55,492 bases of DNA from Planctomycetota bacterium. Its GTDB lineage: Bacteria > Planctomycetota > UBA1135 > UBA2386. The notes under the pieces were generated by a model. The model made no database searches and was not told the DNA's origin. It worked only from the letters and a program-made list of their open reading frames with translations. Below are positions 1-55,492 of the stretch, one piece after another. Where the stretch lies: positions 1-55,492 of the forward strand of contig CANMWZ010000027.1 of NCBI GenBank assembly GCA_947501605.1, given 5' to 3'. The first letter of the stretch is position 1. Each line of letters begins with the position of its first letter. The position numbers were made by a program, and so were the translations under genes.

Positions 1-252
1 CAGGTCGCACTCGCCGATTCGCTCTATGCCGAGTTGAAGGCCGCCGGCGTCGACGTCTGCCTCGATGACCGCGCGTTGAGCCCCGGCGCGAAGTTCAAGG
101 ACCTCGAACTGATCGGCATCCCCGTGCAGGTCTTCGTCGGCCGCAAGGCGGCAGAGGGCGGGGTCGAGTTTCTCGTGCGCAAGGGCATGCAGAAGAGCGA
201 GTGCAGCGCCAGCGAAGTGAAGCAGAAGGTGCTCGCGGCGCTGCAGCGCTGA
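1..252 (+). CDS. proS: Prolyl-tRNA synthetase, C-terminal anticodon-binding domain (5'-truncated by window edge)
   Basis: Frame is open from base 1: QVALADSLYAELKAAGVDVCLDDRALSPGAKFKDLELIGIP, matching the HGTP anticodon-binding motif (LDDR..spG.KF.D.ELIGIP) of ProRS. Confidence 0.85.
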   Translation, partial: QVALADSLYAELKAAGVDVCLDDRALSPGAKFKDLELIGIPVQVFVGRKAAEGGVEFLVRKGMQKSECSASEVKQKVLAALQR

Positions 253-529
253 GTCGCCCGCTGTCGGGTGGGGGACGACCGCACTTCGACGCAGCGCGAG
301 TCGGCCCCAATCCCGAAGTCGGCGCGGCATGGTGCGAAGGCTGTGCACGGTGCGCCGTCGCCCACAACTCGTTCACCGCTCTCCGCTGCACGGTGAGCCG
401 TAGTCATTACGCGCTCGACCGCGGAATGCGCGCGTTCCGCCGCGCAAATCGGGGCTTTCGCGAATCGGCGGCATCTGCATAGTGAGTCCTAGTCTTGTGT
501 GCAGTGCCCTCGCCGGCATCGCCCTTATC

Positions 530-1078
530 TTGGACTCAAAGAACGTATTCGAAATCCTTGTGCGCGAGCACATCTCGTCGGTGAGCGCATTCTTGCTGTC
601 CTCCGTGCGCAATGCGGCGCAGGCCGAGGATCTCGTGCAAGAAGCCTTCTTGACCGCGTGGTCCAATCTTGCCCGCTATGACCGCACCCTGCCGTTCGGG
701 CCCTGGGTGCGCGGAATTGCCTGTCGTCTGCTCTGGAACCACCGCCGCAAGCTTGGTCGCTCGCGCGTGACGTTCCTCGAAGACGACGACCTTCAGGCGC
801 TCGAAGGGCAGTTCACTCGGTTCGATCGCGTTGTCGGTGACACCCTGGTCGACAAGGTCGATGCGCTCCGCAGCGGGATGCAGCGACTGACCGATCTGCA
901 GCGCCAGGTCATCGACCTGCACTACGAACACAATCTGCCATGTGCCGAGATCGCTACGCGCCTCGGCATCGGCTCCGAATCGGTGAAGAAGCACCTCCAG
1001 CGCGGGCGTGCCGCGCTGCTCCGCGAAATGGATCGTAGACTGGAGGAGCCAGCCTTGCCGATGCGCAAGGAAGCTTGA
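530..1078 (+). CDS. ECF (sigma-70 group 4) RNA polymerase sigma factor
   Basis: Region 2 AEDLVQEAFLTAW..L..YD...PF.PW.RGIA and region 4 LTDLQRQVIDLHY...EIATRLG...ESVKKHLQRGR; likely TTG start at 530 (ORF open from 482). Confidence 0.92.
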   Translation: MDSKNVFEILVREHISSVSAFLLSSVRNAAQAEDLVQEAFLTAWSNLARYDRTLPFGPWVRGIACRLLWNHRRKLGRSRVTFLEDDDLQALEGQFTRFDRVVGDTLVDKVDALRSGMQRLTDLQRQVIDLHYEHNLPCAEIATRLGIGSESVKKHLQRGRAALLREMDRRLEEPALPMRKEA

Positions 1079-1085
1079 ACATCCC

Positions 1086-2003
1086 ATGCATCAGGAACCC
1101 CTCACTTCCTGGTCGAGCGAGGATGATTGGAACGAAGAGGCGCTGCGCGCTGCACCCGACGATCCGTCGGGGTGGCTAGCAGAACAGTGTTTTGTGCACG
1201 GCGTGCTCCGCGCTGCGCATCAACACACCGAAGCCGCGAATGCGGCTCGCATCTCGTCGATCATGGCTGCTATCGACCGTCCTGCAGCGTCCCGCCATCG
1301 CTGGACCAAGGTCGCGGCGGCGGCTTTGGTGCTGTGCGCCTTGGCGTGGCCGGTGCTCTTCGTCGAACACCTGCCCGAGGCCAGGGCCTCGGTGCTGCGA
1401 GGCGCTCGTTTGCTCGACGATGGCGATCGCCGGTTCTCCGTCGAAGCCATCGGCGTCTCGGACCATGGCATTGGCCAGAACCACCAGGTGTTCCAACTGA
1501 CCGCGAGACCAGGCAATCGCTTTGTGGTCATCGGCTCGCTCGACCTCGGCCCGATCCGGTTCGCGGCGATGCGCTTTGGCTGCGATGGCCAAGAGGTCTG
1601 GTTTCATTCGTTCGGGGACTCGGGCGAACTCGCCGAAGTGAAGCGAGCGGGCCCCCTGGAAGAGGCCCCGTCGCTCCTGCGCGGCATTGGCAACGTGCTC
1701 GATCTCGGGTTGCTCGACGTGCACCGGTTTGTCACGGAGATGCCGCGAGAGTTCCACCCGAAGACGTGCGGACGCATCGTCGACGAGGACGGCCAGAAGC
1801 TGCTGCACATCGAAGCGACTGGCGGACCCAAGCGGCCAGGCTTTCACCTGCAACGCGCCGACCTCAACTGCTGCGAGCAGACGGGCTGCATCGTGCGACT
1901 GGAAGTGCAGGCGGACGACGGCCTCGGCCGCACGCAACGCCTCAACTTCGTCGACCAGGGCGCGCTGGCAGTCGACGGGAGCATCTACAAGCGGCCTTGG
2001 TGA
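1086..2003 (+). CDS. Putative anti-sigma factor (single TM, extracytoplasmic beta-rich domain)
   Basis: Starts 7 nt after the sigma stop; short cytoplasmic N-terminus, hydrophobic helix WTKVAAAALVLCALAWPVLFV, then about 200 aa of soluble domain. Confidence 0.6.
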   Translation: MHQEPLTSWSSEDDWNEEALRAAPDDPSGWLAEQCFVHGVLRAAHQHTEAANAARISSIMAAIDRPAASRHRWTKVAAAALVLCALAWPVLFVEHLPEARASVLRGARLLDDGDRRFSVEAIGVSDHGIGQNHQVFQLTARPGNRFVVIGSLDLGPIRFAAMRFGCDGQEVWFHSFGDSGELAEVKRAGPLEEAPSLLRGIGNVLDLGLLDVHRFVTEMPREFHPKTCGRIVDEDGQKLLHIEATGGPKRPGFHLQRADLNCCEQTGCIVRLEVQADDGLGRTQRLNFVDQGALAVDGSIYKRPW

Positions 2004-2074
2004 ACAGCACTGGCGCGGGTCTATGATCCGCCGCCGTCGCGACGCTGGAACACCGGACTCGCGCGTCCCCGCTG

Positions 2075-5000
2075 TTGACCGATCCACCTCCTGAGCTCGC
2101 GCAGCTGCGCGAACTGCTTCACGCGAGCGCCGCGCCGCTCGAAGTCCGCGCCGAGTTGCGCCGGTTGCGGTTGCTCGTCGCTGGCGACGACGCGTTGGCG
2201 GCCGAACTGATCGACGCCGAAGCCCGGTGGTTGCTGCGGTTGGCCTCGCGCCGGCGGTTGTCGGCGACCTTCACAGAGGCGCCGATGGCGGCTGTCCGTG
2301 CCTTACGGGCTCGCAACTGCCGACAAGCACCCGCCACCGACGTCGATGCGCTGTTCGAGCTGGCGGCGACCGCGGCCGAGCTGCGCGTCGGGTTGGATCT
2401 CGATGGGGCCGAGGCCTTGCAACAAGCGCTGCGCGAACGTGCCGCCCTGATGTCCGACGAGGTGGCGCTGTGCCAGGAGGCCGACGAGCGGTGGGCGGCG
2501 CAGGGAGGCGGCGACGACGACCGACCGCTGTTGCTGCAGGCCGCCGTTCTACGCGGGACCGCGGCGCTGCTCGACGGGCTCGGCGCGCGCCTGCAGAGCC
2601 AGAAGCTCCGCCGCCGGGCGCGCCGCTCGCGCTGTGCTGCCGACGATCGCGAACTGCAAGGCCGGCTCGAGTCGCTGCTAGGGGGCCGTGGCGTGGTGCT
2701 GCTCGAGACCACGAGCTTTGGCTTGCTCGTGATCGTCGTCGGGTTGCTGGTCTTGCAGAGCGTGCTGCCGTTAGGGGACGCGACCTTGCGCGCGATGAAC
2801 GCCATCGATGCCGTCGCTGGTTGCTGGTTTGTGCTCGAGTTCGCCTTGAAGCTCGGGCTCGCGCCACGACGCGTGTCTTGGTTCTGCCGCAATGCGCTGA
2901 CCGATCTGCTCCCGGCTCTGCCGGCAGTCCTGTTCTTGCTGCCGGCACCGTCGTTGCCCGGTGGTGCGCAAGATGCCGTCGCGCTTCGAGTCTTGCGGTT
3001 CTTCCGCATGACTTCGGCGGCGCGCTACGTGCAGGCGTTGCGGCCGCTGCTGCGGTCGGTGCGGCTTGTGTTGCTACTGGTGCGCGGCATGGATGGGACC
3101 GTGCGACGCTTCCGCGACGTGCTCGATCGGACCTTCGTCTTCTTGGCCGTCCCGGTGCGCGAGTCGGTTGCCGTCGAGAGCCGCCGCGATGTGCTGTTCG
3201 CGGCACTGCATCGCGAGCAGACGCTGTTTGCAGCACTTCCGGCCGAGGCTCAAGACGAACTGCTGCGGCTGAATCTCGGCGAGATCGCGACGCGAGCCAG
3301 CGCGCTGCCAGGCCGTTGGTCCGAGCCCGATGCCAGGAGTGGCACTCGTGACATCGCCGTGGATTCGGCGTGCGAGTTCTTGTGGACGCTGCGACCTCAC
3401 GATGTCGAGCGCTATTTGGGGCCAGCCGACGTGCGCGCGATCGATCGCATCGTTCGGGTGTTGCGCATCCCGCCGCTCGGGTGGTTGCCGATCTTGCGCC
3501 GATTTCGTGTGCACCAACGACTGGAGACGGCGGAGGAGCGCATCGTCGCGTTCGGACGTCGTATCGCCGACTGGCTGATGAGCTGGCAGGAACGGCTGCA
3601 GTTCTTCGCTGACCTGCATGGGATCGTGACCGGGCCGCAGATCCTCGATCGCGTGGCCAGCGCGATGGTCAAGGCGAGCCAGCGCCCAGCGGTCCGGCTC
3701 CTGCTGTTCGGCGGCCTGTTCGCCGTGCTCAATCTGTTTTGGGAAGAGAACTGTCTGTCCACCATTGTCGGGTTGCCGCTGCTGCGGCTCGGCAGCGTCT
3801 GCCTCGTGCTGCTGGCGACTGGCTGGTGGCTGAAGCGCATCGCCGGCGATGCCAGCGAGACCTATCGCCTCACGAGTGAGGCTCATTTCGTCGCGCTGCT
3901 AGGGCTCGTGAAGCAGCGGCACGAGGCAGAAGATGTCGAGTTTCTCGCGCGACGAACGATCGCAGACGCGGCCATCGGCGACACACCCGGACTGTTGCGC
4001 CACCAGTTGGCGAACACACGCGCCGGCGTGCCCGTCGACGTCGGTGGCTTCGATGAGCGCGAGGAACAACTCGCGAGTCGCGTGGCGCTGCTCTACCTCC
4101 ACTTCTTGGGCGGCGCGCTGCTGCACAAGAGTGACGTCAAGACCACCGAGCAGTTGCTGGCAAACCTGTCGCTGGAGAGTCTGCGCTACGCGCATCTGGG
4201 CTTTACCCGCAGGGACAAGCAACGCTTGCGTCGATTGCGCCTTGACGACGGCTCCGTTCTGCGCGGGCCATTTCTCTGGTTCCGCTTCATCACCGAGTCG
4301 ATCGCCGTCGAGACCAGCAAGCGCATCCTGGAGTACAACCGCCGCTGCGTGCCGCTTTTGGAGCGCGCGATGCTGTCGCCGCAGCGCCAGCAAGCACTCG
4401 TCGATTGGCTGCAGCAGCGATGCGAATCACGCGCGGGGCGGACGATCGAGCGACTTCCGGCTCCGGGGTCTGGCACGCGCTTTGGCACGACGGAGTTCCA
4501 TGCCTTGCACTTCCTCACCGCGGATCAAGAGCGCGATGCGCACGTCGAAGCGCTGTTTGGAACCGAAGTGCTCAGGGCCTTGCGCGCGGATCGCCGCAAC
4601 ATGGTGCGCGCGATCTTCGGCATGCGCTCGGCGCAACAACTGGCTGGATCGACGCGGACCTTCAACGCTTGGCAGACCTACTGGGCGCGCCTGTCGCATG
4701 GCCGCATCCTGCTGTTGCCGATCCTGCTGCCGGCACGGGCGCTGCGTCTGCTGGTCTGGGTCGTTGCCCGCATCCGGCAGATCGTCCGCGAGGTGCTCGC
4801 GCCTCAGCTCGAGATGCGCCGTCGTGAAGACGCCGTTACGACCTTCTCCGTGGCGCTCCGCAAGATCCACCGCATGAAGGCCCCGGGTCTGCTGGAGGCC
4901 ATTTCGATGCGCCTCGACGTCGACCCGGTCTACAGCGGTGCTGCCGCTGCGTTTGGTGAGGCGCAAGCCGGAGAACCGGTCGAGCTGCAGCGAGACCTCG

Positions 5001-5650
5001 ACTTCTTGCTGCTGCACGAACGCGAGCGTGCGACGTTCTTGGCTGCAGCGGAGCGCAATCGCGAACAGGTGGCACGGTTGCATGCGGCGTTGCAGTGGTT
5101 GCCTCAGATTGGCGATCCGGACGCCTCGGCGGCGGCGAAGAACGACGGCGAGCTGGCGGTGACGATTGCATGGATCACCGATCGCGAGCGCGTGCGCACG
5201 CTGACTTCGGCGGAGGCCTTCCGGGTCATGGAGTTGCCCGGCATCCTCGCCGGCGAAGGCGATGTGCGGCTGCTCCGTCGCGTAGCCTGGTGGGTGTGCG
5301 ACCTGGTCTCGGCGCATCCGGTCGATCGGTGGTTGATCCAGCAGCGCATTCCTGTCTCGCGCCGAGGTGCGCGTCGATTGCGTGCCGCGTGGTTGCGCGA
5401 CAGTGGCGTCCGCGCCGTCATCCAGGCGTGGAACGAACTCGATCCCGGCGCTGACCCGGTGGCCGTAGCTGCCGGGCGCTTCCGCGAGATCTGGCGCCAG
5501 GGTGCCGAAGTGCGCCGCCAGTTGGTCTCGTTGCGCGCCATTCAGTCGTTGTCGGTGCTGGACATTCGCAACTACCGAGCCCTCGTGTTCGACCTCGGGG
5601 CCTACGCCGAAGATGGCGAGGATCCGTCACTTGCCCGCAATCTGCCGTGA
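2075..5650 (+). CDS. Large membrane protein with an ion-transport (S1-S4 voltage-sensor-like) domain
   Basis: S2 IDAVAGCWFVLEFALKL, S3 WFCRNALTDLLPALP, S4 ALRVLRFFR...ALRPLLRSVRL; long ORF filling the gap with coding-like bias. Confidence 0.75.
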   Translation: MTDPPPELAQLRELLHASAAPLEVRAELRRLRLLVAGDDALAAELIDAEARWLLRLASRRRLSATFTEAPMAAVRALRARNCRQAPATDVDALFELAATAAELRVGLDLDGAEALQQALRERAALMSDEVALCQEADERWAAQGGGDDDRPLLLQAAVLRGTAALLDGLGARLQSQKLRRRARRSRCAADDRELQGRLESLLGGRGVVLLETTSFGLLVIVVGLLVLQSVLPLGDATLRAMNAIDAVAGCWFVLEFALKLGLAPRRVSWFCRNALTDLLPALPAVLFLLPAPSLPGGAQDAVALRVLRFFRMTSAARYVQALRPLLRSVRLVLLLVRGMDGTVRRFRDVLDRTFVFLAVPVRESVAVESRRDVLFAALHREQTLFAALPAEAQDELLRLNLGEIATRASALPGRWSEPDARSGTRDIAVDSACEFLWTLRPHDVERYLGPADVRAIDRIVRVLRIPPLGWLPILRRFRVHQRLETAEERIVAFGRRIADWLMSWQERLQFFADLHGIVTGPQILDRVASAMVKASQRPAVRLLLFGGLFAVLNLFWEENCLSTIVGLPLLRLGSVCLVLLATGWWLKRIAGDASETYRLTSEAHFVALLGLVKQRHEAEDVEFLARRTIADAAIGDTPGLLRHQLANTRAGVPVDVGGFDEREEQLASRVALLYLHFLGGALLHKSDVKTTEQLLANLSLESLRYAHLGFTRRDKQRLRRLRLDDGSVLRGPFLWFRFITESIAVETSKRILEYNRRCVPLLERAMLSPQRQQALVDWLQQRCESRAGRTIERLPAPGSGTRFGTTEFHALHFLTADQERDAHVEALFGTEVLRALRADRRNMVRAIFGMRSAQQLAGSTRTFNAWQTYWARLSHGRILLLPILLPARALRLLVWVVARIRQIVREVLAPQLEMRRREDAVTTFSVALRKIHRMKAPGLLEAISMRLDVDPVYSGAAAAFGEAQAGEPVELQRDLDFLLLHERERATFLAAAERNREQVARLHAALQWLPQIGDPDASAAAKNDGELAVTIAWITDRERVRTLTSAEAFRVMELPGILAGEGDVRLLRRVAWWVCDLVSAHPVDRWLIQQRIPVSRRGARRLRAAWLRDSGVRAVIQAWNELDPGADPVAVAAGRFREIWRQGAEVRRQLVSLRAIQSLSVLDIRNYRALVFDLGAYAEDGEDPSLARNLP

Positions 5651-5681
5651 CCAAGCAGCCGCGGCAGTGGGAAAGGAGCGA

Positions 5682-6890
5682 TCAGAGCGGCGGTATCGGC
5701 AGCGTCGTTCTTGGTGCGGCTGCCACGCCGGTCCGCCACGCCTGCAGTTCCTCGAACGTCGCGTGAGGTGCCAGACGCGCGACCTTCGAGAGCAGCAGGC
5801 GCGCGTGTCCCGATGTCTCGCGCAGTTCCTCGTCCGGGTCCTCGTCGGCACTCGCGAGCACGAGCATCTCGTCGAGACCGGCGACATCGCCCGCTGCGAT
5901 CCGGAGTCGTGCGAGGTGGTACTGGAGGATCGGCGCGAAAGCCGCGCTCTGAGTCGGGATCCCGTCGCGAGCGCCGACCAGTTCGAGGCAGTAGAGGGCG
6001 CGCGCGCGGCGCGGCACGGAATCGGTGCCCAGCGCTACTTCCCAGAGCGCAGTCCGGATCTTCGGCGACTCGGCGTAGCGCTTCAGTGCCGGAGCCAGTC
6101 GATCGATACCGGCCGCATCGGCGATGTCGATGCGGTCGAGCAGCGCAGCGAGGCCCTGTTCGCTCGGCGGCACGCGACCGAGCAACGCAGCAATCGCTGC
6201 ATCGTCCGGGAAGTCGTCGACGAGGGCGAGGAGTGTCGGGACGTGTTCCTCGGCGAGTTCGAGCGGCATGGCGGCGAAGGCCAGCTGTCGCACCTTGCGC
6301 TCTTCGGAGCGTAGGGTCGAGAGTATCGACCCCGTGAGTTCGAGTGGCAGGGCTGCGCGGGCCAGAACCATCTTCAGCGCCGCCTCGACGATCTGAGGTT
6401 CGTCGTTGTCGAGCATGGCTTCGAGCTCGCTGGCCGGCCATGGCTCGAGTGTGTCGATGGCCAGCAGGGCGGCGACGCGGGCCGCGCCCTTGGTCTGCGG
6501 CAGAGCGTTCTGCAGCGCATCGATCGAACCTTCGACCGGCAGATCCGCAGCGAGGGCCGCAGCGCCCGGGAACAGCGCGTTCGCTGGCTGGCCGAGAACG
6601 GTGAGTGTGGCCGGACCGAGCGTGGCGATATGCAGGCGCGCGTGTTCGAGCAGCATGCGATGTTGACCTGGCACGAGGCAGGTGCGGCGTCGATCGAGCA
6701 CTGCGCGCAGCTGTCGAATGGCCGAGGGCTCGTTGGTTGCGAGCGCTGCTTTCGGCTGGCGCTGCGTCTCGCGCAGCAGCGTCACCCCGGCCGTGGCCAT
6801 GGCGAGCAAGGCGATGCCGAACCCGGCGCGACGCGTCCACCGTTCGCGCGCGTAGCGAGCCGCCCTGAGTCTGGTGGTTGCCGTGCGCAT
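5682..6890 (-). CDS. Membrane-anchored HEAT-repeat-like protein
   Basis: ATG at 6890 abuts the upstream stop at 6892; N-terminal TM AGFGIALLAMATAGVTLL; HEAT-like units (LDNDEPQIVEAAL, LRSEERKVRQLAF, DEDPDEELRE). Confidence 0.65.
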   Translation of the reverse strand: MRTATTRLRAARYARERWTRRAGFGIALLAMATAGVTLLRETQRQPKAALATNEPSAIRQLRAVLDRRRTCLVPGQHRMLLEHARLHIATLGPATLTVLGQPANALFPGAAALAADLPVEGSIDALQNALPQTKGAARVAALLAIDTLEPWPASELEAMLDNDEPQIVEAALKMVLARAALPLELTGSILSTLRSEERKVRQLAFAAMPLELAEEHVPTLLALVDDFPDDAAIAALLGRVPPSEQGLAALLDRIDIADAAGIDRLAPALKRYAESPKIRTALWEVALGTDSVPRRARALYCLELVGARDGIPTQSAAFAPILQYHLARLRIAAGDVAGLDEMLVLASADEDPDEELRETSGHARLLLSKVARLAPHATFEELQAWRTGVAAAPRTTLPIPPL

Positions 6891-6891
6891 T

Positions 6892-7989
6892 TCAGTTGTT
6901 GGTCGAGATCTCTTGCCAGCCGTTGAACGCCACGTAGCGGCCGGTGAGGTTGGCGGCGAGGATCGTGCCCGCCTCCGAGTAGCGCAGGTCGACATTGCCG
7001 GTCATCGTCAGTTGGGGGCTGGCGAGTCCCGCCAATACGCCACCGTGGACCTGCACGTTGCCCGTCGCTGCTTCGACGGTGCCGGTGCAGACGATGACTC
7101 CGTACCAGCGAAATGTTCCTGCCATGCGCAGAGTCCCGTTCACGACCAACAGGCCATATCCCGTCGAGTTGCCCTGGATGCGGACGTCGCCTTCACGGTA
7201 GGCGATCACCGGCGAGGTCGAGGTTCCGTAGTTCACCGAGCTGACGGTCGAGTTGGTGATGACGACGCTGGCGCTGTTGCGCGCGAAGTCGACGATCTGC
7301 TGCACGTCGATTGGAGCTGCTACGCCGATGCTCGGTGTTACGCCGACTCCCGTCACCTTGGTCCGTTCGGCACCGACGAGTTGTGCATTGAGTTGCGCCA
7401 GAGTTCCGGGTGGCGTCATTGCCATACCGAAAGTGTTCCCCGAGCCCACCAGGGTGCCGTTCAGCGCGTAGTTGTTGCCTCGGGCAATGCCGCTGCCACT
7501 GACGGTGATGACGGATGCGGGGTTCGTGATCGTGACCGCGGCTTCGAGCTCTGGCAGATACGACGAGAACCCCAGGTAGGCCGCGACGCGGCGCTGGTTG
7601 GTTTGCGTGTTTCCTGTGCACGTCACGCGGAACACATCCTCGTCCGCCTCATCGACCGCGCCGTCGCCGTCGTTGTCGAGGCTATCGCCTTTCAGGTAGA
7701 CACAGTTGACGGTGAAGGTGCTGCCCCCGGTGAGGCTGCCCGAAAACGTGTACTGCCGACCGACGCCGGCGACCAGGGTGCCGCGGCGCGCCTCGTTGAG
7801 CGCGTAGTCGATGCCCGACTCGGCCGCGAACATCGCCTGCTCTTCGCGAATCTCGAGCCCGAGTCGCTGGTTGCGCTCGGTCATGGTCTGCAGGTAGCTG
7901 CCGATCACCAAGATCATCGGCACGAGCACGAGGACCAGAGCGATCGTCGCGAAGCCTGCCTCGTTCTCGCGTACGTTGCGTGCTTGCAT
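6892..7989 (-). CDS. PilX/GspK-like minor pilin with C-terminal beta-helix-like repeats
   Basis: EAG|FATIALVLVL leader lacking E+5; QAMFAAESGIDYAL PilX N-terminal motif; GxVxIxGN / GxLVVNGxL repeats. Confidence 0.75.
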   Translation of the reverse strand: MQARNVRENEAGFATIALVLVLVPMILVIGSYLQTMTERNQRLGLEIREEQAMFAAESGIDYALNEARRGTLVAGVGRQYTFSGSLTGGSTFTVNCVYLKGDSLDNDGDGAVDEADEDVFRVTCTGNTQTNQRRVAAYLGFSSYLPELEAAVTITNPASVITVSGSGIARGNNYALNGTLVGSGNTFGMAMTPPGTLAQLNAQLVGAERTKVTGVGVTPSIGVAAPIDVQQIVDFARNSASVVITNSTVSSVNYGTSTSPVIAYREGDVRIQGNSTGYGLLVVNGTLRMAGTFRWYGVIVCTGTVEAATGNVQVHGGVLAGLASPQLTMTGNVDLRYSEAGTILAANLTGRYVAFNGWQEISTNN

Positions 7990-8000
7990 GATGTCGGACC

Positions 8001-8615
8001 TCAGTTGTTGCGGAGGAAGAGCGTCTCGCGCGCGGTGAAGCGTTGCACCGATCCGTCGCGCGGCCGCGCGGCCGATCGCAGTTCGATCGTGAGCAGTCGA
8101 CCGGTCAGCGTGAACGTCGCAGCTTCGACGTTGTTGGCCATCGCGACGGGGATGCCGTCGTAGTCCATGATCAGTCGGGCTTCGTCGATGATCCCGTCGC
8201 CGTCGTCGTCGAGGTCGTTGTCGGTCTCGCCGTTCTCGAGCTGCAAGCGGAGGCTTCGGGCATCAGTGAGCAGCGCGGCGTTGAGCGATAGTTCGCCTGT
8301 GGCCGAGCGGAACTGGATCGACGGGCGTGGGTCGCCGTCGATGGGCTCCATCCACTCGTCCGCAGCGGTCGCGTAGAGCGGAACGTCGGCGGCGGTTGAC
8401 ATCACGCGGTAGCTCGAGATCGAGCACGGACGCATGACCTGGCTGACCCGCACGATCGAACGCTGGAGCGATTCCATCGCCACAGCGACCTTGTCGTCGA
8501 GGTTGAGGCTCGTCGTGGCGGCGCCGAGACAGGACGTGACCGCCGCCAGCACCATGGAAAGGAGCGAGGCGACGAGCATCAGTTCGACGAGAGTGAAGCC
8601 GGATTGACGGTTCAT
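8001..8615 (-). CDS. Prepilin-type N-methylation protein (PilW/GspJ-like minor pilin)
   Basis: MNRQSG|FTLVELMLVASLLSMVL class III signal peptide. Confidence 0.85.
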   Translation of the reverse strand: MNRQSGFTLVELMLVASLLSMVLAAVTSCLGAATTSLNLDDKVAVAMESLQRSIVRVSQVMRPCSISSYRVMSTAADVPLYATAADEWMEPIDGDPRPSIQFRSATGELSLNAALLTDARSLRLQLENGETDNDLDDDGDGIIDEARLIMDYDGIPVAMANNVEAATFTLTGRLLTIELRSAARPRDGSVQRFTARETLFLRNN

Positions 8616-9088
8616 CGCCGTTCTCCCATCAACGTCTGCATGGAGAAGTCGCCGCCGCGCGTGGCGCCGCGCCAGCGAACGCGGGCCGTCACGACGTAGA
8701 GTGCGTTGTTGACCTGCGACCTTGCGTGTGCCGTGACCGTCAACTGACCTGGCAGGCCGTCGGCATCGCCTTCGATCGGGGTCAGGCCCGTTGTCTGGCC
8801 GTTCTGTCCCGGGATTTCGAAGCCCTAGCCGTTCAACGTCGGCAGGGTCGCCATGTCGGCGTCACGCAGCGTCTCGAGCGTATTGCGACAGGCAGACATC
8901 GCGAGAATCAGTTCCCCGTGCATTCGCCGCTGCGCTTGGTGCTGGGCGACGCCGGTCATCGCGCCGCCGATCAAGAGCACGGCGATGACCATGCCGGTCA
9001 GCAGTTCGACGAGAGATACGCCGCTTTGCCTCGGAGCAGTTCCGGTGCTCGGCGACTCGAGAGCATCTGCAAGTGTGAGGATCGGCAT
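8612..9088 (-). pseudogene. PilV/GspI-like minor pilin interrupted by one in-frame TAG (8825-8827)
   Basis: QSG|VSLVELL leader; after TAG the same frame reads GFEIPGQNG...LYVVTARVRWRGATRGGDFSMQTLMGERR and ends in a TGA overlapping the next ATG (ATGA). Confidence 0.75.
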
Positions 9089-9182
9089 GGGCGCGCGGAT
9101 CACCCTTTGATCGACCATAAGTTTTCATGACTGAAGATTGGAACCCACCCGATCTCGTTACGAGAGCCCCAGGCAACTCCGT

Positions 9183-10088
9183 TCAAGCTGGGTTCGTGGT
9201 CTCTCGCAGCAACTCGGCGACCAGCACCCCGCCGACAATCAGGCCACCACCGATCCACTGGGCCGTGCCGAGCCGATCGCCCATGAGGCCCATGCCGCCA
9301 AGGGCTCCGAACAGCGGTTGGGTCGCAAAGATCACTGCTACCTGGGTGGCCTTGATGCGCGGCTGCACCCGGCTCTGGACGACGATGGCGAGCGCGAGCG
9401 CGAACACGGCGAGGTAGACGATGCACCCGGCGATGCTGGGGTCTAGTGCGTACTCCAGCACCGGCGCGAGGCCACCCTGGAACGGCAGGAACGCGGCGGT
9501 TCCGAGCGCGACGGTCACGAGTTGCCACCAGCAATAAACCGTCTCGCGCCCGTTCCGCGACCACTTCGACATCATCAGGATGTGGCACGCGAAGCTGACT
9601 GAGGCAGCGATCAGCAGCATCACGCCGAGCATCGAGTCCTTGCCGGCTTGGTCGCGTCCTGCGTCGGGCCAGCTCATGAGCACGAGGCCCACGACTCCAA
9701 GCAGCAAACCAAGCACTGTGGCGCGGTGCAGTCGTTCGCGGAAGACGAGGACGCCACCGAGCGCGACCAGCAGCGTGATCAGACCGGACAAGAACCCCGC
9801 CATGGACGCGGTGGTCTGTTGCATACCGAGCGTCTGCAGTACGTAGCCGAGCAGCAGCGAGAGGCCGGTGGCGATGCCGCGCTTGGCCTCGGACACGAGG
9901 GCATCGCGCCGGTGGACGACGAACGGGGCCAGCACGGCGACGGCGAGCCAGAACCGAGCCGTCATCATTGCGAACGGCGGCATGCCGCGATCGAGGACAT
10001 ACTTGACCGCCGAGTAGCTGATGCCCCAGACCAGGTTCATCGACAGCAGCCAGAGCTGCGGGGCGAACGACGGCGATCTAGGCGGCAT
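9183..10088 (-). CDS. EamA/DMT family transporter
   Basis: About 10 TM helices; LVWGISY..VK, ARFWLA and FATQPLFGA..G....GD motifs. Confidence 0.92.
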   Translation of the reverse strand: MPPRSPSFAPQLWLLSMNLVWGISYSAVKYVLDRGMPPFAMMTARFWLAVAVLAPFVVHRRDALVSEAKRGIATGLSLLLGYVLQTLGMQQTTASMAGFLSGLITLLVALGGVLVFRERLHRATVLGLLLGVVGLVLMSWPDAGRDQAGKDSMLGVMLLIAASVSFACHILMMSKWSRNGRETVYCWWQLVTVALGTAAFLPFQGGLAPVLEYALDPSIAGCIVYLAVFALALAIVVQSRVQPRIKATQVAVIFATQPLFGALGGMGLMGDRLGTAQWIGGGLIVGGVLVAELLRETTNPA

Positions 10089-10134
10089 GCGGGGCGGGGA
10101 GCATAGCATCGGGCCGCACAGATGCCCGCGCAGC

Positions 10135-12372
10135 TCAGCGACCGCCGCGAGCGGGGCCGCCGTTCTGCGGCGCGTCGTTGGGATTCTGGAACTCGTAGGC
10201 CGGCAGCTTCAGCAGCTCTGGATCGACGTCCTTGAGTGCCGTGAGGAGCTGTTCGAGCTGGTCGTCGAGCTTCGCGTTCTTCAGCATCGTTCGCAGCATG
10301 CGCGCCGTATCCGAGGCCGACAGATTGAGTCCGTCGAAGGTCGCGGTTGCCTCAGGCTTGGTGCGCAGCGCGGTGATCAGTTCCTGAGTCGATGGCGCCA
10401 GCAGTCCCTGCTCCAGCAGCACTCGTGAACGGCCGGCGTGGGCCATCGCCACGTAGTGGTCGGCGTTGCCGGCGTTGGTCGGGTTCTTGGCCGCACAGTC
10501 GCGGAAGTGCGCGATGGCGCGGTCGTAGGCGGTCAACGCGGCATCGGACTCGCCGCGGCGGCGGCTGGCCTCGGCGACGACCATCGTGGCGTAGCCGGCG
10601 TAATAGGCGAGGTCGGCGTTCGGCGTCTGCTGCAGCATTCGCGTATAGGTGGCTTCGAGTGCTTCGGCCCCCTGCTCTTCGAGGATGCGCGTGCGCAGTC
10701 GCTGGTGCAGGGGCGCCGACGCCGGAAAGCGTGCGAGTCCGGCGTCGAGGATTGCACTGGCTGGACCCTTGCCGCCGAGCGCCTTGACGAAGTCGTAGTG
10801 GTCAGCGAAGTGATAGTCCTGGCCGAGTGGGTGCTTCTCCAACACCGAGTAGGCAGTGTGGACCTCGGTGAGCCACTGCGGCTCCCAGGGCTTCTTGTCG
10901 CGGATCGCGGCGACGATCGCATTCTGCCGAGCCTCGGCAAAGATCTGCATCGCCAGCATGGCGGCGTAGCCGCCGGCGTTCTTGGGCACGAGCTTCGCCG
11001 CCGCTTCGGCTGCCGCATACGCCGCCTCGAGGTCGCGCAGTTGCCATGAGGCCGCCGCCAGAACGGCCTGCGCGCGGAACTCGCCGTCCGTCACCTTGGT
11101 GAGCCCGAACTTGGTTGCTCGACGAGCCTGAGTGCGTGCGTCCTCGAACAGCAATTGGGTGTAGCGATCGGCTTCGCGGGCGTTGCGGAACCCGGCGCGG
11201 TCCGTGTGGGCGCCGAGTTCGAGAGTGGACTCTGCCATCGCCAGCATCTGTTCGGCCGAACGAGGTTCCTTCTGCACCGCGTCCTCGGCGCGCTGGATGC
11301 GCGCTTGCAATGCGTAGCTGTCGGCCGCCTCGGGCGCCGGCTGTGCCTCGATCGCCGCCGCCCATCCCTTCACGTCCACGCCGCCGCTTTGGTTGGAGAG
11401 GCCTCGGTGCACGACAGCAAGCGTGCGCGCTTCTGGTGAGGTCTCGCCGAGTCGCTCCAACGCCGTGATGAGCTGTTGCCGTTCGCTCTCCTGCATCGGG
11501 GCGCGCAGCGCCTCGCCGATCAAGTCGACGGCGCCGTCTTGTTTGGTCTGCGCCAGGGCTCGGCGCGCAGCATTGGCGCGCTCGATGTCGAGCCCGAACA
11601 CCGAGAGCCGAAGCAGCTCGACCGGCGCGTCGGCGCCCATGTTCTCGGCGACCTTCAGCAGCGAGTCCTTCAGCTGCGGCTCGCCAGTGGCAAATGCCTG
11701 CTCCACGGCATCGCGATCGCGCCCGTCCTTGCTCTGCACCCGTTCGAGGATCGACTTGTCGCCGCGCACGATCGGTTCGGCCTGGACCTTGCGATCGACA
11801 ATGCCCTTCTGGATCTGCGCAAACACCGAGTCGGTGTCCCAAGCATAGAAGACGTCATAGGTCTCGCTGCCGTCGAGCTCGACCATGATGTGCCGTGGCG
11901 CGATGCGTCGGCCATCCATGAACTTCTCGTACAGCATCGGCTCGATGGCGATGTGCTCGCCACACGTTACGCAGCCAAAACGCGGGCACGGGATGCGGCG
12001 GCCCTCTTCGTCGTAGTCGCGCGGATTGTGGCGGTAGACCGACGCGATCACGCAGACATAGGGCTCGTAGAGCTTGGCGATCTCTGGCAGGCGGTAGCGC
12101 ACACCGGCGTAGTGCTCGCTGGCGATTTCGCCGTCCATGTTGACGCACACGAGGATCGGTCGCTGCTGCTCCTTGCTGAGAGCGAGTGCATCGTCCCAAC
12201 TGCGCTGAAACGTGATCTGCACCGGCTTCTGCCAGTCCTCGGCGCTGGGCGCGTACCACATCTGCTCGCGCGTCACGCCTTGTGGCAGCTGGGTGGCAGC
12301 GGGCGCGAAGGGCGCGAGCGACACCAGGGCGAGGGCGAATGGAAATCGGGGATGCCAGAGGTGGAGCTGCAT
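10135..12372 (-). CDS. Secreted protein: thioredoxin-like N-domain with Cys/His cluster plus HEAT/TPR repeats
   Basis: Signal peptide FALALVSLAPFAPA; SWDDALALSKEQQRPILVCVN (thioredoxin_7-like start); CPRFGCVTCGEH; Ala-rich TPR-like helices. Confidence 0.6.
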   Translation of the reverse strand: MQLHLWHPRFPFALALVSLAPFAPAATQLPQGVTREQMWYAPSAEDWQKPVQITFQRSWDDALALSKEQQRPILVCVNMDGEIASEHYAGVRYRLPEIAKLYEPYVCVIASVYRHNPRDYDEEGRRIPCPRFGCVTCGEHIAIEPMLYEKFMDGRRIAPRHIMVELDGSETYDVFYAWDTDSVFAQIQKGIVDRKVQAEPIVRGDKSILERVQSKDGRDRDAVEQAFATGEPQLKDSLLKVAENMGADAPVELLRLSVFGLDIERANAARRALAQTKQDGAVDLIGEALRAPMQESERQQLITALERLGETSPEARTLAVVHRGLSNQSGGVDVKGWAAAIEAQPAPEAADSYALQARIQRAEDAVQKEPRSAEQMLAMAESTLELGAHTDRAGFRNAREADRYTQLLFEDARTQARRATKFGLTKVTDGEFRAQAVLAAASWQLRDLEAAYAAAEAAAKLVPKNAGGYAAMLAMQIFAEARQNAIVAAIRDKKPWEPQWLTEVHTAYSVLEKHPLGQDYHFADHYDFVKALGGKGPASAILDAGLARFPASAPLHQRLRTRILEEQGAEALEATYTRMLQQTPNADLAYYAGYATMVVAEASRRRGESDAALTAYDRAIAHFRDCAAKNPTNAGNADHYVAMAHAGRSRVLLEQGLLAPSTQELITALRTKPEATATFDGLNLSASDTARMLRTMLKNAKLDDQLEQLLTALKDVDPELLKLPAYEFQNPNDAPQNGGPARGGR

Positions 12373-12705
12373 GTGCTTGATCAGAGAAAACGTCGGGGCG
12401 GGAGGATACGCAAGGGACAGGCTGCAGGCTGGGCCCATTTCGCCACAGGGAGGTAGCAGGAGGAAGTTCTCGGCGTGGGCGCGTGCCATTTGCGATGGGC
12501 AAAGACTGGCGACACTGCGTGTTGACACCACGACGAAGCCCCAGGCGACGAGGCCTGCAGAGCCGTTGGGTTCGCGGCTCTACGGCGGCGCGTGCGGCCG
12601 CGGCAGCGTGTTTGCTCGCGGGGTGCGGAGCGCGCGACGTCGCTGTTCGAGCCGGTCTTGCCAGAACTGGAACCTCTACGACCGAGTAGTGTTGGGCCTC
12701 GCGCC

Positions 12706-14229
12706 ATGAACCACACTTGCCCGTTCGCAATCCTCGCCGCTGCCGCGTTCGTCGCCGCTGCCGCCGATCAAGGTCCCGCGCTGACGATCTACAACCAGTC
12801 CTTCGCCGTCGTGCGCGATCGCGTGCCGCTGGCGCTGAAACCCGGCGCCAACGACGTGCAGTTCGTCGGCGTCACGATGCACCTCGAGCCCGACTCGGTC
12901 ATGCTGCGCGACCCACAGGGGAAGGTCGCCTTCGCAGTGATGGAACAGAGCTACCGCGCCGACACCATCTCGCAGGGTCTGTTGCTGAAGATGCACGAAG
13001 GCAAGGAGGTCGACTTCTTGACCACCGATCGCGAGGGCAAGGAGCTGATCGTGAAGGGCAAGGTCATCCGCTCGGGCTACCAGCCGAACATCGGCGCGAG
13101 CCAGCGCTACGGCCAGCAGTTCTACGCGCGCCAATCCGTGCTCGGCGACTACGGCAACGGCGCGGGCTCACCGATCATCGAAGTCGACGGCAAGCTGCGC
13201 TTCTTCCTACCGGGGCAGCCGTTGTTCAGCGCGCTGGGCGACGACTCGATCCTGATGCCGACCCTGTCGTGGCGCATCCACACGGAAGAGCCCGCGCAAT
13301 TCGACGCCGAGATCGGTTACGTGACCGGCGGCATGAGTTGGGAGGCGTCCTACAACCTCGTGATGCCGGAGAAGGGGGATACCCTCGACCTCGTCGGCTG
13401 GGTCACGATCGACAACCAGTCGGGCAAGGTCTTCCCGGACGCGACCATCAAGCTGATGGCGGGGGACGTGAACAAGATCCAGGACGGCCAGGGCGGGATG
13501 GGCGGCGCTGACGAGATGTACTTGGGCATGACGCGCAAGGCCGAGGCCCCGCAAGTCACCGAGAAGGCCTTCGACGAGTTCCACCTCTACTCGCTGCCGC
13601 TCCCGACCACGCTGCGCGACCGCGAGCAGAAGCAGGTCGAGTTCGTGCGCGCGACCGGTGTGAGGGCGAAGACGCTGTACGTCTACGACGGCGTGGCCTT
13701 CCCACAGAACTACGGCTGGAACTACGAGATGATCCGCAGCCAGCCCGACTACGGCACGCAGTCGAACGGCAAGGTCTGGGTGATGCGCGAACTCGTCAAT
13801 TCGAAGGCGAACGGACTCGGTCTGCCGCTGCCGAAGGGCAAGACTCGCTTCTACCGCCGGGACGACAGCGATGGCCGGATCGAGTTCACCGGCGAGAACC
13901 GCATCGACCACACGCCGAAGGACGAGACGCTGCGCATCTACACCGGCGACTCGTTCGACCTCGTAGGCGAGCGCAAGCGCATCGACTACCAGCACGACGA
14001 AGGTCGCAAGCAGATGGAAGAAGCCTTCGAGATCCGCGTGCGCAACCGCAAGGAGACCGAGGCCGTCGAGGTGCGCGTCGTCGAGCACCTGTATCGCTGG
14101 AGCAACTGGAACGTGATCCAGAAGTCACACGACTTCGTGAAGACCGACGCGCAGACGATCGAGTACCGCGTGCAGGTGCCGGCCGGTGGCGAGCAGGTGA
14201 TCACCTACCGCGTGCGCTACGACTGGTGA
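12706..14229 (+). CDS. DUF4139 domain-containing secreted protein
   Basis: Signal peptide; LTIYNQSFAVVRD, YVTGGMSWEASY, GWVTIDNQSG, EFHLYSLP, GLGLPLPKG motifs. Confidence 0.88.
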   Translation: MNHTCPFAILAAAAFVAAAADQGPALTIYNQSFAVVRDRVPLALKPGANDVQFVGVTMHLEPDSVMLRDPQGKVAFAVMEQSYRADTISQGLLLKMHEGKEVDFLTTDREGKELIVKGKVIRSGYQPNIGASQRYGQQFYARQSVLGDYGNGAGSPIIEVDGKLRFFLPGQPLFSALGDDSILMPTLSWRIHTEEPAQFDAEIGYVTGGMSWEASYNLVMPEKGDTLDLVGWVTIDNQSGKVFPDATIKLMAGDVNKIQDGQGGMGGADEMYLGMTRKAEAPQVTEKAFDEFHLYSLPLPTTLRDREQKQVEFVRATGVRAKTLYVYDGVAFPQNYGWNYEMIRSQPDYGTQSNGKVWVMRELVNSKANGLGLPLPKGKTRFYRRDDSDGRIEFTGENRIDHTPKDETLRIYTGDSFDLVGERKRIDYQHDEGRKQMEEAFEIRVRNRKETEAVEVRVVEHLYRWSNWNVIQKSHDFVKTDAQTIEYRVQVPAGGEQVITYRVRYDW

Positions 14230-14230
14230 A

Positions 14231-14247
14231 CGAGCGCTCGGCGCTCG
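14231..14247. terminator. Short hairpin between convergent genes
   Basis: CGAGCGC-TCG-GCGCTCG between stops at 14229 and 14257; no U-tract. Confidence 0.3.
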
Positions 14248-14256
14248 CCATCACGT

Positions 14257-15501
14257 TCACCAGCGCACGATGACGTCGAGGCCGCCGGTCCACATCTCGG
14301 ACTTGCCTTCGAAGGGGTCGTTCTGGTTGCGGTCGTATCGCGCAAACGGGCGCACCTGCAGCCATGGCTCTGGTTGCCAGGCGAGACCGATCGTGCCCGC
14401 GACATAGTGCCCGCTGGTGCCGGTGCGGGCGCCGTCGTCATCGGTGAACGTCTCGGCGCGGAAGTTCGCGGTCAGTTCAGGCGCCAGCGTCCAGCTCAGG
14501 TAGTTGGCGAAGCCGTACCACTGCGCCGCGGCGCTGCCGGCGGCCGTGCTGCGGGTCGTGCCGAAGGTGCTGTCGAGCACGTAGCTGAGGCCGTCGCGAA
14601 TCGTGTGCGTGACGACGACGTTGTAGCTGTCGTAGTGCTGGAACGCCTCGTCCTGGTCGTAGCCTTGGCCGGTGTAGAACACGTTTGCTGCGACGGTGGT
14701 GCTGCTGCCAGCAGGCGCCCACTTGAGACCGCCGACGTAGCTCGCGGTTGCGGCTGGATCGAAGAACACGTCAGCGCCGGTGACGATGCCGTGATACATC
14801 GTGAGACCGCCGTCCAGGTCGGTCGTGACCTGCGCCCCGGTGTGCGTGAACGGGTTGTACTGGAAGTTGTAGCTGCGGCTGACGAACGGCGTCGCGATCG
14901 CCTCGATCATCTCCCAGCCGATGGCCGTGGCCCAACGACCGACGCGGACGGTGCTGCCCTTGTTGCCGAGCGTCGGCAGGAACATCTCGCCGTAGACGTA
15001 CGTAGTGTCGATGCCGTTGCGCGAACTCTGGTCGTTCCACATGCCGCGCGCTTGTGTGTACTTGTAGTCGTAGCCCGGCAGGATCGAGGCGACGCGGAAG
15101 CCGTACTGTGTCTCGGCGCGCGAGGTGTCGATCGAGCGCACGACTTCGAGCCAGTTCTGTTGCAGCTGGAAGGACTCGGCGCGGTCGTTGAACGTGGTCG
15201 GCGTGTTGAAGCGATCGGTCGAGCTCGCGGTGTAGCTGACCTGCGACCAGCCATAGACGCGGAACGGCAGTTCGCCGACACCGAGGCGATCGAGGCCTTG
15301 CTCGAGCCAGTAGCGTTCGGTCGGCACGGGTGCTGGGTTGCCGCCGAGGTCGGTTTCGGCGTCTGGCGTCGCCGCTACTTCACCGGCCGGTGCGGCTGGC
15401 GCCGGACGAGCTGCCGGCTCTTGCGGCGTGCTGACTTGGGCAGAGGCGGCAGCGGCGGCGTAGAGAACAGTTGCGATGACGACAGACGAACGAAGAGACA
15501 T
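14257..15501 (-). CDS. Outer-membrane beta-barrel porin (BBP2/OmpL-like)
   Basis: Signal peptide; FNDRAESFQLQQ, GRWATAIGWEMIEA, YNPFTHTG, RAETFTDDDGART; C-terminal aromatic residue (DVIVRW). Confidence 0.85.
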   Translation of the reverse strand: MSLRSSVVIATVLYAAAAASAQVSTPQEPAARPAPAAPAGEVAATPDAETDLGGNPAPVPTERYWLEQGLDRLGVGELPFRVYGWSQVSYTASSTDRFNTPTTFNDRAESFQLQQNWLEVVRSIDTSRAETQYGFRVASILPGYDYKYTQARGMWNDQSSRNGIDTTYVYGEMFLPTLGNKGSTVRVGRWATAIGWEMIEAIATPFVSRSYNFQYNPFTHTGAQVTTDLDGGLTMYHGIVTGADVFFDPAATASYVGGLKWAPAGSSTTVAANVFYTGQGYDQDEAFQHYDSYNVVVTHTIRDGLSYVLDSTFGTTRSTAAGSAAAQWYGFANYLSWTLAPELTANFRAETFTDDDGARTGTSGHYVAGTIGLAWQPEPWLQVRPFARYDRNQNDPFEGKSEMWTGGLDVIVRW

Positions 15502-15893
15502 GCAGATGGATCTCGTGGGGTTTCCGCTCGATCCAGTGCCCGGGCAGCATCGGCCACTACGCCGCCGCAACTGGGCGTCGTCGCGATAGTGCTGCTGCCA
15601 TGGCGTCTGCGGCACGACTCTGCGGCAGCCGCGCGGCGATCGCGGCGGTCCCGTTGCACCATGCCCTAGGACCTCGCGAGGGCGGGCGAGCGCCGCTCGC
15701 TCCGATCGGACCTCGTGCGTTCCCGTGCGCGTCCACGGCTGCACCACCGACGTCATCATGACTGTGCATGGCGTGCGGGCACCGGCAGCAGGCGGCCGTG
15801 GCGTCGCCGTCACGATGGTCTGCGGTCACGAACCGGGACGATGTGTTGCCGCCCGAGTGCAGGACTCACCGTGCGCGTCCGATCCCGTTCCCC

Positions 15894-16511
15894 ATGAACG
15901 TGAGCATCCTCAGACTTACTACCGCAGCAGCGCTGGTCGCCGCGTTCTGCAGTGGACAGCAACAGCGCGACGATGGCGCTCGGCGCCACGCCGCACAACC
16001 AGGCGTCGAGACGCGCGGCGAGCGGCTGGAGACAGCGCGGAAGCCGCGCACCGCAGCAACCGCAGACGGCGGCGAACAGACCGTGGAGCAGAAGCGCAAG
16101 GCGCTGCTGCAAGCGCGGGAGCGACACGAGCCGGGGACCGACCCGAAGCCCGAGAACGGCATGGATGACGAGACGCGCTTGCGTCGCGCTGTTCACGAGC
16201 TGCTCGAGGGCAACGGCGAGGAGTTCACGGACGACGAGCGCGCCAGGTTCCGCGCGATGGTGCGCGAGATGGCTCAGCGAGCGCACGCGCGCCGCGAGGA
16301 GCGCCGAGACCAACGCGAGGACGTTCGCGACCAGCGCGAAGATGTGCGCGATGCCCAGCGTGAGGGCGGTCGACTCGACCGCGCCGAGGACCGCCGCGAT
16401 ACGCGCGAGGATGGCCGCGACGGGCGCGTGGAGCGCACGGATAAGCCGAAGGTGCGAGCGACGGAGCGCAGCGAGAAGGTGCAGAAACCGCGCGGCCCGA
16501 AGGGGCAGTGA
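15894..16511 (+). CDS. Secreted/lipoprotein hypothetical with charged heptad repeats
   Basis: Signal LTTAAALVAAFC; REERRDQ-REDVRDQ-REDVRDA...EDRRDTREDGRD. Confidence 0.6.
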   Translation: MNVSILRLTTAAALVAAFCSGQQQRDDGARRHAAQPGVETRGERLETARKPRTAATADGGEQTVEQKRKALLQARERHEPGTDPKPENGMDDETRLRRAVHELLEGNGEEFTDDERARFRAMVREMAQRAHARREERRDQREDVRDQREDVRDAQREGGRLDRAEDRRDTREDGRDGRVERTDKPKVRATERSEKVQKPRGPKGQ

Positions 16512-16718
16512 TGCGGTGACTCCGGTCGTGCTGTCGCAGGCGGCGAGCCGAAGGGCTTGGTGACCTCGCGGCGTGATCGCGGTCACGGGGTTCGGTAGCG
16601 GCTCTGCCGCACCGGACCCCGCATCGGCAACGGGGCTACTCGGTCGGCGGTTCGCGGCGGCACGTACGGCGAAAAGGTGCAACCTCCCTGCCGCGGTCGG
16701 CGGTAGAGCAGTCGTCCC

Positions 16719-17240
16719 ATGGCTGCCGCCTCCGTGACCTCAGACCAAACCGCTGACGCGACTTTCGCCGCCTTCCTGCAAGCCGCGCAACCGCGCGTGC
16801 TTCAGTTTTTGGCGCGCGTGTGCCCAGGCGACGCCGAGGACGTGCTGCAGGAGACGCTGGCCAAGGTCTGGCGACTGCGCGCGAGTTTCGACCCGTCACA
16901 GAACGGCGAGGCTTGGTTGCTACAGGCCGCCTTTCGGTCTTTCTGTGACCACCGTGCGCGCACACGGCGGCAGGCAGTTCTTGTCGACGACAAGGCCGTC
17001 GCGGAACTCGAAGCCCCGAGGATCGCTTGCGGGCTCGAACTGCGCGACGAGGTCGAGTCGCGACTGCAGTCGCTGCCGCCGCTCGAGCGCGTGTTGCTGG
17101 TGGCGTTCCATGGCCATGGCCGTTCGCTGAAGGATCTGGCCGCGCGGCACGGGCTGCCGCTCAACACCATCAAGTCGCATCTGCACCGAGCCCGGGCCCG
17201 GTTGGCAGAACGGCGCGGAGGCCACGATGACGCCCGCTGA
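16719..17240 (+). CDS. ECF RNA polymerase sigma factor
   Basis: DAEDVLQETLAKVW...FD...EAWL and LPLNTIKSHLHRARARL. Confidence 0.92.
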   Translation: MAAASVTSDQTADATFAAFLQAAQPRVLQFLARVCPGDAEDVLQETLAKVWRLRASFDPSQNGEAWLLQAAFRSFCDHRARTRRQAVLVDDKAVAELEAPRIACGLELRDEVESRLQSLPPLERVLLVAFHGHGRSLKDLAARHGLPLNTIKSHLHRARARLAERRGGHDDAR

Positions 17241-17643
17241 GTTCCAGACTCTTCTCGACCGGTGCCTCGATGAGCGGCGCGATCCGTTTTGCGACAGCAC
17301 CCTCTGTGCCTACCTCGAGACACGTCCCGACGAGGTGGAGCGGGTCGCGTCGTTGGTGCAAAGACTCGATGTGCTACGCCGCATTGCGGCTGTGCCGCGG
17401 TCGCGGGCGCGGTGGCCGATCGCGCTCGCAGCGCTCGCGGCCACCGTCTTCTGCCTGCTGCGGCTGTGGCCGTCGCCACTGCCAGTCGAGCCGCGGCCTG
17501 CACTCGGCCGTGTGCTGCGTGCAACTCTCCACCCGGTAGTTGCACGCGCACCGTTCGTCGCGACCGTCACCGTGCGCGAAGTCATGGTCAATCAGCCGGG
17601 CCTGCGCCTCGAAACCTTCACCACTCGCTCGGAACGTTTATGA
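17227..17643 (+). CDS. Putative anti-sigma factor
   Basis: Overlaps the sigma gene, GGAGG RBS; single TM WPIALAALAATVFCLL. Confidence 0.6.
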   Translation: MTPAEFQTLLDRCLDERRDPFCDSTLCAYLETRPDEVERVASLVQRLDVLRRIAAVPRSRARWPIALAALAATVFCLLRLWPSPLPVEPRPALGRVLRATLHPVVARAPFVATVTVREVMVNQPGLRLETFTTRSERL

Positions 17644-18671
17644 AGCGCACTCCCCTGATTCTCTGGTTGGTCTTGTTGGCATTGGTCGCCGGCGTGCGGG
17701 CGCAGAAGTTGCCGCTGGCAGATGGCACCGGGCGCGTGGCCCAACTGGTCGACGTGCGGGCGCTGAGTCCAACCGCTCCCGGTGTGGAGCGCGATGTCGC
17801 TGCCGACCGTGCGTCGCTGGCCTCGTTGGCGTTGTTCGTGCGCCGGTTCTGCGAGCCGCCTCTTGCTCCAGACCATGATTTGCAGCCGTTGGGCGAGCGC
17901 TACCTCGCCGTGCTGGCGGGGCCAGAGCAGATCGCTTTTGTCGAGCGCATGATCGCGACAGCCAAGGCTCACCAGGGGGAACCTCTGCTGGTCGAGTGCC
18001 GCATCCTTAGTTTGACCGACGCGAGCTTTCAGAAGCACCTCGCGCCGTTTCTGCCGGCAACTGCGGTTGCACCGCGAGCGGAAGTGGTGACGGCGGAGCC
18101 CAAGCTGCTGGGCTTCTTGTTCCAGCAAGGTGAGTCGAGCCGCGATGCGGCGCGCGTCGCGATCCTCGGTCCAGGCCAGATGCAACCGCTGTTCAAGTTG
18201 CTGACCGCTGACGCGGCGACCGATCTGTTGCAAGCCCCGTCGATCCTCGTCTTGCCGCTGCAATCGGCCAGCATCGCGGTCGGCGAAGACGTTGCCTACG
18301 TCAAGGACTACGAACTCGACGTTGTCGACGGCAGACTCGAGCCGCGCAAGGTCATGGGCAGTGTGTTCGACGGCGTTCGCATCGACGCTACGTGCGGCTT
18401 GATCGATGCCGACCGCATCGCCCTCGAGTTCGCCCTGCAGCAGCAGGTCTTGGTCCGGCCGATTGCGGAGTTTCGTACGACGCTGGCACAGTCCGGCGAC
18501 GTGGCGATCAAGGCAACGATCGAGGTGCCGTCGAGCACGGGTTGTCGTACCGAGCAGTCGCTGGTGCTGCCTCTGGGTGCAAGCGCCGTCGTCGCCGCCA
18601 AGAATGGGGAAGGCACCTGGTGCGTGACCACCGTGACGGTGACACAGTCCAACGGTCGGTCGCCCCGCTGA
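17640..18671 (+). CDS. Secreted protein with secretin/GspD-like domain
   Basis: ATGA-coupled start; signal peptide; N3-like LAVLAGPEQIAFVERMI; LLVECRIL; LLQAPSILVLPLQSASIAVGEDVAYVKDY. Confidence 0.55.
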   Translation: MKRTPLILWLVLLALVAGVRAQKLPLADGTGRVAQLVDVRALSPTAPGVERDVAADRASLASLALFVRRFCEPPLAPDHDLQPLGERYLAVLAGPEQIAFVERMIATAKAHQGEPLLVECRILSLTDASFQKHLAPFLPATAVAPRAEVVTAEPKLLGFLFQQGESSRDAARVAILGPGQMQPLFKLLTADAATDLLQAPSILVLPLQSASIAVGEDVAYVKDYELDVVDGRLEPRKVMGSVFDGVRIDATCGLIDADRIALEFALQQQVLVRPIAEFRTTLAQSGDVAIKATIEVPSSTGCRTEQSLVLPLGASAVVAAKNGEGTWCVTTVTVTQSNGRSPR

Positions 18672-18835
18672 GCGCATGACCGACTCCGCTGGCTCGACAA
18701 TCCAGCGGTCTCGCCATGCATGTGGCCCGAACGCCGCCGTCTCCGCACTGGAGCCGCCGCAGCGCGCGCCTATCCTGCGCGGGTGCTCGCACTCCTCACT
18801 TCCGGCCCGGGCCGCGTCGCCCGCTTCGCGGCACC

Positions 18836-19774
18836 GTGACCGCGTCGCCAAAGCCGGACGAGCTGGCGGAGGTCCTCGCCGAGGTGCGCCGCATCGAGGT
18901 GCAGAGCAATCGCCTCGTCAGCAGCGTGATGGCTGGCGGCTACAGCTCGGTGTTCCGCGGCTCGGGCTTGGAGTTTCTCGAGGTCCGCGAGTTTGCCGAC
19001 GGCGACGACCCTCGACTCATCGACTGGAAGGTGACGGCGCGCACGGGCCGACCGTTCGTCAAGCGGTTCGTCGACGAGCGCGAGCTGACTGTCATGTTCT
19101 TGCTCGATGTGTCGGCGTCGATGGATGGCGGCTTCGGGGTGTGGTCGGCGCGGCAGATGGCAGTGCGGTTGTGCGCGTGCCTTGCGTTTGCCGCGGTGCA
19201 GAACCACGACAAGGTTGGGCTGATTGCCTTTGGTGAACGCGAGGTTGCGGCCTTCGTGCCACCCCAGCGCGGTAGCGCGCACGCACTACGCATCGTGCGC
19301 GATGGGCTGCTGTTGCAGGTCGGGGGAGGGGGCACGGGCGCAGTTGGCGCTCGCGGGATCGACGCTGCGCTGGATCGTGCCGCGCGCCTGTTGAAGCGCC
19401 GGTCGGTCGTGTTCGTGCTCTCGGACTTCCTTGGCGGCGAGATCGGTCGGCCCCTGCTCCGGTGTGCGCAGCGCCATGACCTCACGGCGGTGCGCGTGCT
19501 GTCGCCGGAGCTCTTCCCGCCGCGCGCGGGGCTCGTGCGCCTCCGGGATCCGGAGACCGGCGTCGAGCGCATCGTTGATTGGAGCAACGAACGCGTGCGC
19601 CTAGCCTGGCTCGCGCGGGTCGCACGGTGGCGGCAACTGCGCGACGCCGAGTTCGAGCGCGGCAACATCGACGTCGTCGACGTGCCGGTGCCGATGCTGC
19701 GCGACCGCGATGCGATCGCCGGACCGATCCTGAAGTTCTTCCGCATGCGCCAACTGCGCGGGGCCAAGCGGTGA
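18836..19774 (+). CDS. DUF58 domain protein (MoxR partner)
   Basis: YSSVFRGSGLEFLEVREFADGDDPRLIDWKVTAR; FVDERE; LDVSASM; LSDF. Confidence 0.93.
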   Translation: MTASPKPDELAEVLAEVRRIEVQSNRLVSSVMAGGYSSVFRGSGLEFLEVREFADGDDPRLIDWKVTARTGRPFVKRFVDERELTVMFLLDVSASMDGGFGVWSARQMAVRLCACLAFAAVQNHDKVGLIAFGEREVAAFVPPQRGSAHALRIVRDGLLLQVGGGGTGAVGARGIDAALDRAARLLKRRSVVFVLSDFLGGEIGRPLLRCAQRHDLTAVRVLSPELFPPRAGLVRLRDPETGVERIVDWSNERVRLAWLARVARWRQLRDAEFERGNIDVVDVPVPMLRDRDAIAGPILKFFRMRQLRGAKR

Positions 19775-20697
19775 CGGCGATTGCGCGGCGGTGCTGGGTC
19801 GCGGCGTTGATGGCTGCGGTGGCGTGCAGCGAGCAGAACGGTGATCCGATCGCGGCCAGGGATTTGGCGGTGCGCGTCGAGGTTGCCAATGGCTCTGAGG
19901 AAATCGGGTTTGGGGAGCCGTTCGAGTTGCGCGTGGTGCGCACCTTTCGCGCCGACCTGCGGCTCGAGGCGTTTCACGACCGCGATCTAGCACCACTGCA
20001 GCTGCGTTCGCTCGGGGTCGAGCAGCGCACCGGCGACGGTCGGATCGAGGAGGTGCATCGGTTCTCGGCGCGAGCGTTCGTGCTCGAACGTGTCGTCGTA
20101 CCGCCGTTGCGCCTGTTGGCAGTGCCCAAGACCGGCGGTGCGCCGCTGCGGGCCGAGAGCAGCGAAGTGACGCTGCGCGTGCGTACTTCGCTGCGTGCGG
20201 TCGGCGATCGCGAGATCGAGCAGTCGCTCGAGTTGGTGCCGATGCCGGCGGCCTCGCGCCCATGGCTCGCCGTACTGTCGTTGTTGGTGGTTGCGGTCAT
20301 CGCCTTTTGGCGTTGGCCAAGGCCGCGTCTGGTCGCGGCGCCCACGTTGCCGGCGCTCTTGGCCCCACCTCTGGTCGATGTGCGCGCCTTGGCGCATGCA
20401 GCGCTGCTGCAGCTGGAGGCGAGTGCGCTCGGGGACCGCGAGTTTGCCGAATCGCTGGCGACGGTCGTGCGCGAGTTCGCAGCTGCGATCCTTGGACGAG
20501 GTATGAGCACGCGCACGACGGACGAACTCGTTGCCGACCTCGGGCGCTGCGATGCGGCCGCACGAAGTTCCCTGCTCGCGGCGATGACGACTTGCGATCT
20601 CGTCAAGTTTGCCTGTGGCGAGCTCGGTCCTCCTCGACGTCTCGCAGTGCTGGCCTCAGCCCGCGCGTTTCTCGATGGCGCAAAGGTGCAGCGATGA
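19771..20697 (+). CDS. Bat-operon membrane/lipoprotein (BatD-like hypothetical)
   Basis: GTGA-coupled; lipobox-like MAAVAC; TM; RTTDEL...CDLVKFA motif typical of this position in bat operons. Confidence 0.7.
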   Translation: MTAIARRCWVAALMAAVACSEQNGDPIAARDLAVRVEVANGSEEIGFGEPFELRVVRTFRADLRLEAFHDRDLAPLQLRSLGVEQRTGDGRIEEVHRFSARAFVLERVVVPPLRLLAVPKTGGAPLRAESSEVTLRVRTSLRAVGDREIEQSLELVPMPAASRPWLAVLSLLVVAVIAFWRWPRPRLVAAPTLPALLAPPLVDVRALAHAALLQLEASALGDREFAESLATVVREFAAAILGRGMSTRTTDELVADLGRCDAAARSSLLAAMTTCDLVKFACGELGPPRRLAVLASARAFLDGAKVQR

Positions 20698-21701
20698 GCA
20701 TGTGGGCGATCGGCGACACCGGATGGTCGTTGCAAGATCCGCAGTGGCTCGCATTGCTGCCGATCGCGGCGGTCATGGCGGTGCTCGCGCGGCGAGGCCT
20801 GCGGGTGCCCGCGGCGACGTTCGCGCCGCTGTCTTTGCAGGACGACGAGCCCTTGCCGGCAACGTGGCGAACGCGATGCGTGAACCTCCCCGATTGGCTG
20901 TCGGTGTTGGCGTTTGCTGTGGTCGTGCTCGCGCTCTCTCGACCCGTGGTTCGTGTCGCCATGCCGGCGATCAAGACCGGGATCGATCTCGTGGTCTGCC
21001 TCGATGTCTCCTCGTCGATGGCAGCTGCGGATATGGATGCACGACGCGATCGCCTCGCGGTTGCGAAAGCCGCGGTAAAGGCCTTCGTAGCTGGCCGGCC
21101 TGACGATCGCATCGGATTGGTGCGCTTTGCCCGGTATCCCGACGTTGTGTGCCCACCGACGCTCGATCACCACGCCCTGGTGCAGATGCTCGAGGACGTG
21201 AGCCTGGTCCAGCGCGACGGGCCCGAGGACGCTACTGGCATCGGTGCAGCCATCGCGCGGTCAGTGCAGATGCTGCGCGCGAGTACACAGCCGTCGCGGC
21301 TCGTCGTGTTGGTCACCGATGGCGCGGAGAACGTCGCCGCAGCGGGAACGCCCGACGAGATTGGTCCGCTGCAAGCGTCGCAGGCAGCGCAGTTGCAGGG
21401 CGTCCGCGTCTACGCGCTGGCAGTCGGCGTCGGAACCCGCGCCCAGGACGGCACGGAAGTGCGGATGGACACCAGCCAGATCGAACAGCTTGCCCAGCGG
21501 ACGGGGGGGCGGTTCTTCGCCGCCCGCGACGCGAACGCCTTGGCTGAGGTGTATGCCGAGATCGCGCAACTCGAGCGCTCGCCCGTGGAAGAGCCACGCA
21601 GCGTCTTCGAGGATTGCGCCGCGAGCGCGATCGCGCTGGCACTCGTGCTGCAGTTGCTCGGCGTGATGCTGCGGCGCACGGTGCTGGAGGTGCTGGCGTG
21701 A
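20694..21701 (+). CDS. batA: BatA-like VWA domain protein
   Basis: LQDPQWL N-terminus; ALSRP; MIDAS DVSSSM; DRIGLVRFA; CPPTLDH; VTDGAEN. Confidence 0.88.
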   Translation: MSMWAIGDTGWSLQDPQWLALLPIAAVMAVLARRGLRVPAATFAPLSLQDDEPLPATWRTRCVNLPDWLSVLAFAVVVLALSRPVVRVAMPAIKTGIDLVVCLDVSSSMAAADMDARRDRLAVAKAAVKAFVAGRPDDRIGLVRFARYPDVVCPPTLDHHALVQMLEDVSLVQRDGPEDATGIGAAIARSVQMLRASTQPSRLVVLVTDGAENVAAAGTPDEIGPLQASQAAQLQGVRVYALAVGVGTRAQDGTEVRMDTSQIEQLAQRTGGRFFAARDANALAEVYAEIAQLERSPVEEPRSVFEDCAASAIALALVLQLLGVMLRRTVLEVLA

Positions 21702-22732
21702 TCGCATTGGAGTTTGGCAATGCGTGGGCACTTGCACTGCTCTTGCTGGTGCCGCCCTTTTGGCTGTTCCTGCGCGCGCGCGATCGTCGGCGCCGGGACT
21801 TGCGCCGCCAGTGGCTCGGGCCGCGCGCTCCTGCACTGTCGCCCATGGCGACCACGAGAGACCGTCGCGAACGCGCCGCGCGGCCGTTTGCTGTCGGTTC
21901 GCTCGCCGCGCTCGTGCTAGCACTCGCTGGGCCTCGCTGCGGCGAACCCGAGGTCGGTGTCGAGGTGCGTGGTCAAGACCTCGTGCTGTGCTTCGACGTT
22001 TCGCGCTCGATGCGGGCCCGCGACCTGTCGCCCGATCGCATGGAGGCCCTGCGCCGAGCCGTCGCCGAACTGCTGCTGGCGGCGCGCGGGGATCGGATCG
22101 CGCTGGTTGCCTTCGCAGGGGAAGCACGGCTGTGCGTGCCATTGACGACCGATCTCGAATCGCTCGGACAGGTGTTGGCGACGATCGACGAACTCGCCGT
22201 CGCGCGCGGCGGCACCGACCTCGGTGCAGCGTTGGCCGTTGCGCAGCTTGCGCTGGTCGGCAGTGAGCGCGGCACGGTGTTCGTGTTGACGGATGGCGAT
22301 GACCTCGACGGACGTGGGCTGCAGGTGGCGCGCCGTTGTGCTGTGCAGGAAGTCGCGGTGCACTGCGTCGCATTCGGTAGCGAACGCGGCAGCAAGATCC
22401 CGGTTGCCAGCGACGGTGGCGAGACGTACTTGCGCGACCGCAGTGGTGCAGAGGTAGTGAGTGCGATCGACCCGCGAAGCCTGCGGGCGATGGCGGTAGC
22501 GACGGGCGGCGAGTTCGTGCTAGCGGCGGATGTCGGCGATGCCGTGCTCGTCGAACTGTGGCAGCGGACGGTGCGCGGACGGGCTTCAGCACAGCTCGCA
22601 GAGAGCGGAGAGTTGCGCCGTCCGGAGCGCTTCCAATGGGCACTCGCGCTTGCGGTTGGCTTGTGGCTGCTCGGGGTGATGTCCGCGCACTCGGGGCGCG
22701 CAGTCCGGGTGCATTCCTCCACCGGCGTTTGA
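21698..22732 (+). CDS. batB: BatB-like VWA domain protein
   Basis: ALAGP; DVSRSMRARDLSPDR; GDRIALVAFAGEA; PLTTD; LTDGDD; ERFQW. Confidence 0.88.
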   Translation: MIALEFGNAWALALLLLVPPFWLFLRARDRRRRDLRRQWLGPRAPALSPMATTRDRRERAARPFAVGSLAALVLALAGPRCGEPEVGVEVRGQDLVLCFDVSRSMRARDLSPDRMEALRRAVAELLLAARGDRIALVAFAGEARLCVPLTTDLESLGQVLATIDELAVARGGTDLGAALAVAQLALVGSERGTVFVLTDGDDLDGRGLQVARRCAVQEVAVHCVAFGSERGSKIPVASDGGETYLRDRSGAEVVSAIDPRSLRAMAVATGGEFVLAADVGDAVLVELWQRTVRGRASAQLAESGELRRPERFQWALALAVGLWLLGVMSAHSGRAVRVHSSTGV

Positions 22733-22794
22733 GCCGACTCGAGGACGCAGTCGTTGCCGCGGACGTTGCGTGCTTGGTGTAGCATCCGCGCCCG

Positions 22795-23328
22795 ATGCTG
22801 ACCGCTGACCAGTTCCGTTCGCTTGCACTCGCGCTGCCTGGAGCTGCCGAAGGCGAGCACATGAACCATCCGGACTTTCGCGCCAACGGCCGTGTCTTCG
22901 CCAGCCTGGATGCCACCAAGACGCGTGGCATGGCGGTGCTGACGCCAGTGCAACAGCGCCGCATGCTGCAGGCGAGCAGCGCGTTTGCCGCGGCGAAGGG
23001 CGCCTGGGGCCGGCAAGGCTGCACCATGATCGACCTCGCGACGGCACTGGGTGACATGGTGCGCGCGGCTCTGACCAGTGCCTGGGAGAACGCCATGGCG
23101 CAGGAGACCAAGGCGACCAGGAAGGCGTCGGCGACACGAGGCCGTGCCGTGGCGAAGGCTCAAGGCGGCAGCAAGATCGCGGCCGAGAAGATCGCGGCCA
23201 AGAAGCCCCTTGCCAAGAAGCCCCTTGCCAAGAAGCCCGGTGCCAAGAGGACGGCGGCGAAGCAGTCGACCAAAGGGAAGCCCGCCGCCGGGAAGCCGGC
23301 CGGGCGCAAGCGCGGCGGTGCTGGTTGA
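22795..23328 (+). CDS. MmcQ/YjbR family DNA-binding protein with Lys/Ala-rich tail
   Basis: FRSLALALPGAAEGEHMNHPDFRANGRVFA; GAWGRQG.T; AKKPL repeats. Confidence 0.85.
   Translation: MLTADQFRSLALALPGAAEGEHMNHPDFRANGRVFASLDATKTRGMAVLTPVQQRRMLQASSAFAAAKGAWGRQGCTMIDLATALGDMVRAALTSAWENAMAQETKATRKASATRGRAVAKAQGGSKIAAEKIAAKKPLAKKPLAKKPGAKRTAAKQSTKGKPAAGKPAGRKRGGAG
23173..23250 (+). repeat. 15-bp coding tandem repeats (AKKPL/KIAAE units)
   Basis: AAGATCGCGGCC(G/A)AG x2, then GCCAAGAAGCCCCTT x2, GCCAAGAAGCCCGGT, GCCAAGAGG. Confidence 0.85.
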
Positions 23329-23365
23329 TGCCTGGTTGCGCCCGCCCCATGATCGCGCTCCGCCC

Positions 23366-24142
23366 ATGAAGCTCCTCCGCTACGCCTTGCTGGCCGCAAC
23401 TGCCGTTGCGCTGCTTGCCGCTGGCGGCGACTTGTTGACGCGTGCGGCGGCCGCCTTCGCGCAGAAGCGCTACGCCGACGCGGCAAAGGCCTACGCAGAA
23501 GCGGTGTCTCTACACGGCGCTGCGGCGGCGGCTGAACTGCACTACGACCACGCACTCGCAGCGCTGTTGGCGGCGGATCTCGATGGCGCTGCGGCGGCAG
23601 CTCTGCTCGCGAGTGCTGGCGGCGACGACACCGTCCGGGGTCTCGCCGAGCACCTTCGCGGCACGATCGAATGGCAGCGCGCCGCGAAGCTCGCGGTGAT
23701 GGCCGAGCAGGTCGAGGCCGAGCCGTTCTTGTACACGCAGGCACTCGAGCGACTCGCGCGCGCGCGGGCGCACTGGCAGGAAGCTGCCAGCGGCGCGACG
23801 CCGCAGCCAACCGCGATCCGCAACGTGGAACGGGCGCTGCTGCGATGGGACGAACTGCAGGCGGCGCAGGCAGAGAAGGACCGGCAGAAAAGAGCGGCGG
23901 GGGCCAAGCAACGGCCGATGGCTGTCCCCGAGCCCAAAGCTGGCGAGAACGACAGCAACGGCGAGGGTCGCGACGGCAAGACCGAGACGCACGACAACCC
24001 GCTCGCACCGCTACAGACGGAGTTGACTCAAGAGGAGGTGCAAGGACTGTTCCTGCGCCTCGAGCAGAAGGAGCAGCAGAAGCTCGCGGTTCGGCGCGCG
24101 CAGCGGACGAGCCCCAACGCTGCGGTGGAGCGCGACTGGTGA
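23366..24142 (+). CDS. batC: BatC-like TPR protein
   Basis: Signal peptide; TPR helices; AIRNVERA; LTQEEVQGLFLRL; C-terminal VERDW. Confidence 0.75.
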   Translation: MKLLRYALLAATAVALLAAGGDLLTRAAAAFAQKRYADAAKAYAEAVSLHGAAAAAELHYDHALAALLAADLDGAAAAALLASAGGDDTVRGLAEHLRGTIEWQRAAKLAVMAEQVEAEPFLYTQALERLARARAHWQEAASGATPQPTAIRNVERALLRWDELQAAQAEKDRQKRAAGAKQRPMAVPEPKAGENDSNGEGRDGKTETHDNPLAPLQTELTQEEVQGLFLRLEQKEQQKLAVRRAQRTSPNAAVERDW

Positions 24143-25641
24143 TCGTCGGCATGCGTTGGCCGCTGGTGGCGGTCCTCCAACTCGCCTCGTCGGGTGCGCC
24201 ACTCGCGGCACAGAACGCTGCGCCCGATGTTGCCATGGCCTCGGACTTGGCAGCGGCAGCACAGCAGGCCGTATTCGTGCGCGTCGACGCCGGCCGTGCC
24301 GCTCGGTACGTCGGCGAAACGGCGAACGTGCGCGTGACGATCGGTTTCGATCGCGCGTTCTTTGCCAAGCACGGTGCCCCGTTGTTCCAGCGCGACCTCG
24401 ACCTGCCGGTGCAGCTAGCGGCGAGGTGGCTCGATGGCGCTGACGATTGCCTGCGCAGCCAAGATCGCGAGCCGCCGCCCAGTACTGCGATGCTTCGTCT
24501 CGTCGTCAACGATCGCGTGGTCTCGGTGCCCATCGTCGGCGACGAAACCGTCGCGGCGCGGACCTTTGCGATCGTGACCTTCGAGCGCCGATTCGTACTG
24601 CCGCGCCCGGGTTCTGTGGCGCTCTCGGTGCCGACGCTGCGATTTGCGGTGACCACGGCGTTTCGCGAGGACTTCGTCAACGGCCGAACGCCGACGGATC
24701 GCCTCGACTGCGAGGTGCGAGCGACGTTCGCTGGCGAGCCGTCACCATGGTCGGTGCGGCCGCTGCCGACGGAAGGGCGGCCGACGTCGTTTGCGGGGGC
24801 GGTTGGCACCTTCACGATCGCCGCCACGTCGCTGGCAACCGCGGTCAAGGTGGGGCAGAGCTTCGAGGTCGACGTGCAGATTCGCGGTGATGGAGATCTG
24901 CGCGCGCTGGCGTCGCCGCCCCTGCGGTTGCCGGGATTCCACACGCTTGGCGTCCTCGATCGCGGTGGTGATGGCGTGCGCACGTTTCGCTGCGAACTGC
25001 AGGCCGAGACGGTCGACGTCAGCGCTGTCCCACCAATCGAGCTCGTGACCTTTGATCCTCTGCGCGCTCGCTTCGAGGTGGTCGCGACGTCGCCGTTGCC
25101 ACTGGTGGTGCGGCCCGCTGCCACTCCCGACAGTCGGCCTGAATCGGTGCACGTGCCGCCGCTGACCGCTGCGGTCGTGCTCGAGGACATCGCTGCCGGC
25201 AACGCGCTGCCCCGCGATTCGGTGCGCCCCGGCAATGGCGCGGTTCTGGCGATGCTCGTGGTCCCGTGGTTCCTCATCACTGCGGCTGCCTTGGTTGCAC
25301 GCAGGCGATCCAGGGCACAACCGTTGCCGCGCGACCCCGGCGCCCTCGTCGCTGCCTTTGCCCTGGCAGCAGATCGTCGCGACCCGGACCTGTTGCAACA
25401 CTTCGAACGCTACCTCGAAGCCAGACTCCGCTGCGGTGTGCTGACGTCGACCCCCGACGAGCTACTTCAGCATCTGCAGCGCTGCTCGATCGACGGCGAC
25501 CTCGCCTACCGGGCCCAGAAGCTGCGTAGCAGTTTGGTGGCGGCCCGCTATGCCGGTCTGTCGGAGTCCCTCGCCGTCATTGCGGCGCAGGTTGTGCTCG
25601 ACCTCGAGCGCGGATTCGCAGACCAAGGAGAGCGCCGATGA
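24139..25641 (+). CDS. batD: BatD-like protein
   Basis: YVGE; VRPLPTEGRPTSFAGAVGTFT; VKVGQ...IRGDGDL; FDP. Confidence 0.8.
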   Translation: MIVGMRWPLVAVLQLASSGAPLAAQNAAPDVAMASDLAAAAQQAVFVRVDAGRAARYVGETANVRVTIGFDRAFFAKHGAPLFQRDLDLPVQLAARWLDGADDCLRSQDREPPPSTAMLRLVVNDRVVSVPIVGDETVAARTFAIVTFERRFVLPRPGSVALSVPTLRFAVTTAFREDFVNGRTPTDRLDCEVRATFAGEPSPWSVRPLPTEGRPTSFAGAVGTFTIAATSLATAVKVGQSFEVDVQIRGDGDLRALASPPLRLPGFHTLGVLDRGGDGVRTFRCELQAETVDVSAVPPIELVTFDPLRARFEVVATSPLPLVVRPAATPDSRPESVHVPPLTAAVVLEDIAAGNALPRDSVRPGNGAVLAMLVVPWFLITAAALVARRRSRAQPLPRDPGALVAAFALAADRRDPDLLQHFERYLEARLRCGVLTSTPDELLQHLQRCSIDGDLAYRAQKLRSSLVAARYAGLSESLAVIAAQVVLDLERGFADQGERR

Positions 25642-26336
25642 TCGGTTGCGTGTTCGTCCTGAGTCTGCTGGCGCAAGACCTCGAGCGCGCCGAGCGCGCC
25701 TACCGCCAGGGCGAGTTCGCGCCCGCGATGAAGCTCTACGAAGAAGCCTTGGTGGAGCGCACCGAGCATCGCGGCGCCGTGCTGTTCAACGTCGGCAACT
25801 GCGCCTACCGGCTCGAGCGCTACGCCGAGGCGGTGCTGTGGTACGAGCGTGCGCGTCAGCGCCTCCAAGGCCCCGCGTTGGCGTCGGCGCTGACCAATCG
25901 TTCCTTGGCCCAAGCAGCCCTCGGTCTGGACGCGGGTGCAGCCGGCAACGACCAGCAAGATGGGATTGGCGCTGCCGACCGCACGGCAGTCCTCGTGGCG
26001 TGTCTGCTCCAAACCGGCGGTGGCCTCGCGTTCGTGCTGGCCCGCGATCGGCGCCGGCGCCGGTTCGGCCTTGGTATCACCGCGATCGGCTTTGGCATCG
26101 CCGCCCAGTGCGCGCTGCAGCAGTTCGGTGGCGAGGCTGTGCGCGCTGTAGTGCTGCAAGGTCTACCGCTGCGCAGTTCACCAGAAGCGGCGAGCAGCGC
26201 CATTGCACAAGCCAAGGCCGGAGCCCTCGCGACCGTCACCGACCAACGCGCGGACTGGGTGCGCCTCGTCACTCCTGAAGGCAGTGGCTGGGTGCTGCGA
26301 TCGGGGATCGGGTTGGTCGCCGAGGTGGAACGATGA
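25638..26336 (+). CDS. batE: BatE-like TPR + SH3 protein
   Basis: FNVGNCAYRL...AVLWYERA; two TMs; SH3-like DWVRL...GSGWV. Confidence 0.8.
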   Translation: MIGCVFVLSLLAQDLERAERAYRQGEFAPAMKLYEEALVERTEHRGAVLFNVGNCAYRLERYAEAVLWYERARQRLQGPALASALTNRSLAQAALGLDAGAAGNDQQDGIGAADRTAVLVACLLQTGGGLAFVLARDRRRRRFGLGITAIGFGIAAQCALQQFGGEAVRAVVLQGLPLRSSPEAASSAIAQAKAGALATVTDQRADWVRLVTPEGSGWVLRSGIGLVAEVER

Positions 26337-26719
26337 GCGAACACGAGAAGCCGCTAGCCCCGCGCGAGCCTCGGCCCGAACGCGTCGGCCTCTGGTGCGG
26401 GTGCGTAGCCTGGGGCCTGATGTTTGCGGGACTCCTGTGCCTCGAACCCCTGTTGCGTGCCACCTTCGGCGATGAGCCGATCGACCCAACTCGCGACCTC
26501 GAAGTACCGCCGGAGGACGTGGTCTGGTTTGGGCTCGTGGCCGCGGCCTTCCTGGTGAGCATCGTCAGCATGGTGACGGGCATGGTGTTCACGCTGATCG
26601 GTGTCTACCGCGGACGCTGGAATCGCCAACTCGTGACGGCGCTCGTGTGCAACGGCGCCGCCGTCGTACTGGTGGTGCTGCCCTTTCTGGCCGAGTTGCT
26701 CCGGCGTCTTGGCGGCTAG
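26333..26719 (+). CDS. Hypothetical membrane protein (3 TM)
   Basis: ATGA-coupled to batE; three hydrophobic helices. Confidence 0.65.
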   Translation: MSEHEKPLAPREPRPERVGLWCGCVAWGLMFAGLLCLEPLLRATFGDEPIDPTRDLEVPPEDVVWFGLVAAAFLVSIVSMVTGMVFTLIGVYRGRWNRQLVTALVCNGAAVVLVVLPFLAELLRRLGG

Positions 26720-26969
26720 CCGCGGACCATTCAGCCGGTGCGTCGCTGATTGCGGCGAGCGGTGCATCGGGAGCACAGCGCGCCACCCTCAGCTCGGCGC
26801 CGTGCGAATCCCGTTGAAGCCCGGGATTCCGCGGAGTGGTCAGGCGTGGATCGCCACCCGTCTCACGGTCGCAGTTCGACCGAGCCGTCCGGAAACGGAC
26901 GGTCTGTCTCCGTCCATCATGGGTTGCGAGCGTCTTCGTGTTGCTCAGCCCTGCGGCGGTGCCACAACC

Positions 26970-27171
26970 ATGAAGAACACCAGCAAGACCTCGGCCCGTT
27001 TTGCTCCTGTGTGCCTGTGGCAGAGTTACCCACCCGATTGCAGTCGCGACGGCGGTTGCCGGCTCGCCATTGTGTTGCCAGTCCGGCTGCTCCGACGAGC
27101 CGTGCAGTGACGATCTGTCGTGCTGTGGTCCCACGTGCTGCGAAGTGGCTGTGGCCTCCGTGGGGCTGTAG
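26970..27171 (+). pseudogene. Small Cys-rich (metallothionein-like) lipoprotein, frameshifted or with TTG start at 27001
   Basis: 27001-27171 reads LLLCACGRVTHPIAVATAVAGSPLCCQSGCSDEPCSDDLSCCGPTCCEVAVASVGL*; ATG at 26970 (MKNTSKTSA) is one base out of frame. Confidence 0.5.
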
Positions 27172-27251
27172 ACGCCCGCGCTTCTCGCGCCATCGGCACG
27201 TTGCGAGCGCGGATGCCTCAAGAACGCAGACTGCGCCCGCTGGGGTTTCTC

Positions 27252-27790
27252 ATGCTTGCTGATTGAGCATGAGAGACTCGCACGCACCTGTATCGATTCG
27301 TCCGCCGTCATGTGCCAGCGGCGGCCGATGCGGACGATGTCGTCCAGGACGTGCTGTTGCGCCTGTGGCAACGTCAGGAAAGCGCCGACCCAGACTCGAC
27401 CACCGCGTGGTCCTTCCAGGTGGCACGCACCGCAATCGCGGAGTTGCATCGCGCTCGCGCCGGGCGGCAGCGGCTTTTGACTCGGACCTCGACGTGCCAG
27501 TTCCCGAGAACGAGGAGAGGCGTCACCTGGTGTCGTGCCTGATGCCGATGCTCACGGACCTCGACGTCGACGATCGCGCGTTGCTCCAGCGCATCGACCT
27601 GGAGAGCCGAGTTGACACAGAGTTGGCGACGGACTTCGGTCAGTGCCTTCGGGGGCGCAAGTTGCGCGTGCCGTGAGCGCGCGCGGCTACTGCGAGCTGT
27701 GACGGAATGCTGTCGCATGGAACTCGATCGCCGCGGCCTGTTGCCCTACGAACTGCTGTGTCGGCGGCCAGGCGGTTGCGGCTGTGACGT
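27252..27790 (+). pseudogene. SigZ-like ECF sigma factor pseudogene
   Basis: LYRFVRRHV..ADADDVVQDVLL..TAWSFQVART / LVSCLMPML..RALLQRIDL..ELA / RLLRAVTECCRMELDRRG; TGA stops at 27264, 27270 and 27674 plus two frameshifts. Confidence 0.75.
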
Positions 27791-27906
27791 CGCGGGGGAG
27801 TCGATCTCGTTGCCGTCCGCGGCTCTTCGGCGTTGCGGCGGTGGTCATAGGGATGTGGCCGCTCCTTGCACGCCGCGAGCGATCGGGATGTACTGCAAGC
27901 ACGACC

Positions 27907-28545
27907 ATGCTCATTATCTATCGCTGGTGGTACTTCCTAGGTCTTGCTGGCGTCGGCTTCACCGGCTTCGGCTTGTTCGAGATGTCCGATGCGTGGGCCA
28001 ACGGTTCCGAGCCAGCGCCGATTTCGCTCGCATCACTCGAAGCCGGAACCAAACCGCCTCAGACCTACGTCAGCATCGGCGAGCACGTCGCCTTGTTTCC
28101 GTTCTTGTCGAGTCGCCAGAAGGCGGGCGTGGTCGAGGCAACGTGCTATCCGATCGTCAGCCGCGATCATGAGTATCTGCGCGCATGGGGGAAACTCGGC
28201 GAGCGCTACGGCACTGCGTCCGTCCCCGCTGAGGAGGTCCCCGAACTCATGAATGCGAGGGTCTACGTGTTGGATAAGCGCCCGCAGCAGTCGATCGCGA
28301 ACTTGCAGAAGGACCGTCGAGAACGCGAGAGCATCGAGGGGATCTTTGTCGCTGGAGTTGGCGCGGAGGATCATGCACTGCTCGCTGCATCGGGCACCGA
28401 AGGTGACAGGCGCGTGTTGGTCCTCGACGCCGGCCGCCGCCCTCGTCCACTGTCGACCTGTGTCCAGTACCTAGTGCTGGGGGTGGTCTTGTTGGGCGCT
28501 GCCGTAGGGAGGTTGGTTCGCACGCCGGGGCCAAGCCTCGGCTGA
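27907..28545 (+). CDS. Hypothetical membrane protein (N- and C-terminal TM)
   Basis: TM WWYFLGLAGVGFTGFGLF and C-terminal VQYLVLGVVLLGAAVG around a soluble domain. Confidence 0.6.
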   Translation: MLIIYRWWYFLGLAGVGFTGFGLFEMSDAWANGSEPAPISLASLEAGTKPPQTYVSIGEHVALFPFLSSRQKAGVVEATCYPIVSRDHEYLRAWGKLGERYGTASVPAEEVPELMNARVYVLDKRPQQSIANLQKDRRERESIEGIFVAGVGAEDHALLAASGTEGDRRVLVLDAGRRPRPLSTCVQYLVLGVVLLGAAVGRLVRTPGPSLG

Positions 28546-28966
28546 GTAGAGGCTGTGGGACCTTTCCGTGGTGATGGCCCAAGCGAAGCTGCGGGCCATG
28601 GTGCCTCTGGCCGGAAGCCATGCGCCAGTCTTCGCACGACGAAGGCGATCCGGCGATGCAGGGACACCTTGATTGCGCGGAGCCCACGACGCGGTTGCCG
28701 CATCGAGGTCGCTGGGCCTCGCCGCGAGCCCACTGGCGAAAGCGGACGCTCGAAAGGGTCGGCCCGAGCACCAGCGGTTGCGGCCGACGGTGACCACCGT
28801 CGGCTGCGTCGAGGCGCCTCGCCGCGGGATCTTCAGCCTTCGTGCGGCGGCCACCGTGAAGCGTCCACTCCTTGCTCTCGCCCGCGTGGCTCGGTCTCGC
28901 GCGCAGGTCCGTTTGGAGACCACGTCTACCGGAAGTGAGCAGAGGTTCTTGTGCCGTCCGGGTCCT

Positions 28967-28991
28967 CTGCACTGCACTGCACTGCACTGCA
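28967..28991. repeat. (CTGCA)5 microsatellite
   Basis: ctgca x5 in intergenic DNA. Confidence 0.9.
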
Positions 28992-29086
28992 GTGCGCCAC
29001 GCCGGCGAAGCCAGAGACATCCTAGTTGCGTGCTCGCAGCTCATGGCTCTTCAGCGTCGCGTCCGTTCGCTTGGGAACGGGCGCGA

Positions 29087-30376
29087 CTATGGCGACCGCC
29101 ATCTGAGTCGCAGCGCGACCGCAATCAGCACCAAGTCGAACGCCGTGAGTATGTAGAGGCTGTTGAACCACTCGTCGCCGTCGTTGCCGAGGAGCTCTTT
29201 GCCAATGCCACAGCAAAGAAACCACGCCGCCACGACACTCGCGAGCTTGCTCGACCGTTGTCTGGAGGCAGCCGCCAGCACCAGATAGACGATCGGTAGC
29301 AGTGCCACGTGGTGCGCCTTCCAACTGATCGGGGAGGCCAGGAGCGACAGAGTGAGCGTGGCGGCGAACTGCGAGGTGCGCCGCGCGGCTGCGGTTTCTG
29401 GTTCCACGAGTGCCGTCGAGCGCACGCTGCTGACGTAGGCGCGCAGGAGCACCAGCCCGAGCAACGACGCAGTGACAATGCGTGTGATCCAGGCACACGC
29501 TGCCGCCGACCAGCCAAGCCCGTGGCCAACGCCCCATCGCACCCGATCGGCCAGCTCCGGTGGAACGTCACCAAACCAGCGAGCGACCGCGCACCGCAAG
29601 GATTGGTTCATCCATTCAAACGCGGGCCACTGCAGCGCTGGCGGCGCGAAGGCGTCAGCTTGCTGGGCGAGAGCGAGCGTGCCGTCGAGCCAGAGCACCC
29701 ACGGCTGGAGGTCAAGGCGTAGTAAGGCGATGCTGAGCACGATGAGAGCGGCGCCGGCTCCGAGCGCCTGCAACACCGTTTGGCGATGGCCTTGGCACCA
29801 GAGCAGTGGCAGCAGCAGGATCTGCGTCGGCTTGGTCACCACGGAGAACCCGAGCCACCACCCGGCACGCGCGTGCTGACCGCGTTCGGCATCGGCAAAC
29901 GCCATCACGCACATCGCGACGTTGAGGATGTTGCCGCCGCCGCCGTGGGTGTCGCGAAGCACGAGGCGAGCCAGGATCACGAGGGTCACCAAGTAGAGCC
30001 AGCGGTGCTCGCGCTCGCTCGGCGGGGCGGGTCCGCGTGGCATCCGGCGCAGCGCGAAGTAGATCGCGATCAGGGCGCCAACCTGCAGCGCCGCCCAACT
30101 CGCACGTGCACTGGCAAGACCGCAAGTCTGGCGCAGCAGTGCGAAGGGCGCGGTGAGCAGGCCGAACGACGGTGGATACGGTGCGTGCAGCGGCTTCTGC
30201 GGCGCGTCGAGATCAGACTTCCAGTCGGCGTAGACGTTCTCACCAGCCAGCAGGCGACGGCCGAACTCCAGGTGATCGACCAAAACGCCGCGGTGATCGG
30301 GGCGATAGCTCGCGCGCCCGACGACGAGTGCGCCGAGGACGGACCACAGCAAGAGCCAGCGCGAACGGGGCGTCAT
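29087..30376 (-). CDS. GT87/DUF2029 membrane glycosyltransferase (GT-C)
   Basis: YPPSFGLLTAP; GNILN; VTKP; NQSL; SPISWKAHH; many TMs. Confidence 0.85.
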   Translation of the reverse strand: MTPRSRWLLLWSVLGALVVGRASYRPDHRGVLVDHLEFGRRLLAGENVYADWKSDLDAPQKPLHAPYPPSFGLLTAPFALLRQTCGLASARASWAALQVGALIAIYFALRRMPRGPAPPSEREHRWLYLVTLVILARLVLRDTHGGGGNILNVAMCVMAFADAERGQHARAGWWLGFSVVTKPTQILLLPLLWCQGHRQTVLQALGAGAALIVLSIALLRLDLQPWVLWLDGTLALAQQADAFAPPALQWPAFEWMNQSLRCAVARWFGDVPPELADRVRWGVGHGLGWSAAACAWITRIVTASLLGLVLLRAYVSSVRSTALVEPETAAARRTSQFAATLTLSLLASPISWKAHHVALLPIVYLVLAAASRQRSSKLASVVAAWFLCCGIGKELLGNDGDEWFNSLYILTAFDLVLIAVALRLRWRSP

Positions 30377-30571
30377 CAGCAAGGGAAGAGTCGGCTGCGC
30401 AGACCGCGCGTAGCGACTCTGCCGCGCCGAGATCAGCCGGGCAAGTGCGGCGTGTCGCCTGAAGCGATCGCCTTCAACCTGAACAGGGCGGCCGCGCACG
30501 CACCGACCGGCAGACGCCGCGTGCTGGGCAACAGGCTTGCCGTGGGCCGACGGGGCAGGCGCGAACTCGCG

Positions 30572-31666
30572 TCACGGTCGCGATCCGTTGCGTCGCAGAG
30601 CTGCGATCAGGCTGCGCGCGGCCAGCTCGCAGCAGTCGGCTACCGACTCCGGATGGACTGCCTGGAAGTCCTCGTGGTGCGAGTTCTGGAAGTCCACGAG
30701 GACCAGCTCCCCGTCGGGCGCGAACACCATGGTATGCACGGCCCCGAACGTGCCCGTGCCGGACGGTAGAAAGTCGCAGACCAGAGCGTAGTCCGTGCTC
30801 GGCGGCAGTTTCCTCAACGCCGCTTGGGCTGCGCGCGCGCCGCTCCACAAGACTTGCTGCTGGTTGGTTCCTGGCTTTGGTGCGAACGTGAGCTTCGTCG
30901 TCGCAGTCGTGGCCGTAATGAGCCCCGATTGCTGTACGCGAGCGACAAGGTCGGTCGCCGTAGCAGCGGGCCAGTCGCTGCCGACGCGAGCCGGGTAGAC
31001 GCGAAGCGAGGCCCTCGGGCCCGCGGCGCGGAGGGCGGCCAGGCGCGCATGCATGGCGTCGAGCTCGCGCTGGTCGGGAACGCCGGCCCTTTGCTGCATT
31101 CGTGTAGCGAGTCTGCTTTCCGGCGCCCCAGACCGGAACGGGTCGTCCAGCGACAGCTGCGAGCGCAGGCGTTGAATGACGAAGACGCAACCATCCATCG
31201 GTTCGTTCAGCTTGCTCTGGTCGAAGGCAGCGTCACCGCGCTTTTGCCGATCCAGAAAGACAACCGCGCCGCTGCGGTCCACCAAGGTCGTGCTGATCTC
31301 GTCGATGCTCTTGCCCGGCGTCCCCAACATGTCGACGAGCAGTGCGTGGTCCGTCGATAGCGACTGTTGGCGGACGAAGGCACCGAACCCCGCGGTGCGC
31401 GTAGCGGCGTCCTGTGCGGCAGTCGGTGCATAGGCCGTGTCGCTCAGCTCCACTCGCGGCAGACCGCCGCGTTCGAGGAAGATGCCGACGACGTTGGCGA
31501 CGTCAGTACTGGGGGTGCCCGAGAGCATCACCGGGAAGACCGTGATCGAACGAGCCGACGCATGCTCCTGCTCGGGTCGCGACGTGCAGGCCACGGCGAG
31601 CAGTGCCAGCCCGAGATAACGAGCCGAGCGACGAGTGGGGTAAGTGACGCGAAGTTCCGTTTTCAT
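30572..31666 (-). CDS. Hypothetical lipoprotein with internal two-domain duplication
   Basis: Lipobox LLAVAC; halves align (ITVFP/LRVYP, DHALLVD/DYALVCD, GAVVFLDRQ/GELVLVDFQ). Confidence 0.7.
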   Translation of the reverse strand: MKTELRVTYPTRRSARYLGLALLAVACTSRPEQEHASARSITVFPVMLSGTPSTDVANVVGIFLERGGLPRVELSDTAYAPTAAQDAATRTAGFGAFVRQQSLSTDHALLVDMLGTPGKSIDEISTTLVDRSGAVVFLDRQKRGDAAFDQSKLNEPMDGCVFVIQRLRSQLSLDDPFRSGAPESRLATRMQQRAGVPDQRELDAMHARLAALRAAGPRASLRVYPARVGSDWPAATATDLVARVQQSGLITATTATTKLTFAPKPGTNQQQVLWSGARAAQAALRKLPPSTDYALVCDFLPSGTGTFGAVHTMVFAPDGELVLVDFQNSHHEDFQAVHPESVADCCELAARSLIAALRRNGSRP

Positions 31667-31673
31667 CGTAAAA

Positions 31674-31691
31674 CGTTAGTGGACACTAGCG
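31674..31691. promoter_or_regulatory. Putative TetR operator
   Basis: CGTTAGTG-GA-CACTAGCG imperfect palindrome (7/8 bp) just upstream of the lipoprotein start, downstream of the TetR gene. Confidence 0.45.
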
Positions 31692-31755
31692 GAACGAGGC
31701 TGTCGCTGCCAAGGGGGGGTATTGTGCGCAGGCGTCGCCGAACGAGTAGGCGGAG

Positions 31756-32337
31756 TCAGCGCTGCTTCTTGCCGAGCAGCACCGGGCCGACCTCTTCCCA
31801 TAACTGCTTGCGCTCGGTCGTCGTCATCAGCCCGAGCTCGCGACCGATGCTGCTGATCGTACCCATGCCGACCAGGGCCCAGGCTGCAAGGGTTGCCGCT
31901 GGATCCCTGTCTTGGCCTCGGTGCTCGAGTAGGCGGCGAACAACGAACTCATGGTAGCGGCGGTACATGCGGACCAGCGATGCTCGCACCTCGGCGTCAT
32001 CGGCCTCGCTCAGTCCGGCGAAAACGAGGCGATAGAGCCCGAACTCGCCGTGATGCGTTGATTCATAATCGAGTAGGCGCTCGGCGACACTGCGGCTGTC
32101 AGCCACGACCAAGAGCTTCTCCCAGGCCAGCACGGAGAGGTCGTAGACGTGCTCGATCGAGGCCAAGAACATCGCGCGCTTGTCAGGCCAAAGCCGGTAG
32201 AGCACTACTTCCTTCGCGTCGCATCGACTCGCCAGTTCTGCGGTGGTTGTGCGGCGGTAGCCGAGATCTGCAAAGGTCTTGGCGATCGAAGGCAGCAGTT
32301 CGGCGCGGCGTTCGGCACTGCGGTTCGGTCGGGGCAT
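31756..32337 (-). CDS. TetR/AcrR family transcriptional regulator
   Basis: RRAELL...FADLGYRRTTTAELA....KEVVLYRLWPDKRAMF. Confidence 0.92.
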   Translation of the reverse strand: MPRPNRSAERRAELLPSIAKTFADLGYRRTTTAELASRCDAKEVVLYRLWPDKRAMFLASIEHVYDLSVLAWEKLLVVADSRSVAERLLDYESTHHGEFGLYRLVFAGLSEADDAEVRASLVRMYRRYHEFVVRRLLEHRGQDRDPAATLAAWALVGMGTISSIGRELGLMTTTERKQLWEEVGPVLLGKKQR

Positions 32338-32476
32338 CGGTCGGTTCCTCGGCTCGGGAAGCGCGAGTGAGAGTGTGCGCACACAGAATTGTGGCCGCAA
32401 GCGTTCTGCTGCATCTTGGCGCAACGTGTGCTGGCGCACTCTTGCAGATCTTCGCGCGAACCAGAGACTGCGCTCC

Positions 32477-33289
32477 ATGAAGCCAAAGCCCGGCAAACCT
32501 CTACTCGGTGTCGTTCATCTGCGCGCGCTGCCCTCGGCTTCACGGCACGTGTCGATGGACGAGGTGTTTGCCTGGGCCGCGCGCGATGCCGAAGCCCTGG
32601 CGGCGGGCGGAGTCGACGGTTTTGTCATCGAGAACTTCGGCGATGCGCCGTTCCACAAAGGCAATGCAGCAGATCCGGTCTGCCCCGATGTTCCCGCTGC
32701 GCTCGCGGTTGTGGCGCGCGAGTTGCGACTCCGTCACGACATGCCGGTGATGATCAACTGCTTGCGCAACGACGGCATCGCCGCTTTGGGTGCCGCTGCA
32801 GTCGCCGGAGCTGCATGGGTTCGAGTCAATGTCATGGCATCGACATACGTGACCGACCAGGGCGTCATCGAGGGCGAGGCCGCGCGTCTGTGTGCCTACC
32901 GCAAGCGCCTCGGCAGCGGCACTTTGATCCTGGCCGACTTTCTGGTGAAGCACGCCACGCCAATGGCACCGTTCGACCTCGCGCCAGCTGCTCGCGACCT
33001 TGCCGAGCGTTCTGGTGCGTCCGGTCTCGTGCTTTCCGGAGCGCGCACTGGGGAACCGGTCGACGAGATGCGACTCGATGCCGTGCGCTCCGCGGTGGGT
33101 GATTTCCCTATTTGGCTGGGGTCGGGCCTGACGGCGGAGAACGCTGCTGCGCTGTGGCCCCGTTGTGATGGCGCGATCGTCGGCACGACGTTGAAGCGCG
33201 GTAGCCGAGTTGACGAACCGGTCGATCGCCGACGCGTGGCCTCCTTGGTCGCGGCAGTGCGCGCTGCTGGGAAGCGCCGGCCACGCTGA
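32477..33289 (+). CDS. BtpA/SgcQ family TIM-barrel protein
   Basis: GVVHLRALP; IENFGDAPF; NCLRND; TDQGVIEG; VKHA; GSG; DGAIVGT. Confidence 0.92.
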   Translation: MKPKPGKPLLGVVHLRALPSASRHVSMDEVFAWAARDAEALAAGGVDGFVIENFGDAPFHKGNAADPVCPDVPAALAVVARELRLRHDMPVMINCLRNDGIAALGAAAVAGAAWVRVNVMASTYVTDQGVIEGEAARLCAYRKRLGSGTLILADFLVKHATPMAPFDLAPAARDLAERSGASGLVLSGARTGEPVDEMRLDAVRSAVGDFPIWLGSGLTAENAAALWPRCDGAIVGTTLKRGSRVDEPVDRRRVASLVAAVRAAGKRRPR

Positions 33290-33328
33290 CAAAGGTCGGG
33301 ACGTCGCCCGAGCCGATGAGGGCCTGCA

Positions 33329-34342
33329 ATGAAGGTGCTGTTGCTGACTCCGGCGCCCACGCATCTGTTTCTCGGAAGTGCCGCGACCGTTACGCGCTAC
33401 CGCGAGGGACTGCAGCGTTGTGGCCATTTGTGCGAGCTGCTCGGCGCCACCAACGAAGGTGGCCTAAAGCAGTCGCTTGCCGGCACAGTCGGTCGCTTTC
33501 GTCCTGACATCGTGCATGCTCACGACGCGGCGCGAACCGGCCTGCAACTGCTCGGCCTTCGCACCCCGTGGGTCGTGTCGCTCTCAGGCGAGGATGTGCA
33601 TGCAGCGATGACGACAAACGAGCATGGTCCGCTCGTCTGCGAAGTTCTGCGTCGCGCCCATCGCGTGCTGGCGCCCAGTGCAGCGGCCGCGGAACTCGTC
33701 GAGCGTCGCGTTTCCGATGCGATCGGCAAAGTAGATGTCGTGCCGCGAGCCGCCTTGCGGTTGCCTACGGACGGCACGGACCTGCGGCGCTCGCTGGGAA
33801 TCCCGCGACAGCGCTTCCTCGTCTTTCTCCCGGGTGGCCTGCGGCCGATCAAGGGGCAGAACCGAGCCTTGTCCCTCGTGCGTTCTCTGCGAACGGCGGG
33901 TGCCGACGTGGAGATGATCATTGCCGGCCCGGATCAAGATGTGGCGTTTGCGGAGAATCTGCGCCATCAGTCGCAGAACGAGCCGGGCGTGCGGGTGCTG
34001 CCGTCACTTGCACGCGATCGCATGGGCGCCGCCTACGTCGACGCCGACGTCGTGCTCAACACCTCGTGGAGCGAGGGCTGCGCCCCAACTTTGCTCGAGG
34101 CGGGAATACTCGGGCGCCCAGTTGTCGCGGCAGCCTCTCCTGGGAACCAAGAGCTATTGCGGCATCGGGAGACGGCCTTGTTGTATGCAGACGAAGAAGA
34201 GATGGCCCGCCAAGTACTGGCGCTCTATCGCAATCGCACTGCTGCCGGGGCGCTAGGGGTGCGGATTCGGGAGGACTTTCAGCGGAGGTTTCCTGGGGAA
34301 CAGGAAATCAGTGGGCTCCTCAGCTCGTATGCAGCAACCTGA
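33329..34342 (+). CDS. Glycosyltransferase family 4
   Basis: FRPDIVHAH; GGLRPIKGQ; ADVVLNTSWSEG..TLLEA..GRPVVA. Confidence 0.9.
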   Translation: MKVLLLTPAPTHLFLGSAATVTRYREGLQRCGHLCELLGATNEGGLKQSLAGTVGRFRPDIVHAHDAARTGLQLLGLRTPWVVSLSGEDVHAAMTTNEHGPLVCEVLRRAHRVLAPSAAAAELVERRVSDAIGKVDVVPRAALRLPTDGTDLRRSLGIPRQRFLVFLPGGLRPIKGQNRALSLVRSLRTAGADVEMIIAGPDQDVAFAENLRHQSQNEPGVRVLPSLARDRMGAAYVDADVVLNTSWSEGCAPTLLEAGILGRPVVAAASPGNQELLRHRETALLYADEEEMARQVLALYRNRTAAGALGVRIREDFQRRFPGEQEISGLLSSYAAT

Positions 34343-35528
34343 TACTGGTAGATTGAGTGTGGCTGTGCGAGAGAGTGCTCACACGATGAACTGATCGATA
34401 GACGTTTGCCCTGTTGAGCTTGCCGGATGGATGCTCCTTCGTCGCCAGTCCTGACGCCAGGCTAGCAGGTCGGCAACCCTGAGGTGAGGGCAGAGGCCGA
34501 GCATGGAGCCTGGAGTTCGCTCAGGTGGATCGAAGTTGGTTCGGGGCCGATGCCAATTCCGATACGCCGTGAACAGCGCCAACTGAAGTCGGAGCATTCG
34601 ACTGCGCTTACTGACAGCCCAAGTGCGCCGGTGCAGTCGGCAGTTGTTGTCTCGCATCATGGCCTCAGTGAGATTGACCGAGAACAGCGGATTGGCGGGC
34701 GTCCTTGGCAGTCGCGAAGAGACGGTTACGTGTTGCACCGAGTCCCCGAACCGTCGGCGGCACTCAACAGCGTAGCTCCGCTTCTCGTCGGTCAAGAGGA
34801 GTGCGGGTTTCTTGTCCAGCAGGCGGGCGAGTCTGCCGAAGACTCGCCGCACGGAGTTGCGACCGCGGTCTACTCGTTTCCCGTGCTGGCCTTCAAAGCG
34901 CTGGAGTCGGAGCTGCCGTGGGCTCCCAGCCCGGGCGCTACGCCGAATGGGAGCTACGTCGGTCGCAATCACGAGCTTGGTCCGGACATCGACGACCACT
35001 GGAATCGTCACAGGTGTGATCGAGCGGTGCTCGAAGCTCTCGGCCTCGTCGAGACAGACCACCTGGTTTGCAGGCATCTGGGTTAGGAGGCTCCGGTTGA
35101 GGATGGCGAGGTTGCGCGCCATCTTCCGAAACTTCATTTGGGCCGAGTTGCAACTGAGATGGAGCATGCGTGAGGCCTGCCGGATGCTCGTCCCACTCAC
35201 CAGTGAGCAGAACAGTGGAGCGTTGTCGTGTGGGCGGCGATCGCGGTAGTCCATGCGGAACGTCTGGTAGGAAAAGCCCTTGCCACACTCGCGGCATTCG
35301 AAACGAGGGACAGGAACGGTCCGGCAGCGCGGTCTGTAGCTGCCGACGCGGCGATAGAATCTGGGCGTTGGAAGGCGATGTTGCGAGCACGTGCGATTCG
35401 GGCAACGAGGCGGCTCGAACGGTATGGGTTGCATTGGGCGCTCCTGCGGATCGAGTGGCGATCTCGCAGATGACTAGATGCCTGGCTGTGCAGAGTGGTT
35501 ACCTGGAACCACACTCAGTCGATCAGTA
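34343..35528 (-). mobile_element. Insertion sequence (IS1-like transposase, terminal inverted repeats)
   Basis: GATACTGGTAGATTGAGTGTGG (34341-34362) and CCACACTCAGTCGATCAGTATC (35509-35530) are inverted repeats (19/22) enclosing one transposase; the interior is less GC3-biased than its neighbours. Confidence 0.8.
34379..35434 (-). CDS. IS1-like DDE transposase
   Basis: Zn-ribbon CPNRTC...CRECGKGF; HTH SIRQASRML; acidic motifs LDEAE, LLTDEK, TEAMMRD. Confidence 0.8.
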   Translation of the reverse strand: MQPIPFEPPRCPNRTCSQHRLPTPRFYRRVGSYRPRCRTVPVPRFECRECGKGFSYQTFRMDYRDRRPHDNAPLFCSLVSGTSIRQASRMLHLSCNSAQMKFRKMARNLAILNRSLLTQMPANQVVCLDEAESFEHRSITPVTIPVVVDVRTKLVIATDVAPIRRSARAGSPRQLRLQRFEGQHGKRVDRGRNSVRRVFGRLARLLDKKPALLLTDEKRSYAVECRRRFGDSVQHVTVSSRLPRTPANPLFSVNLTEAMMRDNNCRLHRRTWAVSKRSRMLRLQLALFTAYRNWHRPRTNFDPPERTPGSMLGLCPHLRVADLLAWRQDWRRRSIHPASSTGQTSIDQFIV

Positions 35529-35571
35529 TCCGTCGTTGCCCGTTCTGGGCGGTTCGCTACGGTGTGGCAGC

Positions 35572-36738
35572 GTGAACCCCACCCGTCTCAAGACTGCTGT
35601 CCTGCTGACCCTGTGTCCGATGCTCTGGGCGCAGTCCCACGACGAGTTGGTCATGCACCGCAACCAGCGTCTGTCCTATTCCCAGTTGTTGCAGGTCAAG
35701 GCGGGGGTGATGGGGTCCCGCGCGAAGGACTCGGATCCGGCCGCGGGGCTGGACGACGAGGTCGCGATCGACGGCAGCGTCTTCTACCACGACGAGAGTT
35801 TTGGCGGTCGTGACGGCCAGTTCGATGCATACGCCGGGCGCGATGGCATGGTCGCCAGCATTCGCGATGGACGCATCGTGGGCAACGACACCTCGAGCCG
35901 GTTGCAGTTGTCTGCTCGGGTATGGCCGTTCTATCGCGAGGGTTTCTATCGCGGCGATTCGTTCGTGCCGGTGGGGCAGTACGAGGGATCTGACTACGAG
36001 GCCTACTTGGGCTTCGGCCGCGAGGCGGCGCAGGATCTGTTTGTCGAGTTCGGCCCCTTCTACCGTCGCAACAGCTTTGACCGGAACGAGCGCACCGAAC
36101 TGAGCTACACGGTGCCGGATGACTACGCTGCCTACGGCAGCCGTGTCTACATCGAGCAAAACACGGTGCAACTCGATCGTCGAACCAGAGCACCGCGCGG
36201 CGGCTACCTCTTCACTGTGGTGCTTGAAAGGGAGTGGAACCGGAGCAGCGGTGAATTCGGAACGACACCTGGGTTCACGTCGGAGCTGCCTTCGGCGGTC
36301 TGGCGCGGTCGCGGGCGCATGGAGTGGTACATTCCGCAGGGTTCGGACTCCGCTTGGGAGATCTTTGCGACTGCCGCGTTGACGGACGAGACGGATCGCG
36401 TGGTCAACTACGATGCCTCTCATCCTCAGGGGCACATGTGGGCGGATGCACAGTTGCGCTACCGCCTCCCGTTCGGGGATTCGTTTACGCTGTCGCCGTT
36501 TGTCGCGGGGCAGTTCGCGCGGATCCTCGAGGAGGACGGTATCGGCTCGGACGAGAAGTTCTTCTACGGCGGCGGCGCCGAGGCCTACTTGCACTTCAGC
36601 GATGCCGTGTCGATCAACGCCTGGTACTCGTATCTCAACAACGAGAGTCGTCCGTCGGTCAGCATCAAGCAGGACCTCCACGGCGAGCACATGTTCTACG
36701 CGGGGATCGTGCTGCGATTTGGCGGCAACCGTCGCTGA
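35572..36738 (+). CDS. Outer-membrane beta-barrel protein
   Basis: Signal peptide; alternating aromatic beta-strands; final strand MFYAGIVLRF. Confidence 0.65.
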   Translation: MNPTRLKTAVLLTLCPMLWAQSHDELVMHRNQRLSYSQLLQVKAGVMGSRAKDSDPAAGLDDEVAIDGSVFYHDESFGGRDGQFDAYAGRDGMVASIRDGRIVGNDTSSRLQLSARVWPFYREGFYRGDSFVPVGQYEGSDYEAYLGFGREAAQDLFVEFGPFYRRNSFDRNERTELSYTVPDDYAAYGSRVYIEQNTVQLDRRTRAPRGGYLFTVVLEREWNRSSGEFGTTPGFTSELPSAVWRGRGRMEWYIPQGSDSAWEIFATAALTDETDRVVNYDASHPQGHMWADAQLRYRLPFGDSFTLSPFVAGQFARILEEDGIGSDEKFFYGGGAEAYLHFSDAVSINAWYSYLNNESRPSVSIKQDLHGEHMFYAGIVLRFGGNRR

Positions 36739-36780
36739 GGGGCGCTGCGGCGGAGTTGCAGGGCCGTGGCCGCGGTGCGG

Positions 36781-38922
36781 TCACTTGGTCTGGGGTTGGA
36801 CGCGCGAGAACGTGGACACTCGCGAGCTCTGGCCATCGTCGATCTGCGTGCTGCATCGAAAGGGCACGCGCAGGCCATCCACTGTGCGGTAGTCAGACCA
36901 CGTGTCGACGGCGCGTGTTGGCGTGCCCTCGGGCGAGAGCGTCCAAGCCTCGACGACGCGCACCAAGCCCGATTGTTGGTCGATCTCCATACGAAGCCGT
37001 TCAAATCGACCGCTGATGGCCTCGAGCAGCACGTGCTCGCGATCGCCGACGACGCGAGTCGTGAGCAGGCGGAACTTCATGGCGTCTCGCTGCCATCCGG
37101 CCAGCAACACGAGCGGGTGACGTTCGATTTCGCCGAGTCGCCAGTTCGCCTCGACCGGTGAAAGTTGGACCTTTGTGCCGCCTGAAGTCTCGGTCCACTC
37201 GCTGGCTTTGAGGTCGGTCTCGACGAGGACGCCCAGCACGGTGCGCGAACGGTGCATGCCACCGCCGAGCGACCAAGTGAAGGTCTCTTCGACGTCTGGC
37301 GCGCCTTCCGTTGCGATCTTGCGCGTGGCCGCTAGGCCTTGAACCCGACCCAAGAGGTCGGAGCCACCGATGGCGTCGACGGTGCGCGCGAGCCATGGCT
37401 TCGCCGCATCGAGGCGCGCATCGTCAGGCGTTGCGGTTGGTGGTGTCCGGCGCTGGCTTGGCAGCAGCTCGCACATGCGAACGTCTTGCGCGCCGTCTGA
37501 TGGCCTTGGCCCCCGGACGATTATCGCGAGCGGTAGTCGCAGAAAGCGCTCGATGGCAGTGACCGTCACCGCCTCGGGACTGGCGAGTGCCTGCACGCGT
37601 GCAAGCAGGGTGTTTTCGTCGATGTCGAGGACGATGCGTTCGACGAGTGCGCGCAACCCCGTCGCCGGACGGTCTTCGGAGCTTCGCAAGGAGAGCCATG
37701 CGGCCCCGCGTGCCTGCGAGCGTTCGCTCGAGGTCGGCGGTAGATCGAGCAGCGACTGCCGCGCCTTGCCGAGGATCGTCCACAGTTGGAGGGCTCTTGC
37801 CGCCGGCAACTCGGTGCGCAGAACGAGGGCGGAAGTCTCGCCGAACGTGGCGACGCTCGGAACCAACGAAAGGCGCGCCAGTCCTGCTTCTTGCAGCAGG
37901 CGTTCGAGGCGGCCACCGAGCCCGTCTTCCGTGATGCAGTTGGCCAGCAGGTGCAGCACCAAGGCGTCGGTCGCGTGCTGGCTGGGCCATTGCAGCACGA
38001 CCTCGACGTCGCAGGGCGCATCCTTGTCATCGGTCTCGCGTTCGATCCAGACGATGCCGCTCGGGGCAACGCGTTGCTGCGCCGCGGCCTCTGGTTCGGG
38101 CTCTACCTTGGTGGCGATCCAGCCGCCGAGGTCCTTCTTGGCCATGGCCTCTACTTGTTCGGCCGTGCCGGGGACTCGTAGAGCTACGACCGTGCTCTCC
38201 GGCCGGAAGTAGCGCTTTTGAAACAGAACGGCCTCGATCGGGTCTCGGTCTTGCAGCGCCTGAACGTGCGCACTGGGGCTCTCGTCACCCAGCAGCAATC
38301 GCATGGTGGTGAGGCCCACGGGGTCTGCCGTGATGGACTGCGTCCGTAGCGTGAGCAGATCCTGCTGGGAGCGTTCGAGCATGCCGCGCCCCGGCGTGGG
38401 TGCTTGGAGGGCGCTAGCAATGGCTGCATGTGCCTGTTGCCAGATTCCCTGTGGAACGCGTGCATACAACCAAGTCGATAGGCGACCTTGCTCGACGGTG
38501 AACGTGCCGCCGAGGTTTTCGATGCGACGTTGCAGGGAGAGGCGACCCGTCGTGACATCGGCACCGTGTACCAGAAGGTGAGTGGCTAGGTCGGCGGCGC
38601 CAGGTTGGCCGCGCTCGGTGCCGCCTGCCAGGAGGACGCCGATCTCGGCGCACTTGGCGATGCCGGGTTCGTGGCGAAGTACGACCACGTCGATTTCGTT
38701 GGTGAGCTTGAAGCGGCGGAGCAGCAGGGTCTCGGTTGGCTTCTGCGTGGCTGGCTGCTCGACGGATTCCGAGTTCGCGGCACCGGGTTCGACGAGGGGC
38801 GGCACCGGCTCCGCTCCAGCAGCGGTCGACGGCGTGGGGGCCCCAGAGCAGCTGGCGACGAGGGCCGCGCCGATGAGGGTCGCGGTAGAAGCCAGCCACG
38901 AACTGCGATTGCGAGCGATCAT
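36781..38922 (-). CDS. M16 peptidase-like lipoprotein (no HxxEH) with C-terminal LolA-like domain
   Basis: Lipobox LVASC; FKLTNEIDVVV; PGAADLATHLL; YFRPE; GLGGRL; C-terminal AIGG...WSDYRTVDGLRVPF. Confidence 0.7.
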   Translation of the reverse strand: MIARNRSSWLASTATLIGAALVASCSGAPTPSTAAGAEPVPPLVEPGAANSESVEQPATQKPTETLLLRRFKLTNEIDVVVLRHEPGIAKCAEIGVLLAGGTERGQPGAADLATHLLVHGADVTTGRLSLQRRIENLGGTFTVEQGRLSTWLYARVPQGIWQQAHAAIASALQAPTPGRGMLERSQQDLLTLRTQSITADPVGLTTMRLLLGDESPSAHVQALQDRDPIEAVLFQKRYFRPESTVVALRVPGTAEQVEAMAKKDLGGWIATKVEPEPEAAAQQRVAPSGIVWIERETDDKDAPCDVEVVLQWPSQHATDALVLHLLANCITEDGLGGRLERLLQEAGLARLSLVPSVATFGETSALVLRTELPAARALQLWTILGKARQSLLDLPPTSSERSQARGAAWLSLRSSEDRPATGLRALVERIVLDIDENTLLARVQALASPEAVTVTAIERFLRLPLAIIVRGPRPSDGAQDVRMCELLPSQRRTPPTATPDDARLDAAKPWLARTVDAIGGSDLLGRVQGLAATRKIATEGAPDVEETFTWSLGGGMHRSRTVLGVLVETDLKASEWTETSGGTKVQLSPVEANWRLGEIERHPLVLLAGWQRDAMKFRLLTTRVVGDREHVLLEAISGRFERLRMEIDQQSGLVRVVEAWTLSPEGTPTRAVDTWSDYRTVDGLRVPFRCSTQIDDGQSSRVSTFSRVQPQTK

Positions 38923-40391
38923 GCGTCCCTCCATTCGACCACGACGGGATTGGTCGCGAGGATGCGACGTAGCAGCGCCGTGAGTTCGGCGAATGGCGGA
39001 ACCTCAGGGGGCTGTGGCAGTGCGGTTCCGCCGTTCTGCAGCGTCCGGCGCGCGATCCATGAAGCGAGCGATGGGCTACCTCCCGTCTCGGCTTCAAACT
39101 CGTGGCGCACTCTCGTGAATGCCTGCGGCAACTGGCCGACCTCCGGCGTTGCCTGCCGGCCTTTGGTGCACAACGCGAGCACGTCATCCGCGAGCTTCAC
39201 GCTGGTGCCGGCCTGGTCCATGACTTCGATCACCAGCAGGCCTGTCGCGGCGCTCTCGGGCCACGGGGCCCGAACGGCGACGGTTGCGGTCTTGCGGCCC
39301 GAACGGACCAGTTCGCGGCCGAGCCACGAGTCGTCGCCGCCAGCAAACCACTGGGCCACCGTCGCGACGGAGGTGGCGTCGAGGCCGGCAGGCAGCGAGT
39401 AGGCGATCAACGCAGCGGGCCGCTTTGCTCCCGGGACCATCGCGCGGCGCACAGCGGCTTGGGCTCGCGGTGCGGCTTTCTGCAGGACCTCGGGTTGTTG
39501 CAGTGCGGTGGTCGTGAAGATGCCCTCGAGCGCCGACTTCAGTGCGGTCACGTCAAAGCTGCCGGTCAGCACGTGCACGGTGTTGCGCGGGTGCTGTGAC
39601 TTCGCAAAGACCTCGAGGGCGAGCTGCCGTCGGAACCCACCGATCGATGGGCGGTCACCGGCCCGTGCGAGCGCGTGGCTCGGGAAGGCGAGTGCAAGAG
39701 TCTCGGCATACAGCGGCGCCATCGGCGAGCGGTCCCACTCGGTGGTGGCCTCTTGCTGCAGTTGCGCGAGGTCTTGGCGCACCGAGCGCAGGGCCTGAGA
39801 CTCGCGGCGGTTGTAGAGGAGGCGCGCGACGGCGGTGACACCGAGCGGGGTCGTCGTCAGCGACAGGATCGCAGTGTCCTGGTCAAAGCGCAGTCGCACG
39901 TTGCGCGCGGGCGCGGTCGCCAGTACGCGACGGAACGCGAGTGGGTCGCACAGGGCGTCGGCGACGGAGCGCAGTTGCGCAACGCGCGCGAGCAGTTCGG
40001 CGCGGCGAGCCGGTTCCGCGGCGGTTCCGGACAGGCTCGGCGCGATGTCGACGATGGTCTCCGCCTCGTCGAGTTCTGCCAGGGCTTTGCGTTCGCGGTC
40101 GGCGTCGAGGCTGCCGATGTCCCAGGTCCCGCGCAGGGAAGCCTGCGCGCAAGCGGCGGCGAGTCCTGGAGTCGAGGCCGGATCGACCTGTGGGCCGATC
40201 GGCGTGGCGACGGTCCAGTGCACGATGGCCGCACCGCTGGTGGGGACCAGCACGAAGAACGTGCCGTCACTGGTGCGGAAGTCGATCGCGGACTGCGCCG
40301 AAGCGATCGACGTCGCGATCGCGATTCCGCACAACAACAGGACGGCGCGCCGAGGACCAGTCGGGCTCCGCCCTTCACACGTCTGCTGCAT
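38919..40391 (-). CDS. M16 peptidase-like secreted protein (no HxxEH)
   Basis: Signal peptide; DP..PGLAAACAQASLRGT; AFPSHAL; HPRNTVHVLTGSFD; GGDDSWLGRELV. Confidence 0.72.
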   Translation of the reverse strand: MQQTCEGRSPTGPRRAVLLLCGIAIATSIASAQSAIDFRTSDGTFFVLVPTSGAAIVHWTVATPIGPQVDPASTPGLAAACAQASLRGTWDIGSLDADRERKALAELDEAETIVDIAPSLSGTAAEPARRAELLARVAQLRSVADALCDPLAFRRVLATAPARNVRLRFDQDTAILSLTTTPLGVTAVARLLYNRRESQALRSVRQDLAQLQQEATTEWDRSPMAPLYAETLALAFPSHALARAGDRPSIGGFRRQLALEVFAKSQHPRNTVHVLTGSFDVTALKSALEGIFTTTALQQPEVLQKAAPRAQAAVRRAMVPGAKRPAALIAYSLPAGLDATSVATVAQWFAGGDDSWLGRELVRSGRKTATVAVRAPWPESAATGLLVIEVMDQAGTSVKLADDVLALCTKGRQATPEVGQLPQAFTRVRHEFEAETGGSPSLASWIARRTLQNGGTALPQPPEVPPFAELTALLRRILATNPVVVEWRDA

Positions 40392-41256
40392 GCTCTTCTC
40401 CGGTTTGCCGATCGGGCGACTGCCTTGTTCCGCCCTCCCTTATGTCACTGCTGTCGTAGCGTCGCCCGCCGCGAGGCGAGCAGACACCGCGTTGACTTCC
40501 AGCGACGAAGTCCAAGATCTTCTGGCATGCGGGCTCGCTGGCGAACGACTCGTTGCGCACCGCTTCGAGTCGTTGTTGCAGGGTGCCCGAGCGCCAGAAC
40601 AGCAGGCGGAAGGTGCGCTTGATGCACTTCTTCTGCACGGTGTTGTATTGGTTGCGGTGCAGACCCACGAGGTTGACGCCGACGAGGCGGGCACGGTCGC
40701 CCTGGACCATCGAGAACGGCGGCGCGTCGTGGGAAACCATGGCGCCAGCGCCCACCATCGCGAGCTCGCCGATACGCGCGAACTGGTGAATGCCGACCAT
40801 GGCGCCGAGGATCGCGCGGTCGCCGATGTGGGTGTGGCCTGCGGCCATGGCGCCGTTGGTGAAGATCACGTGGCTGCCGACTGTGGCGTCGTGGCCGATG
40901 TGACAGCCGACGAGCAGCATGTTGTGGTCGCCAATGGTGGTCTGGCCACCGCCGAACGAGGTGCCGCCATGGATCGTCGCGTGTTCGCGGATGCGATTGT
41001 GGGCGCCGATACGCAGGCGACCACCGGCTTCGCCTTGCTGCAGCTTCTTGTCTTGCGGCGTGGTGCCGAGCACAGCAAACGGAAACACCTCGCAGTCCGC
41101 ACCGAGCCAAGTATCGCCCTCGACGATGGCGTGGCCATGCAGACGCGTCCGCGCGCCGAGGCGTGCCAGTGGTCCGACCAGGCAATACGGGCCGACGACG
41201 ACGCCGTCTCCGAGTTGCGCGGTGGGGGCGACGACTGCGGTCGGGTGGATGTCCAT
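40375..41256 (-). CDS. lpxA: Acyl-ACP--UDP-N-acetylglucosamine O-acyltransferase
   Basis: IHPTAVV hexapeptide repeats; PQDKK; IREHATIHGGT; HIGHD; GHT; IHQF; DAPPF; GVNLVGL. Confidence 0.93.
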   Translation of the reverse strand: MDIHPTAVVAPTAQLGDGVVVGPYCLVGPLARLGARTRLHGHAIVEGDTWLGADCEVFPFAVLGTTPQDKKLQQGEAGGRLRIGAHNRIREHATIHGGTSFGGGQTTIGDHNMLLVGCHIGHDATVGSHVIFTNGAMAAGHTHIGDRAILGAMVGIHQFARIGELAMVGAGAMVSHDAPPFSMVQGDRARLVGVNLVGLHRNQYNTVQKKCIKRTFRLLFWRSGTLQQRLEAVRNESFASEPACQKILDFVAGSQRGVCSPRGGRRYDSSDIREGGTRQSPDRQTGEEHAADV

Positions 41257-41496
41257 CGACACGTGCTTGGCTTGCAGGATTTGGCGAACGCTGGGCGCTG
41301 GGGTCGCAATGACGTTCAACCGATTACCTCTACCCTATGCCCGTCGGATGCGCCACAGCCCGCAGCCTGGCCACGCGTCTTGGTCTTCCGGGTCCTTTCG
41401 CTGGCCTGCAGCCTAGCCAATCGCCATCTTCTGCGGTTCCATCGTCTCCCCGATGCTCATGACCCGTATCCCTGTGCCCGATCGAGAGGTAGTGCT

Positions 41497-43218
41497 GTGA
41501 ACGTGTTGCGCGGCGAGTCCGTAGCTCCTGGGATCGCAGTCGGGCCGGTCCATCTGCGCGGTTACGACGAGGACGAGATCGGCGTGAGCCGCATCGCGGC
41601 CGATCAGGTCGAGGACGAACTGAACCGCCTGCGCTCCGCGCTGCAGCGCAGTCGCGCCCAGATCGAGGACATCCGCAGCAAGCAACAGGGCCAACTCGGC
41701 GACGCGGAGTTGCGGATCTTCGATGCCCACATCGCCTATCTGTCCGACGCGATGTTCGTGACCGAGATCGAGCAGCAAATCGTGCAAGAGCGGCTTGGGG
41801 TGCGTCCGGCAGTTCGCACGGTGTTCGGCAAGTACGATCGCATCTTCCAACTGGTCGAGAGCGAGATCCTCCGTCGCCGCGCCAGTGACCTGCGCGACGT
41901 CTCGACGCGGCTGCTGCGCAACCTCGAGGACGCGGGCACCAAGGAGCGCTCGTCGGTGCCGACCGGTCGTTACCTGCTTGCGGCTCGCAAGCTGACGACC
42001 GCGGACATGTTCAATCTGCAGAGCGAAGGTGTCGATGGCATCGTCGCCGAAGAGGGTGGTATGAGCTCGCACGCTGCGATCCTCGCGCGCAGCATGGGGA
42101 TCCCGACGATCACGGGCATCCGCGACCTGCCTCGACTGCTGCGCGAAGGCAGCGTCGTCGTGGTCGACGCCAACACGGGCGAACTGCGCATCGATTTGAC
42201 CGAGGCCGATCTGGGTCAGTTCACCGAACGCGCCCAAGGGTGGAAAGCGCAGCGCCAGCAGGCTCCTGACGTCGATCATCGACACGAGACGCGCGATGGC
42301 ACTGCCATCGAGCTGCTTGGAAGTTGCGGCAGCGGCGGGGAAGCGGAGATGGCGCGTACGTTTGGGCTCGCCGGCGTAGGCGTGTTCCGCACCGAGCTCG
42401 CGTTCCTCGCCGAGCGCCGGCGTCCGACCGAGGATGAACTGACGGTCCAGTATCGCCAGGTCGTCGAGGGTCAGCAGGGCCGTGCCGTCAACTTCCGCCT
42501 GCTCGACGTTGCCGCGGCGGCGCTGGCCGGCGAGTCGCGCGATCCAGAGCGCAACCCTGCGATGGGAATGCGCGGCGTGCGCGGGCTGCTGCAGAACCAG
42601 GACGTCCTGCGGCTGCAACTGCGGGCGATCCTCAGGGCCGCGGTGGGTACCGAAAACACTGGTGTCCTGGTGCCGTTCGTCACGCATGTGATGGACCTGC
42701 AGCGCGTCAAGGCCGCGGTGATCGAGGAGCGTCTGGCCTTGCGCAAGGCCAAAGTCGCGGTCGCGGAGAGCGTGCGCGTGGCCCCGGTCATCGAGGTGCC
42801 GTCGGCCGCGCTGTCGTGCGGGTCGTTGCTGGCAGAATCGGACTTTGCGGTCGTCGCCGTCGATGACCTCCAGGCGCACCTGCTGGCGGCCGATCGCGAC
42901 AACTCTGCCGTCCGTGACTACCACGAACTGCCGCACCCGGCGGTGTTCGAGACCCTGGCGCGCATCGCCAAGGAAGCCGATCAGAAGGACCGCGAGGTCA
43001 TCCTGTTTGGTGAGACCGCAGCGGATCCGGTGCGGCTGCCGTTCTACATCGGCGCGGGCTTCCGTCGATTCTCGATTGCGCCAGTGCGCCTGAGGGGCTT
43101 GCTCAAGGTGCTGCGCCGGTACTCGGCAGAAGAATGCCGCCGTATCTGCGCCCGTGTGCTCGAGGCGCCGCGATCGATCGACGTCCAGCGTGTCCTCGTC
43201 AGCATCGAGACCGACTGA
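41497..43218 (+). CDS. ptsI: PTS enzyme I-like PEP-protein phosphotransferase (divergent)
   Basis: IFDAH; SSHAAILARSMGIP phospho-His; FRTE; ERNPAMGMRG; IEVPSAA; ADRDN. Confidence 0.88.
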   Translation: MNVLRGESVAPGIAVGPVHLRGYDEDEIGVSRIAADQVEDELNRLRSALQRSRAQIEDIRSKQQGQLGDAELRIFDAHIAYLSDAMFVTEIEQQIVQERLGVRPAVRTVFGKYDRIFQLVESEILRRRASDLRDVSTRLLRNLEDAGTKERSSVPTGRYLLAARKLTTADMFNLQSEGVDGIVAEEGGMSSHAAILARSMGIPTITGIRDLPRLLREGSVVVVDANTGELRIDLTEADLGQFTERAQGWKAQRQQAPDVDHRHETRDGTAIELLGSCGSGGEAEMARTFGLAGVGVFRTELAFLAERRRPTEDELTVQYRQVVEGQQGRAVNFRLLDVAAAALAGESRDPERNPAMGMRGVRGLLQNQDVLRLQLRAILRAAVGTENTGVLVPFVTHVMDLQRVKAAVIEERLALRKAKVAVAESVRVAPVIEVPSAALSCGSLLAESDFAVVAVDDLQAHLLAADRDNSAVRDYHELPHPAVFETLARIAKEADQKDREVILFGETAADPVRLPFYIGAGFRRFSIAPVRLRGLLKVLRRYSAEECRRICARVLEAPRSIDVQRVLVSIETD

Positions 43219-43338
43219 GGCGCGACTCGGGCGCTGTCGGCTCGGGGGCTTCCAGGGCGAAGACCGGCGAACTCGAGCGACCCACAACTTGGCGCACCAC
43301 GCCAGCAAGCGCCAAAAGCAGTCGGGCCCAGAACACAC

Positions 43339-43367
43339 GCGGCCGCCACCTCGGGAGGTGCGGCCGC
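43339..43367. terminator. GC-rich hairpin between convergent ptsI and peroxidase genes
   Basis: GCGGCCGC(C)ACCT-CGGG-AGGTGCGGCCGC, 12-bp stem with one bulge. Confidence 0.45.
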
Positions 43368-43393
43368 CGGTTCGCTTCGAGCTGTCGCGGTGA

Positions 43394-45022
43394 TCAGAAC
43401 AGCGTTGTCGAGAATGCGCCGGTCGAGGCAAAGCCGCTCGGGCCGTTGGCATCGAACACGAGCCACTGTGCATACAGTGCCGCACCGGTCAGGAACTGGT
43501 CGTTCGGAATCGGCAGACGGATCGACGAGTAGCCTGCGCTGGCGGTCAGGCCGGCGAAGTATGTCTGCGTCGCTGGCGACAGCGCGAGATAGATGTTCTG
43601 GCCGAGCACCTGGAACGGCGCCGGCGCCGGCGCGAAGTCGAGCACGAAGAACGCCAGCGAGCTCGGTGCTGCGCGATCGAGGCCGACGGCAAACTTGCTG
43701 TTGCCGATGAACGACGGCGTCGCGCCGACCGCTTGCGGAATCAGACCGCCGGTGCCGGCCGTGCCAGTGCCGTAAAGCTGTGGGACACGGGGGCTCTCCG
43801 ACCAGAGGCGCGGGCGATCGAAGGGCGGCAGGCCCAGCTGCACGCGCGGGTCCGTCAGCGTGTTCATGAACGCGATCAGGTTGGCGCGGTCCACCGATCC
43901 CAACTGGCCGGCGATCAGCTGCACCTCGACATCCATCGGCGCGAAGTCGCCTCCGCGGGCGTAGAAGCGCATGACGTCGTCGAGCGAAGCGAGGCTGCCG
44001 TTGTGCATGTACGGAGCGCGTAGCGCGACGTTGCGCAACCCCGGCGTCTTGAACCGACGGATGTCGGCGCTGATGCCGCTGATGCCAGCGCGACCGAGGT
44101 CTTCGGCGGCTGGGCGCAGGCCGATGTTGCGGAAGTCGTTCGGAACCGGGAGGAACGAGCCGCCGAGATCCCCGTGGCAACTGACGCAGAACATGCTCGA
44201 CAGCGCGAAGCCAGCCTGTTCGGCCGCGGTCTGGGACGCCAGGCCGTTGCTCCACAGGTCGAACGGCGACTGGTCGGCGATCAGCGTCCGCTCATAGGCG
44301 GCGATCGCGAAGATGATGCGCTGCGGGGTCACGCCACCGGCGCCGAACTCATTGTTGAACAACTGCGTGTAGGTCTGGCCAGCGACCAAGGCTTGCAGGT
44401 TTGCCGGCAACTGGTCCGCGAGTGCCAGGGGCTGCAGCGGTGCGATGTCCGTTGCAATCGCGGTCCAGGAGCGACCCATGTGGCTCATCTCGACATCGCT
44501 GAGCGGCGGGCCGGCGACTTGGCTCTCCAGCGCGGCAAAGAATGGCAAGGTCACAAGGCCCGAGACCGGGTCGGTGAAGGCGTCGGTGGCGCGGCCATCC
44601 CAGAACAACTGGCTCTCGTAGGCGGCGTTGATCACCGACGGGGCGCGGCGCCCGGTCGACTGCGGGCGGACGCCAAACATGGCGTCACCGACCTGGTTGC
44701 CCAGCGCATCCTGGCGGACCACGCCCGGCGAGCCATGGATGTCGTCAGCAGTGCCAAAGGTCCCATCGAGGCCTGGGTGGGTCGCATTCGTCGAGCGCGG
44801 GTCCGAGCCACCGCTGCCGAAGATGTGGCAGGTGCCGCATGCCATCGTTCGATCCGAGGACAATTGCTCGTCCCAGAAGAGGGCTTTGCCCAGCAGTGCC
44901 TTCGACACCGTCGTGGGGTTGCCGGGTGGCGTCGACACCGGCGGGAAGAAGGTCTGGGCTGCGGCGCTGTGACCAATCACCAAGGCGCAAACGACCAACG
45001 GGAAGCGGTGGGAGATGGGCAT
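43394..45022 (-). CDS. Di-heme cytochrome c peroxidase/MauG family protein
   Basis: LGKALFWD..LS; CGTCH; LFWDGRA; CVSCH; FKTPGLRNVALRAPYMHNG; signal peptide. Confidence 0.92.
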   Translation of the reverse strand: MPISHRFPLVVCALVIGHSAAAQTFFPPVSTPPGNPTTVSKALLGKALFWDEQLSSDRTMACGTCHIFGSGGSDPRSTNATHPGLDGTFGTADDIHGSPGVVRQDALGNQVGDAMFGVRPQSTGRRAPSVINAAYESQLFWDGRATDAFTDPVSGLVTLPFFAALESQVAGPPLSDVEMSHMGRSWTAIATDIAPLQPLALADQLPANLQALVAGQTYTQLFNNEFGAGGVTPQRIIFAIAAYERTLIADQSPFDLWSNGLASQTAAEQAGFALSSMFCVSCHGDLGGSFLPVPNDFRNIGLRPAAEDLGRAGISGISADIRRFKTPGLRNVALRAPYMHNGSLASLDDVMRFYARGGDFAPMDVEVQLIAGQLGSVDRANLIAFMNTLTDPRVQLGLPPFDRPRLWSESPRVPQLYGTGTAGTGGLIPQAVGATPSFIGNSKFAVGLDRAAPSSLAFFVLDFAPAPAPFQVLGQNIYLALSPATQTYFAGLTASAGYSSIRLPIPNDQFLTGAALYAQWLVFDANGPSGFASTGAFSTTLF

Positions 45023-45168
45023 CGTGAAACTCTGCGGACGGGGGGGAAAGGCCCTGATAGGTTCGACCACTTGCCCCTCGGCGTCAACGGGGCATCTGCA
45101 GGGCGCAGCGACCCCTTCTAGTGGTCGCAACCGCGCAGTTGCCAAGCTCCTTCCTCTCGTCCGCTGAA

Positions 45169-46809
45169 TCAGAATACCACGGCCGAGAAGGTCGGGGAGG
45201 AAACCATGCCTTCGACGCCGTCCGGATCGACGAAGAACCACTGACCGTAGACGCGCATGCCGACGAGCAGAGGGTCCGGTGGCACGTCGAATACAAGCGA
45301 AGTGAAGCCCGTTCCATCGGCGGCGGCGCAGGTCTTGCCGCAGCCGTAGAGTCGCAGTTTCGACACCGCTAGATAGGTCGGGTGGCCAAGCAGCAGGCCG
45401 GGAGCTGGCAGGCGCGCAAAGTCCAGCACCAGCGAGTGCTCGACGCCAGGCGGCGCGCCATCGGCGGCTACCGTGAAGCGGCGATTGCCGCGATAGGGTG
45501 GCGATACGGCAATGATCTGCGGCGCGTACGAACTGCGGCCCGAAGTGGGACAACCTAGGCGCACGGGTACCGCTTGCCCCTCGGACCACAATTGCGGGCG
45601 GTCGAACGGGGCCGCCTCCTGTTCGAGGCGCGGGTCCGTGAGGCTGTGCAGGAACGCAATCAAGTCGTCGCGTTCCGCGGCCGACAGGCGGCCCCGCAGG
45701 GCGCGGACCGCCGGGTCGAGGCCTGGCCCGAAGTCCCCGCCGCGGTTGTAGAACTCGAGCACCGCCGAAAGGGTCGGGAGGCCGCCGTTGTGCATGTAGG
45801 GCGTGCGCAGCGCGACATTGCGCAGGCTCGGAACCTTGAAGCGCCCGAGGTCCACCGGATCCTGAGTCGCAACGAATCGGCCCGGATCCTCCGTGACCGG
45901 TCGCACGCCCGTTCGGCGGAAGTCGTTGCTAGCGGGCCGATCCAACGACTCCAGATCGGTGTGGCAGGTAGCACAGTGAGTGACGAACAGTGCATGTCCG
46001 CGACTCTCGGCCGGATCGAGTTCGCCCTTCTTGGCGAGGAACAGATCGAATGGCGACTGATCCGCAACCAGCGTGCGCTCGTAGGCGGCGATCGCCATGC
46101 CGACGCGCGCGGCGCTGATGCCCTTGCTGCCGAAGGTGCGCTCGAACAACTCGGCGTAGGTCGTGTTGGCCGTGAACTGAGCGAGGTCGGCCGGGAGTCT
46201 GCTCGCAAGCGTCAGCGGGCGCAGCGGCCCGAGGTCATTGCCGATGTCCTCCCAAGTGCGGCCCTGGTGGCCCATCTTGCTCGGGTCGATCGGGGTATGC
46301 ACTGCTTGTTGCTCCAGGGCCGCGTCGTCGGGCAGCTCGTTCGCGTTGGTGCGCGGGTCGTGCATCGCGTTGGTCACGCGGCCATCCCACATCAACGTGG
46401 TCTCGTAGGCGGCATTGACGACGGACAAAGCCCGACGTGGCGTGACCTGCGGCCGCACGCCGAACACCGGATCGCCGATGTAGCGGCCGCCCGCGTCCTG
46501 AGCGACGACGCCGGCGGAGCCGCGCACGTCGTCGGCGGTACCGAGAATGTGATCCTGGCCAGGATGGAGGGCGCTGGGCGCCCGCGGATCGCAACCGCCA
46601 TGGTCCGGGCGATGACACGTGCCGCACGCCACCGTCCGCGCTGACGACAATTGCTCGTCCCAGAACAGGGCCTTGCCGAGCAGGGCGCGCGCCGTGCTCG
46701 TCGGATTGGACGCCGATGCTGTTGGCGGCGGAAAGTGGGTTTGCGCGCGAGCGGTTGCGGTGATCGCGAGCAGGAGCCCGATGCGAAGGGTGAGTGGTGC
46801 GACCTTCAC
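45169..46809 (-). CDS. Di-heme cytochrome c peroxidase/MauG family protein (paralog)
   Basis: CGTCH; MWDGR; CATCH; FKVPSLRNVALRTPYMHNG; signal peptide. Confidence 0.92.
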   Translation of the reverse strand: MKVAPLTLRIGLLLAITATARAQTHFPPPTASASNPTSTARALLGKALFWDEQLSSARTVACGTCHRPDHGGCDPRAPSALHPGQDHILGTADDVRGSAGVVAQDAGGRYIGDPVFGVRPQVTPRRALSVVNAAYETTLMWDGRVTNAMHDPRTNANELPDDAALEQQAVHTPIDPSKMGHQGRTWEDIGNDLGPLRPLTLASRLPADLAQFTANTTYAELFERTFGSKGISAARVGMAIAAYERTLVADQSPFDLFLAKKGELDPAESRGHALFVTHCATCHTDLESLDRPASNDFRRTGVRPVTEDPGRFVATQDPVDLGRFKVPSLRNVALRTPYMHNGGLPTLSAVLEFYNRGGDFGPGLDPAVRALRGRLSAAERDDLIAFLHSLTDPRLEQEAAPFDRPQLWSEGQAVPVRLGCPTSGRSSYAPQIIAVSPPYRGNRRFTVAADGAPPGVEHSLVLDFARLPAPGLLLGHPTYLAVSKLRLYGCGKTCAAADGTGFTSLVFDVPPDPLLVGMRVYGQWFFVDPDGVEGMVSSPTFSAVVF

Positions 46810-46962
46810 GTGACAGTTCCCGGTGGTGAGGGCGCGCACCATCAATGGCACTGGCCAATCTGTCAATCCCCGGTGAAGCCTGTGCCAAGAGTGGGTCCAC
46901 GCCGCAGCGTGCCTCGTTGACGGCCTGCCGTCAGTATCGCTGTCGGGTGTCCGTCATTGGCT

Positions 46963-47832
46963 TCATTCGCCGTGCCATTCGGCGGTCAGTTCGCACCACA
47001 TGGCCAGCCCGGCGAGCGGGCCGAACGGTTCATAGCGGTGCGCAAAAAAGCGGTCGGACGGCGGTGCGGTGCGCCCCAGCTTTTGAGCCATCGTTGCGCG
47101 ACACCACGAATCGAGTGCGAGGTCGTCATAGTGACCGAGCAACCGCAGGGCCTGCCCTGCTGCGTAGGGACCGAAGCCGCGCAAGGCCAACAGCCGGTGG
47201 CGCAGCGTCGCCGTATCGAGCGCCGGATCGGCGAAATGCTGGTCGTCGAGTGCCTTCTGCGCAAACGCGGCCGCGAGTTCTGCTGCCGCTTCGGCGCGAT
47301 AGCCGGCGCGGACGACCTCGCGATAGAACGACGGGCCCCGGTCACACTGGGCAGCAGTGGGAAACGCGCGTGCGCCACTGGGCGAGACGCTGCCGAGCGC
47401 GGCGACGAGCTTCTGCGTCATTGCGGTGGTCGCAGCCCACGTGCAGTTGGTCGTGAACAACAGCTTCATCAGGTCTTCGAACACGGTCGGGGAACGCAGC
47501 AGGCGGCCAGCACCTCGCCGCGCCGTCCAGGCGAGCGTCGGGTGCCCTTCGCAAGCGCGCCAGAACGCCGACAGGTCGTCGTGCAGACGAAGCATGTGAG
47601 CGAGTTGGGCGCGGACCTTGGCAATCGCGGCGAGCGACAACTTGCGCGCCGCATCGAGTCGAATGGACAGCCGCGTTCCGCGCTGCCGGACCTGGACATC
47701 CACTACCTGGGCACCGGCGCGGAGGGGCAGGTGCCAGGTCGCGGTGACTTCCTCGAAGCGATGCGGTGCTAGGTAGATCCAGCCGTGGCCATGAAGCGCG
47801 AGTTGCAGGTCGAATGGCGCCGTCGCGGTCAT
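46963..47832 (-). CDS. HhH-GPD DNA glycosylase (AlkA/Ogg-like)
   Basis: GRLLRSPTVFEDLMK..TTNC; AFPT; GYRA; HhH LLALRGFGPYAA; LALDSW. Confidence 0.85.
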   Translation of the reverse strand: MTATAPFDLQLALHGHGWIYLAPHRFEEVTATWHLPLRAGAQVVDVQVRQRGTRLSIRLDAARKLSLAAIAKVRAQLAHMLRLHDDLSAFWRACEGHPTLAWTARRGAGRLLRSPTVFEDLMKLLFTTNCTWAATTAMTQKLVAALGSVSPSGARAFPTAAQCDRGPSFYREVVRAGYRAEAAAELAAAFAQKALDDQHFADPALDTATLRHRLLALRGFGPYAAGQALRLLGHYDDLALDSWCRATMAQKLGRTAPPSDRFFAHRYEPFGPLAGLAMWCELTAEWHGE

Positions 47833-47920
47833 GGTTGTGCGGTGCAGGCAAGGCATGCTCGCCAGCGTCGCCGAGTGCCACTTGCGGGGGAAGTGTCGAC
47901 CGGCGACGGTGAGCGCTCCG

Positions 47921-48985
47921 ATGTCCGTTCCCTTTCGCCCGCTCCAGATCGGCAACGTGCCGATTGGAATGCCCGCCGTGCAGGCTGCGCTCAGCGGCTA
48001 CTCCGACCTGCCGATGCGGCTCGTCGCCCGCGAGCACGGAGCGAGCTACGCGTTGCACGAGCTAGTGCTCGACGAGCTCGTGCTCAAGAAGGGGAAGCTG
48101 CAGCAGCAGATCCTAGCGGTGCCAGAACAGGACCACCCCGTTGGTGGCCAGTTGATGGGCTCCGTGCCGGCGACCTTTGCCGCGGCGGCGCGCAAACTGG
48201 TGGATGCCGGCTTTGACGTCGTCGACATCAACTTCGGTTGTCCGGTCAACAAGGTGCTTGGCCGCTGCCGCGGTGGCTACCTGCTGCAGCATCCCGACGA
48301 GGCCCTCGCGCTGGTCGATGCGGTGCTGCAGTCGGTGCAGGGCGACGCGCCGGTCACGGTCAAGATGCGCCGCGGCTACGACGATGGGCCGGCGGCAGAG
48401 AAGAACTTCTGGGCGATCCTCGACGGTGTGTTCGCGCGCGGCGTCGCCGCCGTGACGGTCCACCCTCGCACCGTCGTGCAAAAGTACGTTGGCCCGAGCC
48501 GCTGGGAGTTTCTGGCGCGGGTGAAGGCACATGCGGGCGAACGCACGATTCTCGGCAGCGGCGACTTGTTCTCGGCGTTCGACGTCGTCCGCATGCTGCA
48601 GCAGACGGGCGTCGACGGCGTCACGGTGGCGCGCGGATGCATCGGCTACCCCTTTGTGTTCGACCAGGTTCGCGCCTTGCTCGAAGGTCGGGTGCCGATG
48701 CGTCCCACGCACGCGCAGTTGGCTCGCGCGTTGATGCGCCACCTCGAGCTCACAGTCGCTCAGTACGGCGATCGCGCGCTGTCGTCCCTGCGGTCGCATG
48801 CGATCAAGTACGCGCAGTTTCATCGCGAGCCGATTCGCGCGCGGACGACGATGGTCGCGGCGCGCAACCTGGTCGAGCTCGAGAGCTCGATCTCGGCGCT
48901 GTTCTTCTGTGACGAGACCGACGAGCGGGCAGAACCGCTGTCCCCGACCGACGCGATCGTTCCGTCGATGTCGGCGGCGGAGTAG
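47921..48985 (+). CDS. dus: tRNA-dihydrouridine synthase
   Basis: LSGYSDLPMR; DINFGCPV; VTVKMR; VTVHPRT; GSGD; GVDGVTVARG. Confidence 0.93.
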   Translation: MSVPFRPLQIGNVPIGMPAVQAALSGYSDLPMRLVAREHGASYALHELVLDELVLKKGKLQQQILAVPEQDHPVGGQLMGSVPATFAAAARKLVDAGFDVVDINFGCPVNKVLGRCRGGYLLQHPDEALALVDAVLQSVQGDAPVTVKMRRGYDDGPAAEKNFWAILDGVFARGVAAVTVHPRTVVQKYVGPSRWEFLARVKAHAGERTILGSGDLFSAFDVVRMLQQTGVDGVTVARGCIGYPFVFDQVRALLEGRVPMRPTHAQLARALMRHLELTVAQYGDRALSSLRSHAIKYAQFHREPIRARTTMVAARNLVELESSISALFFCDETDERAEPLSPTDAIVPSMSAAE

Positions 48986-49017
48986 CGGAGACGCGAACCA
49001 GACGCGATGCTGCGCCC

Positions 49018-50073
49018 GTGGTGACACCGATCGATCCAGACGCGCGCCCGGTGTGGGAACAACGGTGGCACCCGCTGCGCCGCGAGTGGGTCGTGGTGGC
49101 AAGTCACCGCCAAGATCGACCGTGGCTCGGCGAGCGCGTGCCGGCGTCGTCCGTAGTCGCGCTGGCCCACGATGGCGGGTGCACGTTCTGTCCGGGCAAC
49201 GTTCGACTCTCGTCGGTGGTCAATCCCGACTATCGCGGCATCCACGTGTTCGACAATGATCGGCCCTGCGTCGGCGCCGATGCGCCGCGCGAGCTGGAGA
49301 CGCCGCCGAAGGGGTATCGCAGCGCGCCGGCGACCGGCATCGCGCGCGTGGTCTGCTTTTCCGAACGGCACGACCAACAACTCGCGCGCATGGCGGTGAC
49401 CGCCGTCGATGACGTGCTGCGTTGCTTCCAATCGCAGTATCGCGAACTCGCGGCGCGCCCTGAGGTCGCACACGTCCTGATGTTCGAGAATCGCGGCGAA
49501 GCGACTGGTGTGTCCAATCTGCATCCGCATGGCCAGATCTACGCCACGAACTTCGTGTTTCAGACTATCCAGAACGAAGTCGAGGCCTGCCGCGAGCACT
49601 TCGCGGCGCAGCGCCGTTCGCTGTGGGAGGACGTGGTCGCCACCGAGGTTGCGGATGGTCGGCGCGTGATCGCACAGAACGCGGCGGCCGTCGCGTTCTT
49701 GCCGTGGTTTGCGCGCTACGCCTACGAGACCTTCGTCGGCCCGCGTCGCTCGGTCGCGAGCATCGCGGACCTCGGCGACGACGAACGGCGTGCACTGGCC
49801 GCCGTGCTCCACGAGACGCTGGTGCGCTTCGACAATCTGTGGCGGATGCCATTTCCGTACGTGATGGCGTTGCACCAAGCTCCGACCAACGGCGACGATC
49901 ATTCAGGCTTCGGCTTCCACATCGAACTCCACCCGCCATTGCGCAAGCCGGGCTTGCGCAAGTTCCTTGCCGGGCCAGAAACCGGCGGTGGCAACTTCCT
50001 CGCGGACACTGCTCCCGAGGACAAGGCCCGCGAACTGCGCGCCGTCGCCGCGACCCACTACGACCTGCCTTGA
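49018..50073 (+). CDS. galT: Galactose-1-phosphate uridylyltransferase
   Basis: HRQDRPW; CTFCPGN.R; FDND; FENRG..GVSNLHPHGQ. Confidence 0.93.
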   Translation: MVTPIDPDARPVWEQRWHPLRREWVVVASHRQDRPWLGERVPASSVVALAHDGGCTFCPGNVRLSSVVNPDYRGIHVFDNDRPCVGADAPRELETPPKGYRSAPATGIARVVCFSERHDQQLARMAVTAVDDVLRCFQSQYRELAARPEVAHVLMFENRGEATGVSNLHPHGQIYATNFVFQTIQNEVEACREHFAAQRRSLWEDVVATEVADGRRVIAQNAAAVAFLPWFARYAYETFVGPRRSVASIADLGDDERRALAAVLHETLVRFDNLWRMPFPYVMALHQAPTNGDDHSGFGFHIELHPPLRKPGLRKFLAGPETGGGNFLADTAPEDKARELRAVAATHYDLP

Positions 50074-51530
50074 ATCACTTCACTCCGTCCGCGTTGCCCG
50101 ACGAAGGCTCGGGCTGCCTGTACCTGTTTCAGCTGATCGACCGAGCCGTGCCGGACTACTTCGCGCCGGATCGGCCCGTAGTGGTGGCGCGCGCCCCGGG
50201 CCGCCTCGACGTTCTTGGTGGCTTCGCGGACTACTCGGGTTCGCTCGTGCTGCAGTTGCCGCTGGCCGAGGCCGCCTGCGTCGCCGTGCAAGAGCGCGAC
50301 GATGAACTGCTGTGCGTTTGGTCGCCGACCCGCGAGGACACGCGGTCGCAGGTTGTCAAATGGAGTCTGCGCGATCTCGGGACCCGCGACCAGCACACCG
50401 ATCTCAAGGTCGCCAGCATGCTGCTGCGCGCCGACCCGCGCGACCGCTGGACCACCTACGTGCTGGGCTGTTTGCTGATTCTCTGCGAAGCCAAAGGCGT
50501 GCGGCCTGAGCACGGCTTCTCGTTGTTGCTCCGCAGCGACGTGCCGGAGGGAGTGGGCGTGGCCTCGTCGGCAGCGATCGAGGTCGCGACCATGCGCGCG
50601 TTGGCCGCCTTCTACGGCATCGAGCTCTTGGGGCGCGAACTCGCGCTCCTGTGCCAACGCGTCGAGAACGAGATTGCCGGTGCACCTTGCGGCGTGATGG
50701 ACCAGATGACGGCGGCGTGCGGCAAACAGGATCAGCTGCTGGCGCTGCGCTGCCAACCGTGCGAGTTGGAAGGCAGCGTGGCGTTGCCTGCCGACATCGA
50801 AGTCATCGGGATCGACAGCGGTGTCCGTCACGCCAACACCGAAAGCAGTTATGGCGACGTGCGCGCGGCGGCGGCCATGGGACAGCGCATGTTGCTCGAC
50901 CTGCGCTCCGTTCGTGTCCGCGTCGATGCCGGCCTGCGTTGGGGGGCTGACGACCCGTGGAAGGGCTATCTCGCGAACTGCGATGCCGGTGAGTTCCGTT
51001 CGCGATGGGAAGAACAGTTGCCGACATCGTTGCTTGGCGCTGAGTTTCTGCAGCGCTTTGGCGGCCACGGCGATGTCCACGCCAAAGTGGATGCTGCTCG
51101 CCACTACCCGGTGCGCGCGGCGACTCGACACCCGGTGGAGGAGAATGGGCGCGCCGCGAGGTTTCGCGAGCTCCTGCTGCAGCCGGAGCCGCTGGGCGCC
51201 CGCGAGCACGCGGTTTTGGGCGATCTGATGTTGGCATCGCACAGCAGCTATGCCGCATGCGGTCTCGGCCATGCGACCACCGATTTCTTGATCGAGCAGG
51301 TTCGTTCTCGGCGCGAGCGCGGTGCTGCGGTCTACGGCGCGCGCGTCACCGGCGGTGGGGCCGGCGGCACCATCGCGATGATTGGCAAGCGTGTCGCGGT
51401 GTGGCACGAGTCGTTGCGCATCAAGAAAGCGCTGCTCGAAGCGACGGGGCATTCGGCAACGATCTTCAGGTACTCATCGGCGGGTGCCATGCCGTTTGGC
51501 GTCATCCGACTCGACCCGAAGAAAAGTTGA
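50070..51530 (+). CDS. GHMP sugar kinase (galactokinase / plant L-arabinokinase-like)
   Basis: RAPGRLDVLGGFADYSGSLVL; VPEGVGVASSAA; CGVMDQ; GARVTGGGAGG; TTGA coupling to galT. Confidence 0.88.
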   Translation: MNHFTPSALPDEGSGCLYLFQLIDRAVPDYFAPDRPVVVARAPGRLDVLGGFADYSGSLVLQLPLAEAACVAVQERDDELLCVWSPTREDTRSQVVKWSLRDLGTRDQHTDLKVASMLLRADPRDRWTTYVLGCLLILCEAKGVRPEHGFSLLLRSDVPEGVGVASSAAIEVATMRALAAFYGIELLGRELALLCQRVENEIAGAPCGVMDQMTAACGKQDQLLALRCQPCELEGSVALPADIEVIGIDSGVRHANTESSYGDVRAAAAMGQRMLLDLRSVRVRVDAGLRWGADDPWKGYLANCDAGEFRSRWEEQLPTSLLGAEFLQRFGGHGDVHAKVDAARHYPVRAATRHPVEENGRAARFRELLLQPEPLGAREHAVLGDLMLASHSSYAACGLGHATTDFLIEQVRSRRERGAAVYGARVTGGGAGGTIAMIGKRVAVWHESLRIKKALLEATGHSATIFRYSSAGAMPFGVIRLDPKKS

Positions 51531-51709
51531 AGCGCGATCGACTGCTGGCAATCGCCGCGCCGCATCGAGATCCCGGCGGCGAGCCCGCGGTCGCACGGCT
51601 TTCTGCGAGCGACGTTGGCTGCACCGCGCGGATTGGCGCACGGCGCGCCGCCAACGCCGATCCTGCAGAGGGGCGAGACAGACTGCACAACAGCGCTACG
51701 CTCGCAGTT

Positions 51710-52450
51710 GTGACCGACCCCTCCTCTGGAGCACCACACGAGGCCGCATCGTTGCCGCTGCAAAAGCCGCAGCGTCGCCGCCCGCGGCCAGTGGTGTCGC
51801 GCGCATTCGTGAGCGTGGCGCTATTGGGCGGCATGTTGCTGGCGATCGGCCTGCAGCATTCGGCGCATTCGATCGTGTCCGCAATGGACCAGCACTTCTC
51901 GTTGCGTCAGGGTCGCAACACGATCGCCGAACGCGACGCCGGCGGTGCGTCCGGGAAGCTGCAGGAGGAGCTGCGCCGCATCGCGATGGGACTCGACCGC
52001 GCGGCTCACGGTCGTTCGCCCGCAACCGAACTGACGCCGCTCGATGGTGGCATGGTGGAACTGCCGGACGCGCTGCCGCTCTATCGCGACGAGGTCGCGC
52101 GCTACGTTGCCGAGACCTTTGTCGCGCCGGTTGAATCGCAGCAGTTCGAACAGATGGGCTACCCTCTCGTCGTCGCCGCGGTCGCGTGGCTGCAGGAATG
52201 CGACTACGGCGGCCAGGACTCGTGCATTGCGGCGGCGCGCGTGCTGCATCTGCTCGCGGACGTGACGGGAGTGGACGGCCTGTGCGTTCAGGCGCCGGTC
52301 GGCGAGCCCGATGAGGCCCTGCAGCGGCGCTTCCGAGCGGCGGCGGCGGCTTGGCGAAGAATCTTGGAGCGGCACGCCCGCGATCCGGCGATGTACCGGA
52401 GCCTGCTGCTCATGACGCGCAAGGTGCGGGTGGGGGACAGGAAGGACTGA
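51710..52450 (+). CDS. Hypothetical protein, single N-terminal TM
   Basis: TM AFVSVALLGGMLLAIGL; coding-like bias; start uncertain. Confidence 0.55.
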   Translation: MTDPSSGAPHEAASLPLQKPQRRRPRPVVSRAFVSVALLGGMLLAIGLQHSAHSIVSAMDQHFSLRQGRNTIAERDAGGASGKLQEELRRIAMGLDRAAHGRSPATELTPLDGGMVELPDALPLYRDEVARYVAETFVAPVESQQFEQMGYPLVVAAVAWLQECDYGGQDSCIAAARVLHLLADVTGVDGLCVQAPVGEPDEALQRRFRAAAAAWRRILERHARDPAMYRSLLLMTRKVRVGDRKD

Positions 52451-52601
52451 CCTGCACAGCAGCCGGGCCGGGCCTTCGCGCCAGCAGCGCCCGTTCCTCG
52501 CAGCGTTGGCAGCTTCGCGCCCTTGCCTCAGCGCCGCAGGTCGGTAGAGTCCCCACCCCCACGGGGCGAAGGCCCTGCGATCGTTGTTCGGTTGGTCGAG
52601 T

Positions 52602-52678
52602 CGGAGCGTAGCGCAGCCTGGTAGCGCACCTGCATGGGGTGCAGGGGGTCGGAGGTTCAAATCCTCTCGCTCCGACCA
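52602..52678 (+). tRNA. tRNA-Pro (GGG)
   Basis: CGGAGCG acceptor stem; D-arm GCGCAGCCTGGTAGCGC; anticodon arm CCTGC-ATGGGGT-GCAGG; T-loop GGTTCAAATCC; encoded CCA. Confidence 0.97.
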
Positions 52679-52789
52679 CTTCTTAACTGCTTGTCGAGAG
52701 CCCAGTTGGGCGCTCCCCGGCGCGGTGCCGGGCGCGAGTTAGAGCAGCCTGTTCTCGGTGTAGGACTACACCGGGGGAGCAGCGCAGCG

Positions 52790-53974
52790 ATGGACTCTCC
52801 GAGCGTGATGCTGGCGAAGGTGCCGGCGTGCATTCACCACAAGGGCTCCGGCCAGGCGTTCGTGAAGCTGGGCGGCAGGTTCGTCTACCTGGGTGCCTAC
52901 GGCAGCGAGGCAGCGGAGCAGAACTACCGTCGCGTGGTCGCCGAGTGGCAAGCGACGGGTGGACAGGTTGCGCAGAAGGTGCTGACCGTCGACCACGTGA
53001 TCGCGGGCTACTGGCAGCACGCGGAGGTCTACTACCGGAAGAACGGCAAGCCGACGAGCGAGCTGTCGGTGCTGCGGTTGGCGATGCGGCCTCTGCACGA
53101 GCTGTATGGGGCGATGCCGGCGGCGGAGTTCGGGCCGCTGCGGTTGAAGGCGTGCCGCGAGGTGATGATCGATGCGGGACTCTCGCGCACGACGATCAAC
53201 GGCTACGTGTCGCGCATTCGGCAGGCGTTCCGGTGGGCGGTCGAGAACGAGCTGCTGCCTGGTGACTTGTTGCAGGCTCTGCGCGCAGTCGGCGGTCTGA
53301 AGCGCGGTCGATCGCGGGCAAAGGAGAGCGTGCCAGTGCGGCCGGTGGACCGGGCCGCGGTCGATGCGGTTCTGCCACACGTGGCGCGACAGGTCGCGGC
53401 GATGATCGAGCTGCAGTGGCTGACGGGGATGCGGCCGCAGGAGGTCGTGCAGATGCGCATGGCGGAGTTGGATCGGGGCGGTCGCGTGTGGCTGTTCCGG
53501 CCGCGCGATCACAAGGTCGAGCACCACGGTATGGACCGGGTGATCCCGCTCGGGCCGCAGGCGCAGGCCGTGCTCGCGCCGTTCCTCACGTTGGATCCGT
53601 TGGCTGCGATGTTCTCGCCGAGGGATGCCGAGATGGAGCGGCGAGAGGCAATGCGCGCCGCGCGAAAGTCGAAGGTGTGGCCGTCACACAGCAACGCCGC
53701 GCGGAAGCGGCGCAGGGGGTCGGAGGATCAAGGCCTGCGCGAGTGCTACGACACGAACAGCTACCGGCGCGCGATTGATCGCGGGTGCATGGCCGCGGGG
53801 ATTGCGAAGTGGAGCCCGAACCAGCTACGGCATGCGGCGGCGACACGGATCCGCAAGGAGATGGGGATCGAGGCCGCGCAGGCGGTGCTCGGGCACCGGC
53901 AGTTGGAGACGACGCAGGTGTATGCGGAGGTCAACCAGGCGCGCGCGGTGGAGGTGATGGAGCGGCTCGGGTAG
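52790..53974 (+). CDS. Tyrosine recombinase/integrase
   Basis: Arm-binding-like HKGSGQAFV..YLG.YGS; TGMRPQE; HK; NQLRHAAAT; LGH; TTQVYAE. Confidence 0.93.
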   Translation: MDSPSVMLAKVPACIHHKGSGQAFVKLGGRFVYLGAYGSEAAEQNYRRVVAEWQATGGQVAQKVLTVDHVIAGYWQHAEVYYRKNGKPTSELSVLRLAMRPLHELYGAMPAAEFGPLRLKACREVMIDAGLSRTTINGYVSRIRQAFRWAVENELLPGDLLQALRAVGGLKRGRSRAKESVPVRPVDRAAVDAVLPHVARQVAAMIELQWLTGMRPQEVVQMRMAELDRGGRVWLFRPRDHKVEHHGMDRVIPLGPQAQAVLAPFLTLDPLAAMFSPRDAEMERREAMRAARKSKVWPSHSNAARKRRRGSEDQGLRECYDTNSYRRAIDRGCMAAGIAKWSPNQLRHAAATRIRKEMGIEAAQAVLGHRQLETTQVYAEVNQARAVEVMERLG

Positions 53975-54025
53975 TGCCTTTTAGGCGCCCGAGCCACGCT
54001 CATGGGGCGATTCTACTGCCCGCGA

Positions 54026-54409
54026 TCACGACCCACTGTTGTTAGCCGGCGGGATCATCACCAGGATGGTGGTCGAATCGAGGCTCCAAAAGCCTGGCCC
54101 CGCGATCCCAATGAGTGGGACTAGGAAGAAGACTCCGCCGACGATGTCGAGCGCCCCTGTGGAAGAGATGTCGTTTCCGATGGTCGCGACGCCCGTTCGA
54201 TCGCCGAGCTTGGCCATGACGGCGTGGGTCTTGTTGCGCTGGAGTTCGACGGTAGCCGCCCCCCGGCCGATGAGGGCGCCGTCCACGAAGATCTCAGCAT
54301 CGGGTTCGGTCGCGGAAATCGCGACGGCCTGCTTGGAAGACACGAACAGCGAGCAGGATGCCAAGCTTGCGAGAGCAGTGGTAACGAGAGCGATTCGAGC
54401 AGCGGACAT
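54026..54409 (-). CDS. PEGA-domain lipoprotein
   Basis: Lipobox LASLASC; ISATEPDAEIFVDG PEGA motif; hydrophobic C-terminal hairpin; AAGGAG RBS. Confidence 0.75.
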   Translation of the reverse strand: MSAARIALVTTALASLASCSLFVSSKQAVAISATEPDAEIFVDGALIGRGAATVELQRNKTHAVMAKLGDRTGVATIGNDISSTGALDIVGGVFFLVPLIGIAGPGFWSLDSTTILVMIPPANNSGS

Positions 54410-54604
54410 GGCAGACTCCTTCTTCTTAGGTTGACGAGTGGACCCGGAGGCTACCGGCAAGTTCCATCACCGTCTCGGGGCTACTGACGGATTCGAGACG
54501 AAGCGGGTCGTATCTCGTGACCTTTGTCCGCAGGATGCGGGTCAACGGAAGCCATTGACTCGCCGGCGTAGTGCCTCGTTGCTCACTGGGTAGGCTTTGC
54601 GCCC

Positions 54605-55450
54605 ATGGACGGTGCGACGCCCGAACAGTTCACAAGGATCAAGCTCGATGTCGGTGCCGTCCGAGCTGATCCGGTCGCGCGTCTGCGGGTCTATAAGTGG
54701 ATCAGGCGCATGGCGGAGTGGGATGTGCTGCAGCATGTAGCTCCAGCTGTGATGGTCGAGGCCGGCAAGGCTTCGCGTGGGGAACTCCCTGCAGACTACT
54801 TGTTCCGTTTCCCGCTCCAGTGCAGGGAGCTGCTCACCTCCACGGGGTGGCTGCTGCGAATGGTGGTAGGCGGCAAGCCGGAGATCCCTGAGCCTGGAGA
54901 GGTGCCGTCGTCTGTCGAGCGATCCATCCTGGATGAGTTGGAGCGATGGCTTGAAGCGCTGCGCTCGGTGGAGCAGGGGAACCACTCGGATCTCCTGCAG
55001 ATGTTCGCGGGGCTGTCCGGCGGTCCCGTCCCGGTCGGCACGCAGAAGGTGCCGAGTGGTTGCGAGGCATTGTGGTTTGTTTGCTGCAGCCTCTACAACG
55101 GCATGGCCGGCAACCATGAGCAGCCGTTCGAATGGCTCGGTTGGACGTCGAAGGAGAAGAAGCCGAAGCGGCCGCAGCGCGGGCGTGCGCGGCCAAGCGG
55201 GCCGAGTGGTCTTGAGCGAGACGATGTGGGGATCCTGGCAGCGGTGCGGGACGGCACTGTCGGGACCAAGGCGATGTCCGCATTCATCGAAGCAAGCTGC
55301 AAGGTCAAGGCAAGCGAGGGGCATGTGCGCAAGCGCAAGGCTGATCTCGTGAAGTGGGGACTGCTCGAGGACATCCCCCGTGCCTACAAGCTGACGGAGG
55401 AAGGAGAGCGATGGATCGACGAGCTTCGACCGGCGACCAAGCCGAAGTAG
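54605..55450 (+). CDS. Hypothetical protein with possible C-terminal winged helix
   Basis: SEGHVRKRKADLVKWGLLE...YKLTEEG resembles a wHTH recognition helix and wing. Confidence 0.55.
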   Translation: MDGATPEQFTRIKLDVGAVRADPVARLRVYKWIRRMAEWDVLQHVAPAVMVEAGKASRGELPADYLFRFPLQCRELLTSTGWLLRMVVGGKPEIPEPGEVPSSVERSILDELERWLEALRSVEQGNHSDLLQMFAGLSGGPVPVGTQKVPSGCEALWFVCCSLYNGMAGNHEQPFEWLGWTSKEKKPKRPQRGRARPSGPSGLERDDVGILAAVRDGTVGTKAMSAFIEASCKVKASEGHVRKRKADLVKWGLLEDIPRAYKLTEEGERWIDELRPATKPK

Positions 55451-55492
55451 CCCGCAGACCCTCCGCCGCACCCACACGTTGACCTTTCCCCC

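Follow-up and report, generated by a model that had tools for sequence, protein, structure and literature searches.

Can a voltage sensor in a bacterium serve something other than a pore? The question is raised by one gene in the window, the whole stretch of 55,492 nucleotides of planctomycete DNA analysed here, whose product an earlier note had read from the sequence as a pore-less S1-S4 domain joined to a large effector. Sequence and structure modeling support this reading of a pore-less bacterial voltage-sensor domain fused to an effector without a known fold. In the parts of a 2023 review used here (PMC10377628), all prokaryotic voltage-sensing domains, as far as known, are paired with a pore for K+, Na+ or Ca2+, a pairing that its authors checked by database searches. 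At the level of sequence and model, the conserved single-copy family described below breaks the rule as given in those parts. The literature found consisted of eukaryotic or general papers only, from a search that covered few subscription journals and no supplements; an earlier description is still possible.

Table 1. Positions of the gene, its parts and its upstream neighbours in the window
Feature	Positions	Strand	Details
ECF sigma factor	482..1078	+	neighbour; Sigma70_r2 and r4_2; likely start TTG 530
Probable single-pass anti-sigma factor	1086..2003	+	neighbour; 305 aa; more likely start ATG 1086
TATGAT, sigma-70-type -10-like box	2022..2027	+	inside the 71-base gap ahead of the gene
Whole gene	2075..5650	+	1191 aa, TTG start; N-terminal helical domain, sensor, linker domain, hairpin, helical core
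N-terminal cytoplasmic helical domain	2075..2644	+	residues 1-190; basic helix at its end continues into S1
S1	2705..2764	+	residues 211-230; E211 inner acid, V221 hydrophobic mid-S1, Q228 outer-acid position
S2	2777..2860	+	residues 235-262; D245 outer counter-charge, F252 charge-transfer, E255 inner counter-charge
S3	2870..2932	+	residues 266-286, with D277 (at 2903)
S4	2978..3109	+	residues 302-345; R305, R308, R311, S314, R317, Q320, R323, R327, R330
Cytoplasmic helical linker domain	3110..3589	+	residues 346-505, from S4 to the hairpin
Pre-hairpin helix and two-helix membrane hairpin	3590..3883	+	hydrophobic 538-557 and 560-586
C-terminal all-helical core	3884..5647	+	residues 604-1191; no significant fold match
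Candidate metal/ligand motif	4100..4135	+	[D/H]676-x-x-D679-G680-x-x-x-H684-x-x-D687; query: H676, G679
Hydrophobic-basic helix 877-908	4703..4798	+	invariant P882; third hydrophobic helix, beyond the hairpin
Near-invariant basic/acidic stretch	4859..4933	+	R929, K930, R933, P937, R946, D950, Y953

GC content by codon position in the open reading frame (0.73/0.48/0.81) is coding-like, and the motifs first noticed in the letters (WFVLEF in S2, RNALTDLLP in S3 and the S4 arginines) are all present in its translation. The full-length AlphaFold2 model (pLDDT 84.7, pTM 0.81) is nearly all helix. It agrees with the soluble helical part and the transmembrane hairpin predicted near 3700-3830, the hydrophobic hairpin being placed at 3686-3832. 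No internal repeats were detected by hhalign (best probability 3.8%). Residues 1-190 are the least conserved part of the protein (mean column conservation 0.27). The stretch ahead of the sensor match has a median length of 325 residues among 142 relatives and is longer in most other families.

The fused family is single-copy in Planctomycetota, occurring in 55 of 301 genomes, and is present in 56 of the 60 genomes of the host family. Relatives found number 227, and clusters at 50% identity number 712. A Bacteroidetes contig, a single genome-contig match at E 1e-4, was rejected as a relative after giving no score on the family HMM, and plasmid sequences gave no match to the gene. In two metatranscriptome runs of one study, contigs cover the gene, but flanking genes on either strand are covered to a similar depth; these contigs do not resolve transcripts and may reflect DNA carry-over.

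The S1-S4 domain

The Pfam Ion_trans profile matches residues 215-329 (E 3.3e-5) at 23.6 bits, just under its cut-off of 25, and at 26.5 bits in the genome search. The earlier note had asked whether such a match would stop at S4, and it does (profile positions 7-122 of 241). A family profile of residues 190-610 gave 143 matches to PDB sequences at E<=1; of the best 60 of these, which include Kv, Nav, KvAP, HCN, BK and hERG, none extends past profile position 144, where S4 ends. Closest by sequence are the Kv/Nav sensors (KvAP, Kv4.2, Kv3.1 and Nav1.8, the S1-S4 half of PF00520; E ~1e-6 to 1e-5), which share with the query the S2 aspartate and FxxE, the S3 aspartate and RxxRxxR; the query S2 was aligned to that of Kv4.2. 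Closest by structure to residues 186-331 is the Ci-VSP sensor (PDB 4g7v; Z 9.1, rmsd 5.2, 129 aligned, 9% identity), tied with the Kv3.1, Kv4.2 and KvAP sensors. By profile and structural matches, the four-helix bundle is homologous to channel sensors.

Judged from sequence, the S1-S4 domain bears the full charge-transfer anatomy of a voltage sensor. In S1, an acid is found at position 211 in 131 of 142 relatives and at 228, a glutamine in the query, in 118. S2 carries D245 in 137, F or L at 252 in all 142 (F in 100, L in 42) and E or D at 255 in all 142; the query codons for F252 and E255 lie at 2828 and 2837. Position 277 of S3 is acidic in 130. The charge-transfer triad of S2 F/L and E with S3 D is complete in 245 of 265 relatives, 209 of them with F.

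The arginines of S4 (R305, R308 and R311, then R317, R323, R327 and R330) span 2987-3064. They had been described as two runs; the arginines stand, while the separate second run does not, both belonging to one S4 register (305, 308, 311, 314, 317, 320 and 323). Arginine occupies each register position in 93-140 of 142 diverse relatives, positions 314 and 320 being neutral in the lineage of the query (W314 in 105 and Q320 in 113 of 120 close relatives). A three-charge run is present in 247 of 265 relatives, and the query has R305, R308, R311, R317 and R323. The homolog survey that the earlier note had proposed found the sensor-linker-hairpin architecture and the charged residues conserved among relatives, including the S2/S3 acids and S4 arginines on which that reading had been made to depend. 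From this anatomy, we infer that the domain may sense voltage.

Hairpin, core and the sensor-less form

That neither S5-P-S6 nor a filter follows S4 is borne out by the model, by a motif scan and by the profile matches that end at S4. The AlphaFold2 model contains no S5-P-S6, pore helix or re-entrant helix, and the split pore that had been named as counter-evidence is absent from it. The filter motif T[VILT]G[YF]G is missing from the query and present in just 1 of 150 relatives. What follows S4 is the linker domain, proposed here as the coupling element; the distance from D340 to P538 is 198-246 residues across 142 relatives. The hairpin is modelled as two helices (520-555 and 560-603) joined by a four-residue turn, with G546 and G573 separated by a median of 38 residues in relatives and 28 in the query.

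The hairpin and C-terminal helical domain also occur alone, as a sensor-less protein of ~560 aa in other bacteria. The fused and sensor-less families align in hhalign at 99.7% (E 2.2e-26) and 99.8% (E 3.7e-30 over 463 columns), and their profiles give reciprocal genome matches. When loci of the sensor-less form (12 from genomes, 9 from metagenomes) were scanned with the sensor HMM, none matched. The match of this form to the fused protein begins near residue 500, leaving the linker domain without a counterpart. The existence of this stand-alone form indicates that the effector is an independent unit to which the sensor is an addition. Fused and sensor-less forms occur together in 0 of 59 genomes, where ~0.7 overlaps are expected, so this mutual exclusion is without significance. 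A search for shorter proteins covered 30-233 residues, a range outside which the 560-aa form falls, and returned 6 fragments only.

The core is common to both forms except for ~853-922 and much of 1045-1125. Helix 877-908, probably amphipathic and lying on the membrane, is absent from the sensor-less proteins, appearing as a gap in the hhalign alignments. Polar core residues are kept in both forms despite ~20% identity. In the sensor-less proteins, D676, D679, G680 and D687 are each found in 12 of 12, as are R840, R946 and D950, with R1154 in 11 and R933 in 10. Among 147 distant relatives, D676 is present in 127, D679 in 130 and D687 in 136; close relatives have H676 in 120 of 120 and G679 in 10 of 120. 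Weighted conservation reaches 0.98-1.00 at the charged residues of the 929-953 stretch, R840 and R1154 lying elsewhere. In the covariation analysis (MI-APC), with ~189 effective sequences, clade signal and invariant columns dominated, and its output was left out of the evidence.

Although the core model is confident (residues 604-1191; pLDDT 89.5, pTM 0.88), Foldseek found nothing at E<=0.001 in the PDB, for the full model or for these residues, and nothing at that threshold among viral models. The best VIA-align Z values, 5.2 (48,161 chains, 588-residue core model) and 5.1, are within background, and matches to complex-I-type membrane subunits and helical bundles (rmsd 5-13) were taken as such. 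The core model exceeds the 400-residue size beyond which matches become weaker; its fold is therefore best called unmatched and at most possibly new. PDB sequence searches with core profiles gave best E values of 0.93, 0.45 and 0.62, the match to Rv1264 adenylyl cyclase (E 0.93) being ascribed to chance, and Pfam returned no match below E 0.06 on 30 C-terminal parts. RxxxR...DxxxxG at 929-955 and DxxDG at 676-680 resemble the PilZ c-di-GMP and CDP-alcohol phosphotransferase motifs, respectively; neither family was found by Pfam, and both identities were rejected. In the ESM Atlas, the whole protein has one 0.81 Ion_trans/Planctomycetota cluster and the core has none.

A working model of the effector

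We favour a voltage-switched, non-conducting membrane effector, VSP-like in its working without being a member of the VSP family, and give this reading about an even chance. The protein would join two modules, one a Kv/Nav-type S1-S4 sensor and the other an independent unit of ~560 residues formed by the hairpin and the all-helical cytoplasmic core. In the model, S4 is a single continuous helix (302-345) that reaches into the cytoplasm and leads through the 160-residue linker domain to the helix ahead of the hairpin; confidence is low at 290-314 (pLDDT <50), and the path of coupling is thus traced through secondary structure only. By analogy with VSP and SLC9C1, S4 would lie inward at a negative resting potential. 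Upon depolarisation, it would move outward and pull on the linker domain, repositioning the hairpin-anchored core at the inner membrane face. In what is the weakest step, activity would be switched at polar residues, namely the 676-687 acid/His motif, R840, R933, R946, D950 and R1154, and would most likely be the binding or turnover of a phosphate-bearing lipid or nucleotide. The sensor-less forms would represent the effector unit free of voltage control.

The effector may act in complex with a four-helix membrane protein, which adjoins 7 of 22 sensor-less genes. This candidate partner, common in planctomycetes, is found in 57 of the 59 genomes that carry the effector in one form or the other versus 65 of 242 without, a co-occurrence that overstates independence since the genomes share ancestry. 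Those 65 genomes with a partner and no detected effector, together with a partner gene that is unlinked to the fused gene in the query's genome, speak against the favoured reading. So do H676 and G679 in place of the usual two aspartates, the two neutral S4 positions of the query, the absence of any enzyme-family or fold match to the core, and a hairpin region better conserved than the sensor. A more specific version has a somewhat less than even chance: a native bacterial voltage-to-biochemistry converter, in which a channel-type S4, moved by depolarisation, controls a core of undescribed fold, enzymatic or signalling in kind, that works with the four-helix partner, and evolution would have added the sensor to, or removed it from, an effector that can stand alone. 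Such gain or loss would provide a natural voltage-independent control, and the protein would be a prokaryotic VSP counterpart with an unrelated output.

Among known systems, Ci-VSP, of the TPTE family, is likewise a pore-less S1-S4 domain with S4 leading into a cytoplasmic effector; the query differs in being bacterial, in its extra membrane hairpin and additional S4 charges, and in lacking a PTEN-like phosphatase. The PTEN-like phosphatase motif of voltage-sensing phosphatases, HCxxGxxR, occurs in 0 of 265 relatives. In the sperm Na+/H+ exchanger SLC9C1, as described in the portions of PMC13095418 used here, a sensor was likewise added, via cytoplasmic helices, to a membrane unit that exists alone; the partner unit in the query is instead the hairpin and helical core. 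Pfam matched neither an SLC9C1-type 13-helix transporter nor a cyclic-nucleotide-binding domain, and just 2-3 hydrophobic segments lie outside the sensor. If the sensor works, the family would offer a molecular answer to how bacteria might read membrane potential without ion passage. To the few sensor-coupled proteins that are not channels (VSP, SLC9C1 and TMEM266) it would contribute one with an unrelated output, and it would supply a sensor scaffold of a new kind. The voltage-effector idea becomes testable through the sensor-less relatives and the candidate partner.

Other readings of the locus

The alternative that survives best, though we consider it unlikely, is a non-canonical voltage-gated channel or transporter, in which a pore lacking a P-loop is lined by the hairpins of several subunits, with or without the four-helix partner, and the cytoplasmic core serves as gate or ligand-binding regulator. 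Pores without a P-loop are found in TMEM175, Orai and CorA. Conservation along the protein is highest in the hairpin region (0.55 versus 0.46 for the sensor), which is also compatible with a pore; G546 is kept in 254 of 265 relatives, C576 in 249 and G573, G583 and W585 each in 262. The order of sensor, linker, hairpin and cytoplasmic domain is like that of 6TM channels, and a membrane partner co-occurs. However, the PDB sequence searches found no profile match between the hairpin and S5-S6, and its structural matches are generic two-helix hairpins. W585, C576 and P538 are not preserved in the sensor-less proteins, whereas the core residues are. Moreover, ~200 residues separate S4 from the next membrane helix, compared to ~6-15 in Kv channels according to the portions of PMC13095418 used here.

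Less probable still is an S1-S4 domain that, at physiological voltages, has ceased to act as an electrical switch and instead anchors the effector or senses lipid, pH or tension for it. The occurrence of the effector without a sensor would fit, as would L252 in 42 of 142 relatives, the lineage with W or S at 314 and Q320, and the 18 of 142 that keep three or fewer of the seven S4 charges. At least five of the seven are kept in 99 of 142, though, the three counter-charge positions are each acidic in most relatives, and R305, R308 and R311 are each found in 118-119 of 120 close relatives.

Very little weight is given to a depolarisation sensor that signals to the adjacent anti-sigma factor and so frees the ECF sigma factor. 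The best NCBIfam match of the latter (TIGR02989) is below cut-off, and the anti-sigma assignment draws on a weak NF052375 match (E 0.018), a conserved N-terminal motif and a hydrophobic helix. The linkage suggested in the earlier note holds within the host family, where the pair lies upstream in 17 of 22 loci (in the window, on the same strand and 71 bases away) and where gene and anti-sigma share a contig within ~3 kb in 33 of 40 genomes with both. It does not extend to other families, whose 18 loci include none with the pair and show no recurring neighbour. The anti-sigma factor, found in 43 of 60 host-family genomes, was not found in 16 of the 56 that have the gene; it was detected in 3 of the 4 that lack the gene. 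The gene also has its own -10-like box: TAnnnT occurs in 12 of 18 homologous gaps against 2 of 18 on the opposite strand (shuffle mean 4.1, maximum 10 in 2000). A consensus scan found no full two-box promoter, and the motif ahead of the relatives' sigma gene has no strict match in the query's genome. The link is weak, one of family-level synteny only.

An Hv1-like proton channel, with S1-S4 itself conducting, was the other option in the earlier note and is highly improbable. TMEM266 and Hv1 are likewise pore-less S1-S4 domains with a helical S4 extension, close relatives of the query have an S4 tryptophan, and neutral S4 positions may leak. Yet Hv proteins are defined by a mid-S1 acid and RxWRxxR in S4, according to the parts of PMC10377628 used here; the acid occurs in 1 of 265 relatives and WR in S4 in 4 of 265, and the query lacks both the Hv selectivity aspartate and RxWRxxR. 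TMEM266, non-polar in mid-S1 as is the query at a position matched by inference, does not conduct protons (PMC6392501, in the parts used here), and it has a predicted disordered tail where the query has a large folded effector.

Finally, we give almost no credence to a split Kv channel of which the protein would be the sensor half, the pore being encoded elsewhere. Split hERG and Eag1 channels do still gate (PMC13095418, same portions), and a K-pore gene is present in 51 of 61 family genomes. None lies among 115 neighbours scanned, however, and all 4 family genomes without the gene carry a pore gene. The other 10 genomes, including all 4 of the query's genus (91% complete for the query, 62-84% for the other three), have the gene with no Ion_trans_2 match, so no partner pore is needed.

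The voltage sensor and its family

The 2075–5650 reading frame encodes 1191 residues, and every motif quoted for it in the earlier note is present in the translation. Its sole Pfam family is Ion_trans (residues 215–329), the only such match in the window's genome, and the alignment covers S1–S4 only (profile positions 7–122 of 241), ending at S4 as the note had asked to see checked. A profile of residues 190–610 from 52 relatives matched 143 PDB sequences at E≤1, and all 60 matches listed (Kv, Nav, KvAP, hERG, HCN and BK chains) stop at S4. The proposed S2/S3 acids and S4 arginines are conserved: among 142 diverse relatives the counter-charges D245, E/D255 and D/E277 occur in 137, 142 and 130, F/L252 in all 142, and arginine at each of positions 305, 308, 311, 314, 317, 320 and 323 in 93–125. 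The charge-transfer triad, the one described in PMC6392501, is present in 245 of 265 relatives (284 aligned proteins minus 19 without the sensor columns). The AlphaFold2 model of the fused protein (pLDDT 84.7, pTM 0.81) has S4 as a single helix, 302–345, with 290–314 at low confidence. Its best structural match is the Ci-VSP sensor (Z 9.1, rmsd 5.2, 129 aligned), level with the Kv3.1, Kv4.2 and KvAP sensors. Helical bundles often reach such Z values, so the assignment as a sensor rests on the sequence evidence. Judged from sequence, the sensor is intact.

The gene is single-copy in the window's genome. Residues 200–1191 recovered 227 proteins among 8000 candidates; the 120 listed have lengths of 851–1238 aa and, where a taxon is given, belong to Planctomycetota or 'bacterium'. 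Among the members with a name are bacteria of Candidatus Brocadiae, Isosphaeraceae and Planctomycetaceae. A post-S4 profile matched 712 clusters (50% identity); 142 of the best 150 carry the sensor, and the other 8 (673–863 aa) start no earlier than the end of S4, like N-terminal fragments. Our genome-by-genome survey, which covered the phylum Planctomycetota, found the fused gene in 55 of 301 genomes (E below 1e-119), in 38/151 of the host's class and in 56 of 60 other host-family genomes, two matches in one genome being pieces of a single gene. One sensor-fused copy (L078, G167:C1:648000-655000) is broken into seven or more pieces that lie in different reading frames and is either a pseudogene or the product of assembly errors. 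According to PMC10377628, every known prokaryotic sensor comes with a pore. A literature search found nothing on this family, which is real and conserved, undescribed in the literature searched and predicted to be of a sensor-coupled, non-channel kind.

The effector without a sensor

Four weak matches in the phylum search are 565–575-residue reading frames collinear with residues 500–1175. Comparison of fused and sensor-less profiles gave 99.7% (E 2.2e-26), rising with 12 sensor-less sequences to 99.8% (E 3.7e-30, 463 columns, 20% identity), and the reverse search recovers the window gene. Sensor-less genes occur in 8/61 genomes of one family, 5/12 of another and at nine metagenome loci, three near-identical. 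A sensor HMM had no match in 12 genome and nine metagenome loci (flanks of about 1.5–5 kb, some reading frames cut by contig ends). These proteins keep two hydrophobic segments and lack both the linker domain (346–505) and the 853–922 segment. On sequence comparison, then, the effector exists without the sensor. GGDEF diguanylate cyclase (L124:1477-2604) and adenylate/guanylate cyclase-like (L092:2573-3856) genes each follow one sensor-less gene, as single cases.

Folded alone, the core (604–1191) is all helical (pLDDT 89.5, pTM 0.88) and matched no family in Pfam and no fold at E≤0.001 in a Foldseek search of the PDB. Its charged residues R840, R845, R861, R929, K930, R933, R946, D950, D974 and R1154 are conserved at 0.97–1.00, more strongly than the S4 arginines (about 0.8). 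Residues common to both forms include K613, D676, D679, G680, D687, Q693, W735, F736, F808, R840, R933, P937, R946, D950 and R1154. A metal or phosphate site, if there is one, would most plausibly lie at the 676–687 acid/His motif and the arginines; counting against this reading, the window's lineage has H676 (120/120 close relatives), and the window protein has G679, shared by 10/120.

Proposed working mode and rival readings

The absence of S5-P-S6 after S4, claimed in the earlier note, held up. The next membrane helices lie about 200 residues on (198–246 among relatives) and form, in the AlphaFold2 model, a hairpin whose four-residue turn leaves no space for a pore helix and filter; a canonical pore is absent from the fused protein. 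The leading reading, at about even odds, is a voltage-switched, non-conducting effector. The anatomy of the sensor, the missing pore, the modular build of the effector and the co-occurrence of a candidate partner are established. At rest, bacteria keep a strongly negative membrane potential. Depolarisation drives S4 outward and hyperpolarisation drives it inward (PMC13095418). The linker domain, which only fused proteins have, would relay S4 motion to the hairpin-anchored core, and the repositioned core would switch binding or catalysis at the conserved polar site. The protein would work in a similar way to VSP and SLC9C1, but by membership criteria it is neither of these, nor Hv1, nor a 6TM channel.

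The main rival, unlikely but to be taken seriously, is that the conserved hairpin forms a pore without a P-loop, with or without the four-helix partner.

The candidate partner gene directly follows the sensor-less gene in 7/22 loci (five genomes of one family and two metagenome contigs of a divergent group), overlapping its stop codon in two. It encodes 235–290 residues with about four hydrophobic segments, has no Pfam name, and bears a soluble tail that may resemble a bacterial PH domain. Found in 122/301 Planctomycetota genomes, it occurs in 53 of the 55 that carry the fused gene (the two others are 86% and 91% complete), in 4/4 with the sensor-less gene and in 65/242 with neither. Shared ancestry makes these genomes non-independent, and the co-occurrence is only a lead to a candidate partner. 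An unlinked homolog is present in the window's genome (L126:4315-5034, G000:C11), where it faces, head to head, a pair of NfeD and flotillin-like FloA genes. In one family (L074:605-4513, L075, L095, L076), the sensor-less effector gene stands in a tight row with the genes for the candidate partner and an AMP-binding ligase-like protein (PF00501).

A non-electrical role for the sensor is rather improbable. The host lineage deviates at two S4 positions (W314 in 105/120 and Q320 in 113/120 close relatives); the window protein has S314 and Q320.

Signalling to the upstream ECF pair, a link the note had raised, is quite improbable. The synteny stood in the host family (17/22 loci) and failed in other families (0/18), where no neighbour recurs beyond close kin. 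Of the forty family genomes with both fused gene and anti-sigma, 33 have them no more than about 3 kb apart and 7 have them on separate contigs. A further 16 carry the fused gene but gave no match to the anti-sigma, and 3 carry the anti-sigma but not the fused gene. The ECF pair neighbours the gene at family level. A TAnnnT box in the pre-gene gap, a pattern picked after viewing the gaps, occurs in 12/18 loci (2000 shuffles: mean 4.1, maximum 10; opposite strand 2/18) and, in the window, as TATGAT at 2022, which points to a housekeeping-type promoter of the gene's own.

The note's proton-channel alternative fared poorly. The two marks of Hv channels (PMC10377628), an acid in mid-S1 and WR in S4, occur in 1/265 and 4/265 relatives, making an Hv-like channel very unlikely. 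Least probable of all is a split Kv channel: 51/61 host-family genomes have an Ion_trans_2 gene, but a pore in trans is not required, because 10/61, including the window's (91% complete) and its three congeners (62–84%), have the fused gene and no Ion_trans_2 match.

Neighbouring genes

Upstream of sigma, GTCCC-N15-17-GACAAT lies about 10 bases before the start in 15/20 loci tested (L033, L034, L055-L066, L070), a candidate autoregulated, leaderless ECF promoter; it is absent in the window, and its genome has no strict match. A homolog of the gene at the window's left end is also upstream in 8/22 family loci. An MscS mechanosensitive channel gene (L040:10849-12546) overlaps the fused-gene start in one genome and was not seen at the other 19 loci. 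The pseudopilin-like arrangement is kept, among family loci compared, only in congener locus L053.

Features elsewhere in the window
Feature	Position	Strand	Remark
3' end of gene resembling prolyl-tRNA synthetase	1-252		by eye
Pseudopilin-like cluster (PilX N-terminal, N-methylation motif) and unnamed 437-aa gene	5682-9118	minus	converges on fused gene
Second ECF sigma factor, then DUF58, two VWA, TPR/SH3 gene	16719-26336		a Bat-like cluster
Tandem pair of genes for di-haem cytochrome c peroxidase (CCP_MauG)	43394-46866	minus	
tRNA-Pro(GGG), phage-type integrase directly after	52602-53974		likely edge of integrated element
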